DNA of 63,862 bases, counting the filler, from Folioceros fuciformis (lineage: Eukaryota), in NCBI GenBank assembly GCA_049999805.1. It is 8 parts of 8 records of this genome, joined end to end, with 100 filler letters (N's around TTAATTAATTAA, not from the genome) between each part and the next. Parts side by side here need not be neighbours in the genome. Positions count along the whole stretch, not along the records: positions 31,558 to 45,547 come from JBNGIO010003246.1; 7 more parts are not named here. One strand, 5' to 3'. The position numbers and the translations under genes are program-made. The notes under the pieces are model-generated. The model saw only the letters and a program-made list of their open reading frames with translations. It was not told the DNA's origin and made no database searches. This document shows, piece by piece, positions 1 to 63,862 of the stretch. Each line of letters opens with the position of its first letter. Positions within the stretch are counted from its first letter, which is position 1.

Positions 1-111
1 ATTGATGCTTCTTCCTCCAACAACGCCCCTATAGTGTTTGATAGGGAAACAGCGTTTGCTGCTGCTGTTCGAAGGTTACTATTTTGTGTATTGAGAAAAA
101 CAAGGTACCTA

Positions 112-513
112 TCAGGTAGCGACATCAACAGGGCCACCGAGGCTTGCAGTTCTGAAACCTTTGTTCCTGCTGCCGCTAATTTTTGCCTCAGGTGTCTGAA
201 ATGCATAACATGTTCCTCCACAGTCTTTGACTCTCATTTTACAGTTCCAGAAAGAACGCGTGGCATGAACCAGCGAGGACTGGTTAGTTGTGGCGAACAT
301 CTGCGATAACACAATCCATGCAAGATGAGCCGAGGTGGCATCTTCGATGTGATGAATCATCGTGTTGTCGATGGTAAGCTCCAATATTGCTCGTGCTCTT
401 AGATCTTTCTTAACCCACGTAGTTAAGTCTGCTGCAAGTGCGTTTGCACCTGGATGTGCCACAGTTCTAAATTTTGTACATTGAGGCATCTGCACATTGT
501 GCAGATGCATCAA
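112..513 (-). pseudogene. copia gag fragment (UBN2/Retrotran_gag_2-like), frameshifted
   Basis: W..KD.RA..I...I......I....SA..AW..L...F pattern of copia gag; similarity is lost after RSFWNCKM. Confidence 0.75.
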
Positions 514-994
514 AATTTAGGACGACATCTACTATTATCCGGAGTCTTATGAATATTCTCTCCACAGTATGCTCGAACAAGGTTATGTGCTCATGTATCC
601 TATGACTGCAAGGAAACAGGTGCTCAGGATAATTGCGAAGCCACGTGTGCTGAATGTGATTGTTGCGTGCATGTTCTTGCAAGCTTCTACAACTTGATCC
701 TAGGCTTGAGAAAAATGATTGGAGATAAGCGTCGTCATCTTCAGCCTGCGATCTTCTATGGAACGTGTTGCGCCGCGGCATCTCTGGTTACAGGAGTTAC
801 ATGAGCATTCTGATGGCAGCGCTCAGATCTGTCACGTCTCGCTCTGTGCTGATTGCGTCATTCTTTTGCAATAGTGTTTCTGACAGACTTCTGCAGGCAA
901 ATCCCCGGCATTTAGATTCTCACTGCACGACTCTACGATGAGGTCCTGCTGTGACATTTGCATGCTTGGGATTTGCGTGAGGGATCTCCTTGTT

Positions 995-1006
995 GCTCTG
1001 ATACCA
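995..1006 (-). promoter_or_regulatory. Primer binding site (tRNA-iMet)
   Basis: Exact TGGTATCAGAGC on the minus strand. Confidence 0.85.
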
Positions 1007-1285
1007 TAGAAATTTACAAAGAAGAAGTGTCTTTACTGCTGGTGGGCACCTTTAAATGCACCCGCTCATAAAAACAGTTAATACGGTTATTGTTCATGTC
1101 CTGTGAAATATGAAATATACTAATTACTGATATATTGTGAATAACTATAGCTAGGATATATCTATTTATACATATTTTTCAGCAGGTGCCTGGTAGGGAT
1201 ACCATGCCCGCTTGCCCACAACACCCCACCTACGGCAATGGGGTAGGCTGTCTACCTACGACAATGGGTAGGAATGGTAGGGAAG

Positions 1286-1358
1286 CTACCTACGAGAAGA
1301 GGGGTAGGCAACCTACCTACGAGAAGAGGGGTAGGCAACCTACCTACGAGAGGAGGGG
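1286..1358. repeat. 27-bp tandem repeat, ~2.7 copies
   Basis: Unit CCTACCTACGAGAAGAGGGGTAGGCAA; appears as YEKRGRQPT repeats in ORF 1186-1635. Confidence 0.9.
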
Positions 1359-2223
1359 AAGGAATGGTAGGGACCCTACCTACGAAGGGAGCAACAGGTA
1401 CCCTACCTACGGAGGGAACATTCCCACCCTACATAGGGAAGGAGCTCAAGTTGAGGAACTAGGAGATCCCTCCCCTACCAAACTTGTAGGTGGTGGTGAA
1501 GGGATATCCCAAGAGATTCACATAGAGGAAGGTACGCTAGAAGTTCGTGGATCCAAAAGAAGACGAATCCCAATAATGGAGGGGGGCCCATTAGCTCAGC
1601 CTTTAGACTCTACCTCCCTTCAGGAGCCATCCTAGCCACACCTTTTTGAAAAGGGGGTCAACGAATCTTCTATGGCGGCACCGATAGTCCTAATCTTCAT
1701 CGAGCGCACTACCCTAGCAATTATTGGTAGGACTTAGCCTCTTGGTAGGTGTGCGCAATTAAAGTTGGTGGCATCTAGTGTGAGAGAAGGGTAGCCCACC
1801 ACCTACATGTAGGAGAGGGTTCATGTGTCGATCTCTCCTATAAGGAGGGGCTACACAAAGAAATGAACCACCACATTTGGCACTCTTCTCATGGCGAGTT
1901 CTTATGCTCAGCAAAGCGTAGGAATCTCATTGCCAGCTGTGTGCCATCATAGTGCCTGGTTGTGGCTAGAGTAGGAGTGGTCGAAGTGCTTGGCGGGGGG
2001 CTCATATTCTTCCATGGGCACCCCTACAAGTTGCTTCCCTTGTGAATGGTTGTCTTGCTGCTATAGGTGTGTGGCAATACCTGTGTGGCTGTTGGCTTGA
2101 GGGTAGACTCCAGGGAAAGACTTCCTGGAAGTTCTCGCTAGCAAGTGCAAGCACGCAACAACCGGCCTAAGGAAAAACTTGTTGGTCGTTGGACGTAGGG
2201 AGACGAGGAGTTTGATCGTTGTG

Positions 2224-2721
2224 GAAGGTATTGTGAGGAGACTTGTGATGAAGGGGTGTTGGGTGTAGGTAGTTAGAAATCGGTAGGGGAAGGTACTGGG
2301 GCCCTTCCAAGTGAAGGAATGGTGCCTTCCTACTGACTGGACGTGTTGAAGGTATGTACTAGGGAATGTTGAATGTCAAAGGTGAGCGAGAAACACAGTT
2401 GGAGGGAAAGGAGCGGGCTCGGAGGAAAACTTGGTCGTTGGGTGTAGGGAGACGAGTAGCTAGATTGTGGGTTGAGGAAGGTATTGTAAGGAGCCTTGTG
2501 AGGAAAAGGCATTGAGTGTAGGGAGGTAGAAATTGGTAGGGGAGGTACTGGGGCCCTTCCAAGTGAAGGAATGGTGCCTACCTACTGACTGGACGTGAGG
2601 AAGGTGTTGTAGGGAGCCTTGTGAGGAAAAAGGTATTGAGTGTTGGGAGGTAGAAATCGGTAGGGGAGGTACTTTGGCCCTTCCAAGTGAAGAAATGGTG
2701 CCTACCTACTGACTGGACATG
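2224..2721. repeat. ~123-bp direct repeat, 3 copies (2224-2346, 2477-2599, 2600-2721)
   Basis: Shared core AGAAAT(C/T)GGTAGGGG..GTACT..GGCCCTTCCAAGTGAAG.AATGGTGCCT.CCTACTGACTGGAC. Confidence 0.9.
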
Positions 2722-3345
2722 TTGCAGGATTAGTAGGTACGTACGTGATTGAGAGGGTTGGCTATTGTAGGGGAATGATATACGTAGCTGACCAGGCTCA
2801 GAGGGGAGCTGTCCTCGCAGCTGTCTGAACTTGGAAGTGTGGGAGGAGATCGTGTCGGTCTCCTTCATCTTTAGGAGGTTAAATTCTTGCCTTACACTGT
2901 ACAGGGTTAGAACGTTGTTAACGTTGTACGTGTTTCATAGCTGGTCCCAGATTGCGGACGCTTCCGTAAGGAACTCCACACTAGGCACCACGCTAGAGTC
3001 GAGGCCACTGATGAGGAGAGCAATAGCAATCCCGTTCAAGTAGTCCCATCTTTCGATATCAGCAGCGGAAGGGGGTGGTATAGATGACGGGTTAGGCTTT
3101 GGTAACGTGCTGTTAACGATCTTCCAGACACCCCGACCTATCAAGATAGATTTCATGCTTACGTGCCACAGCGGGTAGTGTTGGCCGTTGAATGGATCTT
3201 TCTCCTTCATGTGATCGATGTAGATAGGGGCAGAGCCAGGGATGGTGGCAACGCCACTTGTCACCATAGTTGCTGTAGGGTTTAATGTGAGTGAGCCCAA
3301 CTGATCTATAAGGTGATTCACGAAGGAGTCGTAGGTCGTGGTCAT
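2578..3345 (-). pseudogene. copia gag N-terminal remnant
   Basis: FNGQHYPLWHVSMKSILIGRGVWKIV...ERWDYLNGIAIALLISGL...ASAIWDQL, then a stop, then MKETDTISSHTSKFRQL; matches the copia gag N-terminus. Confidence 0.8.
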
Positions 3346-3804
3346 AAAACTTGGCCAGAGGGATCCGCGTAGGCTTGACTTCAGAAGATATAAACAAAAA
3401 TTACAGGATAAGTTCGACCGTCAAAGTGAGAACCTTTTTCTGGTGTCCTCCTAGCACAACTACCGCCGACGTCCTGCAAATTAAGGGGCCGGTGAGCTGT
3501 CCTGGACTGGCTCTGCTAGGCGGCGAAGTCGGTAGGCCAAGTCCACAAAGTACTCGGCAGTAAATTGAAGCTAGTCCCAAAGAGCCGAGGTGGAATCAGT
3601 GATCAAGCAGAGTGGGGGTGTTAATGCGGGCTCGATCTTCACGCGAGAGTCCTCTCCAAGGTGTAGCTAGGTGTCAAGGCATCCGGCAGAGGGGTGGGAA
3701 TATGGAAGGAAATTATGGCGGAGAGGATCTGGGTGTGAACCGGCGCCAAGGGAAATCAGTTCCAAACTAGTGGTCGAAAAAACCGGGTTCACACCGGTTA
3801 GGAG

Positions 3805-4065
3805 TGTTGAAATAGCACCACAGGCTTAGAAGGACTCCACATCTCCTTACTTATGGTGCACAGGATGCTACATATATAGCCTTCAGGCGGGGCAACCCTC
3901 AATAAGGTAAGCCTTAGTCTCGAGGGTGCAATATCCTAGTATATCCTGATATATCCTGATAACACTTAAGTGATAGATAACTATGAGTTCAATATGGGAT
4001 AATCTACACTATCCTAAGTGTTGTATGCTCTTAATAACAATTCAGTTAGAGCTTGATTTCTAACA
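3805..4065 (-). repeat. 3' LTR (261 bp)
   Basis: Direct repeat of 8481-8731, adjacent to the PPT. Confidence 0.97.
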
Positions 4066-4077
4066 CTCCCCCTCAAG
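4066..4077 (-). promoter_or_regulatory. Polypurine tract
   Basis: CTTGAGGGGGAG on the minus strand immediately before the 3' LTR. Confidence 0.9.
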
Positions 4078-4078
4078 C

Positions 4079-7000
4079 TCAGACTATTTGTAACACTCCA
4101 AGTAGTTCACGAAAGTGTAAGAACTTATCTCTACCTAGCGACTTAGTAAAGATATCTGCTACCTGGTCTTCGGTCTTCACGTGCCAAAGATTTATCTTCT
4201 CAGATAATACCGCTTCCCTGATGAAATGATAATGTACTTCTATGTGCTTCGAACGAGCATGAAACACAAGATTAATAGCCAACCTCATGCTACTCATGTT
4301 GTCACAGTAGATTGTAACCTTGCTGTTCACTATATTTCCAAGATCATGGAGCAACTTATGCAACCAAGCTGCTTCACAGGCTGCCATTGCAGCTCCTCAA
4401 TACTCTGCTTCTATGCTTGACAAAGTAACTGTCGGTTGTTTCTTGCTTTGCCAGCTGATCATACTACTTCCCAGACTGAATGCATATCCACTGGTTGATC
4501 TTCTGTCATACGCACAACCAGCCCAATCAGCATCTGTATATCCTGTCTGTGATTCTTCTAACTGCATCCAAGTGCGGTTTCCTTGGGTTCTGCATGAATT
4601 GACTAATCAGTCCCACTGCATAACTTAAGTCAGGACGTGTGATAGTCAAGTAGATCAAACTTCCGACCATCTGTCGATACATAGTCACATTTTCCAGCTC
4701 AGCTCCTACATCCATTTGCAGCTTGACGTTCTGCTCCAATGGTGTATCCATCGCTTTGCAATCTGCCATGCCATACTTCTGCAACATATCCTTAGCATAT
4801 TGTTTTTGGATTAGCCTAATTCCTTGAGGTGTAGACACAACCTCAATTCCTAAGAAGTATCTGAGTTCACCAAGATCCTTCACCTTGAACTCTTTTTGCA
4901 GATTCGCCTTGACATCTGCAATACCATCTGCATCATCTCTTGTGATGATCAGGTCGTCAACATAAACGACAAGACACACTTGTCCTACCTTGGTCTGTTT
5001 TACAAATAGACTGTGATCTGCGTCTCCAATCACAAACCCTCGCTCCTTCAAATAGCTTGTGATACGAGCATTCCATGTTTTAGGTGCCTGTTTGAGTCCA
5101 TACAATGCCTTCTTCAGTTTGCAGACGTATGTTGGAAACTAAGGATGAACATAGCCTTCAGGCTGTTCCACGTACACTTCCTCCTGCAACTCACCATTCA
5201 AGAAGGCATTCTTGACATCCATTTGCCATAACTTCCATCCTTTAGCTGCTGCTAATGCTATGACTGTCCTTACAGTTGTCATCTTGGCTACTGGACTAAA
5301 GGTTTCCTCATAATCAAGACCATACTGTTGTGCATATCCCTTTGCAACCAACATGGCCTTGTAACGCTCCAGCATTCCATCTAACTTGAACTTTAGCTTA
5401 TACACCCACTTAGAACCAATAGGAACCTTGCCATCAGGCAATTGAACCAAATCCCATGTTCCGTTCTCAACTAATGCTGAGTATTCTTCATCCATGGCTT
5501 GACACCACTTATCATTTGTCACTGCCTCATCAAACTTGGTTGGCTCCTTACAAGCTGTTACCCTTGTCATATACGCATAATGTTGCGCATTGTAGCTTGT
5601 ATAGGTGTACTTGTCAATGGGTTTCCTAACCCTCTCAGATCTCCTTGGTCTTGGTTCATTTTGAACCTGCCTTGCATATTGTTGCTCCTTAGCACCTGGC
5701 GTTTCCACAGACGGAATGCTAAACTCACTGTCAATGCTCTCACTACTTGAGGATTCATATCCCTCATTTCCAGTTTTGCTGCTTTCTACTCTCCCCCTCA
5801 CTGACATATCCGGGTCAGTGGTCTTCGGTTTACCATTCCGCAGTCTTCCAGACCATGGATTCATCGTTGGTGATCCACCATTGGTCACATCCTCACTCTT
5901 TGCTGGAGTACTCTCAACAGTACTCTCCCCTGTGGGTTCGTTATAGGGTAGTGCAACTAAGTTGCTATACCAGGAGGCTAACTCATCAAATCCCACATCC
6001 CTGCTTATCAGGATCTCATGTGTGGATGGCACATAACACTTATATGCCTTCCTATTTCGTGCATACCCCAGAAAAACACTCTTCACTACTTTAGGATCCA
6101 GCTTCCTACGCTTCTCATCAGGTACATGCACATATGCAATGCACCCAAACACTTTCAAGTGCCTAATATCCGTCTTATAGCCATACAGTCTCTCAATTGG
6201 TGTAGCATCATGAATTCCTATCATAGGAGTTTGATTCAGTACATACACTGTTGTCATCACTGCTTCTGCCCAATAATCATTAGGTAAGCACTTCTCATTC
6301 AGCATTGCCCTTGCTGTTTCCATGACTACCCTGTTCTTCCTCTCTGCAACACCATTCTGCTGTGGTGTGTATCTGCAAGTCAACTGTCTTCGTATACCAT
6401 GATCTGCAAGATACCTGTCAAACTCATTTGAGACATATTCTCCCCTTCCATCTGATCTTAGACAAGAGATGGAGCAATTGAATTCATTTTCAGCATGCTT
6501 TTTGAAGTCCTTGAAAGACTCGAACACTTCATCCTTATGCTTCAGTATGTACAGCCACGTGTACCTGCTGAAATCATCAATGAAGGAGACATAGTAATGG
6601 GCTCCTCCAAACGATGCATTCTGTGAAGGACCCCATACATCAGAGTGTATCAATTGCAAAGGTCTCGAGCTGTTCTGCACGTGTCGCACAAATGGAAACC
6701 TTGACTGTTTTCCAAATTGACATGCAGAACACACATGACCAAGATCAGCATACTTGAACTTGGGCAATCCTTCCACCACGCTTTTATGTTGCATAGATTT
6801 CAGCTTCTCTATGTTCACATGCCCAATCCTCTTATGCCATATTTCAACATCACGTATGGCACCTGCATCATTTGCAAACATTGCTGCATTTAGCTTTGGA
6901 ATGGATGCATCCAGAGTGAACCTCCGTCCATTCCTACTACCTTTAGCAATCAGTTTACGCCCTCTGTCATATTCTTCAATAAAGCATCCATCTTTATTAA

Positions 7001-8291
7001 ATCGAACTTGCAGATTTTGTTCAGCCATCTGTCTAACAGACAACAGGTTCTTCGTAATGGTTGGAACATGCAACACATCTTGCAGACTCTTCTGCTGACC
7101 ATTCGGCATCCTAAGAGGAACAATTCCTCTGTGCTTTATGTCATGTTGTGTGTCATCTCCTGTACACACATGGCCATGGGGACCTACATCCATCTTGTTA
7201 AACCACTTGCCATGCGGAGTCATGTGGTTTGATGCTCTTGAATCAATGTACCATCTCGCATCATTTTGCCCATCCTGTTCAGAGAGATGTTGCATGGCGA
7301 ACAACCTATCCTGGTCATTTCCAGCATTACTAGAGGAGGCATAGTTCCCATGTTGCCTTCCTTTTCCTCTCATGTCTGCTTGCTGCTTATAGCAGTCCTT
7401 ACCAATATGACCAACCTTTCCACAGTAGTAACACTCCTTGTCTCTATTGGAATGATCATGAGATTGAAAAGAACCATCTCTTCCTCTTGTGGCTCTACCT
7501 GCGCCTCTAAAACTTCCAGATTCTCTTTGGCCTTGCGCATTTCCTCCACGCCATTTGTCTTGCTGATTTTGCGTGTTCCGAGCATCACCCCGTCCTCGGA
7601 ATGAACCACGACCTCTGTGGCCTCTCCCACGCTGGTTAGAAAACAAAACAGTGTCTCTCCCTTGAGATATACCTGAACCTGTGTTTAGACCAAGCTTAAC
7701 TTCCTCATGCAGCAACAAAGCAACCAATTCATCCCAACTTGGGAACTCAACTCTCACAGAGATTGATGTGTCAAAGGACTTGTACTCCTTGCCAAGTCCG
7801 TTCAGAGTAACTGCAACCATGTCATCTTCCGTCACACTTGCACCGATTGTAGCAAGCTGATCAGCTATGGTCTTCACCTCTGTTGTATACACGAGTATGG
7901 ATCTACTACCTCGTGACAAGTTGTTGAACTCCTGCTTCAACTAGATTTTCCTAGCATGTGTAACATTTCCAAAGTTCCTCATGAGTATGTCCCATGCATC
8001 CTTCGGAGACTCACATCCCGTGATCTGTATGACCATAGCATCTGAAATACTTAAGGAGAGCCAGTGTAACACTTTACATGCTCTCTCAGTCCAATTCTTG
8101 TGAGCAGTCTTTTGCTCCTGTGATGGAGTACGATCCATCTCTGGTTCACTCTCATCACCTGTGCAGAGGTCCCAATAGCCTCTATCTACCAAGAAGTTCT
8201 TCATCCTGAACTTCCACAAAGCAAAATTCTTGTTATCCAACTTCTCTCTCACGACCTGAGAGATATTGTCTGATCCTTGCACATTAGCCAT
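4079..8291 (-). pseudogene. copia gag-pol polyprotein with in-frame TAG stops (7941-7943, 5139-5141) and lesions near 4390-4560
   Basis: Zinc knuckle CYYCGKVGHIGKDC; protease WYIDSRASNHM; WHKRIGH; integrase HSDVWG / RSDGRGEY / QQNGVAERKN; RT QMDVKNAFL and YVDDLII; RNase H SKHIEVHYHFIRE...QVADIFTK. Confidence 0.95.
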
Positions 8292-8468
8292 GATTCAGGC
8301 TCCTTTACGCTCCTCCTGAGTCTCTCTCCCTCTCGCGCGCTCTTGCGCCTGTTGCGGCTTCCTACGCCGCTGCGCCTCTCAATGGCTTGCGTTGCCAGCC
8401 ACCTTCACGCTCACGGCCATAGCCTCAAACCCCCGCCATAGCTGCAATGGCCGCCGATGCTCTCTCTG

Positions 8469-8480
8469 GCTCTGATACCA
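8469..8480 (-). promoter_or_regulatory. Primer binding site (tRNA-iMet)
   Basis: TGGTATCAGAGC directly after the 5' LTR. Confidence 0.95.
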
Positions 8481-8731
8481 TGTTGAAATAGCACCACATG
8501 CTTAGAAGGACTCCACAATTCCTTACTTACGGTGCACAGGATGCTACATATATAGCCTTCAGGCGGGGCAACCCTCAATAAAGTAAGCCTCAGTCTCGAG
8601 GGTGCAATATCCTGATATATCCTGATAACACTTAGGTGATAGATAACTACGAGTTCAATATGGGATAATCTACACTATCCTAAGTGTTGTATGCTCTTAA
8701 TAACAATTCAGTTAGAGCTTGATTTCTAACA
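8481..8731 (-). repeat. 5' LTR (251 bp)
   Basis: Direct repeat of 3805-4065, followed by the TSD AGGAG. Confidence 0.97.
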
Positions 8732-9942
8732 AGGAGGGGGTAGGAAACCCGTTTAACGAAACAACAACTTAAGTTGTTGTTTCTGGAGTCGGGGGCCTGT
8801 TGGGCACGAGGGCGCCCCTCTGAGGCCTCGAATCCGGCGTGCCCCTCACCTGCGGATGCTGTAGATCCAGGGCACGCCGGTTCCCTAAGCGGCTCCTCTC
8901 CTGTAGATCCGGCTTGCTAGTTCCCTGAGCGGCGCCTCTCCTGCAGATCCGCTGGGTGCTGCACAGCAGAGGCGCCGGTTAGGCAAGGAGATTGTGCTCC
9001 GGCACGACCAGGATGAAGCGCCGACGAGCCCGATTGATGAAGATCCACTTGCGTCTTTGATTCCCGGGATGTCGATTGTTCCTGCAAGTGCGCCCAAGGG
9101 TGCTCCGTCCTTGCTATCACAAATTGCTGCTCCCCTAGTGCGCTGGGAGAATTGGAGGAGTCGTGTTGAAACTCCTCTTCATCGAATCGCAATCTGGATG
9201 TTGGCCTAGTGACGATGAGGTTGCCGGTGGCCCAATCCTTTGCAGTGATGGTTAGGTGGCCTCCTGGTGTTCCTGGGCCATTTTCCGTGAACCCGTGAAG
9301 GAGGCAATCCACACGGGGGTTGGAGGATGAGGAGCAGATGCAGCATCGTCGGCACCGATGCCGATTCGAAGGGTGCTGCGCATGCCAAGAACTCCAAGCA
9401 CTGGCCCGTGCCCGCTGGCGCCTAAGCAATCTTAAGTGCCTGCATATCTTGGTGTGGGGGGATCGTCGAAAGGTCATATCGCGGCGCAGGTCCATGGGTA
9501 AGGCGATGGCAGGCCAGAAAACGAGAGCCGGAGGAGGAAGGGGGAGGGATGACCTGCATGTTCTCCGTCTCCCCTTTTAAATCCATCTGTGGACCTTATC
9601 GTTGATATGTTAGATGTAAGGGATGGTATATCAAGCCCAAGAGGTATAGGGGTTGGTGACATGGCTTGTATTGGAACTTTGTGGTTAAGCGCCTTGATGC
9701 TCGATCAGGGCTTAGATGGGGGACCCTTAACTAGTGTTTAGGGGGCCAGGGGGCCATGCCCATCCTAGCCATTCTAGGATGCATCTATCATTTTTGCTTT
9801 TTGCATCTATCAATTTTTATTTGCTCTCAACTGATGGATCGGATCCATGGTGTCTTCTGCAGATCTATGGAGGGGGTCGCCGAGAGATCATACACAGCTC
9901 GACAACAACTGCCCAACCATAGTACGGAGACAATTACAAAAA

Positions 9943-10157
9943 GCTCTGATTCCATGTTTAGATCCTAATAGTAGGATGCTATGCCTCTAGTCTGCTAAGT
10001 AAGACGCATGTTGTATTATTAGAAGAGAGGTACAGAAGAGTTACGGAGGTGTGTTTATATAGGATGATCGGTGTGACCCTTCGTGAAGGGTCACACCCTT
10101 TCATGGTGTCCTATTGCTAAGGGTAGTGAGTAACTACTAGGAGGGGTTACGGTCAGA
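9943..10157 (-). mobile_element. PBS (one mismatch) plus LTR remnant of an older copia element
   Basis: GCTCTGATTCCA at 9943-9954 followed by TGTTTAG... at 9955. The outer LTR boundary is uncertain. Confidence 0.6.
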
Positions 10158-13100
10158 TTAAATGTCCCGTAACATCTCTTCTTCTACAAGTGGAGGAATG
10201 GGTTCCTGCACATCATGACATTCAACCTGCCCCTGACGGTCAAGTCCATCTTCTTGGAAGACCACCCGTCGCACCTCCGCAGTTGGACCAGGCTTCTTGT
10301 GCATCTTGGTCTCATTGAAGAACACGTAATTGCTGCGAACAACCTTCTTGGCTTCTGGATCCCATAAACAGTATCCCATCTCACCAGAGTCACCATAGCC
10401 AAAAAAAATACATTTTCTGGACTTGGGTGCCAACTAGTCCTAAAACTCCTTTGGAATATGGTAGTATGCCTCGTAGCCAAACACTTGTAGATGCTTGTAA
10501 GATGGCTTCTTTTCATACCACAGCTCCTCTGGAACCTGCTCATCCACAGCCTTATTAGGAGATCTATTAAAAAGATACATCGCAGTTGACACTGCTTCTG
10601 CCCAAAATCCGTTAGGCAATCCAAAGTTTGACAACAAACTACACATCCTCTCTTGGATGGTTCTATTCATCCGTGCAGGCACACCATTCTGGGGAGGAGT
10701 ATACGGGGCAGTCAATTCTCTCTTGATTCCCTTGGAATCACAGAATGACTGCAAAGCCTTCAAACGTACTTTCTACCATTGTTTGTCCTTAGACGCTTTA
10801 GTCAAAGGCTAGATTGATTCTCCACAAGGGTGACAAATTTTTGAAACACTGTCAGAACATCATCCTTTTTCCTCAAAGGATAAACCCATTCAAGAGGTTT
10901 ACTTTTGTGTTTACCTCTTGCTCCATGTGGTGATTTCGTTTGTTTCTCATACAAATAGTGCTCACACACGGAGAAATCAGAGAAGACAAAAGCAGGGATG
11001 TAACCAAAACGAGATAAGATCTTCATTCTTTTTTGAGACATATGTCCTAACCGACAATGCCACAAGGAAACACTTGGTTGTTCCGTTACACAAATCACAT
11101 GATCCTTGACAGTGGTTACCTGAAGTGAGTACAAAGTGCCACACACGATCCTCGAGCTAACACAAGAGAACCTTTGGAGATCTTCCAAGAATAATCCCCA
11201 AACCAACAATGGTAGTCAGCGTCATCCAACTGCCCTGCGCTAATCATGCTTTTTGTCAACTTCGAAACATGCCTAACATCCTTCAGCATGAATGAAGATC
11301 CGTTGTCAAACCTTAGCTGCACATCACCAACGCCTGCAATCTCGCATGCGTAGTTATTTCCAAGCCGAACACATCCTTTTCTAGTAGCATCATAGGTGCT
11401 AAACCACTCCCTATGCTGAGTAACATGGAAAGATGCTCCAGAGTCAATTATCCAATTAGAGAATAAGTGACTATCCACGGTTGTCAGTTGTGCAGAATCA
11501 AAGGAAGAAGAGATAAGAACATCTCCATCATCAACAAAATTCACCTTGTTAGGCTTGATCCTTGGACTTGCCTCGTTGTCGTTCTGCTTCTTCTCCTTTC
11601 CTTTGTCCTTCTTGAACTTCTCGCAGTCCCTTCTGATGTGACTCTTTTTGTGACAATGGTAACACTCAACATTGTTACGACTACGAGATTTGCTACGGGA
11701 AAGGTTTCGCTCCTTTTGATCTCCCCTTTGAAGTGGACCTTCCTCTCACCATGAGAGCATTGGAACCTTTTGAAGGTTCCATATTCTTCCTGTTCACCTC
11801 TTATGTTAATAGGCTACCTTCTACATTTACAATGGTGAGACCACTGGCTCCTAGCGGAATTACTCCGAGGTGTACGAAAGGTGTCCCAACTCTCTGGTAA
11901 TGTGACCAACAAAAACATAGCTCTCACAGAATCTGGGAATGAGATACCTTGAGATGAGAGCTGGCTGAAAATGGTATTGAACTCATTCAGATGATCGAAC
12001 ATCCTTGTCCCTTCCTTCATCTTCAAGTCCACCAACTGTTTCAACCAGTACACCTAAGAAGTCGCACTTTGCTTCTCATCATGTAGGTCACTCAACTTCT
12101 GCCATAGCTCGTAACTTGTGGTCTTGTCTTTCACATTGAAGTAGACCGACTTCGACAATGTTAGCATGATGGTAGATCTAGCAAGCTCATCTAGATCCTG
12201 CCACTCATCCTGAGTCATGTTAACAGGTTTCACACCTAGCAACTTTATGGGCTTGATCTGCTTTTTCTGCACTAGAACATTATACACTTGTTCTTTCCAG
12301 AACGAGAAGTTAGTACCATCTAACTTCTCCATATTGAACATAACGTTTTTTGAGGATGTCATTATTTAAAATCAATGCAAATCAAACAAAAGGCTAGTTA
12401 GAAACGGTCGGAATGTAATGGAGATTCAGATAGTTACCCTCACACCTTGTTCCACCTCGGTTGTCACAACTTGTAGACCTCAAACCATCGCATGAGTCTA
12501 TCCACAATTCAGGCCGCCTCACGGCTGGAGTGTCCTGTCCTCTGATTCAGATCTGGCTGCCCGCGACTTTGGATCTGGCCACACCACTAAGCGGTTGGGA
12601 GCCGTGCGAGGGCAGCCCGGGCCTGATCCCGCGGCCGGGATCCCGGCTGGCTAGCGCCCTGGCGCCCTATGCCCTCGGCGCCTGCGCTCTACCGCCCTAG
12701 CACCCTACGCCCCGCTCCTGAGGCAGGCACCCCGCGCGGCGTGGCAGCGCCCTCTCGGGTGCTCCGCACTGCCGGAGCTTGGCACCCCACACTGCCGCTG
12801 CCTCAGCCTAAGCACGGTGGGGCTGGAGCCCTTGCACCCCAGGCAGTAGAGTGGCCTCAAACGGCCCCCGGGATGCTGCCTTCACTCACTCCGGTGCCTT
12901 CCTCACGGCCTTGCACATCTTGTCCACAGCACCTAGAGACATCACCATCTTGCTCCACAACCAAGCTCTGATACCTGTTGAAGGAACACCAGAGGAGCCA
13001 CATGGTGAAAGAGGAGAGGAGAAAGCAAAGGATGAGAGAAGAGAGCAAGGTCTCTCACACACTTTGTGTCTCAATATTGCAAGGGAGCTCAAGAGGGTAT

Positions 13101-13272
13101 TTATACCCTCTAGAAGAGCTCCCAAGGAAGCTTCACAAGAAGCTCATAGGAAGCTATGCAAGAAGCTTCCTAAAGATTAGCTTAAGCTAATCTAAACTAA
13201 TGATACTTAACTAGACACTAATCTTAGTCTAAACACATTAGTCTAAGCACATTGGGCTTTAATAACCCTACA
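10158..13272 (-). mobile_element. 3'-truncated Ty1/copia element: 5' LTR 12976-13272, PBS 12965-12975, degenerate gag-PR-IN 10158-12362
   Basis: GCTCTGATACC then TGTTG...CTACA. Gag EKLDGTNFSFWKEQ; protease WIIDSGASFHVT; LWHCRLGHMS; APYTPPQNGV; APKSRKCIFFGY. Same family as 46752-48627. Confidence 0.92.
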
Positions 13273-14277
13273 CCTGGTACACGAGTGCGGGCACCGACTG
13301 CGGAGCAAGTCGCAAGGAGAAGGGACCAAGGAGAGGCCCTAGGACAAGGACGTAGAACTGGTCAGGGCAGTGTATGGATGGAGCCAGGAAGAGGCCGGAG
13401 GACTCGTGATTGAGTCCTTGTGGAAGCGCAGCACCACAGCGGGATAGGGTTCTGTTCAAGTCTGGGATAGGAAGGGAGGCCAATGGCTGGTTGGCACGAG
13501 AGATGGTGACTGCTCAACGCATGGGCCTAGCCAGGTGGCTTCTGTGTTTTTGGTAGCATAGGAAGCAGGGCTACCTATTAGACCACATGCTACTGTTCCT
13601 GCATGAAGTCGTCAAGGGGGGCAGGATTGACTAGGGGAAGATTATTTTTGATCAACTGAATGAGGAGAGGCAAAACCTGACTTCTCCCACCCCCCGTCCG
13701 TCTCTGATTTCACCCTTCCTGGTTCATTTGTATTCTTATGCTAACAATCTGCAAGAGCGAGAGGTTGTGGCTTCCTTGCATATGTGGAAGCCTGTTAGGG
13801 AGGTCAAGTGGAAGTTGAAAGAGCCCAAGGAGGAGGCAGAGTCGAGCAGCTAGGAGTCCGGGGCGACGGGAAGCTCAAAAGAGAAGGTATCGATCAGTAG
13901 GAAGCGGAAGGCAGGAGCCGGGCAGAAGACCCCTGCGAAGAGGAGGAAAGTGACCGTGCACGTCACCAGGTCAGCAGTGGATTTGGAGCTGCAAGAGTCT
14001 GCCCGGAAAACAGGGATCAGGCAGCCGAACTTAAGGAATCAATGCCAACTGAGGAGGCAAAACCGGCTGAGGGGGCAGGGAAGTTAGGGCTGACTCCAGG
14101 GGAAGAACTCTTTCTAGGGTGGGAAGAGATCTTCAAGGCCACCCCCTTGGTGGCGAATTTACAAGTGGAGGACTTGGCAAGGGTATACACCTGTTGGGGA
14201 GGGGGAACTTGGACAAAGGGATGGGTATTGGAGGTGCACCCCAACAGGTGGATTTGCTAGGCCTGACAGCGGCCATG

Positions 14278-17200
14278 TGTGGAGTGGAACTTGCACCCAA
14301 GAACCACCAAGGGCCACACCTCCCCCTTGTTATCGTCATAGTACTAGGATTCGCTCCCAAGGGAGTGAACCCGTGTCAAGGTTTTCTACAACTTTCCCCA
14401 CTCTGCCCTAATCTGATCCTAACTATCAACCGGCCCCTAGACCTAACCACACTACAGCAAAAAGATCATAACCTCGTCTTCAATACCAACTACCACCCCA
14501 GCTGAACGAGGGCTCAGCATCATCTTCAGCTCCCACTCCTAGCTTCGGGTATTAGCCGCCTCAACAGCTGAGAGGAGGTTCCAGCCTTGGCCTCAACCTC
14601 CACTCTCAGCCCTAAGTGCCAGTGACCTAAGAAGCTGATTGAGATCTTCAGCACCTAAGCTCCCCACCCCAGCACAACGGCTCTCTACTCCAGCACTCCA
14701 ACACTTCAGTCCTTCACCACCACGTCTCACCCCTGGATTTCAAACACAACAGCCCTTCACTTGCAGCCCTTGAGGCAGGAATGTGCAGACCCAGGCTAGA
14801 TGGCCCCCTCGGCCCACAGCCCTGCAGTCCATCGCTTTGGAAACCCCTTAGGGACGTCAAGCTATCCCAACCACCCAACCAGCATGCAAGGGAGATCAGC
14901 CCCTGCGGATTTGGCCACCCAGATCTCGATGATTTCGGGAGCCGCCACGTTCCCCTAGTGGCATGGGGAATCAAGACCGAGGCACATCTGCACACTGGGT
15001 TAAAACTCTAACCCAGCAGCCTGCACACAAGGTCAAGGGAGCTCTCACCAAAAAAAAAACCCCCTCCCTCAATGACAGGCCTGGCCTCTTATACCCCCTT
15101 GGCCAGGAACCCTGTCATTTCCTAACCAGGTCCACACGCCTCCGACAGAACCTCCCACTCGTCAAAACCCTAAACCTAACTCCGACCTAATCCTAACCCA
15201 AACTTAGTTGCCCATTACCCCCTTGCTGGTTACCCTCTACCAAAAATCACCAACCTCTCACAACTACCAAAAATCATCCGTGCTTCTCCACACCCTCCTC
15301 TCCTCCCTTGGATCAAATCATCCCTTTCCCTCAGACCCCCTTCGCCTTCAGGTCCCTCCCTCCATTCTATTGGCCAAGACCCCTGACCCGGGAAAACTAC
15401 CCCTCTAGTGCCCCTGAATGAGCACCTTGTAGGCTCGGCACCGGAAGCGACAACCCACCATCTCTGCTAACATAACCATCATTGGGCTTCCCACCCACTA
15501 GGAGCACGCCTGTACTAAGGGCTTTCCACCTTCAAACAACCAGGTGTGCTGCTTGCGGATGGCAAGCCGAATGCCACTTATGTCCTCTGGTTGGGGTTCG
15601 TCTGCACTCATTCTCCTGGCAGCCCACTTGGCGATTTTGAGTTTATCAAAGCAACAACACTCTTGCCTGGAACCATCGTCTAGTAGTAGATGAGGCATAC
15701 CCTCTCCACCATCTTTCCTCTTTCTGCGAGGGCACCTGGAACTCCTCCCAGCCGCTCAGCCAAACACTTCCACCACTGCTCATTCTCTAGACCCAGAAAG
15801 TACTCCTGCACTGCACGTTGCCCAAAGCCATAGTTGAAGACGCTCCTCTCCGATTGCACACGTCGCTACCATGGTTTGTATTCTTCCTTGGGCACCAGCC
15901 CCCGCTTAGCACTGCCCAATTCAGCACCCCTCCACAGTGCCATCGGAGCCTGCCTTTGGACCTGGCCATCCCCGAGCGCTTGTGCCTACCTAAATCCGCC
16001 TGCAACCACCCCTGCTAGCGGATCAACCCAGCCCCCCTGCCTGCTCGGCCGACCTCCTGCTTTCCGGAATCCGTTAGCCTCCAGCCTGCTCGCCAGGTCG
16101 ACCAGCGCCTGGATATGCTAGCCCGGTCTCCAGCAATCATCTCCTCGTAACAGACTCCCTTGTTAACCAGCCGGGCCGTCCTGGAAGGCTGAACTCGGCA
16201 CTGCCCTAGGGGCCTCTAGATGCATCCAGCCAACCAGCCCCAGGTGCTCTGCCCCCATATAAGGTAGCCATCCTGCTACATCCCGATCTACCTCTGTAGC
16301 TGGCTAGCAGCCGCTTAGCCTGAACCTCACTTGCCAGCCAGCATTGCAAGCACAGCCTGGATCAACTCGAGGCTTGCTTGGCCGACTTGGGTCATCCCAA
16401 CTGCCTACTTGGACTCCTGCAGCTGGGCATGTCTAGATTTTGCTCTGCCTGACCACCTTCAGCTGCAGCCAGGTCGGCCCTAGCCCAATCCGCCTTTCCT
16501 GCCCAGGCTCAACCATCCTGGATCCACGTGCAGCTGGTCCTAGCTACTTGCTTGCAGCTGAGTTTCTGCGCTGCTGGGGCCCCCACCCACCCTCAGTAGC
16601 CCAGCTGCTCGCCAGCCCTTGCAAGCCGCCTGCCTACCACCTGCTTCCGGATCGGGCTAGCTGGCCACACAACACCCTCCTAGCCGCTTAGCCCAGGCCG
16701 CCTGTCCACCACGATCCAGGCCAGCCTGCCTAGATCCCGCCATCCTGCACTGCCAACCCCTGCTCGGGATCCTGCAGCCAGGCCACCGCCCGGCTTCCAA
16801 ATTCGGCCCCGACCTGCCATGCCCAGAGTGTCCTGCCAGCCTGGATCTGGCCAAGCCTAGCTCACCATGCCAGGCCTGCCGATCGATCCTGCCCTCCTCC
16901 TGGATTTGGCAGCCTTGCCTGGTTGTCTGGCCGGGGCTGGGCTGCCTGCTCCTTACGAGCTCCTGCTGGGCAGCCCAGATTTAGCCATCTGCAGCCGCTG
17001 CAACCCCTGTCTGGCCCAGCCTCGACCAGCCGACAGGCCCTGCTAGCCGACAGCTGCTAGCCCGGCCATCCTCCAGGCCGCATGCCGGCCAGCCTGGCCT
17101 CCTAGATTTGGCCAGGCAGCCAGCCCACAGGCTCACCTGCTGTCTGCTTGTAGCCGGGGCGGGCTGGGCTGCTGGCTAGACCCCTCAGCTGCCACCTCCA

Positions 17201-18585
17201 GCCAGTAGACCCCCCTTGCCAGATCTCAACCACCAGCCTGCCTGCAGCTAGATCATGTCGAGGCCCGCCTGGCCTAGATCCGTCAGCCTCTATCTATTTG
17301 CCTGCTTTGCTAGGTCGCCTACCTGCGCCTAGCCGATCTGCTGCTGCAGCCAGCCCCTGCTAGGTCAATCCCCCCCCCAGCCGTCAGGGGGCAGCTTGGC
17401 TGCATGGTGGTCCGGCTAGGCGCCCACCTGCTGGCTGCCTGCTCACTCTCGCTGCCTGCCATTCCAGTTGGTTTCGTCTCCTGCAGCCTACTACTTCAGT
17501 CCCAATCAGCCCACCCCTCTGACTGGCCAGGATTCGCCCCCACCCTACTGCTGCTTGGCCGCGGCCCAACCACCTGGCCAAACCCAATCCAGGCCAGCCT
17601 ACAATACGATCTAGGCCAGCTCGCCATGGGTGCCAACCCAGGCTGGGCTGCTGCTAGGCCCTCCAGCAGCAGTTGCCGACGACCTGGGCAACCAGCCTCC
17701 ACCGGACCGCTTGCCTCCAACTCTGACCAGCCCAGCCGCCCAGCCAGGCTGCCCTTTCTCCGCTTAGCTGGGCTAGGTCCATTCCTATTGCCTGCTGCCT
17801 GGCTGGCTTGCTAACCTCCAAATCCAGCCCCAGCTACCTGCAAGCCGACGACTGCCTGGCATAAACAACTGGCTGGGCCGCTACCTGGCTTCGGGATCCC
17901 CCGGCCAGCCTGCTGGTTTTGTCTGCCGGCCAGCAGGTCTACCACTCGGCTGCTGCTGGCCCGGCCGACCCGCCGCCGTCTCGGGCTGGCTGCTTCCTGC
18001 CCAGCCAGCCCTTGTCTAGCCCCTCCTAGACCAGCCAGCCCGTCTGCTAGCAGGCTGGCTAGATTCGGCAGCCTTGCCACCACAACCTAGCTTGCTTGGA
18101 GCCGCCCTACGGTCACCCGGCCTGTTGAATCTTGCCTGGGCTTGCAGCCACTGCTCCGTCCGCCCGTCAGATCCATCCTAGCAGCGGGCCGGCCCGCCTT
18201 TCGGCCAGATCCTCAGCCCCAGCCACCTGGCCTAAGGCCAGAGCAGGCCTAGGCACCCTACCTCCCTACCTATGCCCAACCGCCTTCTGCACGCTCCCGA
18301 GGCCCTAGCTCACCCTCACACGCCCGACTTAGGGTCCCACGCACGCTAGCGTCCCTCTCCACGGGCACACCCTACCCCCTACTTCACATTTTCCACGGCC
18401 ACGGGTTAGCTAGACGATTGTTGTCTTTCTCAACTGCACCACCACTATCTCATGATCATCCTATTTAATCTAGCCTTATCTAACATAGTTTCCTAATTAC
18501 CTCTACAAGGAATTCTATCAAAGCTCCAAAAAAAAACAAATACCACCCATTTTCTAAGAGGCCTATCTCCCATGTGGTCTCCACA
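14278..18585 (-). mobile_element. 4308-bp insertion, probable solo LTR
   Basis: Termini TGTGGAG...CTCCACA (7-bp inverted repeat). 5-bp TSD CCATG at 14273-14277 and 18586-18590. The host reading frame resumes across it. No gag/pol and no terminal direct repeats seen. Strand inferred from a TATAAG + GA-rich tract near 15090 on the minus strand. Confidence 0.9.
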
Positions 18586-20047
18586 CCATGGTCTAGGCGT
18601 AGGTGGATATGCTAGATCAAGCTGCACGAGCACTCACTTGGCTGAGCATGTAGGGACAGAAAGCAGAGGAGGCGCAAGCCAAGCTGTCTAAGGCGGAAGC
18701 AAGACGGGAGCAATCGGAGGAAGCCTGACAGGCCCTGAGTGCAGCAAAGGCGCAGGCGCAAGAGGAAGTACGCCGGACTCGAGAAAAAATGTAGGCAATG
18801 AAAGATTAGCATGAGTTGCTTATGACTCAAGTCAAAGAGGTCCATGAGGCCAACCAGGAAATGCAACAGGAGCTATTGAGAGCACAGGAGCAAGAGGCAG
18901 CTGTAGTGGAGAAAGTCCAAAAGCTTGCGGGCAGTTACAAAGGAGAACGAGATGAGGCCTGGATCTAAGTAAAAGGGAAAGGGAAGGTCAAATGGAGCAG
19001 CAGGTTCGCGACCGAGGTAGTAGAAGCCGCTACCGGTTAGAGGGAGACCACGCCGGTAGAGGAAAGCCCCACCAGGGTTGAGGAAGTAGCAACAATCGCG
19101 GAACCCGCAGCCGGGAGAGTTGGAATGACAACCCGCCCTAGGAGGACGGGGCTGGGAACGACGGCCGCCAGAGGAACAGAGGATCCCCCAGTACCCTTGG
19201 AGAGCAGAAGACAGACAATTCGGGGTAGCTCACGGGAGGAGGGGGTAAGCACCTCATCTGCAGTAGGAGGCCAGATTGTATTACAACATCTGGATGAGGA
19301 ATCTTATATTCGTGGCCTCTATGTGAATGGGGACCATGTACTTAATCTTACTGTCCATGTGCGTGTGGAAATAAGAGGGACAAGGGCTTACTGCTTGCAA
19401 CTGAGGACCCGCTAGGGATGCTTCTCCCATTGCTTCCGGGTGTGGGGGCTGCCTCCTTGTTACTTAGAGGCAATCCAGGAGAAACTCACAGAAGAAGAAG
19501 CGCAGGCCTAGGTGGAGCAAGGACCTGTGACGGTCCTCAGCAACATGCGATCGGAAGGTGGGGGAAGGACCCCCCGGCGAACCCCACCCATGCCTCAACA
19601 AGAGAAGTTAAGCCACAGCGAGAGTGAGGTGGAGGTTTTATGTGAGGATCTGCCTGACCAGTGAAGAGGGAGGAGAGCCCAGGGATTCGGCGGCAAAGGA
19701 AGGAGTACGCGGAGGCCTTATAGAAGGCGACCGCGGTGATAGGATAGGCCAGAATTCATTGCATCTTAGAATAATATTTAGTTAAGATTTGGTGAAGATG
19801 CTTTCTTGGACCTGATGCTGCTCGCAATTAAGAGCGCTTGATTGCTTAAGACTGGACTTAATGGCGGCTACAACCCCGCTTGGCGTGTTGTACAAAGGGG
19901 CCTGTTGAGCCTCAAGAATTAGCAAATGTTGGAGACTCTTCCCGGTTGAGATCCTCGCGATGTCCATGGCTGGAGTGGAGATGTCTGGGTGGGCAATGTG
20001 TGCACGACGCTCCTGGGGTGGTTGAGAGCTTTTGCTCCACAACTAGT

Positions 20048-20520
20048 GGTGAGGGGGACGAATCAACAAATTCCCTGCTAAGTGGAAAGTCACCTTCCCT
20101 TATTCCATGAATCACTAGTTGTGTTCTGCGGTGAGTCGTGAGGGACGAATCCGCCAAATGTGAGGGGCGGAAGGAGAACTTCTCTTTCCCTTATTCCCTG
20201 AACTGCTGACTGTGGTCCGTAGCTGAGGTGAAGAGGACGAATTTGCCAGTTGCGCAAAGTGGAAGGAGAACTTCTCTTTCCCTTATTCCCTGAACTGTTG
20301 GCTGCGTTTCGAATCTAGTGTTGAAGAGTGTGTGTGAGAAGATGAGGCGTTGAAGTGAGTATGAAGGAGTGAGTGAAGAATGAGTGTGTAAGAAGAAGAA
20401 GGTTGGAGGAGTGAGTCTGTGAGAAGAAGACTAATTGTGGTCCGTAGCTAAGGAGAGGGGGACGAATCCACCCGCTACGCGGAGTAGAAGGGGAACTTCT
20501 CCTTCCCTTATTCCTTGAAC
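20048..20520. repeat. ~4 diverged copies of a ~70-90-bp unit
   Basis: Recurring GAGGGGACGAAT......AAGTGGAAGGAGAACTTCTCTTTCCCTTATTCCCTGAAC near 20048, 20136, 20225 and 20452. Confidence 0.8.
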
Positions 20521-21347
20521 CATTGGCCGCCTTTCGAATCTGGTGTAGGAGTGAGTGAGTTGAGGGACCGAGGAGGACCCTGGAAGATTGCTGAGATGGC
20601 TGGAGATTGAAGAGAATGGCTGAGAAATTGCTAGGTGATTGAGAAAGATTACTGAAGCTTGGATGTGATTTCAGAAAGGATTTTGAGAGATTTCGGGACG
20701 TTTATGGAAGACTGTTGAAGATTGTTGGAGACTGAGGGAGATTGTGGAGGATTGCTGAGGGATTGCTGGAGATTTGTGGACATTGCTGGAGGATTGAAGA
20801 CCCTTGGGGATGAGCCTGTGAGGAATAAGTGTATACTAGAGTTCTGGTTTGTTTTGCATGTGTGGAGAGTGTTGCGTGTGTGTGTGGGGGAGTGTAGCTG
20901 ATCCGCGGGGTTCTTGTTCCCCAAGGATTAGCACTTGCATGTGTGAGGAGCATCCAATAAGACCAGATCTGTGAGCTTGGAAGCCCTTGGGACAGAAACC
21001 TGTTGTGGGAACCCGCGGCGGCGCATGCGCCGGAAAATAATAGTTAGGGTTTTGGGTGGGACTCACCACGATTGTGGAGACCACTACCAGTCACGGACCT
21101 AGTGACCGTGGTCATAGAGTAGGGACCAGAGTCGTAGAGTAGGGTCCACGGTAGCTAGGCTAACCGGGGGTAGTGGTAGGGAGCTAGGGGTACTGGATAG
21201 GACCTGACCTAGGTAAGAGTTAGTAGTAGAAGAAACCTATGTTACTTGGCACAAATCATTCCCTTGGGAGCGAATCCCATGGCTACAACGACATAGAGGG
21301 TTTGTGTGGGCCTTGTGGTGTCCCCGGACACAGCATTTAACTCCACA

Positions 21348-23767
21348 CTAGGCAAGACTAGTAGCCTCTGGCTACTAGTCTTGCCTTAAATCCATCACCG
21401 TTACGTTTGATTTTGAATACCCAGTTGCTACCAATTATTTTTCTCCCTTCGGATGGTTTGACGAATTCCCATGTAGAGTTCTTAACTAGGGAGTCATACT
21501 CAGAGTCCATTGCAGCTTTCCATAAATCCTTCTCATGAGAGGAAAGAGCTTGTTTCAAGGTTAAAGGCTCTTCAGGATCAACTGTAGCTTTGTAAATACC
21601 TTGATGAAAATGGGAGAAAGGTGAGGAGGGATCATCAAAGGTGGTAAGGTATCCTAAAGGCGGTTCCTTCCATCCTGTAGGTCCAAAGACAGCAAGTATG
21701 GTTCGTAGGTTGTACCTTGGTGCAAGTTTCTCGTCTTCGTCGACAATTGGTTTCTCTTCTTCTGTAGATTCTTTAGGAGCTGGTTCATGTAATGGAGGAA
21801 CCCGCTCATCCTCATCTAGATAGTCACACTTGGAAAGTTCATCATCTTGGACATCATGAATATCTTCAAGGTGTTGAGTAATTTTCATATTTGGGTCTAG
21901 AGGTGTGGGTCGTCTTGGAGAAGGTGGCTCCTGCTCCTCTTGCAGTATAGGTTCAACCATAGGAGAGGAAGGAGTGTAATGTAGGCTAATAAATATGTCA
22001 TCATCGAAGGATGAGGATTGATTATTGTCATCAGGGACGAACACAGGAGATTTGGAGTCCACTGGAGATAAGATGGGAGACTCATGAAAAGTAACAGTAC
22101 AAGCGCATATAAGTTTCTTGGTAGCTGGATCAAATATTTTGTATCCTTTGATACCTTTTGTATAGCTAATAAAAGTATATTTGGCAGCCTTATCATCCAA
22201 CTTCTTCCACTGTGCTTTAGGAATATAAACATATGCTGTACAACCAAAGACCCGAAGGTGGTCGATAGAAGGCTTTCGGCCAATGAATGCTTCATAAGGT
22301 GTCATACCTTTAACTGTTGAGGTTGGAAGTCTATTTATGAGATATGTTGCTGTTATCATTGCTTCAGCCCAATATGGTTTAGTTAACCTAGCTTGAGAGA
22401 GCAAGCAACCTATGATCTCTTGAAGGCGTAGGTTCTTATTCTCTGCTACACCATTTTGCTGAGGTGTATATACCACTGTAAGTTGTTGAGCTATACCTTA
22501 AGCTTGACAAAAATCAGTAAAGGTGTTTGATGTAAACTCGCCTTCATTATCGGAACAGAGGGTCCTGAGCTTCTTATCTATAAGTCTCTCCGCACACATC
22601 ATGTAATCCTTTAAGTATTGAAAAGCTTCACTTTTGTGCTTAAGAATATATGTTGTGGTAAAGCGGGAGAAATCATCAATAAAAGTTAGGAAATATTTGC
22701 AACCGCTAAACGATGGTGCAGAAACTAGGCCGCAAATGTCAGTGTGAACTAACTCAAGGGCTGCCTTGGCCCGCTGTGGAGAGTTATTTTGAAAGGGTGC
22801 TTGATGTCCTTTAATTATGACACAAGCTTCACACCAGAATAGAGGTTCTATCGAAGTAAGGGAAGGATTCTTGTAGAGATTTCCCTTAGACATTTGAATG
22901 AGTTTTTGGCTATTAGGGTGTCCTAATCTACAATGCCAAAGTACAATGATATTGAAGGTTACAGAATTTTGGGAAGCTACGTGTACCCTATCATGTGAGG
23001 GTCCCACTAGGGCAGACAGTTTATATAACCCGTCCTCTAAAGTGCCTGTGCATATGTTGAGAGACTCACCTGGAGAATAAGTGATGAGACAACTATTTGC
23101 ATTTAAAATGACTTGCACACTATGTTCTGAACATAAGCTAGCGGTTGACATTACACATGGATAGTACATGGAGGACATGAGAGAGGGAGAGAACTTGGCC
23201 TGAAGTACATTTGAGAGCGATTGAACCTACACCAGAAATGGGAAGGTTATGGTCATCACCGAGTAGGATAGTCTGGTGCCCGATTACTGGCGAATAGGAC
23301 TCAAAAGAGTTTCTATTGTGACAGATGTGTGACGTAGCTCCACTGTCTAAGTACGAATTTGGATTTGTTGACTTTGAGGATGCCAAACATACAGTGAGAG
23401 CTGAAGGTGTCATGAAAAATTGTCTTTTCACAGCAAAATTTGCTCCACGTGAGGCCTCCTTTCTAGGCTCACCATTCTTCTTCTTCCTACAATCCTTCTC
23501 CATGTGATTTAGAATTCTGCACCAACTGCATAGAACACCACTCTTGTTACCTTTTGTAGGTGTAGAAGGAGATACGGTATCACCAATAGAATCATGTTGT
23601 CTTGGTGTGGTAGAGTGTTGGGAGGTGCCTCTGCCGCGACCATGGCCATGACCTCGACCCCTTCCTCTACCTCTTCCTGTGAACATCACCTGCTGTCGGC
23701 TGGGACGGTAATCCTATTGCCTACTTGACTCCTCCTGAATTAATGCTCCAATTAACTCAGTCACACT
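21348..23767 (-). pseudogene. copia gag C-terminus, protease, integrase and RT start; interrupted at both ends by other elements
   Basis: CSWCRILNHMEKDC; YLDSGATSHIC; LWHCRLGHP; ELVHTDICG; YTPQQNGVAE; WVFKIKRNGDGFKARLVARGY. Confidence 0.93.
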
Positions 23768-24705
23768 TATGAAAACATACAGCGGAAGCTAGAAAGAATA
23801 CGAATAGTTCATTACATTATAAGAAGTCAAGAGAGCACATATATAAATGTTTAGGGTTTAAAATAATAAACTATATAGCTAACCACAGGTTAACTAACCT
23901 AAGTTAGGCTAACCCATGTTGGGTTTACCATACTCAACACCCCCACTAAAGCCCAACATGCTTTAAGGCTTTAAGTACGAAAACACCAACAACCCGCGGC
24001 AACGTTTATGGACAACAAATTCACGGGCTTCACAGATAAGCAACAGAACGATGCCCACACGCGTGGCTGGGAGCATAAAAGAAACGTGGGCAAGCAGCCT
24101 TAAGAGCGCGGGCGCTGAAGGAAACACCACACACACACCAGTCCGAATCACACACGCTGCCATGGCCAGGTTGAAGTAGACGGAGAGGCGCAAGTGGAGC
24201 CCTTACGAAGGTGACCCAATAGAATCCATCTGCTATGAGGCGCCACCATCCTGTGCACAAGAACAACCAGATTCGGCCAGTAGTGAGCAAAGTGGAACCC
24301 AAGCAGCAGCCGCACAGTGACACGAGGCAGTCCTGCAACTCCAACGAGGAGCAAGCGCCCACAGATGTGAGAACATCCACCAACTTCTCAGAACTATCAG
24401 CTAGAAGTTTGATGAACTGCAGGAACAACTCGACACAGCATCACAGACTCTCGCGCCTCGATTCCCACTAAGCCAGCAAGAAGTGCTCAAGATGAGAAGG
24501 AGGCTTGCAAAATGGCAGCGCGACAGGGAAGAACTAGTGTCCAGAGGAAATCTCGCCACCGCCTCAACTCCTGAGCACACTCCCGCGTCGCCATAGCCAC
24601 CAAAGCGCGACGGTAAGCACCCTGCGCTACTTCGATGCCTATCTCGCAACTTGTTCTTGCACCAGCATGAAGGAATTCCACCAGCAGACACCGGTCATAT
24701 GCAGA
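23768..24705 (-). mobile_element. 3' end of a copia element: ~172-bp LTR (23768-23939), PPT (23940-23950), very degenerate RNase H
   Basis: Minus-strand TTTAGTGGGGG followed by TGTTGAG. Remnants AYRRALVAMATRECAQELRRWRDFL and IKLLADSSEKLVDVLT resemble copia RNase H motifs. It interrupts the gag of the neighbouring element. Confidence 0.7.
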
Positions 24706-24805
24706 NNNNNNNNNNNNNNNNNNNNNNNNNNNNNNNNNNNNNNNNNNNNTTAATTAATTAANNNNNNNNNNNNNNNNNNNNNNNNNNNNNNNNNNNNNNN
24801 NNNNN
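24706..24805. other. Artificial contig spacer
   Basis: 44 N + TTAATTAATTAA (stop in all six frames) + 44 N. Confidence 0.99.
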
Positions 24806-25739
24806 GATCACAAAGCATAGTGTACAAAACTATTACATATATAGGCCCAATCTCGATGACTGTCTGTGTTTTATGATATAATCTTGATAGCCTTTAACTT
24901 GACATAATCTCAATAACTCATGATTTAATCTCGATAAGACGATTTCTTCATTTTTTTATTTTTTTTACACATATATTTTTTCCCTTTTACAGAGCTGTAC
25001 TTGCATTGAATGTTTGGGAGACATATTCCCATTTACAAATTAGAGGGGCTTCCCATTTAGTTCAAGGGAATAAGCCCGGGCGTCCCATTTATAAGGGTCC
25101 CAATTAGAGGGGTTTGACTATAGTTAGCAAGAAACCATTGTTGTAAGCCGGGCCGCCACAGGTCCTTACTTAGCTGATGGGTAGGTTCAGCCACCAGGCT
25201 TGTGTAGCATTCTGATCTTCCCTTAGAAACAAGGTAACAACGAAGTAAAAAATAGAGCCTGAACAAGTATGCGTTTCATTAGCCTAATGGCTGCGAGGGC
25301 CTTAGGAGGCTTGGTTGCAGTAGATGACCCAGCCTGGGGGGAGGCGGCAGCTGGAAAAACCAACTAATTAAAATGGTCAACCGCCTCCCTCGTCTTTTGG
25401 CTCTATGGTGACGCCGAATGTCGTGACCCAACAATCTCAAGACCGGGACCTCTAACTATGTCGTCAGTGTAAGCAATCCAACCGTTCATGCATAGTTTAT
25501 TAGGGGTGTCTTGAATGTTTAAAATAGATTCGATTCACACGTTCACACAGAACAACTTGGGGAAATCACCGACTCATACCCTAGATCTACAGTCATAAGA
25601 TGCAGTAATTTCTTAGGATTTATGCATGTGCTAACTTTTTCGAGAATTATGCATATACTAATCTTTTTAGCCGATTGCCTATGCAGCATTTTCTTAATGC
25701 ATAGGCATTTTCTTAAGTGAATTATATATGTATTAATTA

Positions 25740-26215
25740 TGTTTGGGATGGATTCCGGATGTTAAGTTCTCGATAGCTAGGGAATGTAGGTTTCTTCCAT
25801 ACATGGAGCGTCCATATATTTGTATACAAGGATTTCACTTGGAGCTGACTTTTTTTCATTAGGGGAAACAAGTTTGTGTTGTTGATGTGGTTGTTACAAA
25901 TCCCACTAGAGATTTGATTTGCGTAGACATCATATCAACCCCCTGGATGGACGGCGGAGGGTTGTGCAATCACCAAAGTCCATAAGTATTCTCCCTATAA
26001 GACATGCATATTTTTATCCAGGCTCTTAAGGCCCATAGGGCCATGGCAAGGACTTTTCAAGGTTCATCAAGGACTGTAGTCACAGGAATTGGATTCTTTA
26101 TCTCTTGTTTGCGCTGGTCTTCTTTCGACAACATGTATCCATTGCTTTGCAAAGCGCATTTGCCAATAAGGTTCTTACAACAACAAGCGTATGTCAAGCG
26201 GCTTCTGCAGCACTA
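25740..26215 (+). mobile_element. Degenerate 3' fragment of a non-LTR retrotransposon with restriction-like endonuclease (CRE-like)
   Basis: Across frameshifts: IPDVKFSIAREC.F..ME, (R)AD, VVDVVVTNPTR, K.HKY, VSIALQ, in the motif order of the RLE domain. Confidence 0.55.
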
Positions 26216-26767
26216 GTGGTAGGTAGGTGTTTGGTCACAACATTTTGGGAGCAGTAGGTAGTTTTTGACAATAATGTTTGAAGGGACTAGTACATGTTGC
26301 ACAATGGCCACGTAGCTACATGCTGGCTAGTCTAACCCATAGGAATACTCAATTGTAGCAAGCAAAAATCAGTCTTCAGCCGTCGGCTAGAAAAACTACA
26401 AAGTTTCTTGGCCTATGGCCAAGGAACAAGGCAAAGGAAGGAATTAGTAGCCTCCAAGCTGCGAACAGGTGAAATCAAGTTGGTTGCCTAAAGCCCCCAC
26501 TTGACAATGTGGTTCAAAAAGGTCACAAGAGAGAAACAAGATAAGCTGCAGAGACGAAGTATGGCTGCCTTTCTATTCAAACAAACATCTACTATCCAAG
26601 AATCCATGGTCAGGTAGCCACACATATAGGCCAAACCCCTAGGAACTTTCGATGAAACGCCTCCTCGTACCCAATGGTAGGCATTTTAGGTCTATTTATA
26701 ATCTTACTTCTCCTTGGCTTTAACGAAAGTGGACGCCCTAACTAGCCTGTTTCCCGGCGTCAAGTAG

Positions 26768-27722
26768 TGTTTAGGTCATAACGTGAATATATATATATAA
26801 ACGAATGGTACTCTATCGAACCGATAACCGTCAACCGGCGTACCGATTCACGAGACACAGCCTTATAGGCCTCACACACACATACACATGTATCTTTAAT
26901 CTAAGCTTCTTCCTCTACACTGTGTGCTACCGATCCTACGCTATGGTATCAGAGCCACGCTATGGACTCTGCCAAGCCTCCATCGCGTGTGTGTAAAATC
27001 TGCAAGTCCGAGTGCTGCATCAAAAATCTGGCTCACGAGCACTTTAGAGCTGTGATAGCATCACTCAGGATCTCACTCACCCGATTTGGAAGTTTGGCAG
27101 GCGCATTCTTGGCGGACGCCGTCAATCACTACTACTCGTAGTGCAAATGCGCTCTCTGCTAAGAATTCGAATTAGTCCTGATGGATCCCCACACTCAATT
27201 GAGTAGGCTGCAGTTTCTTGCACGTATCACGCGTCCTGATCTGTCTTTTGCTCTGCACAGAGCAATTCAACACAATCAGTTAAATGCGTCACCTACCCAG
27301 AGTGCAATTAATCCACAGGGGTCCAAGTCTGTAGTCACGGCAGAAAAGAAGTTAGATCAGTAGCACCAGGTCATCTGTGCATATATCCCAGTGTCCTTGC
27401 ACACACTTGGATACAGGTGTAGATACCCTGGAGCCACTGCATACACAGCAGGTGATCCTTGATCGGTTTGCCGAGGAACGCCATCACACGCACGCAACAT
27501 TGTGGGACTTCAGGCGAATGCGTGAAGTTCAAGTGGAGCACCTTCGCAGCAAGATTGATGGTATTAACTACAGATGTAAACATCTGTCAAAGGACCTGAA
27601 CACACTCTTCACACAGGTCGCGCACCTGGACAGAGTATCGAAGCCACAAGATACAAAGGCAGTACCTGCTGAACTAGAAAGATCCACCTTCATCAATCTT
27701 CAGCAAATCTTGCCAAACTTCT
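26768..27722 (+). mobile_element. 5' part of a copia-type element: ~176-bp LTR (26768-26943), PBS 26944-26955, atypical leader
   Basis: Exact TGGTATCAGAGC at 26944; upstream segment TG...TA with a TATATA tract. The LTR start is approximate. Confidence 0.75.
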
Positions 27723-27822
27723 NNNNNNNNNNNNNNNNNNNNNNNNNNNNNNNNNNNNNNNNNNNNTTAATTAATTAANNNNNNNNNNNNNNNNNNNNNN
27801 NNNNNNNNNNNNNNNNNNNNNN
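27723..27822. other. Artificial contig spacer
   Basis: 44 N + TTAATTAATTAA + 44 N. Confidence 0.99.
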
Positions 27823-28435
27823 TTCACTTCCGGCTTCCACTCCTTCTGGCGTCCTTTCACATTCGCCCTTACTCATTACTCGGTCACTCGCTTCTCCCCT
27901 TTCTCGCACACGCGCACCCTCGCGCTTCCTCTTTCTCCAGTTCTGTCGTCTTCTTTCTCAGCAATGCCCCTCCTGGGCTCCTATGAACGTTGAGGAATGG
28001 TGAGGTACCGGAGCTAAGGGAAGAGGAATCCCTTCCACTCCGAACTCGTGGATTCGGCTCCGTCACCCACACCAACCACGTGACCGCTTCGAGGATAGCA
28101 GGGGAGCTTCTCTCCCACTTGGCGAGGCGCCTCCTCCTGATTCGTCCCCGGACCTGATCACGGAGCGCCTACCACCTACACCCGCACCCCAGGTTGCTAC
28201 GTGCGCTCGCTTGCCTGGACCTCCCGTCCAGCAACGGCCATCGCTAGGTCCCTGCAGGGTCGACTGTCCGGCTGGTTCTTGCTCATTTCTTAGGCCTTCA
28301 AACTGGCCTCTTGTACACGGTGATGTCGGTTTTTCCGCCATAAAGTCTGTCAGGCAGGGGAGGTGTGCTCTTAGATTCTGAGCGACTTGGGTCCAAAAAA
28401 AGCACACTAAAAAAACCTAATCTAGCCTGCATTTA

Positions 28436-31059
28436 CTATCGCCCTGTCCCACGCCGCTGGCGGCTTCCTCCTGGCCTTCGCACGTCACCCCTCGCTGCTC
28501 CTCCTCTCCCTCTTCTGCCTCTCCGTTGGTCCGGCAGATCCTCCCAGAGGATCTCCACATCACTGCTACTACTGCTGGGCCTGGTTGGCGGCGTAGGTGG
28601 TTCCCGCCGCTGTGGTCCACCACCCCTCCTCCTTCTCTGGTTGCTGAGGACAGCCACAGGCCCTCGTTCTACCCAGGGCTAGGCCTCCTCTTCCGTCAGT
28701 TGCTCTAGAATTGCCTCCGCATAGCAGTGGGGCAGCCTTGTCACCTACCATATGTAGTGGTAGAGTCCCACGCGCGTCCTCAGTTGTAGGACGTAGCCCC
28801 GCGTCCCTCCTGTGCCCATACGTACACACAGAAACAGCTTCAGAACTCTGGCCCCTTCTACATACAGGCCTGGCACATAGGAGGCCTCCTCCTCATATTG
28901 CAGCACAATCCGACCTTCTGTCATAACAGAGGTGCTTATCCGTCCTCCCTTGGGCTACCTCGGGTTGCCTGCTCCCCCTCCTGCTGGGGTACCTGAAGGT
29001 TCTCTGCCTGCCCAGCTGTTGCCTCCTCCGGCTCTGTTCTCCTGGTACGGGTCACCCTCCTAGAGCGCCTAGGGGCAGGCGCCCCTACTGCTGCCTCCTT
29101 CTTCTCCAGGGTTGGTTCTTCAGCTATCTTGGGCCTCGTTGGGCCACCGGTAGCCCCGTCGGCTACCCGACTATTGGTAGTCCCGTGGACTACCGGAATA
29201 CCGGTAGCCTCCTCGACTACCGTTCCCCTGGTTCGGCTACCGGTAGTCTCGTGGACTACCGGACTACCGGTAGCCTCCTTGACTACCGTTCCCCTGGTTC
29301 GGCTACCGGTAGCCCCTTCTGCTACTAGGGTCGTCGACTGACTCGGGCGCCCAGCCTTGCTCTTCCCCTTCACTCTCTCTCTGGCCTCATCCCGCTCTCG
29401 CTTGTATTTGTCAGCTAACTTCTGGGCCTGCTCCACAGCGGCTATCTCCATCTCCTGTGCCTTAGCCATTTCCTGTTGCAACTCCAGGTTAGCCTCGTGA
29501 GCCTCCCTCACTTGAGTAGCAGGGCCCCCTGTTGTTCCTTCAGCGCCTGCACTTCAGCCCTCGCCTCGCGCCTCTTCCTCGGCTTGAGCCTTCTCCCTGT
29601 CCAGGACCCGCTGCTTCTCCTCCAGGAGTTGCCGCGCTGTCTCCGACTCCGCCAGTTGCCTCCTTACTTCAACCTCTCGCTCACGAGCCTCCTCCTCCTC
29701 CTTTCCTCGAGTCTCGATTTCTCGATTCGCTTGTACACTTAACCAGGTCAGGGCCCTAGCAGCCTGATCCAAGAGGTCTGCTTGGGCTTGCACCATCGCA
29801 GCAGTCAGCCCGGGCAGGTCCACCTCCTGCACCCCTCCGGTGCCCATTCCTCTCGCCGTGATTTGTCTGCCCAAGAATTCTCGCAACTTGTCTAGGTCCC
29901 CCACCTGCAACCTGTCTCTCTAAGGCCTGCACCTGAAAATGTCCTCCCACCCTGAGAAACCCTCCTATGCTGAAACGCGCCCTAACTTATCCTCCTATCT
30001 GGAGGAAACTGTGTCCGCTGCCATCACCTAATCCTGTGGCCCCTCGGGTCTTGTCTCACCCTGACCTTGCTCCTCCAACCTTCGGTCCTCAATTCCCTGG
30101 ACATCTGGTTCTCGTCCTCCCTCCCGCTGGCCCTTCTGCTCCAGGGTTGCCCCCTCTTCCTCCTGATCAGCCCCCATGCTCACACTTTGTCCTCTGGCCC
30201 TTTTCCTCTTGACAAGAGTCTTCTTCTGTAGCACCATCCTCTTCCTGGGCTTGACTGGGGTTTCCTCCTACGAGCTATTCCCACTGTCAGCTTCCCAACT
30301 GCTGGAGGCAGCCCTTGCTGGCTCAGCGGGCTTCCACTTCACATCGCGAACTGGCTTCCACAGGTGCAGCGAGGCCAGCATTCCTAACTCAGTGACTAGG
30401 TTAGCGTAACTGTACACATGGATTAGGAACGGCGAAATCATAGAAGGTTCAGGATTGGGTCGGATCAGGTTTTGCCTCTCCTCATCCATCCGGACATATA
30501 AAATCCGCCCCCAGTCAATCCTGGTGCCCTTCACTACTTCATGCACAAACAGGAGCATCTGGTCCGACAGATAATCCTGTTTACGCACCCGGAAGAAGCT
30601 CAGGAACCACCTGGCTAATACCAACAACTGGGGACTTGCCATGTCGCGCACTAGCCACCCGTTCGCTTCCTTTTTCGTGCCTGCCTTGAGCAGCGTTTCC
30701 GCGGCTCTCGTCCCGCCATGCTTCTTCAGGGACTCCAGCACCAGTCCCCCTTCCCCCTGTTGGTCGCGCCCATAGACCTTCCTAATCAACTCTAGGTTCC
30801 ATTCCTGGGGTCTGCCTCTGATCCCCTCCTCGCGTACAGGCTCTATCAGCCTCAGGGCGCACTCCCTGACTAGCTGGGGTGCTGCATGGTTCCACTTCTG
30901 GGTCATAAAGCTCAGACCCCGCTCTGCCACCAACTTCCCTGCCCTGACCCTCTAGTGCTCCATATTGGGCCACAGGAGTAGGTCAATTCGGGGGACAGGA
31001 GGCCCCCCCTCCTGTCCAGAGGCTGCTGCTCCAAGGATCAGTTCAGGCCGCGCCCTCAT
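28436..31059 (-). pseudogene. ~870-codon element ORF: plant transposon protein (Transposase_32/Athila extra-ORF-like) domain + coiled coil + conserved C-terminal domain
   Basis: ORFs 30268-30933, 30028-30237, 29554-29910 and 28936-29511 lie in one frame starting at ATG 31059, separated by stops (mostly TAG). Motifs PQLVREC, IRG, LARWFL, GTRIDWGRIL, SPFLIHVY. Frameshift near 28936. A 66-bp duplication lies near 29180-29315. Confidence 0.7.
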
Positions 31060-31201
31060 CCTACTTGTCCTCCTCCTCTCACACCCTGCGCCGTCTCTCC
31101 CGTCGTCCTGGCGCTTTCTCCTCTTTCAGCCGCTTCACGCTTCAAGTTACTCCCGCTCCCCGGACTTTTGGATGCTGGACAGAGCTCCCCTTTCTCTAGG
31201 G

Positions 31202-31209
31202 TTTTTATA
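31202..31209 (-). promoter_or_regulatory. Putative TATA box of the element ORF
   Basis: TATAAAAA ~140 bp upstream of ATG 31059, followed by a GA-rich tract; TATATAA at the equivalent place in the 52633 copy. Confidence 0.5.
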
Positions 31210-31457
31210 CCCTGCCTGCTTTCTCCCCTTACGCCCGTCGGGCTACCTCCAGTCGTTCCTCCGGTAACGGTTGCCCTGCCGGCTACCGTTGCCCCGTCAC
31301 CTTCGGCCCTTACTTTTGCCTACCTTAATGTTCTCAATGACCCGAGGGCAAGGAGGCACTTGCTGCTTCCCCCTCCTTGTCTCGATCTCCCGTACTCCCC
31401 AAACCCCGAAGCCCAAGGTGGACTTTGGGTGTAAACACCCCGGTCTTACTCGCTTAC

Positions 31458-31557
31458 NNNNNNNNNNNNNNNNNNNNNNNNNNNNNNNNNNNNNNNNNNN
31501 NTTAATTAATTAANNNNNNNNNNNNNNNNNNNNNNNNNNNNNNNNNNNNNNNNNNNN
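31458..31557. other. Artificial contig spacer
   Basis: 44 N + TTAATTAATTAA + 44 N. Confidence 0.99.
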
Positions 31558-34500
31558 CCTGCAGCGATCACCGCTGAACTGAGAGAGCTCTGGGAGGGTT
31601 GGATCGGGGGGTTTGGGTTTGCTGTATCGTGCATTTCGTGTCACCTTCAGCGATCACCCCTGAACTGAGAGATGCCCGTGAAAAAGTGAAATCGCGAATG
31701 ATATGAAATGAACAGTCGGGTGAAATAGAGGCGTCAAGGTTTCGGAGCTGTTTTTTCTTGGACCATGTAGGATGTCCGTTGTGGGATTTTCCTTTGAACA
31801 ACAATCTATTCGTCTCATGCGCCACAGCGGCCATGTGTGGTGTGTTAAGAAAGAATTCTGACACCTCTCCTCTGTCCTCTGTGGTATGCCATATGTTCCT
31901 CGGTTCCCTGTTGCCCATCTCTTTCCTTCTCGATGTCTTCATCTCAGTTGATAGAAAACCCTTAGGAGGATACTCCTGTAGACCTGTAGTAAAAAAGCCG
32001 AAGACCGCTGTTTGGTGGTGTGGTGGAGATCGAAATACTGTAGTAAATCAAGCGCATCAGTTCCAGACACGGCGTCGGATGACATGTCTTCTGACGTTAC
32101 GGAACACGGCCTCTCCCATGCCTGCGACTCCCTTATTTGGAATGCTTGGCATGTTGCTTTGCTATCACTACAGGGTGACACTGTACGGAACCGCCGTGCT
32201 GTCACGTACGAGAGGTGATGGTGAGGGATAGGTGAGGGGCTGGCGGGTGAGGTGACTGTTGCTTGTCGGCTGTGTTGGAAGGGTGGGGATTATTCCTGTA
32301 GCGGATTTTTTGTTTGCCACCTTGTCAGTAGCAAAGGATAGCATTTGGATTAAGGATGCCGCAACTGGTGGCAATTTTTGCAAAGCAAAATGAGCAAGAA
32401 GGCAGACGGGAGGTCAGAGCCGGTGTGGTTCTCGTCTTCGAGAGAGTAGAGATCGTTGAACCAGATTAGAATGCTTTGATGCTGCCTCAGGTTTTGCTAG
32501 GATGAGACTCTCAATTTGGGGTCAGGGTTTGTGTCTGCTGCGTTGACTGTAATGTCCCAGGCTCCCGGGGAGGAGTGTTGTTCCAATTTTATTTCCGGGT
32601 GCTGCGGAGCTTGGAGAATGCTGCTCTGATTGTTTACAACTTTCTCAGTTGAAGAGTGTGAGTACTAGCTGTGGTTGAGGTGGGAGCAGCACTTGCGGAT
32701 GACATCAAATGTGCCTCAACAATCTCTGCAGAGTGGTGTTTCCCGTCATCTTTTATATCTTGGCAACAACAGTCCTCAGTGACAGTACTGCCTACACAGG
32801 AGGTGGCAGCAGCAAGTGCAGAAGAAAGCAGGAATATGAAGAGCTTGGTGGCGATTTTCATACGTCGTACATCAGATTTGACGAAGACTCTCATGGTGTT
32901 TAATGGTCAGTCCCGAGCCTGGAGAAATTGAACGAGTTTTGTCGAATATCACTTGGCTCCAAGTGGTAGAGCCAAACGTTGAATACTAGGAAGATTACGA
33001 AATGGACTAAGAAGATGACCGTTAGGAGAGTTGACCTTATTGTCGAGGGGCTTGTCTCTGCTGATAAAATGCTTTTCGTGATGATGGATGGTGGGCATGG
33101 GGGACTTACCTGCTTGAGTCGCATGCATCTCAGATCTTCCATCGTGTGTGGACTTCTTCGTCACATGGTGAGTCATCAGTTGAGGAGGCAGCCATATGAA
33201 GCAGAGACATGACAAGGATTCCGTGTCTGGCCCATGGCCAAACCACAGAGACTCCTCCTCCAGACGAATCTGGGGTCACGAGGGAGGGAGGAAGAAATGC
33301 TTGTCCATGTGGAGGTACAACTGACTGTCTACCCTTTCCATGGATTACTTAGCTTTCGTCGCTATATCAAGCCTCTTTGTTGTCGACGCATTTCAGAAGT
33401 AGTTTGTTGTCAACACATTTCAGATGTAGTCTGTTGTCCAGGTGTCATCTTAATCCACCCTGCTCTGATGGTTGAAGTTGTCATCATACTCAGTCCTCCC
33501 AACGTCCTCAACTCTTGCCCTCACTCCTCTATACCAACTGAAACACGATGGTCCTGGTGTGAAGCAGCCAAAGAAACGCACGGGCAGATGAAGCTGGTGG
33601 AAACCTTGCAAAATGACACTAAGGCTCTGCCGGATCTAGCAGATGTACTTGCCTCTCTCCCCTGGCCTCCATGCTTGAGCAAAGTAGTTTTCCTTTAGGC
33701 TCAGCACCAAGCAGGGTGACGCATTGTCTGCAGTTATCATCTGTGACCCTCTAATGGCAGAAACTGTTGTAACAAGGGGCGTTGGCTTCCACGACGTGTA
33801 GCAGGAAGCACAGGTGAAGCGTCCACCCCCCGATTGACAGGCCCCCATCGATTACCATGCAAAAAAACGATGTGTGTCAGGTTCCATATTTACTGTACCC
33901 AGTAGGGCATGGAGGCAGCACACTTGGGCAGACGTAGCGGCAGTCAAGGACTGCAAAATCTTTTTGTTAACGGGCTGCAGGCATTTTCATTTATGATGTT
34001 GTAACGTGCCTCAAGTCTGCAGCTACGCTGCGCTGCGGCCCAGCCCAGCTTTTGACACGCCTTGCCTTCGTGTGCAGCTGGAAAGATGGAAAGAAGGCTC
34101 CGTGCGTTTGGTGCAGGGATGGCAGGAGTGTGTAGGGCAACTGGATAGTACTGATGAGGAACGACCTCCGCCGCTTGTGACTTGTGATGCGGAGCAAAGC
34201 CGTGGTTGGAACCAGTCCAAGACCAGTGGGCTGCAAGTGTTTCTTTCGCGTGCATGTGTTTCGTACTGCGCAAGTCCAGATCACCCGGGGAGGAGAGATT
34301 TATAAACCTACATACACAACTCGACGACGAGTTGTCAGATGTGGGGACGATGTCTCGGCCGATTGCGCTGTGGGGTTTGACTGCCCGCACTAACGGCTCT
34401 CTCGCTGTAACAACGTCAGTGGTAACGTTGAATATGCAGTGCGTACTGTTAACAGTCACTGATGAGAGAAGCTGCTAGGCGGCCCGCAAAACCAGCTGCA

Positions 34501-35061
34501 CAGGTCTCGTGTCCAACTCCCAGCACACTTTTCCTTGCTAAGTCTAGCCGGCTGCCGGAGATTGAGCAGCATTGCTTGCCAGCCTTTCATCGGTCTACGT
34601 TTATTTGAATTGGCGGCTTTCGTGCTCTGCGGATGCTCTTCCCCGTCCCGTCGCGGCCCCACGCAATTCGAGCTCGAAGGGCTTCCCTTTGAGCGGCGGG
34701 GTGTGCAGGGCGCCGTGATTAAATCTCTTTGTGGGCTGTGAATTGCAGGCCAGTTTTGTGCTTGAATTTGGGTGTGGCTCATTCTGGAATGGTGAGTTGC
34801 TGAGGTCGGGTCGGGACCAGGAGCCGGAGCTGGTGCCGGTGTTGGCTGGAGGTGTGAAGTGTGTGTGACCTGGATGGCCTGGAGCTGCTGTTGCGGAGCT
34901 GTGGGAATATTGGGCAGGGCCCATGTGTGCGTGAGGCAGGCGAGCAGGGAAGGTAGCTGGTGCGCTTTGGGATCAGGACGGAGTTTAGGCTACAGTAGCA
35001 ATGTGCCCCCGGGGCAGGTGAGAGGGAGCTCGAAAATTAGTTTGGGGTTGTGGGTTTTGTG

Positions 35062-36252
35062 ATGCGGTCTCTTTTCTTCTCGCAATTCTTCAGGTCCAAG
35101 TCGGAGATGGTGCGCCATGAAGGAGGGGCTTTTGACGAGACGAAGGACTCTTTTGAGGAAGGGAGGGCCGGAGAGATGGACCTGGTGCACAGGCTTGGGC
35201 ACTCGCTTGCTGAGAATGGGGTGGGTGAGCAGGGCGCCACTAGGGGCAGAGAAGGGGAAGCTGGTGGTGATGACGAGAGGGATGGCAGTAATGGGATTGG
35301 AGGCGGGAATCCGCAGTCGACGGCCGTTGCCGGGGTTTTGAATAAGAGCAAGGGGAAAGGAGTAGAGGAGGGCTACCATTCTGATGCTGATTCTGGTGGA
35401 CAGGTGAATGAACAGGTCCACGTTCAGTTTAGTGGGATCAATAGCAATTACTTCCCGAGCAGGCAGGGCGAGCTGGAGAAAGGGAAGAAGGTTGTGGAGA
35501 TAGAGGAGGATGAAAGAGATATGGAGTCTTCAGGAAGCAAGGCTCTCATGGCTGTCGTTGCGAGCAAGAGTGATTTGTCAGTGGTCTCCGGTTCAATGTT
35601 GAGCCAGTTCTTAGAGAAGTTGTCTCCAAGAACCTCCAGAAGTCAGTCCATGCGTTTTGCTCCGCATGCTTCGCAGGGACAGAATGAGAAGTTCACCAAC
35701 CCTGAGAAGATTCCACCCTTGGATATCTGCACGAAGGAGTTCCAGGAAATCTATCCCAAGTATTCGGAAACCACTGACATTGACAAGCTAAGGAAAGAAC
35801 ACTATGCCCATTTGCAAGATTCTGGTCACGTTTGTCTTGACTATTGCGGGTACGGGTTGTTTTCGCATTTCCAGCAAGTGCAAAATAAATCCCTGTCATC
35901 CTTCGGGCTGGCCTACATCTCAGCAAATTTGGCAACCCATGCTCTGTATGGGGCTGCAGATGCCCAAAGTGCGGAGGGATGTATCAGAAAGCGAATCATG
36001 CAGTATCTGAACATTTCCGAGGCAGAGTACAGCATGGTGTTCACGGCAAGCAGGGGATCGGCCTTCAAGTTGTTGGCAGAGTCCTACCCTTTTCATGTTA
36101 GTGGCAGGTTGTTGACAGTCTATGATCATGACAGCGAAAGTGTAAAGTGGATGGTAGAGAGCGCTAGGCAGAGGGGGGCCAAAGTTATGAGCGCTCTGTT
36201 CAAGTGGCCGTCCTTGCGTGTATGTGCTGTCACCCTCAAGAAGCAGATCAAG
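35062..36252 (+). CDS. PLP-dependent transferase (aminotransferase class V fold), molybdenum cofactor sulfurase-like plant family, exon 1
   Basis: VCLDYCGYGLFS, YSMVFTASRGSAFKLLAESYPF, LLTVYDHDSESV; GT donor at 36253, phase 0. The start ATG 35062 is the first in frame; upstream exons are not excluded. Confidence 0.9.
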
Positions 36253-36576
36253 GTAATCAGAGGGCATGCAACAAAGCATGGGTCAAGTTAGAACCGAGCA
36301 ACAGGGGACTGCTCTGTGCTTTGTCTGATGTGGGTTTAACATGACTCACATCTTGTATTGTTTTGTGTCCAGGGTAGGTGGCGAAATGTTCCACACAAAC
36401 GGAGAGGTCCGGAGAGGTGGAACAAGCTTTTTCTCTCCCTATTCAGAAGATTGACTGGCATCAGGAAGGGCAAAGAGGCCCAACCTCAGGTATGTGCTCG
36501 CTAGTGTTTGCTGCTCACTGCAGATGGTTGATTCATTGATCTATTTGTTGCTTGCTGATCAGATCATGTCTTGCAG

Positions 36577-39216
36577 GAGCATGGCAGGAAGAAGGATGTC
36601 TCTAAAGGTCTCTTTGTCTTTCCAATGCAATCACGCATCACCGGTTCCAAACTTGCTTACCAATGGATGTCATATGCCCAGCAGAACAAGTGGCATGTGC
36701 TCCTTGACGCTTCCGCCCTTGGTCCGAAGGACATGTGCTCTCTTGGACTTTCTCTCTTCCGCCCGGATTTCATTGTAGCATCATTCTTCAAGGTGTTTGG
36801 GTCTGATCCCACTGGCTTCGGCTGTCTCTTCATAAAAAATTCTGCGATGCCTTACTTGCAAACGTCCTATCGGGCAAGAGGGGTGGGCATGGTACGGATT
36901 GTCCCGTATGGAAGCTACCCCTCCCCGGACGTATCTCCCGGCAAAGCCCAACAACAGGAACCTGCACACTCTGATCTAAAAGGAGGCAAGGAGGTCTATG
37001 GGGCTAATGGTCGGGGCGCCAAGCACTTGGCACCTTGCTCGGTACATACAGGAGTGAGTTCTTTCTCTGGTCCTGTACGGGCTGAAAATATGAAACGACC
37101 GTCTGATAGGCCGAGTGGTCTCCTTTCTGAGAATGTGTATGTGGGCTATGCAAAAGCTGCTTACGTTGATGAAAAGAGTGGAAACTCTGAGACCACGTTT
37201 GCATCAGGAAGTCTTTACGCTTCAGGAAGCCTCCCCCCCTCAAGCAGTCTGTATGCCTCTGGTAGTTTCTACCCATCTAGCAGTGCTTTCCCATCTGGAA
37301 GCATATATCCATCTGGTGCCCTCCATACACCTCCGTCCGGTAGTCTGTATTCTAGTACAAGTGACTCAGATAAGTTTCGGAAGGATTCACTGCTGGACCA
37401 ATGGCTGGATGTTGGATTTTCAGGTCCGATGTCACCACATCTGAAGAAAGAAAAATTGAGGCCAAGCTTGTTGCGGGAAACCCGTTTTGCCAGGAGTTCA
37501 GATGACAAGGAGGACAGGAGCAGCCATGACATTCGAGGAGACAACAGTGTACCCAGCAGCAATGATGAACTGCAGAAATCGGTAGGAGAGATGAGCAGAG
37601 GAAGAGGCCAGAGTGATCTCGGTCTGGCAATAAAATCATCCAGCAGGGATGAAGGGGAGATCTTGAAAAGCAGTTCTGGCAATGTTCTTCGAGAGCATGA
37701 GATGTTGGAGTGGACCAGCAGGCATCACCTGGTTGCAAAAGGAAGCAGCTCTCTGAGACCTTCTCAAAAGGAAGTAGAAAGTTCTGATGGTGCAGGTATT
37801 TTTTCAGGTAATCCGCATGAAACGTCCAGTACGACACGGATAAATGAAGTTCTTCAACGGGAGAACAGCTGTGCGAGTTCAGCGCACGACGTTGATGGAA
37901 GTTCTGGGCGTGATAGTTTTACAACTCCCCCAGGGGAGCTACTGGATTTGCACAAAGAGTTTGGCCGGGCAGACATTGATGTTGACGGTGATAACACAGG
38001 AGATGAGAAAGCAAGTGATCAAAGTTTTGGAAGCAGTGTCAGGGTTTTCAATGATCACGAGAGGGACCCCAGGTCCCGTGGCATCTCCTCTGAGGGTACA
38101 GTTTCTTATGATTCACAAGTGCGGAGCACTGTTGGAGCTGAAGAGGGTAGGTCTGCATCAGCTGTTGTGAGCAGTGCCCATATTGGGATGATGGGTTCTG
38201 CGCAACCAGGGTCTGCAGCTAGGCTGAACAACCTGTCCTCAAGAACTGAGAGTAATTCAAGTCTTGGTACTGGAGACACGGGGGATATGAATAGTGAAGT
38301 GGACAAGAGACTAGCAGTTCCAGTTGCGAGACGTGATCCTCTGCCCAGTTTCAAAGAGAACGCTGTGAGTAGAGAGTCTGAAAAGGCGTATGAGATGCTA
38401 GGTTGCAGAGATCGTGAAGCACAAAGAAGACTGCTGGTTATCAAGAGAGAGATCGCTGACATGGATGGAGATGGCACAGATACTTTTGACTTGAGCAGTA
38501 GAGGTTCCTCCTTGAGGCTTGGGAGCCGGGGGGATTCATTGTACAATATTCATGAAGTTTCCTCTGGAGCAACACAATCTGAGGGAAGTGATTACACTGA
38601 TGGTGTCGATGAAGAAGCAGAGGCTGCAGATGATGCTGGCATACCCCAGCCAGCTGTGTTCTGTCAAAGCCTAGACCATGCTGATTTCATGGGTCTGAAT
38701 AGAACAAATATGAGGCAAAGATATCTAAGTTCTTGGCTCATTCACTCTCTCATGAAGTTGGAGCACCCAGGTGGCCGTCACTTAGTGCATATCTATGGCC
38801 CCAATGGTAGAGCTGACAGAGGGCAATCTGTTGCTTTCAACGTGTTTGACTGGAATGGAAACCTGCTGCAGCCAGGGCTAGTGCAGCGGCTTGCAGATCG
38901 CAGCAACATTGCACTTGGACTGGGTTCACTCTGCAACATAGACCTCCCAGACGATGTGAATTTGGTGCCAGGGCTTGTCATTAAGAAAACAGGCATCAAG
39001 CAGGTGGAAACAAGTAGACCTCGAATTAGAGTAGTGACAGCATCTTTGGGCTTTGTTTCGAACTTTGAGGATGTGTACAGATTATGGCATTTTGTAGCCA
39101 AGTTCTTGGACGTCGACTTCCTCTTCAGAGAGGTCTGGTGGTACCACAGCTTGAATCAAGAGACTGTTGATCTAGGTGACGGAAGTGTGGTGCAGGACAA
39201 GTCTCAAACAGGATAA
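36577..39216 (+). CDS. PLP-dependent transferase, molybdenum cofactor sulfurase-like plant family, exon 2 (spliced product ~1276 aa)
   Basis: TTGCAG acceptor ends at 36576. GLFVFPMQSRITG, WHVLLDASALGPKDM, PDFIVASFFKVFG (PLP lysine), LDHAD..GLN, RGQSVAFNVFDW, VVTASLGFVSNFEDVY. Stop TAA 39214-39216. No MOSC domain. Confidence 0.92.
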   Translation, partial: EHGRKKDVSKGLFVFPMQSRITGSKLAYQWMSYAQQNKWHVLLDASALGPKDMCSLGLSLFRPDFIVASFFKVFGSDPTGFGCLFIKNSAMPYLQTSYRARGVGMVRIVPYGSYPSPDVSPGKAQQQEPAHSDLKGGKEVYGANGRGAKHLAPCSVHTGVSSFSGPVRAENMKRPSDRPSGLLSENVYVGYAKAAYVDEKSGNSETTFASGSLYASGSLPPSSSLYASGSFYPSSSAFPSGSIYPSGALHTPPSGSLYSSTSDSDKFRKDSLLDQWLDVGFSGPMSPHLKKEKLRPSLLRETRFARSSDDKEDRSSHDIRGDNSVPSSNDELQKSVGEMSRGRGQSDLGLAIKSSSRDEGEILKSSSGNVLREHEMLEWTSRHHLVAKGSSSLRPSQKEVESSDGAGIFSGNPHETSSTTRINEVLQRENSCASSAHDVDGSSGRDSFTTPPGELLDLHKEFGRADIDVDGDNTGDEKASDQSFGSSVRVFNDHERDPRSRGISSEGTVSYDSQVRSTVGAEEGRSASAVVSSAHIGMMGSAQPGSAARLNNLSSRTESNSSLGTGDTGDMNSEVDKRLAVPVARRDPLPSFKENAVSRESEKAYEMLGCRDREAQRRLLVIKREIADMDGDGTDTFDLSSRGSSLRLGSRGDSLYNIHEVSSGATQSEGSDYTDGVDEEAEAADDAGIPQPAVFCQSLDHADFMGLNRTNMRQRYLSSWLIHSLMKLEHPGGRHLVHIYGPNGRADRGQSVAFNVFDWNGNLLQPGLVQRLADRSNIALGLGSLCNIDLPDDVNLVPGLVIKKTGIKQVETSRPRIRVVTASLGFVSNFEDVYRLWHFVAKFLDVDFLFREVWWYHSLNQETVDLGDGSVVQDKSQTG
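37198..37355 (+). repeat. Coding 18-bp (hexapeptide) degenerate tandem repeat
   Basis: FASGSLYASGSLPPSSSLYASGSFYPSSSAFPSGSIYPSGALHTPPSGSLYSS. Confidence 0.8.
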
Positions 39217-40295
39217 GCTCAAGCTATTTCTAAACGTTTCTTCTGAGTCCAAACAGCAGGTTGTTATTGCTTCTTGGACAATTGGAGGTCACGAGTTACC
39301 ACGTGCGTGAAGCCACTATTAGTGGTGTTTCAAGCTCAGTGTTATTGTTGGTGACGATGCCGCCCATCGCCCGTGCATACAGCTGTATTTTGGCAGGGGT
39401 CACATCTGAAAGGTAGCAGGGATGGTAGCTGCTTTTTCATGTTTGCTGTTGACCAATCCGTGAATGGTTTGCTGAGCGATCTAGTGCTTTTCTCAGATGT
39501 CTGTACCAGCTGCTGGAGGCGTGAACAATTTCCAGCCATCCGGAGGAGAAAGACTGCACTGCACTGCTTCCTTATCATTTGACCTTCCGAGAGGAAGACG
39601 TCATTGCAATCTTGTCTCCATAGCAAATCCAAGCCATATCACCTTGTGGTGGGTTGTTGTAATTTATCCAGTCGGCTCTTGTATCTGCGATTGTTTAGCC
39701 ACAACTCAGTAAGTGGCTGAGATCCTTGGTTACTGAAACAGAAAATTGGCTTCTGTTGACAAACTTCAATGTGAGCTCGTTTTACAGACGTTATGAGTAC
39801 TTTTGCGTGGCAAACTTCAATTTTCGTGCGAAGTGTCAGCAAACTGTGTACTTAGGTGGTCCATATTGAGCAGTCATCGCCAACGCATGAAGCAGGCTCG
39901 GGCATCCACACGATGTGCGTGGTGGTATGGGTTGTAATTTCTACGGTTCGTTGAACGATGGTTGAAATAATCGGTGAGTGCTTCCCTCCGCTCGCGTTGC
40001 AGTGTAGAAATTTATGTGATTCTTTCGAGGAAGGTAAGGTGTGTGAGACTGATGGGATGGAGTTCGTAAGCTGTTTCCTTCGGGAGGGCACATGAAGGTG
40101 TTCGAGTTTAACAGGTTGGGATCCGCTTTCAGAATTTCGCTTCAGCAAGGGGACAGAGGGCTTGGTGATGGACGTCGCATACTAGTGTGAATGAGTGCAG
40201 CTTGGCCTGGCAGCAATCCCGCCCTGCGAATCGTGGACAGCAATAGATGCGACAGAACATTTGCTTGCTACCATGCGAAAATCGTGTTCACTAGA

Positions 40296-41829
40296 CTAGC
40301 ACAAGCATTTCAGGCGGAAAGAGCATTTCAGACGGAAAGATAGACGTTTAGTCGCCCAGCGAAACAAGGACTTCACCTTCTTCCTAGGCTTAGTCTTTGG
40401 AGCACGCCCACCTGTATTCCTGCCGACCAAATCGAACCCTAACCTGACCTCATACAAGAGTGCTTTGGCACGTGGGGGCGTCAAAGTAGGAGGCCACTCT
40501 CCTCCTTCACAGGGCGCGTGGTCAAGAGAAACTCGTGGAGCAAGGGCAATTTGTGGAACATGAGCAGGTTCTATGTTTCTCAAATAAACATTATCATAAC
40601 TGTTCCACCCTCCCTTTCGGTGCTGTTCCCTCCACACCCGTGACATAATTTCCTGCACGTCTGGATGTCCATGCCTCTGTCTCCACACCCCCACCAAAGC
40701 CCTAACGAACGGACTTCCATGAATACCAGACTCGGGCTTGGGGATTGTGAAGGGGATAATGGACTGATCCGAGACATCCCGGAAGTCTGTTAACCAATCG
40801 AGAAGCTCACCATTGAACACACCTGGAGGGACGGAGCATCCCTGGTCATCAGGCTTCTCCTGTCCCCGGTACTTGAATAGCCTCCGACAGCCGGCCAAGA
40901 TGAAGACCTTAGGTTCGCCTGACAGAAGCGGACTTAACAGGAGATGTCGCACTAAATCTTTGTACACGTAAACGGGATATTCATGTTCATCCAAGATAAA
41001 TACTCTACCATGGATATCGACGCACACATCTGCTATCACAAAACACAGGAAGGAGTCACATCCTACCAGAGCATCTGCGTAAGAGTATTTACCCAAATTC
41101 CGCATCACAGTCCTCAGCTCATCAGCTGATCTGTTCTGTATGACATGCACGTCAAACCCAATAACGTGTGCTAGAAATTCCAGCATCGCCCAGTCTGCAG
41201 ATACCCCGGGTCTCCTCTTCTCCATGCTTATCAGAACAGCCAAGCCCGTCCTGCGAACCCTCTTAAGACCTCTCGTGGCTACACTCAGGTCACTATTGTC
41301 ATCCGAATACATGCTGCTCGGACATCTCACGCCCATGGAGGGCAACAGAAGCAGCCTATGCAGGTCCTCATTCTACACCACGATTTGTTCAACACGCTGC
41401 TGCACCCTTCCCATCGTATCCCAAACGTCTTTACCGTGGTGCAGCACCTGATCCATTTTGCTGTTTATGGCTATCACAACTTTCCCAGTCTGCTTCACCT
41501 CAGCCCGGATCTCCCGAACGATCGTCATCTCGTGAACAAGCCCCTGGTTCATTTCCGACACCTGGACCTCCATCCTCTCAAACTCTTCCACAAACTGCTT
41601 CGAAACTGCCTCCTCCATGTCCCTTCCGTCCCCTGCCGTGCGTTTGTCCAGCAGCTCCCGGACCTCCTTCACCAGGATCTGATTGTCTTCTGTCTACTTC
41701 AATATCTTCTCCACCAGGTACCCTTGAGCTGCAACCGAGTCTTGCACCGCAGCCTGCTTTGCAAGGCTTGCCCATGTGGCCTCTGTGGATGCCAGCTCCT
41801 TGAGATCGTGTGTCAAGGTCAGAATGAAA
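40296..41829 (-). pseudogene. Coiled-coil + caspase-like (peptidase C14 p20/p10) protein, disrupted
   Basis: One reading frame with TAG stops at 41694-41696 and 41373-41375. Caspase motifs RTGLAVLI, RPGVSAD, GFDVHVIQN, DSFLCFVI, PLLSGEPKVFILAGCR and GSPFVRAL...DVQEIMSRV. The 5' end is lost at the MULE boundary. Confidence 0.8.
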
Positions 41830-42547
41830 GGTGAAACCAAAAAACAGTGAATAAATATGAGTGGAGAGAGAGTACCGAATATGAGGGATAAAATATTGTC
41901 CCAAAAGTAAAAGTAAGTGTCCCGATCGAGACACCAAGCAAGCGGAGGAGTGCTAGAGCGGGAAGCAAGCGGAGTGCAGAACGGGAACCAGGAATCATAT
42001 CGTGCCTTAAGACCGAAGCGGTCACAATACCAGGAACCATAATGTGCCTTACTACCGAAGCGGTCACAAGAACTATGTGCCTTACGTCCAAAGCGGGCAC
42101 ATTGTGACGTCCAAAATGTACTGTCGTGCCCATGTATCTTGCGGCCTGCGTCTAAATCTCCGAAGCAAGAAATGCATCGGACGGTCTGACGTCCTATGGC
42201 ATGGCATGCCCCATGTCCCATGCCATAGGCTATGCCACGTCCTATGGCATGGCATGGCATGCCCCATGTCCTGGTCTCTCTCTATCACCACGTATAGCCC
42301 GCTTGCATACAACCTAGGTTTCGCCATAAATAAACGGTGGCATAACTTTGAGTATAACCCGCTTGCTGGGTTGAACCGTGCCGTGTGTACAACCATGTGC
42401 ATGTTACAAACTGAATTGAAAACCGTGCGCGGGATCATTCCCTACAAACATGAATAGAGCAAAGCAGGAAGCTCTTGAACCTCATTTTCAATCTTTGCTT
42501 ACCCTAACACAAACACAAGCAAAGAGTGGTGAAGGAGCTTGCACACC

Positions 42548-45110
42548 ATGGAGTGTCCGTTGTTCATTCAATCGCCGACACTTGGGCAGTTCAGTGCAGA
42601 TGATCTAAGTTGACAAGTGGTGAAGGACATGAAGGTTGTTTATATTCCTTGGAGTAGAGTGGATGACTATGTTTCTGGAGAAGGCTTGAGATGCGCTGCA
42701 AGCTTCTACCAAAAGGATTCAAAGAGTGAACATTCCTTGCCTATACCAATTGTGCCATCTCTGGAGATTGCAAGCACATACATTAGGTATGATTGATCTC
42801 CCCCTCCAAGTTGTTGCACTCCATAGCTTTTTCTAACCACATGTTTGTAGGTTACTGTGTTTAAGTTTGACAAGGCTTTTTCTTTGCTAGGTTATGTGCC
42901 CACTAAATCTAACATGATGTAGTTACCAATTTGAAGGGTACACATGCCTAATATATATTTTGACTACCTATGGAGATATTGGTGCTCATATGGACCACAA
43001 GATTATAGAGAAGGCACGACACCGAAGAATGTACGTATGAAAACTGGATGTATGGCAAATTTTGTTGTGAAGCAGTTGCTTTTATTTCCAGATGTGGCTC
43101 AAATCCTCCTTCGTGAAAGAGCGCATGTAGATCGCGAATGTGAGGTTTGTCATGGCCCACAATATGTGGGTCATCCTAAAATGTCTAGAGCTCCTTGGCT
43201 TTTGAAGGAGAAGAAGGATTGGGTGAAACATTGTCTTTATTGCAAGGTTTTTGTGTCGGAGATTATGCCTCGACATATTACAGTTGTGTACGAGAAGATG
43301 GTGCACTATTCTGGACATGGACCTGGAGATGACATTCGAGACGACTACCTGCAACGCAAGGATGTGTTGAACATGAAACGGCAGGTGGAAGTAGATGAGT
43401 GGAAACTCCATGTAGATGATGCAAAGTCAACCCAAATGTGGTTGAAAGTGAATGCTGACCTTATCTTCCATTGGTCAGAGCTGGGTGAACCATTTGTTTT
43501 AGGATTGCAAATTCCTTTCATGCGACAAATGTTGGTTAAGCATGGGATGAATAGTGTTTTAGCCATAGATGTCACATTTGGTATGAACAAGTATCGGTAC
43601 CACTTATTCACTGTGATGGTTTTTGATCAACACCTAAATGGTATTCCAGTTGCTTGGGCACTAACACATGAGGCTACTATCATTTCTTCAGTATCATGGT
43701 TGAAGTTGCTGCAACAAGTACCTCTCAACACATGTGCAACATGGGTTCCTAGTTGTTTTTTAGTTGATGATTGTTTGGCAGAGATAGGTGCATTGAAACA
43801 GGTATGGGAGGCACATATATATGTTGTGTTGTGCTTATGGCATGTTAGGAAGGCATGATAACGAAACCTTTTGAGGAAGGTGAAATGTAGTATTGCAAGG
43901 AAGAAAATTTGGGCTGCTCTTGCAGATATTATGTATGTGAAAGGACATGGCACAAATGAGAATACTGTTGCATGGGGTAGTGTATTATTAGAGTTCTTCT
44001 ATAAGGAGTGGCATGGAAGCCAACTAGCATTTGTTGAGTACTTCAAGAAACAGTGGGGCAAATCTATAGGTATTTTGCTTCTATGTTGCAGTGTCCTTTT
44101 CGTGATTTAAGGGCTGTGTTCTTGGACGTACATTGGGTGAGGAGTATAATGGTTTTTTTTTTTTTTGGCAGATATGTGGTTGAAGAATCGCAGGTTGTAT
44201 CCTCACTCCGGATAGGATACCACGTCCGCATTGGAGGCCTTTCATCGCTTTTTGAAGAAAAGAGTGTCTTTCACTAAAGCAGTGCTACCGGGAAGGCGTA
44301 TGGATTGACTTTTCCATCAACTAGTGAATGAGGTAGGACGTCATTATTGGTACCTTGATTTCACTAAGGCTAGTGGTTACAGGCCAAATTCGAAGCTAGA
44401 GAAGGTATATGAACATGTTTTATTTGCAGCAAGAACCATTCCAGACACAGTTGATACATTTCCGTCAGACGATGGGTTTACTTTGGCATATTGCATGTCC
44501 TTTGAAGATAGTGAGAAAATATATGTAATTTAGGCAGCACACTCACCGTGGGCATTTTGTAGTTGTGCAATGGGGCAAAAAGGTTTTCTATGCAAACATG
44601 TTGTGAAGGTGCAACAAGTTTGTGGTGTATTTGAACATACTTCTCATGTTTTGTGCCTTACATGGTGTACCAATGGATATCATGCTGGGGTAGAGAATGG
44701 AGGTAGTGCATTACCTGACCTCAATGTTGTTGTTGAGACGAATGTGACAGAAATGCATAACCTACAGGAAGTAATGCCGCAAAGCACGACTTGTAGTGTG
44801 ACACCTAGTTTGAGGCAACCCAAAAACTTAGAAGAGTTGAAGTTGGAAAGACGTCGAGACTTGGATGCAATATGTATGAGTATTCCAAGCATGGTCGAAG
44901 CACAACCTGATATTTTGTTTAAGGTTTGTGCAATAATGGAACAAGCACAACATCGTTTTAGGGAGGTTGTGGCTTAGAAGGATGAGGCCTCAAGTAGAAT
45001 GACAAGGATAGAGGAGTTGGTCCCAAACAATGGAACAAACAGGCTAGTACGATTTAGAGGCATTGAAGAACGGTCACGGCCAAGGAAGAAAAAAGGCACT
45101 TGGCAATTAT
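42548..45110 (+). pseudogene. MULE transposase with SWIM zinc finger (At1g60560/At4g13970-like family), intron-containing, with stops
   Basis: IPWSRVDDYV, YWCSYGPQDY, GCMANFVVK, AIDVTFGMNKYRYHLFTVMVFDQHLNGIPVAW, FLVDD, LCLWHVRKA*, SWIM CSC......CKH. Likely introns ~42787-42975 and 44070-44171. Confidence 0.88.
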
Positions 45111-45324
45111 AGAGGATACTACTATGTCATGATCCTTGTAGTGGTGTTATTACAATAGTAGTTGGGGGAGGAGGTTATTCAAGTTATTTGGTGTTTATGT
45201 TTTGTTTGTTGGATGTAAGTGCTTGGTTAGTGTGTAGTCGGGGTACTTTGATGTTTAATGGGGTTGTGATGGTGTTCAACAAATTTGGTGGGTATTAGGT
45301 TAATTTGCTGTTCAATGAGGATGT

Positions 45325-45547
45325 GATGGTGTTCAGCTGATGTAGTGTTAAGGCAAGCTCATTTTGTGTTCAGCTAGGGTGATGTAGTGTTTAGGTAGGC
45401 TGATCTTGTGTTCAGGTAGGTTGTTTTTGTGTGAAGGCAAGCTGATTTTGTGTTCAGCCAGGGTGATGTAGTGTTTAGACAAGTTGATGTAGTGTTCAGC
45501 CAAGGTAATTTGGTGTTCAGGCAAGCTGATTTGGTGTTTAGTAAGGC
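45325..45547. repeat. ~16-bp degenerate tandem array (subterminal repeat)
   Basis: Recurring TGATGTAGTGTT(T/C)AG / AAGCTGATTTTGTGTTCAG units. Confidence 0.8.
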
Positions 45548-45647
45548 NNNNNNNNNNNNNNNNNNNNNNNNNNNNNNNNNNNNNNNNNNNNTTAATTAAT
45601 TAANNNNNNNNNNNNNNNNNNNNNNNNNNNNNNNNNNNNNNNNNNNN
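45548..45647. other. Artificial contig spacer
   Basis: 44 N + TTAATTAATTAA + 44 N. Confidence 0.99.
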
Positions 45648-46751
45648 GGCGACCATCCAGCAAGGAAGAGGCGGCGTCCGCAGACCTTTGAAGACCAGAC
45701 ATCCTCTGAAGTCTCAGGATAGTCTAAGAGGTGGTAGATCCTTGTGGTGGTAGGGCCAGGAGCTCATTGGTGGCAGGTTGTGCTAGAAGTCTAAATAAGT
45801 GGCTAGTGACAGCCGGATAGGCTATTAAAATAATATTTCTCAAGTTAGAGAGAGGTGAAGTCAGAGAGAGAGAGAGGCTCCTATAAGATCAGGTGAGCCT
45901 GTAGGAAGAAGGAGTCATTCACTTTTGGGAGTCAGTCTATCTCTTTGTGAGCTCTTGGAGGTCCTCTCTTCTTGAGCTCTTGTGGTCTGTCCCTGCTTGG
46001 TCTAGGACCTGCAGTGTGTTGCCGGCTGTACAGTGTCTGGTAGGATCGCAGGCAGCGTGTTGCCGGCTGTACAGTGTCTGGTAGGATCGCGGGCAGCGTG
46101 TTGCCGGTTGTATAGTGTCTGGTAGGATCACAAGGTGTAATGACCAGGGTGAAGGGGCTTGCCCCTAGCTCTTGATTGTAAAGGGTGTGTCTTCCTCTCG
46201 ACCTGTCCACTCTTGTTCCTTGCTTGGTCAAGTGTTGTAGGCCGGCCATGTCTCATGGCGTCTGGTAAGGTTGTGGGGAGGAGATACCCAAGAGGGGAGT
46301 GTGTTCCCTTCGTCCTTTTGTTTGGAGTTAGTCTAGTGACTCTTGCCGGGTAGGAGGAGTCCGTAGGGAAGTGTAGAAGGTAGTGGTGTCGTTGCTGGTT
46401 GCTGGTAGTTGTTGGTGTTGGTGCTGGAGTAAGAGAGTGAGTGAAGTGAGTGAGGGAAGTCACAGATCTGAGAGGTTAGGGTCGTTGTAGTGACAAGAGT
46501 GAGTTTGTGGGCACCGAGAGAGGTGCAGCTGACCGCCGGACAGCGAGGCCTGTCCTACGCCTGATCGGAGCTGGAGGGGAGCCCTCGAATCCATCATCAA
46601 GTCGATCAAGTCCGACCCTCCATCCACAGCAGCAAGGAACCCCATCGCTCCTTCGTGGGAACGAAACCCAATGTCTCAACGACAGTGGGATAAGTGTGGC
46701 CACTAAAGGTGGAACCCGTCGGCAATCAGTGCCCGGGGTTTTGCCTCCACA
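45648..46751 (+). mobile_element. Terminal 1.1 kb of a TGTGGAG/CTCCACA-family LTR, inserted in a copia protease
   Basis: Ends CTCCACA at 46751, exactly where similarity to the paralog at 11270 stops. Shares CCTTCGTGGGAACGAAACCC..CAACGACA..GTGTGGCC with 21260-21347 and the reverse complement of 14278-14365. CTATAAG at 45881. Confidence 0.8.
46011..46129. repeat. 41-bp tandem repeat x3
   Basis: GCAG(C/T)GTGTTGCCGGCTGTACAGTGTCTGGTAGGATC starting at 46011, 46052 and 46093. Confidence 0.95.
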
Positions 46752-48627
46752 CCTAACATCCTTCAGTACGAATGAAGATCCGTTGTCGAACTTCAGCTGC
46801 ACATCACCAACGCCTGCAATCTCGCATGCGTAGTTATTTCCAAGCCGAACACATCCTTTTCTAGTAGCATCATAAGTGCTAAACCACTCCCTATGCGGAG
46901 TAACATGGAAAGATACTCCAGAGTCAATTATCCAATTAGAGAATAAGTGACTCTCCACGGCTGTCAGTTGTGCAGAATTGAAGGAAGAAGAGATAAGAAC
47001 ATCTCCATCGTCAACAGAATTCACGTCGTCAGGCTTGCTACTCAAGCTTGCCTTGTTGTCACTTTGCTTCTTCTCCTTTCCTTTGTCCTTCTTGAACTTC
47101 TCGCAGTCCTTCCTGATGTGACCCTTCTTATGACAATGGTAACACTCAACATTGTTACGACTACGAGACTTACTACGGGAAAGACTTCGCTCCTTGTACT
47201 TCCCCTTTGAAGTGGACCTTCCTCTCACCATGAGGGCATTGGAACCTTTGGAAGGTTCCATATTCTTCCTGTTCACCTCCTCTGTTAACAGGCTACCTTC
47301 TACATTTACAATAGTAAGACCACTGGCAGGAGCGGAATTACTCAGAGCTGTACAAAAGGTGTCCCAGCTCTCTGGTAATGTGACCAACAGAAACATAGCT
47401 CTCACGAAATCTAGAAACGAGATACCTTGAGATGAGAGTTGGCTGAAAATGGTATTGAACTCGTTCAGATGATCGGACATCCTCGTCCCTTCCTTCATCT
47501 TTAAGTCCACCAGCTGTTTCAACCAATATACCTGAGAAACCGCACTTTGCTTCTCATACAGGTCACACAACTTCTGCTATAGCTCGTAGCTTGTGGTCTT
47601 GTCTTTCACGTTGAAGTAGACCGACTTCAAGAATGTTACCATGACGCTAGACCTAGCAAGCTCATCTAGATCCTGCCACTCATCCTGAGTCATGCTAACA
47701 GGTTTCACTCCTAGTAACTTTATCGGCTTGATTTGCTTCTTCTGCACTAGAACGTTATACACTTGTTCTTTCCAGAACGGGAAAATAGTACCATCTAACT
47801 TCTCGATATTGAACATGACGTTTTCTGAGGACGCCATGTTTCAAAATCGATGCAAATCAAGCAAAATACTAGTTAGAAATTGTCGAACTGTAATGTAGAT
47901 TTTGTTACCCTCGTTTTGATTCTTCTGTCCACAATTTAGGATGACACGTCGAGCCTAAATCCTCCAATGCGATCTGATTCTGCCTTGTGGCTGGGATCCC
48001 AACTAGCTCTCGTTTTCGCCCTCAACCTTGATGCTCCGACACTTGCAATCCAGTACCCGGCGTTAGCGACTCCGACATACGATGATACCCCGTAGCCTCC
48101 CTCGTTTGTGGGACTGGCATCCGTCGGCCACGACGAGCACCTATCGGCGCCGCTGCCGTTCGCGGACCAAGACTGACAATTGCCGGCCGGCCCGTACCAT
48201 GGCAACGCCCCGCGCCACGCTGTTCGGCTCCGGAGCCAGCGGTCGGGCCAACATCCCCGCACCCGCCGCCCGCGCACCCCGAGCTAGCGCCCCGCCCCGA
48301 CCGCGGGCCAGAATCCCCTGCTGGCGGGCTCGCGCCCCAGCTGGGTGCCCCTAGCCGGGCTGCGTGACCCCCGCACCCTAGGCACCCCTAGCGCCCCGGC
48401 TGCCTGGCGCACGGCCCTAGCCGGTCGCCTGACGACCCGCCCACGTAGAACTGGCGGTACCCTCCTGGTGCCGCCGCGGCACCGTGTAGGCTTGCTATGC
48501 CTGCACCCCATGGGTAGGAAGTGCCCTGCGGCCGGGATCGTCCTCCTTCCAGCGCTCCACGATCTGGGGTCTGGTCCATGGATTAAGGCCGCAATGGTTT
48601 TCGCAACTCGATCTCTTTCCACTCACT
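46752..48627 (-). mobile_element. copia fragment: GC-rich leader, gag (from 47837) and protease; same family as 10158-13272
   Basis: Closely matches 11270-12420. CYHCHKKGHIRKDC; WIIDSGVSFHVT; TAG at 47577-47579. Confidence 0.92.
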
Positions 48628-49694
48628 AAACCAAATGATTAAGCAACACATGGAGCCCTTTTGTAACCACCTCATACTTCTTGTACTTTGGCTTCTCCTT
48701 GATCGGGAGCCCTTAGAGCAATAACAACTTGACATGAGAATCCTCTTGGATAATTACCACACATACCTCTCAACATAAATTATGGTGACCCCACTAGTTT
48801 CCGGTGCCTACTGCAGGTACAGATGAGACCATACCTAGGGAAGGAGAAATAAAAACCAAATGAGACCATACCCTTGGAAGAACAAGGAAATAGCACCTCC
48901 TAATAGTTCCATTTGTGCAATTTGTGCCACTTTGCGCACAAAGACATTTGGTTATGAAGGATTGAAAGAAGGCTACGGAACATAATGAGCATTCTTCTCA
49001 TTCTGTTACGTGTACACTCTTTTACACTCCTTAAGCACATATAATCAAGGCACTCCCTGGAAATCAGAAAACCATAGGTCAGGGCCTTTTTTAGTTGATT
49101 GAAGTCAACAAGAAGCAGAGGAGTTGCCAAGTGCCTCATGAATTGTAAGCATTACTTCTCTGCCAAGTGTCTCAAGAGTTGTGAGCATTACTAACCTGTG
49201 TGTGACATCCATGTCCTTTGCAACTGTAGGCCAACCTCTTACCTTTTGAACAAAACGTGCTAGCTGCTTCCCGTTTTGCAGAGCTATGCGGCCATAGTAG
49301 CATCCTCTTGTAAAGGCCAGAATGTGGAGCCTTGAGATTGGAGGTAGCGAAAAACGGAGGAGCAGCCCAGCCAAGGAGGCAAGGTGGGCTAAGAAAGACC
49401 AACCATAGGGACGCCCTTTGCCAAGCCATGGGGATGCCCTCAGCCCTGCTATGGGGAAAGCCTTGGCCAACCGAGGAGAAGCCCTCAACCAAGCCAAGGG
49501 GATGGCCTTTGACCGATCATGGGGCTCTTGGCAACCCCAAGCCGTGGGCATTGATCCGCCCTTAATAGCCCACTCGCCGGGAAGCGCGACAGACCACGAA
49601 GAGCCATGGACTCCATGGTCCCGATGTGCGCTCCGATACCCACACAGTGAACTCCATGCTCCCAATGCGAGCACCAAGGCAGCAAATCCATAAG

Positions 49695-49864
49695 ATAATG
49701 ATATCTATGCAATATAATGTAATCTATATTACATGACACATATATTAGATTATATTTAATAGATATTAGATTGGCCGCACATAATGATATCTATGCAATA
49801 TAATGTAATCTATATTACATGATACATATATTAGATTATATTTAATAGATATTAGATTGCCGCA
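49695..49864. repeat. 86-bp tandem duplication (AT-rich), with a diverged third copy near 51149-51235
   Basis: ATAATGATATCTATGCAATATAATGTAATC... at 49695 and 49781. Confidence 0.92.
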
Positions 49865-50166
49865 TTTTGGCCGCATATGCGGCCGTAATAGTGATACACT
49901 GGACACCACCATATACTATACGGTCCCGTTTTGGGAGGCTTTCGAGTGTCCCAATTCGTCATACTGATAGTCAAGTTTTTTTTTCCCTTTTACCCATCGC
50001 ACACATAGATCAATGCTTCCCCCACACGATCTCCTTAAGGGTTTTAGGGTTCTATGGCATCACCCTAAAGGCATCACACTAAAGGCAACATGCTCTCCGT
50101 CTTCTCAAGGAAGGCTCATCGCTAGCCATGTGTTTCTTCGTCCACGATCGTGATGCAACACTGTAT

Positions 50167-50281
50167 GTAGGGGGGCAATGAGCCATATAGTCGGGGGGCA
50201 ATGAGCCATACAGTAGGGAGGCAATGAGCCATACAGTAGGGGGGCAATGAGTCATATAGTAGAGGGGCAATGAGCCATACA
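50167..50281. repeat. 23-bp minisatellite x5
   Basis: GCAATGAG at 50175, 50198, 50221, 50244 and 50267. Confidence 0.95.
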
Positions 50282-50544
50282 CAAGGGGGAATGGGGTTAG
50301 ACCGTCTTTATTCCAAGCCCTTCAAGGTAAGGTTACAGGGGCCTGTCCAACCTGATGACAAGGATTGCAAGAGAGGAGGTTGAGTGTGGCAGAGTGAACA
50401 ATGAGCATTTCGGTAGATTCAATACATGTGGAGGAACCCTTGGAACCGCAATGAAAACCAAACCCAAGACATGTGTAATGGAAGACCGTACAACCTTTGA
50501 TTGTGGTGCAAACAACCATGTGAACGCGTTTGTGGACTTTGTGG

Positions 50545-50661
50545 ACTACGCGTTCGTGGATTAAGGCGCCAAGTTTAAGAATCACTACGGGTTTGTGGAT
50601 TGAGGCCCGAAGTTTAAGAATCACTACGTGTTCGTGGATTGAGGCGCGAAGTATAAGATTC
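50545..50661. repeat. 39-bp tandem repeat x3
   Basis: ACTACG.GTT.GTGGATT.AGGC...AAGT.TAAGA.TC at 50545, 50584 and 50623. Confidence 0.92.
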
Positions 50662-51640
50662 ACTGGAATTGTGAATCCTTGGTGGAATTGTGAATCCTTG
50701 GTGTGGGCTGCGTGCCTACCTTTCCATAGTACTAAACTCTAAAATCCTCATACATGGGGAGCAATTAGAGACGAAGTGTTGAGCAAGTGCAAACCAAAAT
50801 TTGTTCCTCTACAGAGCAAGTGCAAACACCCACCCATTGAGCTGTAGGGTGAAGTGTGAAAGAAGGGTGGTGCATGCTGAAACATGATTCATTTGGTGCA
50901 TGCAGAAATATTCATTGTGAATGGAGAAGACAGAAAGTAGAAACCCAACGAAGATTCTTTTAGTTTCTTGATTGGTCCACTAAAGTATTAATGATAGAAG
51001 AAAAAAACCTTCCTACTATATAGCAGCTCGTCATGTGACGTGGAGCACTAAAATCCATATGTATGTGGAAGATTCCCTTGAATATTCCGCAAAACATACG
51101 ATTGAAGAAAAACCGAATGGAGTACTGTATTTCCCGTATCACATTTCGATAAGGATATCTACGCAATATAATATAATATTTCTTATATGACACAGATATT
51201 GGATTATATTTCATAGATATTAGAGTGACCGCAGATACAGCCGCCATGGTGAATGATAAGATATAATATAATATAATTAATGTATTTATAAAAACACTCA
51301 TTTATATATTATAATATTATTAAAAGAGCTACTACAATCTTTAGGGTATTATATTAAATTTATAAAATATATGATTCCAATATTTTAGTGTGTAGTAATT
51401 ATTATTATTATTATTATTATTATTTTAAATATGTCAAATATATGGTAGGTATAGATTATGATACTAATACAAGATTTAAATACTAGATAAATATTAATTA
51501 ATGTTAAGAAATTATATCATATTATGAAAAATTTTTAATAAATGTGAATGTTGATTAGTCTAAAACTAATAAGTTTTGATGCAATTTGGTTTGCACTTTT
51601 TTAGAATTTTAAAATTATTTAATTATTTTTTAAAATTCTT

Positions 51641-52011
51641 TAATACTATCTACGTAGTTAGATCCAGAGTCAAGTGAGATGAGGCACACGCAAATGTGCA
51701 AAGATAGTTTGTTATACTTTTGTAACAACTTGTTTAAGGTTAAACAAGTGTGAACCTGTTTGATCTTAAAAAAGAAACATTTTATATTCAAAATTTTATT
51801 GCAAGCCAGCATGATGGTTATTTCTTAAAACCCTTTAATACTACCTACGTGCTTAGATCTAGAGTCAAGTGAGATAGGCACACGCAAATGTACGAAGATA
51901 GTTTGTTATTCTTTTGTAACAACTTGGTTATGGTTAAACAAGTTTGAACTTTTTTTATCATAAGAAAGGAACATTTTATATTCAAAATTTGATTGCAAGC
52001 CACTATGATGG
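51641..52011. repeat. ~195-bp tandem duplication
   Basis: TAATACTA.CTACGT..TTAGATC.AGAGTCAAGTGAGAT... at 51641 and 51836. Confidence 0.92.
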
Positions 52012-52632
52012 GTAGGTTGGCATCTTAGTGAGATATTGCCCACTTTATTCCAATTTATAAACACTTTTTTCCAATTTATAACACTTTTCAAAAGTATTAC
52101 AAACAAACATGCAACTTGTAACGCTTTATTTCAATTTATAACACTTTTCAAAAGTGTTACAAACAAGTGTAACAAACTACACCATAATGTAATGGTGTAT
52201 AGACTGCCACACACTATTGTCACAGTGCGCCCGATCTACTAGCGCACTGTCACACAACAACTGCTTGGCAATAAAAGCAGATACGCAACTGTGTTAATTT
52301 TCTTAAAACCGCCTAAACAGGAAAACGGATAAATTAGACACTCACGACTAAACATGAAATCGGACAAAACTCGAACAACATGATATTCGCAAGATTATTA
52401 CTTTCAGTCATAGATTTGTATTGATGGACACCTTTTAAATCTGCATATACTAACAAAGATCATGATGTATGCGCTAGTACGTGATGCGTTTTCTCTGCAG
52501 GTTTATGCATTGCCAAAAATAAACGCACATAAATGTGGATAAATGACACAAAATCTAAACATCCAAATCTAGCCAAGCCCAAATTGGCGGAATCCAACTG
52601 GTTTGATCAGACCTTGTTACTGCCTAATCTAT

Positions 52633-54424
52633 TGTGGAAGACCACATGTGCAAGACCCTCCCTTGGGCTGTTGGTTTGAATGATTTTTTTGTTATTCTTA
52701 CGTTTTATGTGATGGAGTGTTTAGGAACTGCCCAAGGCAAGGGCCTTTTATAATAAAAGTTGTCCTTGGCCTATGGTAGTACCACTTCTTGGATTTTTTT
52801 TTTCCTTTCTTTTACAAATAACTAGTCTTTGGATCTTTAACTATGATTGTTAGGCCAGGATAGAAGGTCTTTGGACCTTGGGGTTTTAAGAATAAAAATT
52901 TTCTATATAAGGAGAGGGGTCCTTCATTCACCAATGGTTGTGCGGGGTAGTGGAGAGGTGGCCCATTCCACAACAGTAGGTGAATGTGGAACGTATAGAC
53001 ATAGGCCAGGTGGAAATAGCAACCCTAGTTGTGGAGTCTGGACAGACAATGAGTAGAGGAACACTAACAATGGCATAGCACGATTGGAGGAAGACCACTA
53101 CCTAGCATCGTGATTCTATGTGATTCCAAGGCAAGTGGAGATTCAGCAACTGGGTGTGACCGCTATGGCAGCTGGCAGGAGTAGGCATGTGCTGCCATGT
53201 TGGAGAAGTTCAGGAAGCTGGCGGAGAGGTATAAGTGGGAGAGGCATCAGGCTAGGGTCAAGAAAGAGATAGGTAGGTTGAAGAGGGGCAAGGGTTAGCT
53301 ACCGAGGTGGCTGAAAGAGCCATCGTCGTGGAACCATCCACTATAGTAGTGGAGTCGGCCAACGTCGCGGAAGAAGAAATCAAAGTAGTGGAATTAGCCA
53401 CAGGCGGGAGCGCAGTAGAAGGAGGTACAACCCCCTTGGAATTTAGGAGACAGCCATCGCAGGACTGTTAATGGGGGGAGAGGGTAAGGACCTCTTTAGC
53501 AAAAGGGCGTATTGTGTTGCAACATGGGGATGAAGGTGCTCATGTTCCTAGTTTCTACCTGCATGGTGAGAGGGTGCTTACTCTATTGTATGTGGTGGTT
53601 GGGACAGGAGGGGCAGAGATTACTGGTTGCACATCCTAACAACCATTCGTTGTTATCAGTGGTTCCTTCGAATAGGAGATGGGGCATATGCTTCACAGAT
53701 GGTGTTGAAGGAAATGACTGAAGAGGAGGTCAGAACATGGTTGGAGAAGCAAACAATATGGCTGCTCAGTGATGAAAACGAGAGAACTCTCGTAGAGGAC
53801 GCAGGTAGATGGCATCTCCTAGGAGGAATGAAGAGACATTGGATAGTGGAAGTAAGGTGGACGTATTATGGGAAGATCTTCTAGATCAGCAGTGTGGTAG
53901 GAGGGTGTGAACCTCCAAAGTTTGGGGTAGTAGTTTGTTTTGGTTGAAAAAGGGTTAATAGTGGTATGGTTTGGTTTTCTTTTTCTACTTCTTTCTCCTA
54001 ATTTTTCTTTATTTTTTGGTCATTTTTCCTATTTTTCTTTGTGCTAATTAGGTTAATTGACAAGAAAAAAGTTAGTTTGGTTATTAAAGTGAGTATAGGT
54101 CTGGTCCCAGACCTGGGAAAGTTTAGGTCCGGTACCGGGCCATAGGGTTGGGAAAGTTTGAGTCTAGGTCTGGTGATTAGTTTAATATTCATTAAAGATA
54201 TATAATATTAAATGATTAAATAATAATAGAATAATATACAATAATTAAATAATAAAATGGTCTGAACATAGGAACAGGAATATGTGGGGTATGTCAGTGT
54301 CAGGGTCTAATGTCAGGCTGGCTGATTGCTTGGCTGGCCTGAACGGTCATGGAGGCCGTGTCCTAGCTAGGGCTAGAGGCAAGGGTTGCGACCACCCCCA
54401 TACCCCTCCCCCTTTCTCCCTTCC
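52633..54424 (+). mobile_element. TGTGGAG/CTCCACA-family element, 5' terminus plus internally deleted ORF remnant
   Basis: Starts TGTGGAAGACCACATG (compare TGTGGAGACCACATG at 18585 and 55592, minus strand). TATATAA at 52904. Remnants KLAERYK.ER and GRIVLQHGDEGAHVP..Y..G..VL and EMTEEE match the 28436-31059 protein. Confidence 0.7.
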
Positions 54425-54524
54425 NNNNNNNNNNNNNNNNNNNNNNNNNNNNNNNNNNNNNNNNNNNNTTAATTAATTAANNNNNNNNNNNNNNNNNNNN
54501 NNNNNNNNNNNNNNNNNNNNNNNN
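54425..54524. other. Artificial contig spacer
   Basis: 44 N + TTAATTAATTAA + 44 N. Confidence 0.99.
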
Positions 54525-55592
54525 CCCCGCCGACTGGCCAGGATTCGCCCCCACCCTACTGCTGCTTGGCCACGGCCCAACCACCATGCTTTAAACCCAG
54601 TCTAGCCAGCCTGCAATACGATCTAGGCCAGCCCGCCATGGGTGCCAACTCAGGCTGGGCTGCTGCTAGGCCCTCCAACAGCACTCGCCGACGGCCTGGG
54701 CAACCAGCCTCCACCGGACCGCCTGCCTCCAACTCCGACCAGCCCAGCCGCCCAGCCAGGCTGCCCGCTCTCCGCTTAGCCGGGCTAGGTCCATTCCTAC
54801 TGCCTGCTGCCTGGCCGGCCTGCTAACCTCCGAATCCATTCCCAGCTACCTGCAAGCCGGCGACTGCCTGGCCAAAACAACTGGCTAGGCCGCTGCCTAG
54901 CTTCGGGATCCCCCAGCCAGCCTGCTGGTTTTGTCTGCCGGCCAGCAGGTCTTCCACTCGGTTGCTGTTGGCCCGGCCGACCCGCCACCGTCTCAGGCTG
55001 GCTGCTTCCTACCCAGCCAACCCCTATCTAGCCCCTCCTAGACTAGCCAGCACGTCTACTGGCTGGCTAGATTCGGCTGCCTTGCCACCACAACCTAGCC
55101 TGCTTGGAGCCGCCCTACGGTCACCCGGCCTATTGAATCTTGCCTGGGCTTGCAGCCACTGCTCCGTCCGCCCGTCAGATCCATCCCAGCAGCAGGCCGG
55201 CCCGCATTCCAGCCAGATCCTCAGCCCCAGCCACTTGGCCTAAGGCCAGAGCAGGCCTAGGCACCCTACCTCCCTGCCTATGCCCAACCGCCTTCCGCAC
55301 GCTCCCGAGGCCCCAGCTCACCCTCACACGCCCGACTTAGGGTCCCATGCACGCTGGCGTCCCTCTCCACGGGCACACCCTACCCCCTACTTCACATTTT
55401 CCACGGCCACGGGTTAGCTAGACGATTGTTGTCTTTCTCAACTGCACCACCACTATCTCCTGATCATCCTATTTAATCTAGCCTTATCTAACATAGTTTC
55501 CTAATTACCTCTACAAGAAATTCTATCAAAACTCCAAAAAAAACATATACCACCCATTTTCTAAGAGGCCTATCTCCCATGTGGTCTCCACA
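54525..55592 (-). mobile_element. Second copy of the terminal ~1.07 kb of the 14278-18585 element, inserted in a LINE
   Basis: Highly similar to ~17513-18585 and ends at the same TGGTCTCCACA, with a different flank. Confidence 0.93.
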
Positions 55593-57534
55593 ACACCCTC
55601 CAAACGTCTCCTGGGAGGCTCGTTGTGACTGCCAGGCTTGCAAGGCCTCCTGCCTGACCACTCCTTTATCACTGGTGTGCTCCACCTCCTGCCTCTCCCG
55701 ATCAGTAGGTTCATCCTCTTCCATTGCCAAGGCAGAACTAGTGTCGGGACCCAGCAACAAGTAGCCAACACGCCATGCATCTAGAGGCTGGGAGTTTGAA
55801 ATCCCCGAGGCAAAGTTCCCTGCGCTGCCCCCCACTTCCGACGACGTCCCATCGGCTCCTTCCCCAATCCCCTTCTCGTTAAGTGGCACATTGTCCAGTG
55901 GAGGGCTCACCCCACCTTGCTGGGCCAAGGGAGCAGCCCTACCCCTTAGACCTACAGACTGATCAGGTTGTCTTTCACCTCCAACTCCCTGCTGACAGCT
56001 TGGAAAGACTCCGTCGTCCACCGCATTCCCTAGATGATGCAATAGGTTGCGTTTCTCAAACCTATCCGGGAAGCTATGGAGCTTCTGTGCCTTTAGATTT
56101 TGAAAATCCCTCTGCTGCCCCCCATGAGAGGCTGACCAGGAGGTCTGCCTTTGTCTTTGGCTCCCCAGTGTATGAGGTTGTCCCAACTCCCCCTATAAGC
56201 CCGTCCTACCAGCTGCCTTACTTATCCCACCCTGCAATTTTTCTCCTGATAGTGTGGCTCGGAGTCCGATCCCTGCAAGGCTTGCTTCCTGCAAGGTAGT
56301 AAAAGACGCGTGGTGTGGTGCGGGGTTGTTGAGCTGATGAGCATTTCCCCTTTGATGGGCCCCCCCGATGTAACCCTTGTCTTCAGTTGCAGGACCTTTA
56401 AAACCTTTTGCTGGTGCCGCACTACCTACGTCCCCACTGTTGGAGTCCTCTTCCATAGGCATCGTAGCCTTTGCTGTCATATCCTCTGCCCATCTTAGCT
56501 CCCAACTGCGGGGGAGTTTAATCGATTTCGGGGCGTGGATAAGCCCAAGAGAACCAAGATGTGCCTTGAACACCACTCTAGAAGCTAGAGTCACCCTACC
56601 TTTGCCAAATTTTGCATCCTTGATGTAAGCCAACAATTAGGGCTCCCCCATCCATTGCGAAACCTTGAAGTCTCGGATTCGACATTCGTTCTTCAACTCA
56701 ATCAAGGTATTCACGAATACGATAGAGGAGCTATCCTCCACTCTGTGACACACCAAACTATGTTGTGCCTCTTGCAGGATCATGCTAATAGCTTGCTCAT
56801 CAAACCCCAAACCCGCCTGCAGCATGCCCTTGACTTTTAGTCTGGCGGTAGACCAGAGCCCAAGAGGCTGACCCCCAATCGACTCGCCGGTCTGGAATGA
56901 GCGTGTAGGTAAGGCTCTGAGGAGCCCTTCGGCATCCAATAAAAGTAAGTGTTATCCATTTTCTTCCTCAGGAGAACACACAGCTTAGCCTGTGCATTGT
57001 GTACGCCCCTGCTCCCCAAGAAGAACACTTCCTGAACTCGTTTTGCACACAACTGCGTTCCCGGGTTAGTCCTCCAAAACTTTGTAGGGGCACCTTTGAA
57101 GCTAGGCAGGGGGCCAGAATGTGCCTTCTCTGAAGTCTCACCCCGACCTCCCGATCTAGCCCATAAAGGACAAGCCTGCTTCAGATGATTATGCAAGCCA
57201 CACACTCCGCACCGGATGGGAAGATCTGGGTAATCAAAAAGTTGTGTAAAACTCTTAGATGGGTCCTTCGGATCACGAACAACTACGCCTTCAGGCAGAT
57301 CTTAGAGGCTGTCGACCTTGAACCTGAAACGGGGTGGTTCGGTGCTATCAAAGAATCTGGAGTACACCTTAGGGACCTCCACCACCCTGCCAATGGTCCC
57401 TAGAATTGTGCGAACCAGTGGGACGAGCTGAACCGGCAAAGCAGGCAGACCCACCCACAGGAAATGCCACTTGATTTTAGATTGCATGATGGAGTTCCTG
57501 GGGGACTAGGCCTCTACCACCACCGGTACTGAAT
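55593..57534 (-). pseudogene. L1-clade LINE ORF1 remnant
   Basis: LWVGLPALP...ILGTIGRVVEV...RFRFKVD..LP...YPDLPIRCGVCGLHNHLKQACP (CX2CX4HX4C at 57170-57211), followed by a low-complexity tail with stops. Confidence 0.8.
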
Positions 57535-57634
57535 NNNNNNNNNNNNNNNNNNNNNNNNNNNNNNNNNNNNNNNNNNNNTTAATTAATTAANNNNNNNNNN
57601 NNNNNNNNNNNNNNNNNNNNNNNNNNNNNNNNNN
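57535..57634. other. Artificial contig spacer
   Basis: 44 N + TTAATTAATTAA + 44 N. Confidence 0.99.
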
Positions 57635-57929
57635 GCAGCCAGAGGCCCTCGCCGGAGACGGGCAACACCAGCTTCATCCAGAACAAGCACGCTCAGCCCA
57701 ACCGCGTTCGTACTGGGTTGGAGGATGGCATTGTTGCGCACCATCCTGCGGACGCTCCAACCCAGAACCGGCCGGTCCATTCAAGGATCCAGCCGGGGCA
57801 AACGCGTCCAGTACTTGCTGCAATGCCCATTCTGTCTCCTCACCACCAACGAAACATGACTGCAGTCAGGTACATTACGGTTAATGTCCACCTCGTAAGG
57901 TGCAGAAACTGTCCCTTTCAAGGAGCTAA

Positions 57930-58045
57930 TTTTTCGCGCTGTAAGCCTCTTGTTGAAAATCTCATAGGCCACGCCATCAAAGTCTTGCGCACTCATGGTG
58001 GTGGAGAGTTTATTGCCTTCAAGCCCTTTCTCCTTGTTTGAGGGT
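57930..58045 (+). mobile_element. Short copia integrase relic
   Basis: KPLVENLIGHAIKVLRTHGGGEFIAFKPFL resembles VEN..G..IKVLRTD.GGEF. Confidence 0.6.
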
Positions 58046-58866
58046 TTGACTCTCTTCAGGCAGATGCCACTGCTACTACCTGATATGTCCAAAATCGTTG
58101 CAGTATTGCCTCAGAGCGGAGTGGCGAAATGTGCGGGCCCAGCACCGGTAGCACAGATGAGCTTGGCCAGGGCCGTTGGCAGCCAGGGCCGTTGGCTCTG
58201 GGCTCGCCACGGTGCGAACATGGTCTCCCCGTTCCCACAGCAGCATCGGGATCTCAAAAAAGACCTTAGGGCGCGGACGCAGAGAACAGGCGAGCGCCGG
58301 AAACCCTAATCTGAGAAACTGGACAAGGCGAAGATTCGGCCGGAAGAGCAGGGAACATGCCATCGGGCCTCGGCACACCCCGGTGGGTGCATCGGCACCC
58401 TTGATTCTGCATCTGCGCCTTCAGAGCAGTCTACCGTACATAGATGCTTATTTCCCAGAAGACGGCCAATCGTTGAGATCGTTGTGTGTGCGTGACGCGG
58501 GAATAGAATTCGAGTCGGCTCGGTTTCAGCTTCTGTCGTGCAAAGGGTTGTATGTTCTCTGACATATATTATACACATGCGGCGGCTGCGAGATGCTCTA
58601 CACAGTGGGGAAACGACGACATGGAAGCTACATGTGTATACTCATTCATACCCTGGGTTTCTGCTAACACCCCTTACAGACAAAGGGGAACGGGGAACTG
58701 AGCACCAGAGAAGATACCTGTGGGCAAGGGGACTTCGTGAACTCTGATGTGCTGCTTGCTGCCCACATTCACTGAGTCAGCCAGTACAGAAGGAGTATGT
58801 AGTACCTGCACATAATCATGCAACGCTTGCTTCCTCGAGGGAGTGATGTGCGGTTCAAGACCTGGA

Positions 58867-60324
58867 TCACTTGACGAGGCCCAGGTTTATGATGCCCCAA
58901 GAATGGGAAGGCCACTGCTTCTCTCTGGCATTCTGCAGCAACACGCGGGCCCAGGCAATCCAGCCTTCCCAGGTCATCTTCTTGTCCCAGTTGGTGCCCC
59001 ATTCCAGGAGCAGCTGCAGCCCCTGCTTTGCCTCCCTTTCTGCATCTTCATGCCTGCCTGTGGATAGGTGTATTTGAGCCAGCACCAGGCGTGGCTCGGC
59101 TACCCACGGGTTGGATAGGGTGGCCTCCTTCAGCAAGGGTTCTGCCAGCTCCAGCACATTCTTCTCGGCTGGGAAGGAAATGGCCTTGTGGTACAGGTCC
59201 CTGGCACGAATTTGGTCAGATGGCGGGAGGATGACGGAGCACGTGTTGAACACCGGAGGTAGTACCAATCGGATGTCGTCAACCAAGCTTCTTGCTGTCG
59301 CTGTTCCCCTAGGCGTGCCAACGGGATTTAGAGCAGCTTCCAGCTTTTCCTCTCGGACCAGTATGTTGAGCAGGACGCCCATTCGAGATACAGAGCTCAA
59401 CCAGAGCCCGGGCTTGCCATCTCCAGGCCACAGGGCTGTCCACTCGTTTCCCTTAAATTCCAACTTCCCGTCCTCATTCCCAAAGAGCTCGTCCTGCCAG
59501 CCGTAGAACTGGTCTATAAAATCTGCCATGGTGAGAGTGAGGAAGATGGCAATCAGGTGCCTGCTGACGTGCAAATCCTCGCCCGTGCGAATATGCTTCA
59601 CCGCAATGCCCTCCGATGGCAAGAAAGGTGTTCTGGTTCCTCCAGCAAGTTCAGTGGCAACCGTGTTCGCCTGCTCGAACTTCGCACTTATGTCACCGTT
59701 TTCTTGGCTATTACTGGCCGTCTTCACCTTGACGTTGCCCTCCTCGTCGAAGTAGGGCTCTGTGTCCTTCAAGGCATCTCGCAGCTGCTCATCGGTGTAG
59801 TTGAACAGGAGGCAGTTGAAGATGAGCTCCTGGCGGGGCACAATACAGAACAAATGAATCAGCTCCTCCGCAACGTCACCCACCAAGTCGCGGACTCTAT
59901 CCCTCTCCACGTTGGACTTGAAGATGGCCAGATTCACGTAGGAATTGGAGTAGGCAGAGTGGAAGAGGCCGCATCGTGCCACAGCATCCGGCACGTTCCA
60001 AAGCTTGAGAATTTGGTAGACATGCAGTAGGTGCTCGAAGAAAGTGCCGTGCTTGTGCCAGCACTCCGAAGCCCCCACGAATTGCAGCACAGAGAGCAGG
60101 TGTGGCAGGGCTGGATCAATTTCGGAGTGGGATGACCGAATGAAGAGGCGTGCTAAATCCAGCCTCCAGTTGCCGGTGCTGCCTTTGGTGTCACACATGG
60201 TGGAATCCGAGCACCTCCCGCCCTCCTTGGCTCGGGCTACGTGGGCATCTGCAGAGCCAGTACACGGCGTCAGACCAAGGTTCACAGCAAGCCAGCTTCC
60301 TCCCGACCTTGTGAAAGGGCGCAT
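58867..60324 (-). CDS. Conserved plant DUF6817-domain protein with C-terminal TPR-like region
   Basis: Uninterrupted ORF. GASECWHKHGTFFEHL, CGLFHSAYSNSYVNLAIF, TMADF.DQ..GWQD.LF, LWPGDGKPGLW, LEWGT.WDK.M.WEGWIAW, WGIINLGLVK. The start is uncertain (first in-frame ATG at 60324). Confidence 0.88.
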   Translation of the reverse strand: MRPFTRSGGSWLAVNLGLTPCTGSADAHVARAKEGGRCSDSTMCDTKGSTGNWRLDLARLFIRSSHSEIDPALPHLLSVLQFVGASECWHKHGTFFEHLLHVYQILKLWNVPDAVARCGLFHSAYSNSYVNLAIFKSNVERDRVRDLVGDVAEELIHLFCIVPRQELIFNCLLFNYTDEQLRDALKDTEPYFDEEGNVKVKTASNSQENGDISAKFEQANTVATELAGGTRTPFLPSEGIAVKHIRTGEDLHVSRHLIAIFLTLTMADFIDQFYGWQDELFGNEDGKLEFKGNEWTALWPGDGKPGLWLSSVSRMGVLLNILVREEKLEAALNPVGTPRGTATARSLVDDIRLVLPPVFNTCSVILPPSDQIRARDLYHKAISFPAEKNVLELAEPLLKEATLSNPWVAEPRLVLAQIHLSTGRHEDAEREAKQGLQLLLEWGTNWDKKMTWEGWIAWARVLLQNAREKQWPSHSWGIINLGLVK

Positions 60325-60522
60325 GCGAGAATTTGGTGACTCACATTCAGAAGCAGCCTTGTCACTGTCAGTTGCCCAGCAAGCCAAAAAAGTACTCAAC
60401 CTATATTATATGTGTGTACACACGGGCTGGCCAGTTCAGCGGCCTCAAATCCCCAATCCCTCCTGGTGGCAGTATGTCCGCCAGACTCTTTGTTGCGAAG
60501 AGAGAAAAGCAGTCGCCGGCTG

Positions 60523-61900
60523 TCATGCTTGCCTCTTGATCTCCTTCAGAAGGTTTGCAACATTGCGCATGGATGGCCGCTTGGACGGCATGTCGTTAGT
60601 GCACATGTAGGCCATTTTCAAAACCAGTAGCATCTCATAACGCTCCAGATCCGATATGAGGACTTGCAGTCTGTTGTGGAAAGCCATCTCAATGGATAGG
60701 CGGCATGCCCTGCAGTATTTCAGCCATCCTACCAGAGTGGGGATGCCGTCAGGAAAGCCGCAGTCAGCAGACGTCCTCCCTGTGATCATGTCCATGAGCA
60801 CTACGCCAAAGCTGTACACCTCACCTTCTTCCGACATGGTTTCGGTGTACTTATAGTCTGTGAACAAGTTACGACACGGAGCCATGGGTAAGAAAGGAAA
60901 GACAAGGCTCAGCCTCCGCTCGCTATTTTCCAGTCATCATTCTCTGCAAGCAAATTTGGACAGAGGATTTTGGTCGGCTACATTTTCAATGCTTTAGTGA
61001 GGGACAGACAGACAGACAGACAGATAGACAGACCAGGAGCAGTGTGTCCGCGAGAACCGGAAAGGAAACTGGGAGCAGCTTGGGAATCTGAGCAGCCCTT
61101 AGGTGGCAGCTCTACCGATTCGAAGTCACTCACGTACGGGATCATGTGCGTGTCGAGAAGGAAATTTGTCGACTTGATAGATATCACCATGAAGAATCCG
61201 TGGTCCGTTATGAAGTTGGAAAACAGATTTAGCTCCTGGAGGTGAACCAGCTTACCGAGCTCCCCACGAATCGTCCCGCTGAGCTTGTTGCCGCCCAGCA
61301 ACAAATTGGTCAGATTCGCGGCAGCCCCCAAGCCTGGTCGGACTCGTCCTCTCAGAGCGTTGTCAGTGAGGATAATTACCTTCAACCCTGTGATCAAGCC
61401 CAGCTCTGCAGGTATCTTCTCATTCACAGCGTTGCCATCGAACAGAAGGGAGTGCAGCTGGGATTACATTCCTCCCCAGTCCTTCGGGATCTTCCCCCAC
61501 AGGAGATTCATACCCAAGTCCAGCAACTCCAGATTACTTAGCACCCCCAAAAAATTGGGTATTTCCCCGCTAAGCTCGTTCCCCCGCAGCACCAATGTTA
61601 CGAGTCCATTTAAATTTGCTCAGACTCTCAGGAGTGGTACCGGACAGGTTGTGGTGAGCCAGATCCAGATGCTCAAGACGACTGCAACTCCCCAGCCGTT
61701 CTGGAATCCTCCCTGTGAGATTATTCTGTGCCAGAGTTAAAACATTCCATTGATCCGGCTGCCCTATCTCCTCAGGAATCTCCCCCGAAAGCAAGTTCTA
61801 AGACAAGTCCAGTTTGTTAAGCAATGACAAGGCTGGCAGGTGTCTTGCGATTTCCCCCTCCAGCCTGTTGTGGGAAACATTTAAAGGCATAAGGTTGGGG
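60523..61900 (-). pseudogene. LRR receptor-like kinase pseudogene (internally deleted)
   Basis: Plant LRRs (L.L..N.LSG.IP..LG) with stops and frameshifts, fused to kinase VIb-XI remnants (IKSTNFLLD, VSDF, GSRGHTAP, VYSFGVVL, C....P.KRPSM). GT-AG intron 61033-60858 at the usual AP-E position. Confidence 0.88.
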
Positions 61901-62275
61901 ACACCTAGTTGTAAGCTTCATGTTACACGACAGTAGAATTCCTCCCATCGTCCGATTGGAGGAACCCTAAGTTACATCTAGATGTGAAGGGCAAGACGGG
62001 AGGTGATGGTGAGCATGGAGACAGCTGGTCTGCAAAAACAAACACATGGGGAGATGCGTTAAAGCATGGCGCGTGGCGCTCTCCAAGGATGCCACATCTC
62101 AGGTGACTGTCTTTGTGCTACTGGGCATAGATTGAGGTGTTGTGTACCTGACCTGTATGCGTGTATATGTTTGTCCAGCAGCGGGGGATATTAGGCGCCT
62201 AGGGCCTGCAGGAGCTCAGCAGACCCGACAGTGTTCTGAAGGGACCATTGTGGAGGAGGTGGATATGACGAGTGC

Positions 62276-62375
62276 NNNNNNNNNNNNNNNNNNNNNNNNN
62301 NNNNNNNNNNNNNNNNNNNTTAATTAATTAANNNNNNNNNNNNNNNNNNNNNNNNNNNNNNNNNNNNNNNNNNNN
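62276..62375. other. Artificial contig spacer
   Basis: 44 N + TTAATTAATTAA + 44 N. Confidence 0.99.
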
Positions 62376-63862
62376 CCATGTATCAACATGAGAATACAAA
62401 GAAGTTAACTGGAGTAAATAATACCTCTGAGGGAGGAGGTGCCTTGTTTACGAGAGGCCGGTTTCGGAAGGGTAGGAAACCTTGGCAGCAGAACAGGGAA
62501 AACCAGCAGTCTGGTTCAAGTAATCCAAATTTCAACAAACGAGGATTCAAGTGCTCATACTGCAAAAAGCCGGGGAACTTTTGGAAAGAATGTCGTAAGA
62601 AGAAATTTAACGATAAAAAACGTGGTATATCCACAAATAAATCCACTCAAAATCAATAGACGTCATCAGCAAGTTGCTTCATCGCTACATGCACCTTGTC
62701 AGCGGAGTTGGACGGTTTAGTTTGGTATCTCGATTCTAGAGCGTCGAATCACTTCTGCTTCGATATAATAGTAATTGGAGACCTTGAACCCTTTGATCCT
62801 CCGCGACAAGTAGCTTTGGGCGATGACCGTCTTTGTCCAATCCTAGGACAAGGCAAGGTTACGCTAAAGCTTATAACTGGGGCGACTATACAATTGTACC
62901 CAGTTATGTATGTACCTGCATTGACCAAAAACCTCATGTCTACACTCAGCTTAACGAAATTGAAGCTGTACAAAATTGTACTTGAGGATGATATTACCAC
63001 AGTGAGTTTGAAGACACAGCCAGGCTCACCGCTGATGTCAGGCACCCCAGATCATGGACTGATTATGTTGGATGCCCGATCAATCAGGGCCGATCGGAAT
63101 GCAATATGTGTGTCTCAACAAGACGAGTCTCTTACAGAACTCTGGCACAAACGACTGGGACATCCATCGGCCAGAAAGCTGCATGAACTCATCAACGGAA
63201 ACCTGGCAAGCGGTATTAAACGTTTTAAGGTCAGCATGAGAAATACTTGCGAACCTTGCATATTTGGTAAGCAAGAAAAATTACCTTATTATCGCAGCAG
63301 CTCAAGGGCGGATCAGCTCCTTGGGCTAGTCCACACAGATGTGTGTGGCCCCATGGAGAATGCATCTCTCGGAGGTAGCCGGTACTATGTCACATTTATT
63401 GATGACAGAAGTCACTTCACTTGCGTGTACTTCCTGAGCAAAAGGACAGAGGTGTTTGAAAAATTTCAGGAATTCCTAACGTATGCAGAAAGACAAACCA
63501 ACCAACAGCTTAAGGTGCTACGCTCAGACAACGGAGGAGAATATATCTCCAGTCAGCTCAATGAATTTTGTAGAGCACAAGGCATACACAGACATTTTTC
63601 AGTTGCATATAATCCTCAGCAAAACGGGGTAGCAGAGAAGCATAACAAAGACCTAAACAATGCAGCAAGGTTTATGTTGCAAGCGGCAGCACTGCCCAAA
63701 AGCTACTGGGCAGAAGGAATAGCAGTAGTTGTTCACTCACAGAACAGGCTGCCTTCTCGAAAAATACCTGGATATACCCCTTTTGAGCTGTGGACGGGCA
63801 CGAAACCGAACCTCGAGCATATGAGAGTCTTCGGTTGTGTTGCCTATGCGCACATTCCTGAA
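62376..63862 (+). mobile_element. copia internal region: gag zinc knuckle, protease, integrase; runs off the window end
   Basis: CSYCKKPGNFWKEC; TAG 62657-62659; WYLDSRASNHF; LWHKRLGH; LVHTDVCGP; RSDNGGEY; PQQNGVAE. Confidence 0.93.

What the first reader, a model, noticed from the sequence alone, without database searches (positions are those of the whole stretch)
27823..31457. A ~870-codon ORF with its own TATA box seems to lie inside the LTR-like unit
Seen, by tiling three copies: at 52633 the family 5' terminus (TGTGGAAGACCACATG) is followed within ~300 bp by TATATAA and the ORF remnant. Contig 27823-31457 has a similar CCTTGGGCT..GGTTTG motif near 31410, TATA at 31202-31209 and the whole ORF. 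The copy at 13273-21347 continues from the ORF end through ~1.6 kb to the 3' terminus CTCCACA. No PBS, gag or pol lies between, and the tiled length is ~4.7 kb, close to the 4.3-kb solo unit. The N-terminal domain resembles the Transposase_32/Athila extra-ORF domain. Established: extra ORFs of Athila/Tat elements normally sit in the internal region, while an ORF within the LTR is known from MMTV (sag in U3). Inference: an LTR-encoded accessory gene that would survive in solo LTRs, or a new integrase-mobilised single-gene element.
Basis: partly seen in the sequence, partly recalled or inferred. Interest (0 to 1): 0.72.

Follow-up and report, generated by a model that had tools for sequence, protein, structure and literature searches.

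The report
Decayed accessory gene in LTR-like repeat
This is a dead copy of a very abundant land-plant repeat that carries one protein gene, related to the helper proteins of Athila and VANDAL transposons, between LTR-type ends with no gag or pol, so the gene may ride inside the LTR itself, but this window cannot prove that.

Summary
The "~870-codon ORF" is not open. Read from ATG 31059 on the minus strand it has 7 in-frame stops, a one-base frame break at 28938/9, and 2 more stops in the C-terminal part.

It is a real gene of a high-copy family. In public DNA runs, other copies read C at two of the stops and carry the base missing at the frame break. Between contig 3 and the contig-1 copy, synonymous sites are saturated (pS ~0.76) while pN is 0.26-0.41.

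The protein has four parts:
- an N-terminal domain with a sub-threshold Transposase_32 match, whose predicted fold is nearest VANC21 (weak, Z 5.8);
- a basic stretch;
- a coiled coil;
- a conserved C-terminal domain.

No gag, pol, PBS or PPT was found in any copy. A related ORF-less 4308-bp unit (14278-18585) has the same end sequences and a 5-bp target duplication, so units of this kind insert whole.

Whether the ORF-bearing unit is itself an LTR stays open. I put that at about 0.4. An internal ORF with a separate short LTR, for example 21073-21347, is about equally likely.

The parts
27823..31457 (-). Contig 3: one decayed copy of the ORF-bearing repeat unit. It is cut by contig ends near the presumed 5' end and about 0.95 kb short of the 3' end.
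   Evidence: homology to the contig-1 copy, nhmmer E 4.7e-84 and 4.6e-67
31401..31446 (-). Weak match to the 5'-terminal region of the copy at 52633 (AAGACC ... CCTTGGGCT ... GGTTTG)
   Evidence: score 22; 44 of 2000 shuffles reach it
31203..31209 (-). TATAAAA, the only TATAWAW on this strand of the contig. It lies 144 nt upstream of ATG 31059 and 240 nt upstream of ATG 30963.
   Evidence: This is a consensus match only; no transcript start was shown.
28936..31059 (-). Main reading frame from the first in-frame ATG. The frame is kept, but there are 7 internal stops: TAG at 30952-4, 30268-70, 30028-30, 29995-7, 29965-7 and 29920-2, and TGA at 29554-6.
   Evidence: Other copies read C (CAG) at 30270 and 29997.
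30271..30951 (-). N-terminal domain, 227 aa and open: a distant Transposase_32/Athila-type domain, mostly helical
30193..30252 (-). Basic stretch KPRKRMVLQKKTLVKRKRAR. It looks like a nuclear localisation signal, judged by eye only.
   Evidence: The consensus is recalled, not tested.
29380..29919 (-). Charged heptad-rich segment (coiled-coil type)
   Evidence: There are only weak coiled-coil Pfam hits; relatives have similar tails.
29140..29340 (-). Short tandem peptide repeats (ATGSRTRGTVV.EATGSPVVH type)
   Evidence: length variants at this place among other copies (joints)
28938..28939 (-). One-base frame break private to this copy. Most other copies carry one more base here, and the contig-1 copy reads straight through.
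   Evidence: (depth with the extra base: 1220.7 of 1457.7, 1934.3 of 2188.1, 22.2 of 22.2)
28511..28933 (-). Conserved C-terminal domain in the shifted frame, with 2 TAG stops. It ends with the conserved DVEILWEDLPDQ.
   Evidence: (dN/dS 0.24 against contig 1); no Pfam family
28385..28440 (-). T-rich patch just after the coding region. An AT-rich patch lies at the same relative place in contig 1 (19745-19800). It may be a transcript-end signal.
   Evidence: inference only
28003..28154 (-). Two copies of a ~70-nt repeat (GGGGACGAATCC ... GGAAGG..CTTCCCTTA, with an internal palindrome). Contig 1 has four copies (20047-20523).
   Evidence: E 5e-10 to 5e-21
13273..21347 (+). Contig-1 copy of the unit. 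It is 5'-truncated, split by the 4308-bp unit, and its 3' end CTCCACA (21341-21347) abuts a Copia RT.
14278..18585 (-). ORF-less 4308-bp unit in inverse orientation. It runs from 5' TGTGGAGACCACATG to CTCCACA 3'. The target duplication CCATG lies at 14273-7 and 18586-90. A second copy lies at 54525-55592.
21073..21084 (+). Exact copy of the first 12 nt of the 4308-bp unit, 275 nt before the 3' end of the contig-1 copy
   Evidence: About 0.008 exact matches are expected in the window (my arithmetic).
52633..54424 (+). Deleted, more distant copy: the 5' end, TATATAA at 52904, then only the C-terminal third of the gene. It is cut by the contig end.
45648..46751 (+). Third 3' end of the same kind: a conserved ~55-nt block plus CTCCACA at 46745-46751. 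It sits exactly where the homology to the contig-1 Copia starts (46752).

Best explanation
Contig 3 is a dead copy of a very abundant repeat of a land-plant genome. The repeat is a compact unit of about 4.6 kb with LTR-type ends (TGTGGA(A)GACCAC ... CTCCACA) and no gag, pol, PBS or PPT.

Most of the unit is one gene of about 810-870 codons. A TATA box lies 144-240 nt upstream of the gene and a T-rich patch lies just after it.

The protein is a transposon accessory protein with these parts:
- an Athila/Transposase_32-type N domain, whose predicted fold is nearest the DNA-binding anti-silencing protein VANC21;
- a basic stretch;
- a long coiled coil;
- short tandem repeats;
- a conserved C-terminal domain.

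My committed reading is that the unit is an LTR and that the gene cassette sits in its U3 part. One way to get there is an upstream shift of the plus-strand priming site. That shift would turn a former 3' accessory-ORF region plus the old short LTR into one long LTR. The old LTR start would then survive as the 12-mer at 21073.

By analogy with VANC, the protein would oligomerise through its coiled coil. It would bind the repeated ~70-nt motifs downstream of its own gene and protect family members from silencing.

Shown: the gene, its decay, its past selection, the ends, and the whole-unit insertion of the ORF-less relative. Inferred: the LTR status of the ORF-bearing unit, the promoter, and the function.
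For: THE GENE IS REAL
- Between contig 3 and the contig-1 copy, pS is 0.63-0.81 (at saturation) and pN is 0.26-0.41. dN/dS is 0.24 for the C-terminal domain.
- All contigs of three DNA runs covering places 30270 and 29997 read C where this copy has the T of a TAG.
- Most contigs carry the base missing at 28938.
- The contig-1 copy has both parts in one frame.

HIGH COPY NUMBER
- 1173 contig pieces were laid in X1 and 1416 in X2, the same sample. 71 were laid in X3, a second study.
- All 30 bins are covered in each of the three.

PROTEIN FAMILY
- PF20167 at E 1.1e-4 over 2-168 of 177 profile positions.
- 12 relatives at E<=1e-3 among 1.84 billion representatives, best 5.4e-8. All 6 that carry an organism name are from the liverworts Riccia (4) and Marchantia (1) or are an unnamed JGI record. 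The long ones have acidic or coiled-coil tails.
- VIA-align: VANC21 (9lnk_A) at Z 5.8, rmsd 4.6, 179 residues aligned. It is the only chain of 48,161 with Z>=5; the next has Z 3.9.

THE UNIT
- No gag or pol.
- The 4308-bp unit has CCATG on both sides. Removing it restores the reading of the contig-1 gene against contig 3.
- Its last 173 nt match the last 173 nt of the contig-1 copy: score 70 against a null of 33.6 +/- 3.3, max 43.
- Its first 15 nt match 52633 with one extra base.
- Three independent 3' ends abut unrelated DNA.

AGAINST SHORT LTRs
- No 5' region resembles a 3' end. 5 of 6 comparisons are at shuffle level. The sixth was not reproduced.
- A profile of the conserved 3' block finds nothing in the first 530 nt of the 52633 copy or in the 5' 500 nt of contig 3.
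- The 5' 500 nt of contig 3 hold only one CA..TGG site.
- The 12 nt before 21073 are not purine-rich.
- The 4308-bp unit has no terminal direct repeat.
Against: - No copy with both ends and the full gene is in view, and no target duplication is seen for an ORF-bearing copy.
- No pair of units around an internal region is seen, and no PBS after CTCCACA or PPT before TGTGGA. All 6 ends seen abut unrelated DNA, which fits solo LTRs and complete small elements equally well.
- The 5' end is tied to the gene only through a distant copy that lacks two thirds of the gene.
- The match at the end of contig 3 is weak.
- The exact 12-mer at 21073 is what a separate 275-nt LTR would show.
- The only documented position of a Transposase_32 ORF is internal, downstream of pol in a sunflower Athila (PMC11728184, passages read).
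- The VANC21 match is below the Z at which the tool says helical folds can agree by chance. No DUF1985 or PMD hit appears at E<=10, and a sequence profile does not find VANC21.
- The contig comes from a short-contig assembly of a repeat and could be a blend of copies.
Confidence: 0.4

Rival explanations
1. The gene is an ordinary internal accessory ORF. The true LTR is short and separate: it starts at TGTGGAGACCAC (21073 in contig 1) and ends at CTCCACA (21347). The element is then one of two things. It may be a full Athila/Tat-like retrotransposon with gag-pol upstream of the ORF. Or it may be a non-autonomous derivative, LTR-ORF-LTR. On this reading the 52633 copy is a 5' LTR joined to the ORF tail by a deletion, and the 4308-bp unit is a solo LTR that grew by about 4 kb.
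For: - The first 12 nt of the 4308-bp unit recur exactly at 21073, 275 nt from the 3' end and on the same strand. About 0.008 such matches are expected in the window (my arithmetic).
- Transposase_32 is reported in a 3' extra ORF of a sunflower Athila (PMC11728184, passages). Extra ORFs of Retand, Grande and RIRE2 also lie between pol and the 3' LTR (PMC11963269 and PMC7264820, passages).
- Deletion variants are common in the family. One contig joins 31303 to 29316.
- Contig 3 ends 400 nt upstream of the first in-frame ATG, so what lies further upstream is unseen.
Against: - The 12 nt before 21073 are not purine-rich.
- The conserved 3' block, shared by three distant units, is absent from the first 530 nt after 52633 and from the 5' 500 nt of contig 3.
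- 5' regions and 3' ends are not alike.
- No PBS-like site was found.
- No Ty3/gypsy gag or pol lies anywhere in the 64-kb window, although it holds three gene copies and three further ends.
- The fuzzy search for the 5'-end 15-mer (<=3 errors) listed nothing inside the 4308-bp unit except its own 5' end, and nothing in the third unit (45648-46751).
- An LTR length of 275 against 4308 nt in close kin needs a further event.
Confidence: 0.38
2. This is a stand-alone mobile unit that is not an LTR: a single-gene element with 7-bp inverted ends (TGTGGAG/CTCCACA) and 5-bp target duplication. The ORF-less 4308-bp unit is its non-autonomous partner and shares only the ends, as in class II families.
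For: - The two unit types share only about 15 nt at the 5' end and 173 nt at the 3' end. This is the usual pattern for autonomous and non-autonomous DNA transposons.
- PMD- and DUF1985-type proteins also occur in MULE and VANDAL elements (bioRxiv 10.1101/2024.09.27.615353 and PMC5735166, passages).
Against: - No catalytic domain was found in the protein.
- The N domain model is all-helical.
- TG...CA ends with a 5-bp duplication are the hallmark of LTR integrase (established knowledge, recalled).
- No mechanism is known that would copy an LTR-less unit through an integrase.
Confidence: 0.07
3. The contig is a blended assembly of many repeat copies, so its stops, frame break and ends belong to no real copy. 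The tiling of three contigs joins parts of different elements.
For: - The window is made of short contigs glued with linkers.
- The family has over a thousand laid pieces. Only 131 of 1173 (X1) and 151 of 1416 (X2) are 99% or more alike.
- Many loose ends lie in the 5' 400 nt.
Against: - The contig-1 copy is colinear with contig 3 from about residue 71 of the frame from 31059 to 500 nt past the gene.
- The stops are the transitions expected of decay: 238 of 309 differing places in X1 are transitions.
- The gene anatomy does not depend on the tiling.
Confidence: 0.1

Closest known systems
Athila-lineage extra ORFs: sunflower Athila 14 ORF(+) with Transposase_32 (PF20167), and the Arabidopsis ATHILA 'Athila domain' protein (PF03078)
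   Same: - The N domain is of the same kind, sub-threshold here. Atlas neighbours carry PF20167 and PF03078 at low scores.
- The architecture is the domain plus an extended coiled coil. Athila-domain proteins are modelled as coiled-coil pentamers (PMC13547354, passages).
- It is an accessory protein of a retroelement, not a catalytic one.
   Different: - In the sunflower paper the ORF lies downstream of pol in the internal region (PMC11728184, passages). Here no gag or pol is near any copy, and LTR-type ends lie about 0.4 kb upstream and 1.7 kb downstream of the gene.
- The host is a land plant without close annotated kin.
- The nearest proteins are liverwort hypotheticals at 22-29% identity.
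VANC21 of VANDAL21 (Arabidopsis MULE): a sequence-specific anti-silencing protein with a DUF1985 domain
   Same: - It is the best structural match of the N domain.
- VANC also has a coiled coil (PMC13547354, passages) and variable regions with tandem repeats. It binds short motifs that form tandem repeats in non-coding parts of its own element (PMC5735166, passages).
- This unit has 4 and 2 copies of a ~70-nt repeat just downstream of the gene.
   Different: - There is no sequence-level match: no DUF1985 at E<=10, and VANC21 is not found by profile.
- Z 5.8 is weak.
- VANC sits in a DNA transposon with a transposase gene.
- DNA binding and anti-silencing are untested here.
Antisense and sense extra ORFs of Tat/Retand/Grande/RIRE2 elements
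   Same: - They are long accessory ORFs with coiled-coil (SMC-like) or Transposase_28 parts, and a long non-coding stretch runs towards the 3' LTR (PMC7264820 and PMC11963269, passages).
   Different: - Those lie between pol and the 3' LTR, and many are antisense.
- Here the orientation relative to any pol is unknown, because no pol is present.
MMTV sag (ORF in U3 of a retroviral LTR)
   Same: - It is the only well-known case recalled of a protein gene inside an LTR. It is an analogy for the committed reading.
   Different: - It is an animal retrovirus with an unrelated protein, and the ORF overlaps U3 of a 1.3-kb LTR (recalled, not read here).
- No plant case turned up with the phrases searched (17 papers, 15 listed, none on a plant ORF in an LTR).
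Large retrotransposon derivatives (LARD) and other non-autonomous LTR elements
   Same: - They are gag/pol-less, high-copy, and have TG...CA ends.
   Different: - LARDs have paired long LTRs around a non-coding core (recalled).
- Here no terminal direct repeats were found, and the unit carries a selected gene.

Membership tests
Pfam PF20167 Transposase_32 | Score at or above the curated cut-off (45 bits) | tested here: not met
   22.5 bits, E 1.1e-4. Only 2 of the 13 aligned family members hit it at all.
Pfam PF20167 Transposase_32 | The match spans the whole domain model | tested here: met
   Profile positions 2-168 of 177 match residues 10-173.
LTR of an LTR retrotransposon (solo or paired) | 5' TG ... 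CA 3' ends with a short inverted repeat | tested here: met
   The ends are TGTGGAG...CTCCACA in the 4308-bp unit. For the ORF unit they hold only by tiling: the 5' end from 52633 and the 3' end from 21347.
LTR of an LTR retrotransposon (solo or paired) | 4-6 bp target-site duplication | tested here: inconclusive
   CCATG flanks the ORF-less unit. No ORF-bearing copy has both ends in view.
LTR of an LTR retrotransposon (solo or paired) | Occurs as a direct-repeat pair around PBS ... gag-pol ... PPT | not testable with these tools
   No genome is held. No Ty3/gypsy gag-pol is in the window. All 6 ends seen abut unrelated DNA.
Athila/Tat-type internal extra ORF | Lies between pol and a PPT plus 3' LTR | tested here: inconclusive
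   No pol lies within the 400 nt of contig 3 upstream of the first in-frame ATG, or anywhere in the copies. No purine tract precedes 21073. Sequence further upstream is unseen.
Non-autonomous LTR element with short LTRs | The 5' and 3' terminal direct repeats are alike | tested here: not met
   5 of 6 comparisons of 5' regions with 3' ends are at shuffle level. The sixth (score 51 against max 48) was not reproduced. The 3'-block profile finds no 5' region. Caveat: the copies are old and diverged.
Non-autonomous LTR element with short LTRs | A PBS (CA then TGG...) follows the 5' LTR | tested here: not met
   The 5' 500 nt of contig 3 hold one CA..TGG site, 38 nt from the contig end. No tRNA gene is in the window to compare with.
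VANC / DUF1985 anti-silencing proteins | DUF1985 domain by sequence | tested here: not met
   No hit at E<=10 in any of the 13 members. The profile does not find VANC21 among solved chains.
VANC / DUF1985 anti-silencing proteins | Shared fold of the DNA-binding domain | tested here: inconclusive
   9lnk_A at Z 5.8, rmsd 4.6, 179 residues aligned; the next chain has Z 3.9. The model has pLDDT 71. Foldseek finds nothing at E<=1e-3.
VANC / DUF1985 anti-silencing proteins | Arrays of a repeated motif in non-coding DNA of its own element; binding and demethylation | tested here: inconclusive
   Repeat arrays are present. Binding and effect are not testable here.

The most novel reading that the evidence does not exclude
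A plant LTR carries a complete accessory gene with its own promoter: an Athila/VANC-like DNA-binding, coiled-coil factor. The gene was captured into U3 when plus-strand priming moved upstream of a former 3' extra ORF. Every LTR, including the solo LTRs left after the element is lost, would then be a potential source of a factor that acts in trans on the repeat arrays of the family.
Probability: 0.38. Interest if true: 0.8.

Novelty: new variant of a known kind. Interest (0 to 1): 0.55.

Why it matters
Extra ORFs of plant retrotransposons are common, but their function is almost unknown. In every case I read about, they sit in the internal region.

A selected accessory gene placed inside the LTR would be doubled in each element. 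It would also outlive the element in solo LTRs. That would change how such genes are found, because LTRs are normally masked as non-coding. It would also change how their dosage is counted.

Independently of position, this family extends the Athila/Transposase_32 type of protein to a non-seed-plant-like lineage. It also gives a weak structural link to VANC21. Together with the repeat arrays next to the gene, this makes a testable idea: retrotransposon extra ORFs of this type may be sequence-specific anti-silencing factors.

If the ordinary reading holds, the finding is a decayed copy of a non-autonomous or Athila-like element and is of local interest only.

Tried and rejected
SEARCHES THAT FOUND NOTHING
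- Word-indexed protein searches with the N domain found nothing at 'longer' or 'near' lengths.
Scans with one relative and with the window's domain found no relative.
- No whole genome is held, so copies could not be collected.
- No RNA holder was listed. The one run guessed to be RNA gave 1 record under 90% alike, on 28305-28574 only. Nothing can be said on expression.
- Foldseek against PDB gave no match at E<=1e-3. The sequence profile against solved chains gave nothing relevant.
- The C-terminal domain gave no Pfam family at E<=10 for 3 pieces.
- Earlier notes of this scan: none for this genome.
- The bacterial promoter and terminator scan is not meaningful for this eukaryotic DNA.

LEADS OF MY OWN THAT FAILED
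- A 'terminus plus TATA' at 12970-13110 next to the contig-1 copy is the end of a Copia LTR. The complement of a tRNA-Met-type PBS (consensus recalled) lies at 12958-12969, and Copia coding lies at 11697-10311.
- An alignment of nt 123-345 of the 4308-bp unit to 20955-21206 scored 51 against a shuffle max of 48. It did not appear among the top 6 when the whole unit was compared.
- Shared 11-mers and 8-mers (TTAGGGTTTTG) near 21044, 15173 and 46480 are at the number expected by chance: 35 shared 10-mers against about 20 in shuffles.
- An intron between 30268 and 29920 is not needed, because other copies read the stops as sense codons.


Full report
WHAT THE WINDOW IS

The window is not one stretch of chromosome. 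Seven TTAATTAATTAA linkers inside N runs divide it into 8 contigs: 1-24705, 24806-27722, 27823-31457, 31558-45547, 45648-54424, 54525-57534, 57635-62275 and 62376-63862. The finding is the whole of contig 3.

The other contigs hold Ty1/copia elements, a MULE transposase piece, a metacaspase-like ORF and host-like genes. A 512-aa DUF6817/TPR gene has its best named relatives in Ginkgo (55%), Sphagnum (54%) and liverworts (about 50%). Its best hit of all is an unnamed protein at 72%. The host is therefore a land plant without close annotated kin. No whole genome is held.

THE OBSERVATION

The strings are there:
- TGTGGAAGACCACATG at 52633.
- TATATAA at 52904-52910.
- TATAAAA at 31203-31209 on the minus strand, the only TATAWAW on that strand of contig 3.
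- CCTTGGGCT..GGTTTG at 31401-31418.
- CTCCACA at 21341-21347.

The '~870-codon ORF' is the minus-strand frame from ATG 31059 to about 28437. It is not open. The longest open stretch is 227 aa. The frame has 7 internal stops, 6 TAG and 1 TGA. It then breaks by one base at 28938/9, and the C-terminal part has 2 more TAG.

THE GENE IS REAL AND THIS COPY IS DEAD

Three DNA runs from two studies were laid on the contig at 80% likeness or more. They gave 1173, 1416 and 71 contig pieces, and all 30 bins were covered in each. The family is therefore very abundant.
- At two of the TAG stops (places 30270 and 29997) every covering contig reads C, which gives CAG.
- At 28938 most of the depth carries one more base: 1220.7 of 1457.7, 1934.3 of 2188.1 and 22.2 of 22.2. 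That base puts the C-terminal part in frame. Only the best-supported rows were printed, and 404 more were not shown, so the other stops are unchecked.
- The contig-1 copy reads straight from the main frame into the C-terminal domain and stops at TGA 19662-19664, just after ...EDLPDQ.
- 238 of the 309 places that differ in X1 are transitions, as expected for decay of methylated repeat DNA.
- Between contig 3 and the contig-1 copy, synonymous differences are at saturation (pS 0.63-0.81) and non-synonymous ones are at 0.26-0.41. dN/dS is 0.24 where it can be computed. One caveat: the alignments were guided by protein similarity, which lowers pN somewhat.

The gene was kept by selection while the subfamilies diverged.

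THE PROTEIN

Residues from 30951 to 30271 form a 227-aa domain. It hits PF20167 Transposase_32 across nearly the whole model, but below the cut-off: 22.5 against 45 bits, E 1.1e-4.

An exhaustive phmmer search of 1.84 billion representatives found 12 relatives at E<=1e-3. The best was 5.4e-8 and none was below 1e-10. Those with names are hypothetical proteins of Riccia sorocarpa and Marchantia polymorpha. The long ones have acidic linkers and coiled-coil tails like this one.

An AlphaFold2 model built on that alignment has pLDDT 71 and pTM 0.64 and is mostly helical. Foldseek found nothing. The exhaustive structural aligner put VANC21 bound to DNA (9lnk_A) first: Z 5.8, rmsd 4.6 Å, 179 residues. 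It was the only chain of 48,161 above Z 5, and the next had Z 3.9. By the tool's own notes that is a lead, not proof. No DUF1985 or PMD hit appears by sequence.

After the domain come four further parts:
- a basic stretch (30193-30252);
- a long charged heptad region;
- short tandem peptide repeats;
- a ~140-aa C-terminal domain with no Pfam family.

The literature I read in passages says the following:
- Transposase_32 occurs in a 3' extra ORF of a sunflower Athila and is related to ATHILA ORF1 (PMC11728184).
- Athila-domain proteins and VANC are both modelled as coiled-coil pentamers (PMC13547354).
- PMD-C resembles DUF1985 of VANC in structure, and PMD-A proteins are retrotransposon-encoded (bioRxiv 10.1101/2024.09.27.615353).
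- VANC21 binds a 9-nt motif that forms tandem repeats in non-coding parts of its own transposon and removes DNA methylation there (PMC5735166).

THE UNIT AND ITS ENDS

The window holds three copies of the gene.
- Contig 3 is the fullest.
- The contig-1 copy (13273-21347, + strand) is colinear with contig 3 from about residue 71 of the frame from 31059 to 500 nt past the gene (nhmmer E 4.7e-84 and 4.6e-67; non-coding tail E 1.5e-19). It is cut at 13272 by what looks like a Copia LTR. It is also split by a 4308-bp insert.
- The copy at 52633 is more distant. It has the 5' end, 530 nt that match nothing, then only the last third of the gene.

The insert (14278-18585, inverse orientation) starts TGTGGAGACCACATG and ends CTCCACA. 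It is flanked by CCATG on both sides. Its removal restores the reading ...VDLLGLTAAM|V.A.VDMLDQAARALTWLS against contig 3. It has a GC-rich core, no ORF of the family and no terminal direct repeats. A second copy, 93% alike, sits in other DNA at 54525-55592.

The insert shares sequence with the gene-bearing copies only at its ends:
- Its last 173 nt match the last 173 nt of the contig-1 copy (score 70 against a null of 33.6 +/- 3.3, max 43).
- Its first 15 nt match 52633 with one extra base.

A third 3' end of the same kind is at 46751: a conserved ~55-nt block with the hairpin TGGGA-GCGAA-TCCCA, then CTCCACA. It lies exactly where homology to the contig-1 Copia begins.

The end sequences are therefore real mobile-element ends, and units of this kind insert whole.

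LTR OR NOT

For the LTR reading:
- No gag or pol lies in any copy. No Ty3/gypsy pol lies anywhere in the window.
- The ORF-less unit cannot be an element with LTRs, so it is best read as a solo LTR of 4.3 kb.
- The 5' regions of contig 3 and of the 52633 copy do not resemble the 3' ends.
- Those 5' regions lack the 3' block that three distant units share.
- The 5' 500 nt of contig 3 hold only one CA..TGG site.
- There is no purine tract before 21073.

Against the LTR reading:
- The first 12 nt of the 4308-bp unit recur exactly at 21073, 275 nt from the end of the contig-1 copy. I expect about 0.008 such matches by chance in the window. This is just what a separate short LTR would show.
- No copy has both ends with the whole gene.
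- The match of contig 3's end to the 52633 end is weak (44 of 2000 shuffles and 139 of 4042 natural windows reach its score).
- The documented place of this kind of ORF is internal.

One model reconciles both sets of facts. If plus-strand priming moved upstream of a former 3' extra ORF, the ORF, its tail and the old short LTR would together become the new U3-R-U5. The old LTR start would be left as an internal relic. This is inference only.

My odds:
- LTR-borne gene: 0.4.
- Internal ORF with a separate short LTR, in a full or a non-autonomous element: 0.38.
- Stand-alone non-LTR unit: 0.07.
- Blended or mis-tiled assembly: 0.1.

HOW IT MOST LIKELY WORKS

The gene has a TATA box 144 nt before its first ATG. 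It has a T-rich patch just after the coding region, at the same relative place as an AT-rich patch in contig 1. It looks like a self-contained transcription unit, but nothing on transcription could be tested.

Downstream lie 2 (contig 3) and 4 (contig 1) copies of a ~70-nt repeat with an internal palindrome. Its core, GGGGACGAATCC, recurs in the conserved 3' block.

By analogy with VANC and the Athila-domain proteins, I propose a nuclear, oligomeric, DNA-binding accessory factor. It would recognise these repeats and shield family members from silencing. The anatomy is shown. Binding and effect are inferred.

VERDICT

The protein is a new distant member of a known kind of retrotransposon accessory protein. 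Its placement in a gag/pol-less unit with LTR ends is unusual and worth a genome-wide check.

Noticed in passing
window 24750, 27767, 31502, 45592, 54469, 57579, 62320: The window is a chain of 8 unplaced contigs joined by N runs around a TTAATTAATTAA six-frame stop linker. Neighbourhood across these points means nothing.
   Followed up: yes
window 14278-18585 and 54525-55592: A 4308-bp ORF-less unit with LTR-type ends and a CCATG duplication. About 2.5 kb of its core is 64% G+C, with degenerate GGCTGG/CAGCAGG-type repeats. The two copies are 93% alike.
   Followed up: partly
window 45648-46751: A third unit end of the same superfamily, inserted into a Copia. It holds three tandem copies of a ~41-nt unit at about 46010-46130.
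   Followed up: partly
window 20047-20523 and 28003-28154: A ~70-nt repeat with an internal palindrome (GGAAGGAGAAC/TTCTCTTTCC). It is conserved between two copies whose synonymous sites are saturated, so it is probably a cis element.
   Followed up: partly
window 3805-8731: A Ty1/copia element with 261-nt LTRs 93% alike (3805-4065, 8481-8731) and a 933-aa open gag-pol stretch (5139-7940).
   Followed up: partly
window 36559-39216 (+) and 35041-36291 (+): Open stretches of 885 and 416 aa with no Pfam family at E<=0.001. The longer has a Ser-rich middle and, by eye only, conserved ends like a plant host gene.
   Followed up: no
window 58867-60405 (-): A 512-aa uninterrupted DUF6817 + TPR gene. 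It matches relatives in one stretch over 83-96% of its length in the hits listed, so it has no intron there. The best hit is 72% identical and unnamed.
   Followed up: partly
window 55596-57534 (-): A CCHC zinc-knuckle ORF (weak zf-CCHC_4 hit, E 0.014) next to the second copy of the ORF-less unit. It is probably another element that served as the target.
   Followed up: partly
window 40296-41372 (-) and 42935-43858 (+): A caspase-domain (metacaspase-like) ORF and a MULE transposase fragment in contig 4.
   Followed up: no

Follow-up and report, generated by a model that had tools for sequence, protein, structure and literature searches.

A diverged and probably catalytically disabled member of a plant-side caspase-type protein family encoded in Folioceros fuciformis

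The DNA analysed here is a 63,862-nucleotide stretch from Folioceros fuciformis (GenBank assembly GCA_049999805.1), made up of eight parts of eight records joined end to end with filler letters, and referred to below as the window. Within it lies a minus-strand open reading frame (ORF P0001) that the original prediction had described as encoding an animal-type caspase-like domain in a land-plant genome. The ORF, its parts and the open stretch upstream of it are as follows.

40296-41345, minus strand: ORF P0001, 349 codons plus stop (ORF listing).
40629-41246, minus strand: Peptidase_C14 (caspase) domain, residues 34-239, with p20-like and p10-like parts (Pfam; AlphaFold2 model, Z 17-19 to caspases).
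41211-41213, minus strand: Arg45 in R-x-G, aligned with the first caspase S1 arginine and kept (alignments).
41025-41033, minus strand: Ala105-Asp106-Val107, at the site where the family has A-H-G and caspases have S-H-G (alignments).
40881-40934, minus strand: SPLLSGEPKVFILAGCRR (residues 138-155), containing the codon of the catalytic Cys153 at 40889-40887 (alignments).
40635-40718, minus strand: p10-like GSPFVRALVGVW...DVQEIMSRV (alignments).
40524-40556, minus strand: PQIALAPRVSL, aligned with the C-terminal Q...S-L strand of the family (alignments).
41373-41690, minus strand: upstream open stretch of 105 codons in the same frame, closed by TAG at 41375-41373 (frame analysis).

The first ATG of the ORF is codon 4 (41336-41334), and the frame is open from stop to stop for 358 codons; given a stop frequency of 0.0425 per codon in the window, about 0.001 frames of this length would be expected there. 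The encoded protein matches Pfam Peptidase_C14 at E 1.3e-9, its 38.6 bits lying above the cut-off of 21.4, and covers positions 2-209 of the 233-position profile; a significant match of this kind was to be expected if the prediction was sound. All six sequence strings on which that prediction had been built are found, and in the order it gave: RTGLAVLI (residues 32-39), RPGVSAD (45-51), LAHVIGFDVHVIQNRS (58-73), DSFLCFVI (97-104), SPLLSGEPKVFILAGCRR (138-155) and the p10 strings GSPFVRALVGVW (210-221) and DVQEIMSRV (229-237). The codon that it had assigned to the cysteine is indeed that of Cys153. The ATG lies about 29 residues ahead of the first strand, compared with 28 residues in P0006, a relative consisting of the caspase-type domain as a standalone protein. 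At the other end, the invariant tryptophan of the family pairs with W284 in alignment A6 but with W330 of KSLFRWATKRL (40341-40373) in alignment A1, and the C-terminal strand, which in caspases forms the dimer interface, is modelled with low confidence (pLDDT <50). An intron was considered as the source of the extra residues before the C-terminus and rejected: the sole GT...AG pair found there by eye is about 37 nt apart.

The ORF had been said to share a gap-free contig with a land-plant gene and a MULE transposon. The window as a whole contains 14 blocks of 44 N, but positions 31558-45547, in which the ORF lies together with the neighbouring gene and the MULE, contain none and form one unbroken stretch. 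The land-plant character of the neighbour is borne out, as a lead only, by the ESM Atlas, in which the nearest clusters to ORF 36571-39213 belong to Streptophyta (0.92 and 0.87), one being named ‘Molybdenum cofactor sulfurase family protein’; no Pfam match was obtained for this ORF or for its neighbour at 35050-36288, and no Rfam match in the window. The MULE is likewise real, with a transposase ORF at 42944-43858, and copia pieces occur elsewhere in the window. Such surroundings could mean that the ORF is no host gene but a gene fragment that a transposon, such as a Pack-MULE or LTR element, has captured and carries. We regard capture as highly improbable: neither inverted repeats nor flanking long direct repeats were found within 31558-45547, the MULE lies 1.6 kb away on the opposite strand, and the domain is whole from start to end, not a fragment.

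The class of the domain was assessed by sequence and by predicted structure. A phmmer search of the ORF protein against PDB sequences (E<=10) returned 34 matches, 32 of them caspases (best, caspase-2 p18, E 0.002) and the remaining two unrelated (a catalase and a cupin); none of the 34 was a metacaspase or paracaspase. In the ESM Atlas, taken again as a lead only, all 30 matches were Peptidase_C14 clusters, and the three listed were animal caspase clusters (0.94-0.95). A profile built from the ORF and seven relatives reached caspase-6, -8, -7 and -3 at E values between 1e-32 and 1e-28, spanning p20 and p10 and taking in the C-terminal Q...S-L-T-K-x-L-(F/W) strand; all 60 of the matches listed were caspases, with no metacaspase or paracaspase among them. 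Around the catalytic positions, the ORF reads FVIADV and LAGCRR, which are not the motifs that metacaspases carry around His and Cys.

An AlphaFold2 model of residues 20-285, made from a 21-row alignment, had a mean pLDDT of 71.7 and a pTM of 0.71 (modelling from the single sequence, at pLDDT 32.5, was useless), and this model was compared with 48,161 PDB representatives. Eight caspase-family chains scored between Z 19.2 and 17.1: caspase-9 (19.2), Sf-caspase-1 (18.9) and CED-3 (18.5), with 177-201 residues aligned; Dronc (18.3); entries titled caspase-8-specific peptides (4pry, 18.8), caspase-4 (6nry, 18.6) and caspase-3-specific peptides (4jj7, 18.5); and c-FLIP (3h13_A, 17.1). Below them came the paracaspase MALT1 (16.9 and 16.5), the metacaspases AtMC4 (15.5), AtMC9 (14.5), Yca1 (12.2) and TbMCA2 (10.1), as well as GSU0716 (13.9) and legumain (13.0). 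For the predicted model, this ranking is consistent across groups, although the steps between groups are small; in a Foldseek search with the same model, all rows listed were caspases (best E 1.7e-10). That the ORF is a diverged plant metacaspase or paracaspase would fit the placement of all these proteins in Pfam Peptidase_C14 and the fold common to them (Z 10-16.9). However, no such protein occurs among the 34 PDB sequence matches or the 60 listed profile matches, their Z scores fall below those of all eight full caspase-family chains, and the family to which the ORF belongs retains both arginines of the caspase S1 pocket, leaving this identification extremely improbable. The evidence supports a domain of caspase type (C14A-like) rather than metacaspase type, as had been proposed.

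The closest relatives of the ORF are not animal proteins. A HMMER search of 1.84 billion representative proteins (E<=1e-3) yielded nine matches only, all of them plant-side, the best being P0002 (E 5.4e-15, 29% identity). The nine include no animal caspase, which places the ORF much nearer to the plant-side group than to the animal enzymes: it scores 71 bits with P0002 and 20 bits with the best solved caspase. Using P0004 as the query gave 13 relatives, twelve of which were counted as further to the nine. Two members come from Marchantia: P0005 is KAG6554914 of M. paleacea (1113 aa), and P0009 is PTQ31690 of M. polymorpha (807 aa), whose 90% cluster holds Mp_6g00900, Mp_6g00860 and MARPO_0052s0114. 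UniRef labels these relatives ‘Caspase family p20 domain-containing protein’ (‘protein SERAC1’ in one source). In them, alpha/beta-hydrolase modules (Pfam Abhydrolase_6, and DUF676 in P0005) precede a C14 domain that Pfam recognizes at E values of 1e-27 and 7e-24. Standalone forms also exist, including P0002-P0004, with a C14 E value of 4.5e-39 for P0004. None of the seven family members scanned had a Pfam match to a CARD or DED prodomain.

The ORF shares with this family an ISMEK first strand, which is family-specific, and a PKVF motif, at an overall identity of 21-28% and with no relative above 30%. When 17 family proteins were compared with the window by tblastn, 13 matched, at 40608-41294 only, and the other four were hydrolase-only forms, so that the window has no hydrolase part. 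An apparent N-terminal likeness to P0008 (‘MG(V/I)RxPSS’) was discarded, as BLASTP aligns that part of P0008 elsewhere. Searches of other collections added little. Word-based searching with the ORF protein gave no match, the protein not being present in a collection of 15 billion proteins, and with alignment A2 found only P0010, the words of A2 having come, we think, from the long N-terminus of that protein. Scans with alignment A4 gave no match in metagenome contigs or prokaryote genome contigs, P0004 had none in viral contigs or plasmids, neither the ORF protein nor P0004 had a PADLOC match, and the lone NCBIfam match was far below cut-off (15 versus 140 bits). One metagenome locus found with P0003 was set aside as a caspase exon outside the plant family.

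A small caspase-type (C14A-like) family is present in land plants, among bryophytes, with relatives in Marchantia polymorpha and M. paleacea, in agreement with the suggestion that this lineage may carry a caspase-like family. The same relatives bear on whether the ORF could be animal or other foreign DNA, introduced by contamination or mis-assembly, as its likeness to animal caspase motifs and the N blocks in the window might imply. At the level of the family, the Marchantia relatives lie on contigs of 0.7-28 Mb, which argues against contamination. At the level of the ORF, the bit scores place it far nearer the Marchantia-containing family than solved animal caspases, the ISMEK strand is held in common with that family, and no N separates it from the neighbouring gene or the MULE. 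Furthermore, three sequencing runs from two studies with the same organism label contain 68-84% of sampled words of 38000-43000, a figure that reflects word content only. A foreign origin is, in our view, barely credible.

The original prediction had read the motifs of the ORF as matching the caspase signature DxFxCxILSHG. The match extends up to SHG, but SHG itself is missing: the catalytic histidine is absent because residues 105-107 of the ORF are Ala-Asp-Val, in contrast to the (S/A)-H-G of the family and of caspases. Asp106 thus stands in place of the catalytic His and Val107 in place of the Gly that follows, an assignment with which the HMMER alignment to caspase-2 agrees. A caspase-6 alignment pairs the family positions with the R-x-G arginine, H-G, Q-A-C-R-G and S-H-R of that enzyme; we take the aligned positions to be the His-Cys dyad and the Asp-binding S1 pocket (the Arg after strand 1, the Gln before Cys and the p10 Arg). 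Across ten positions, R/H/G/N/A/C/R/G/S/R, the window protein reads R, D, V, A, G, C, R, R and S, followed by a gap. Around Cys153 it has A-G-C-R-R, compared with N-A-C-R-G in the family and Q-A-C-R-G in caspases, with Ala151 at the Gln/Asn position and Arg155 replacing the closing Gly. The p10 S-x-R that supplies the second S1 arginine, just upstream of GSPFVRALVGVW, falls in an alignment gap of the window protein. The S1 set is therefore incomplete, Arg45 being kept and the Gln/Asn position and p10 Arg lost, and of dyad and S1 set together only Cys153 and Arg45 remain.

These losses are not typical of the family. Among the 19 other family rows of the 21-row alignment, the first S1 Arg is found in 18, the His in 17, the Gly after it in all 19, Asn at the caspase Gln position in 17, the Cys in 18 and the p10 Arg in 16 of the 18 rows on which it was scored. 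The exceptions include other catalytic losses: Tyr replaces His in P0002 and P0026, which are also without the p10 Arg, and P0010 has Gly for Cys. Judged by its residues, the window copy would not function as a caspase in the canonical way, and it is probably unable to cleave proteins. An active protease might still be conceived in which the base paired with Cys153 is non-canonical, such as His112 of an IHG six residues downstream, given that Cys153 and Arg45 are retained and that an H-G pair (residues 112-113) follows the lost site. In all alignments, however, His112 is one residue before a conserved turn Gly, off the catalytic position, and three further residues are lost (the Gly following His, the one at the Gln/Asn position and the p10 Arg), so that we consider such an enzyme very improbable. 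The main inference of the original prediction is broadly right; what it missed is that this copy has neither the catalytic His nor three other active-site and S1 positions. Very probably, the ORF is a dead, plant-borne member of the caspase-type family.

Whether such a copy is still maintained can be approached from the conservation of its sequence. Of 53 alignment columns that are at least 80% conserved, 33 are identical in the window protein (62%) and 37 identical or similar. Of the 20 non-identical columns, six belong to the active site or the S1 pocket, namely those of the His and its following Gly, of the Asn and closing Gly of the box around Cys, of the p10 Arg, and of the Arg that follows the conserved Asp and is W52 in the window protein. 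The end branch leading to the window protein measures 3.9-4.4 changes per column, where the median is 0.19-0.23, and under neutrality this much change should have broken the frame. A frame that stayed open through very long divergence, together with the 33 of 53 conserved positions, would thus point to a constrained protein for most of its history.

The DNA upstream complicates this picture. Across 2.1 kb, the frame of the ORF contains 5 stops, while the remaining two have 37 and 40. The 105-codon stretch upstream has a coiled-coil look and a strongly periodic GC content (0.67/0.25/0.71 by codon position), and may be the severed N-terminal part of the gene. Beyond a TAA at 41696-41694, a second stretch in the same frame (41697-42284) is repeat-rich and open in several frames. 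Neither upstream stretch matched a Pfam family or a family member. The in-frame TAG and TAA in an otherwise open frame suggest a once longer gene truncated by nonsense changes.

Two readings have to be weighed against this background. We tentatively prefer a still maintained pseudo-enzyme gene, a reading about which we are nearly evenly divided and against which the cutting of the upstream frame by TAG and TAA, the copia and MULE surroundings and the low-confidence modelling of the C-terminal strand all count. Somewhat doubtful, yet quite possible, is a pseudogene derived from the plant caspase-type family, a silent relic with a decayed active site, an N-terminal part cut off by nonsense changes and a remaining frame that would be open only through the recency of inactivation. 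The stop codons within an otherwise open frame of ~660 codons, the loss of four active-site and S1 positions, the extremely long branch, the transposon-rich neighbourhood and the absence of the protein from the 15-billion-protein collection would all be expected of a relic. It is harder to reconcile with an open frame of 358 codons, with an identity of 62% at conserved columns versus ~25% overall (suggesting long constraint on the fold), and with an ATG placed about as in the standalone relative P0006; moreover, the upstream stretch, because it matches no family member, need not belong to the gene at all.

Taken as a maintained gene, the ORF would code for a catalytically disabled and highly diverged protein of the bryophyte caspase-type (C14A-like) family. 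Its active relatives, to judge by their residues, would be cysteine proteases, and given a basic, caspase-like S1 pocket they would probably cut after acidic residues. The window copy itself would be unable to cut by the His-Cys mechanism and would act, if at all, by binding and not cleaving, a putative pseudo-caspase that, by analogy, might stand to its relatives as c-FLIP stands to caspase-8.

Reviews and recent papers describe caspases as restricted to animals (PMC10896300), plants as lacking caspases (PMC12521494) and caspases as absent from plants (PMC5982838, PMC10565124), metacaspases being the only ones credited to plants (PMC10896300, PMC12521494, PMC10565124). We found no paper on caspase-type proteins of Marchantia or other land plants, and none citing Mp6g00900, Mp6g00860, Mapoly0108s0037 or Mapoly0052s0114 in a literature search; the word ‘caspase’ occurs in the main text of neither PMC12890914 nor PMC11906373, and the supplements of bryophyte NLR papers may list such genes. 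The Marchantia proteins are already auto-labelled as caspase p20 in public databases, and no paper discussing them was found. One study reports alpha/beta-hydrolases at the N-terminus of bryophyte NLRs, and HR-like responses in Nicotiana benthamiana to two hydrolase domains from Marchantia (PMC11218826).

A broader reading, which we consider unlikely but worth stating, is that bryophytes (Marchantia liverworts and the lineage of the window) possess genuine C14A-like proteases, with an intact dyad and a basic, Asp/Glu-directed S1 pocket, that serve immunity or cell death and whose dead members are c-FLIP-like regulators. In this same reading, the Marchantia proteins would represent a fusion to the kind of hydrolase that serves bryophyte NLRs as their cell-death domain, and the dead members would be the window ORF, P0002 and P0026 (Tyr for His) and P0010 (Gly for Cys). 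If true, genuine bryophyte caspase-type proteases would overturn the view that plants lack caspases. With its conserved dyad and S1 arginines, such a family in Marchantia, a model plant that can be transformed, would open to direct testing the old question of whether plants employ Asp-directed proteolysis of caspase kind in immunity or cell death. The window copy, itself a dead member, is of value because it points to the family, suggests that the family extends beyond Marchantia, and illustrates repeated loss of catalysis.

Animal caspases (human caspase-6, -8, -3, -7 and -9, CED-3 and Dronc) resemble the model in fold (Z 18-19) and, like the plant-side family, consist of a single chain in which p20 is followed by p10. 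Their motifs are collinear with those of the family: R-x-G...D, F-x-C-x-x-(S/A)-H-G, G-K-P-K-x-F-x-x-x-A-C-R-G, S-x-R...G-(S/T)-x-F and the C-terminal Q...S-x-L-T-K-x-L-(F/W). Unlike caspases, the window copy has no His, no Gly after it, no residue of the Gln type before Cys and no p10 Arg, while the family has Asn (17 of 19 rows) at the caspase Gln and its own ISMEK first strand; the host is plant-like, and identity in structural alignments is just 14-20%. The Marchantia proteins and the window protein both have a caspase-type domain (22-26% identity), but the former have hydrolase modules and retain His, Cys and both Arg, whereas the window has no hydrolase part.

The protease-like domain of c-FLIP(L) shares with the window protein a caspase fold without the full catalytic set (3h13_A, Z 17.1). 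c-FLIP has DED domains and is without the catalytic Cys; the window protein, in contrast, keeps the Cys and is without the His. Plant metacaspases (AtMC4, 6w8r; AtMC9, 8a53) and MALT1 (3v4o) have the clan CD fold and the Pfam family in common with the ORF, but their Z scores (15.5, 14.5 and 16.9, respectively) are lower than the 17-19 of caspases, and they are absent from the sequence matches. The S1 pocket of metacaspases and of the paracaspase MALT1 is acidic, not basic. Orthocaspases, which cut after basic residues and belong on the metacaspase side, have no specific sequence relationship to the ORF. Repeated loss of catalytic residues within a C14 family, with Tyr for His, is described for bacterial pseudo-orthocaspases in one study (PMC6426788), and the same Tyr for His occurs in P0002 and P0026 of the plant-side family. 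Caspase-like proteins outside animals also have precedents in the foraminifer Reticulomyxa and in viruses, according to Klim et al. 2018 (PMC5982838).

Catalytic residues differ among members of the small caspase-type plant family to which the ORF belongs: the catalytic His is replaced by Tyr in P0002 (the best match of the ORF) and P0026, both of which are without the p10 Arg, and the catalytic Cys is replaced by Gly in P0010. The family has lost catalytic residues on more than one occasion.

The reading frame of the ORF continues upstream, interrupted by only two in-frame stops (TAG at 41375-41373 and TAA at 41696-41694):

41373-42284, minus strand: open same-frame extension of ∼300 codons

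The 105 codons nearer the ORF, in which GC is strongly periodic, look coiled-coil-like and matched no Pfam family. A direct repeat pair of 42 nt (41987-42069) also lies upstream of the ORF.

In two Marchantia proteins outside the window, P0009 (M. polymorpha PTQ31690) and P0005 (M. paleacea KAG6554914), alpha/beta-hydrolase modules lie N-terminal to the caspase-type domain, two in P0009 and three in P0005 on our inspection of the sequences, with nucleophile-elbow motifs that read G-x-C-x-G-G or G-H-S-S-G-G. Residues 342-575 of P0009 match the PADLOC model DUF626_VIII (E 2.7e-14).

Other features of the window
58867-60399, minus strand: single 510-aa DUF6817 ORF (E 5.6e-30), with a weak TPR match
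4527-7940: copia-type LTR retrotransposon ORF set
21358-23689: copia-type LTR retrotransposon ORF set
46476-47570: copia-type LTR retrotransposon ORF set
62696-63862: copia-type LTR retrotransposon ORF set
24706-62375: 14 N blocks, each exactly 44 N

The DUF6817 ORF is likely a host gene. The four copia-type sets comprise gag, integrase and RVT_2 ORFs on both strands, and several of the elements are fragmented. The 44-N blocks are paired, with 12 bases between partners (e.g. 45548-45591 and 45604-45647), and resemble masked sequence more than gaps in the assembly; directly before one block lies a tandem array of seven overlapping copies of a 21-nt unit (45241-45537).

A metagenome contig, L001, contains a caspase exon:

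974-1609 of L001, plus strand: caspase exon (Pfam C14, E 1.3e-42)

Its motifs are LSHG, NACQG and GSWY, and in the tree it falls outside the caspase-type plant family. In contrast to caspases, which have Gln at the corresponding position, the L001 exon has Asn, a residue it has in common with the plant family.
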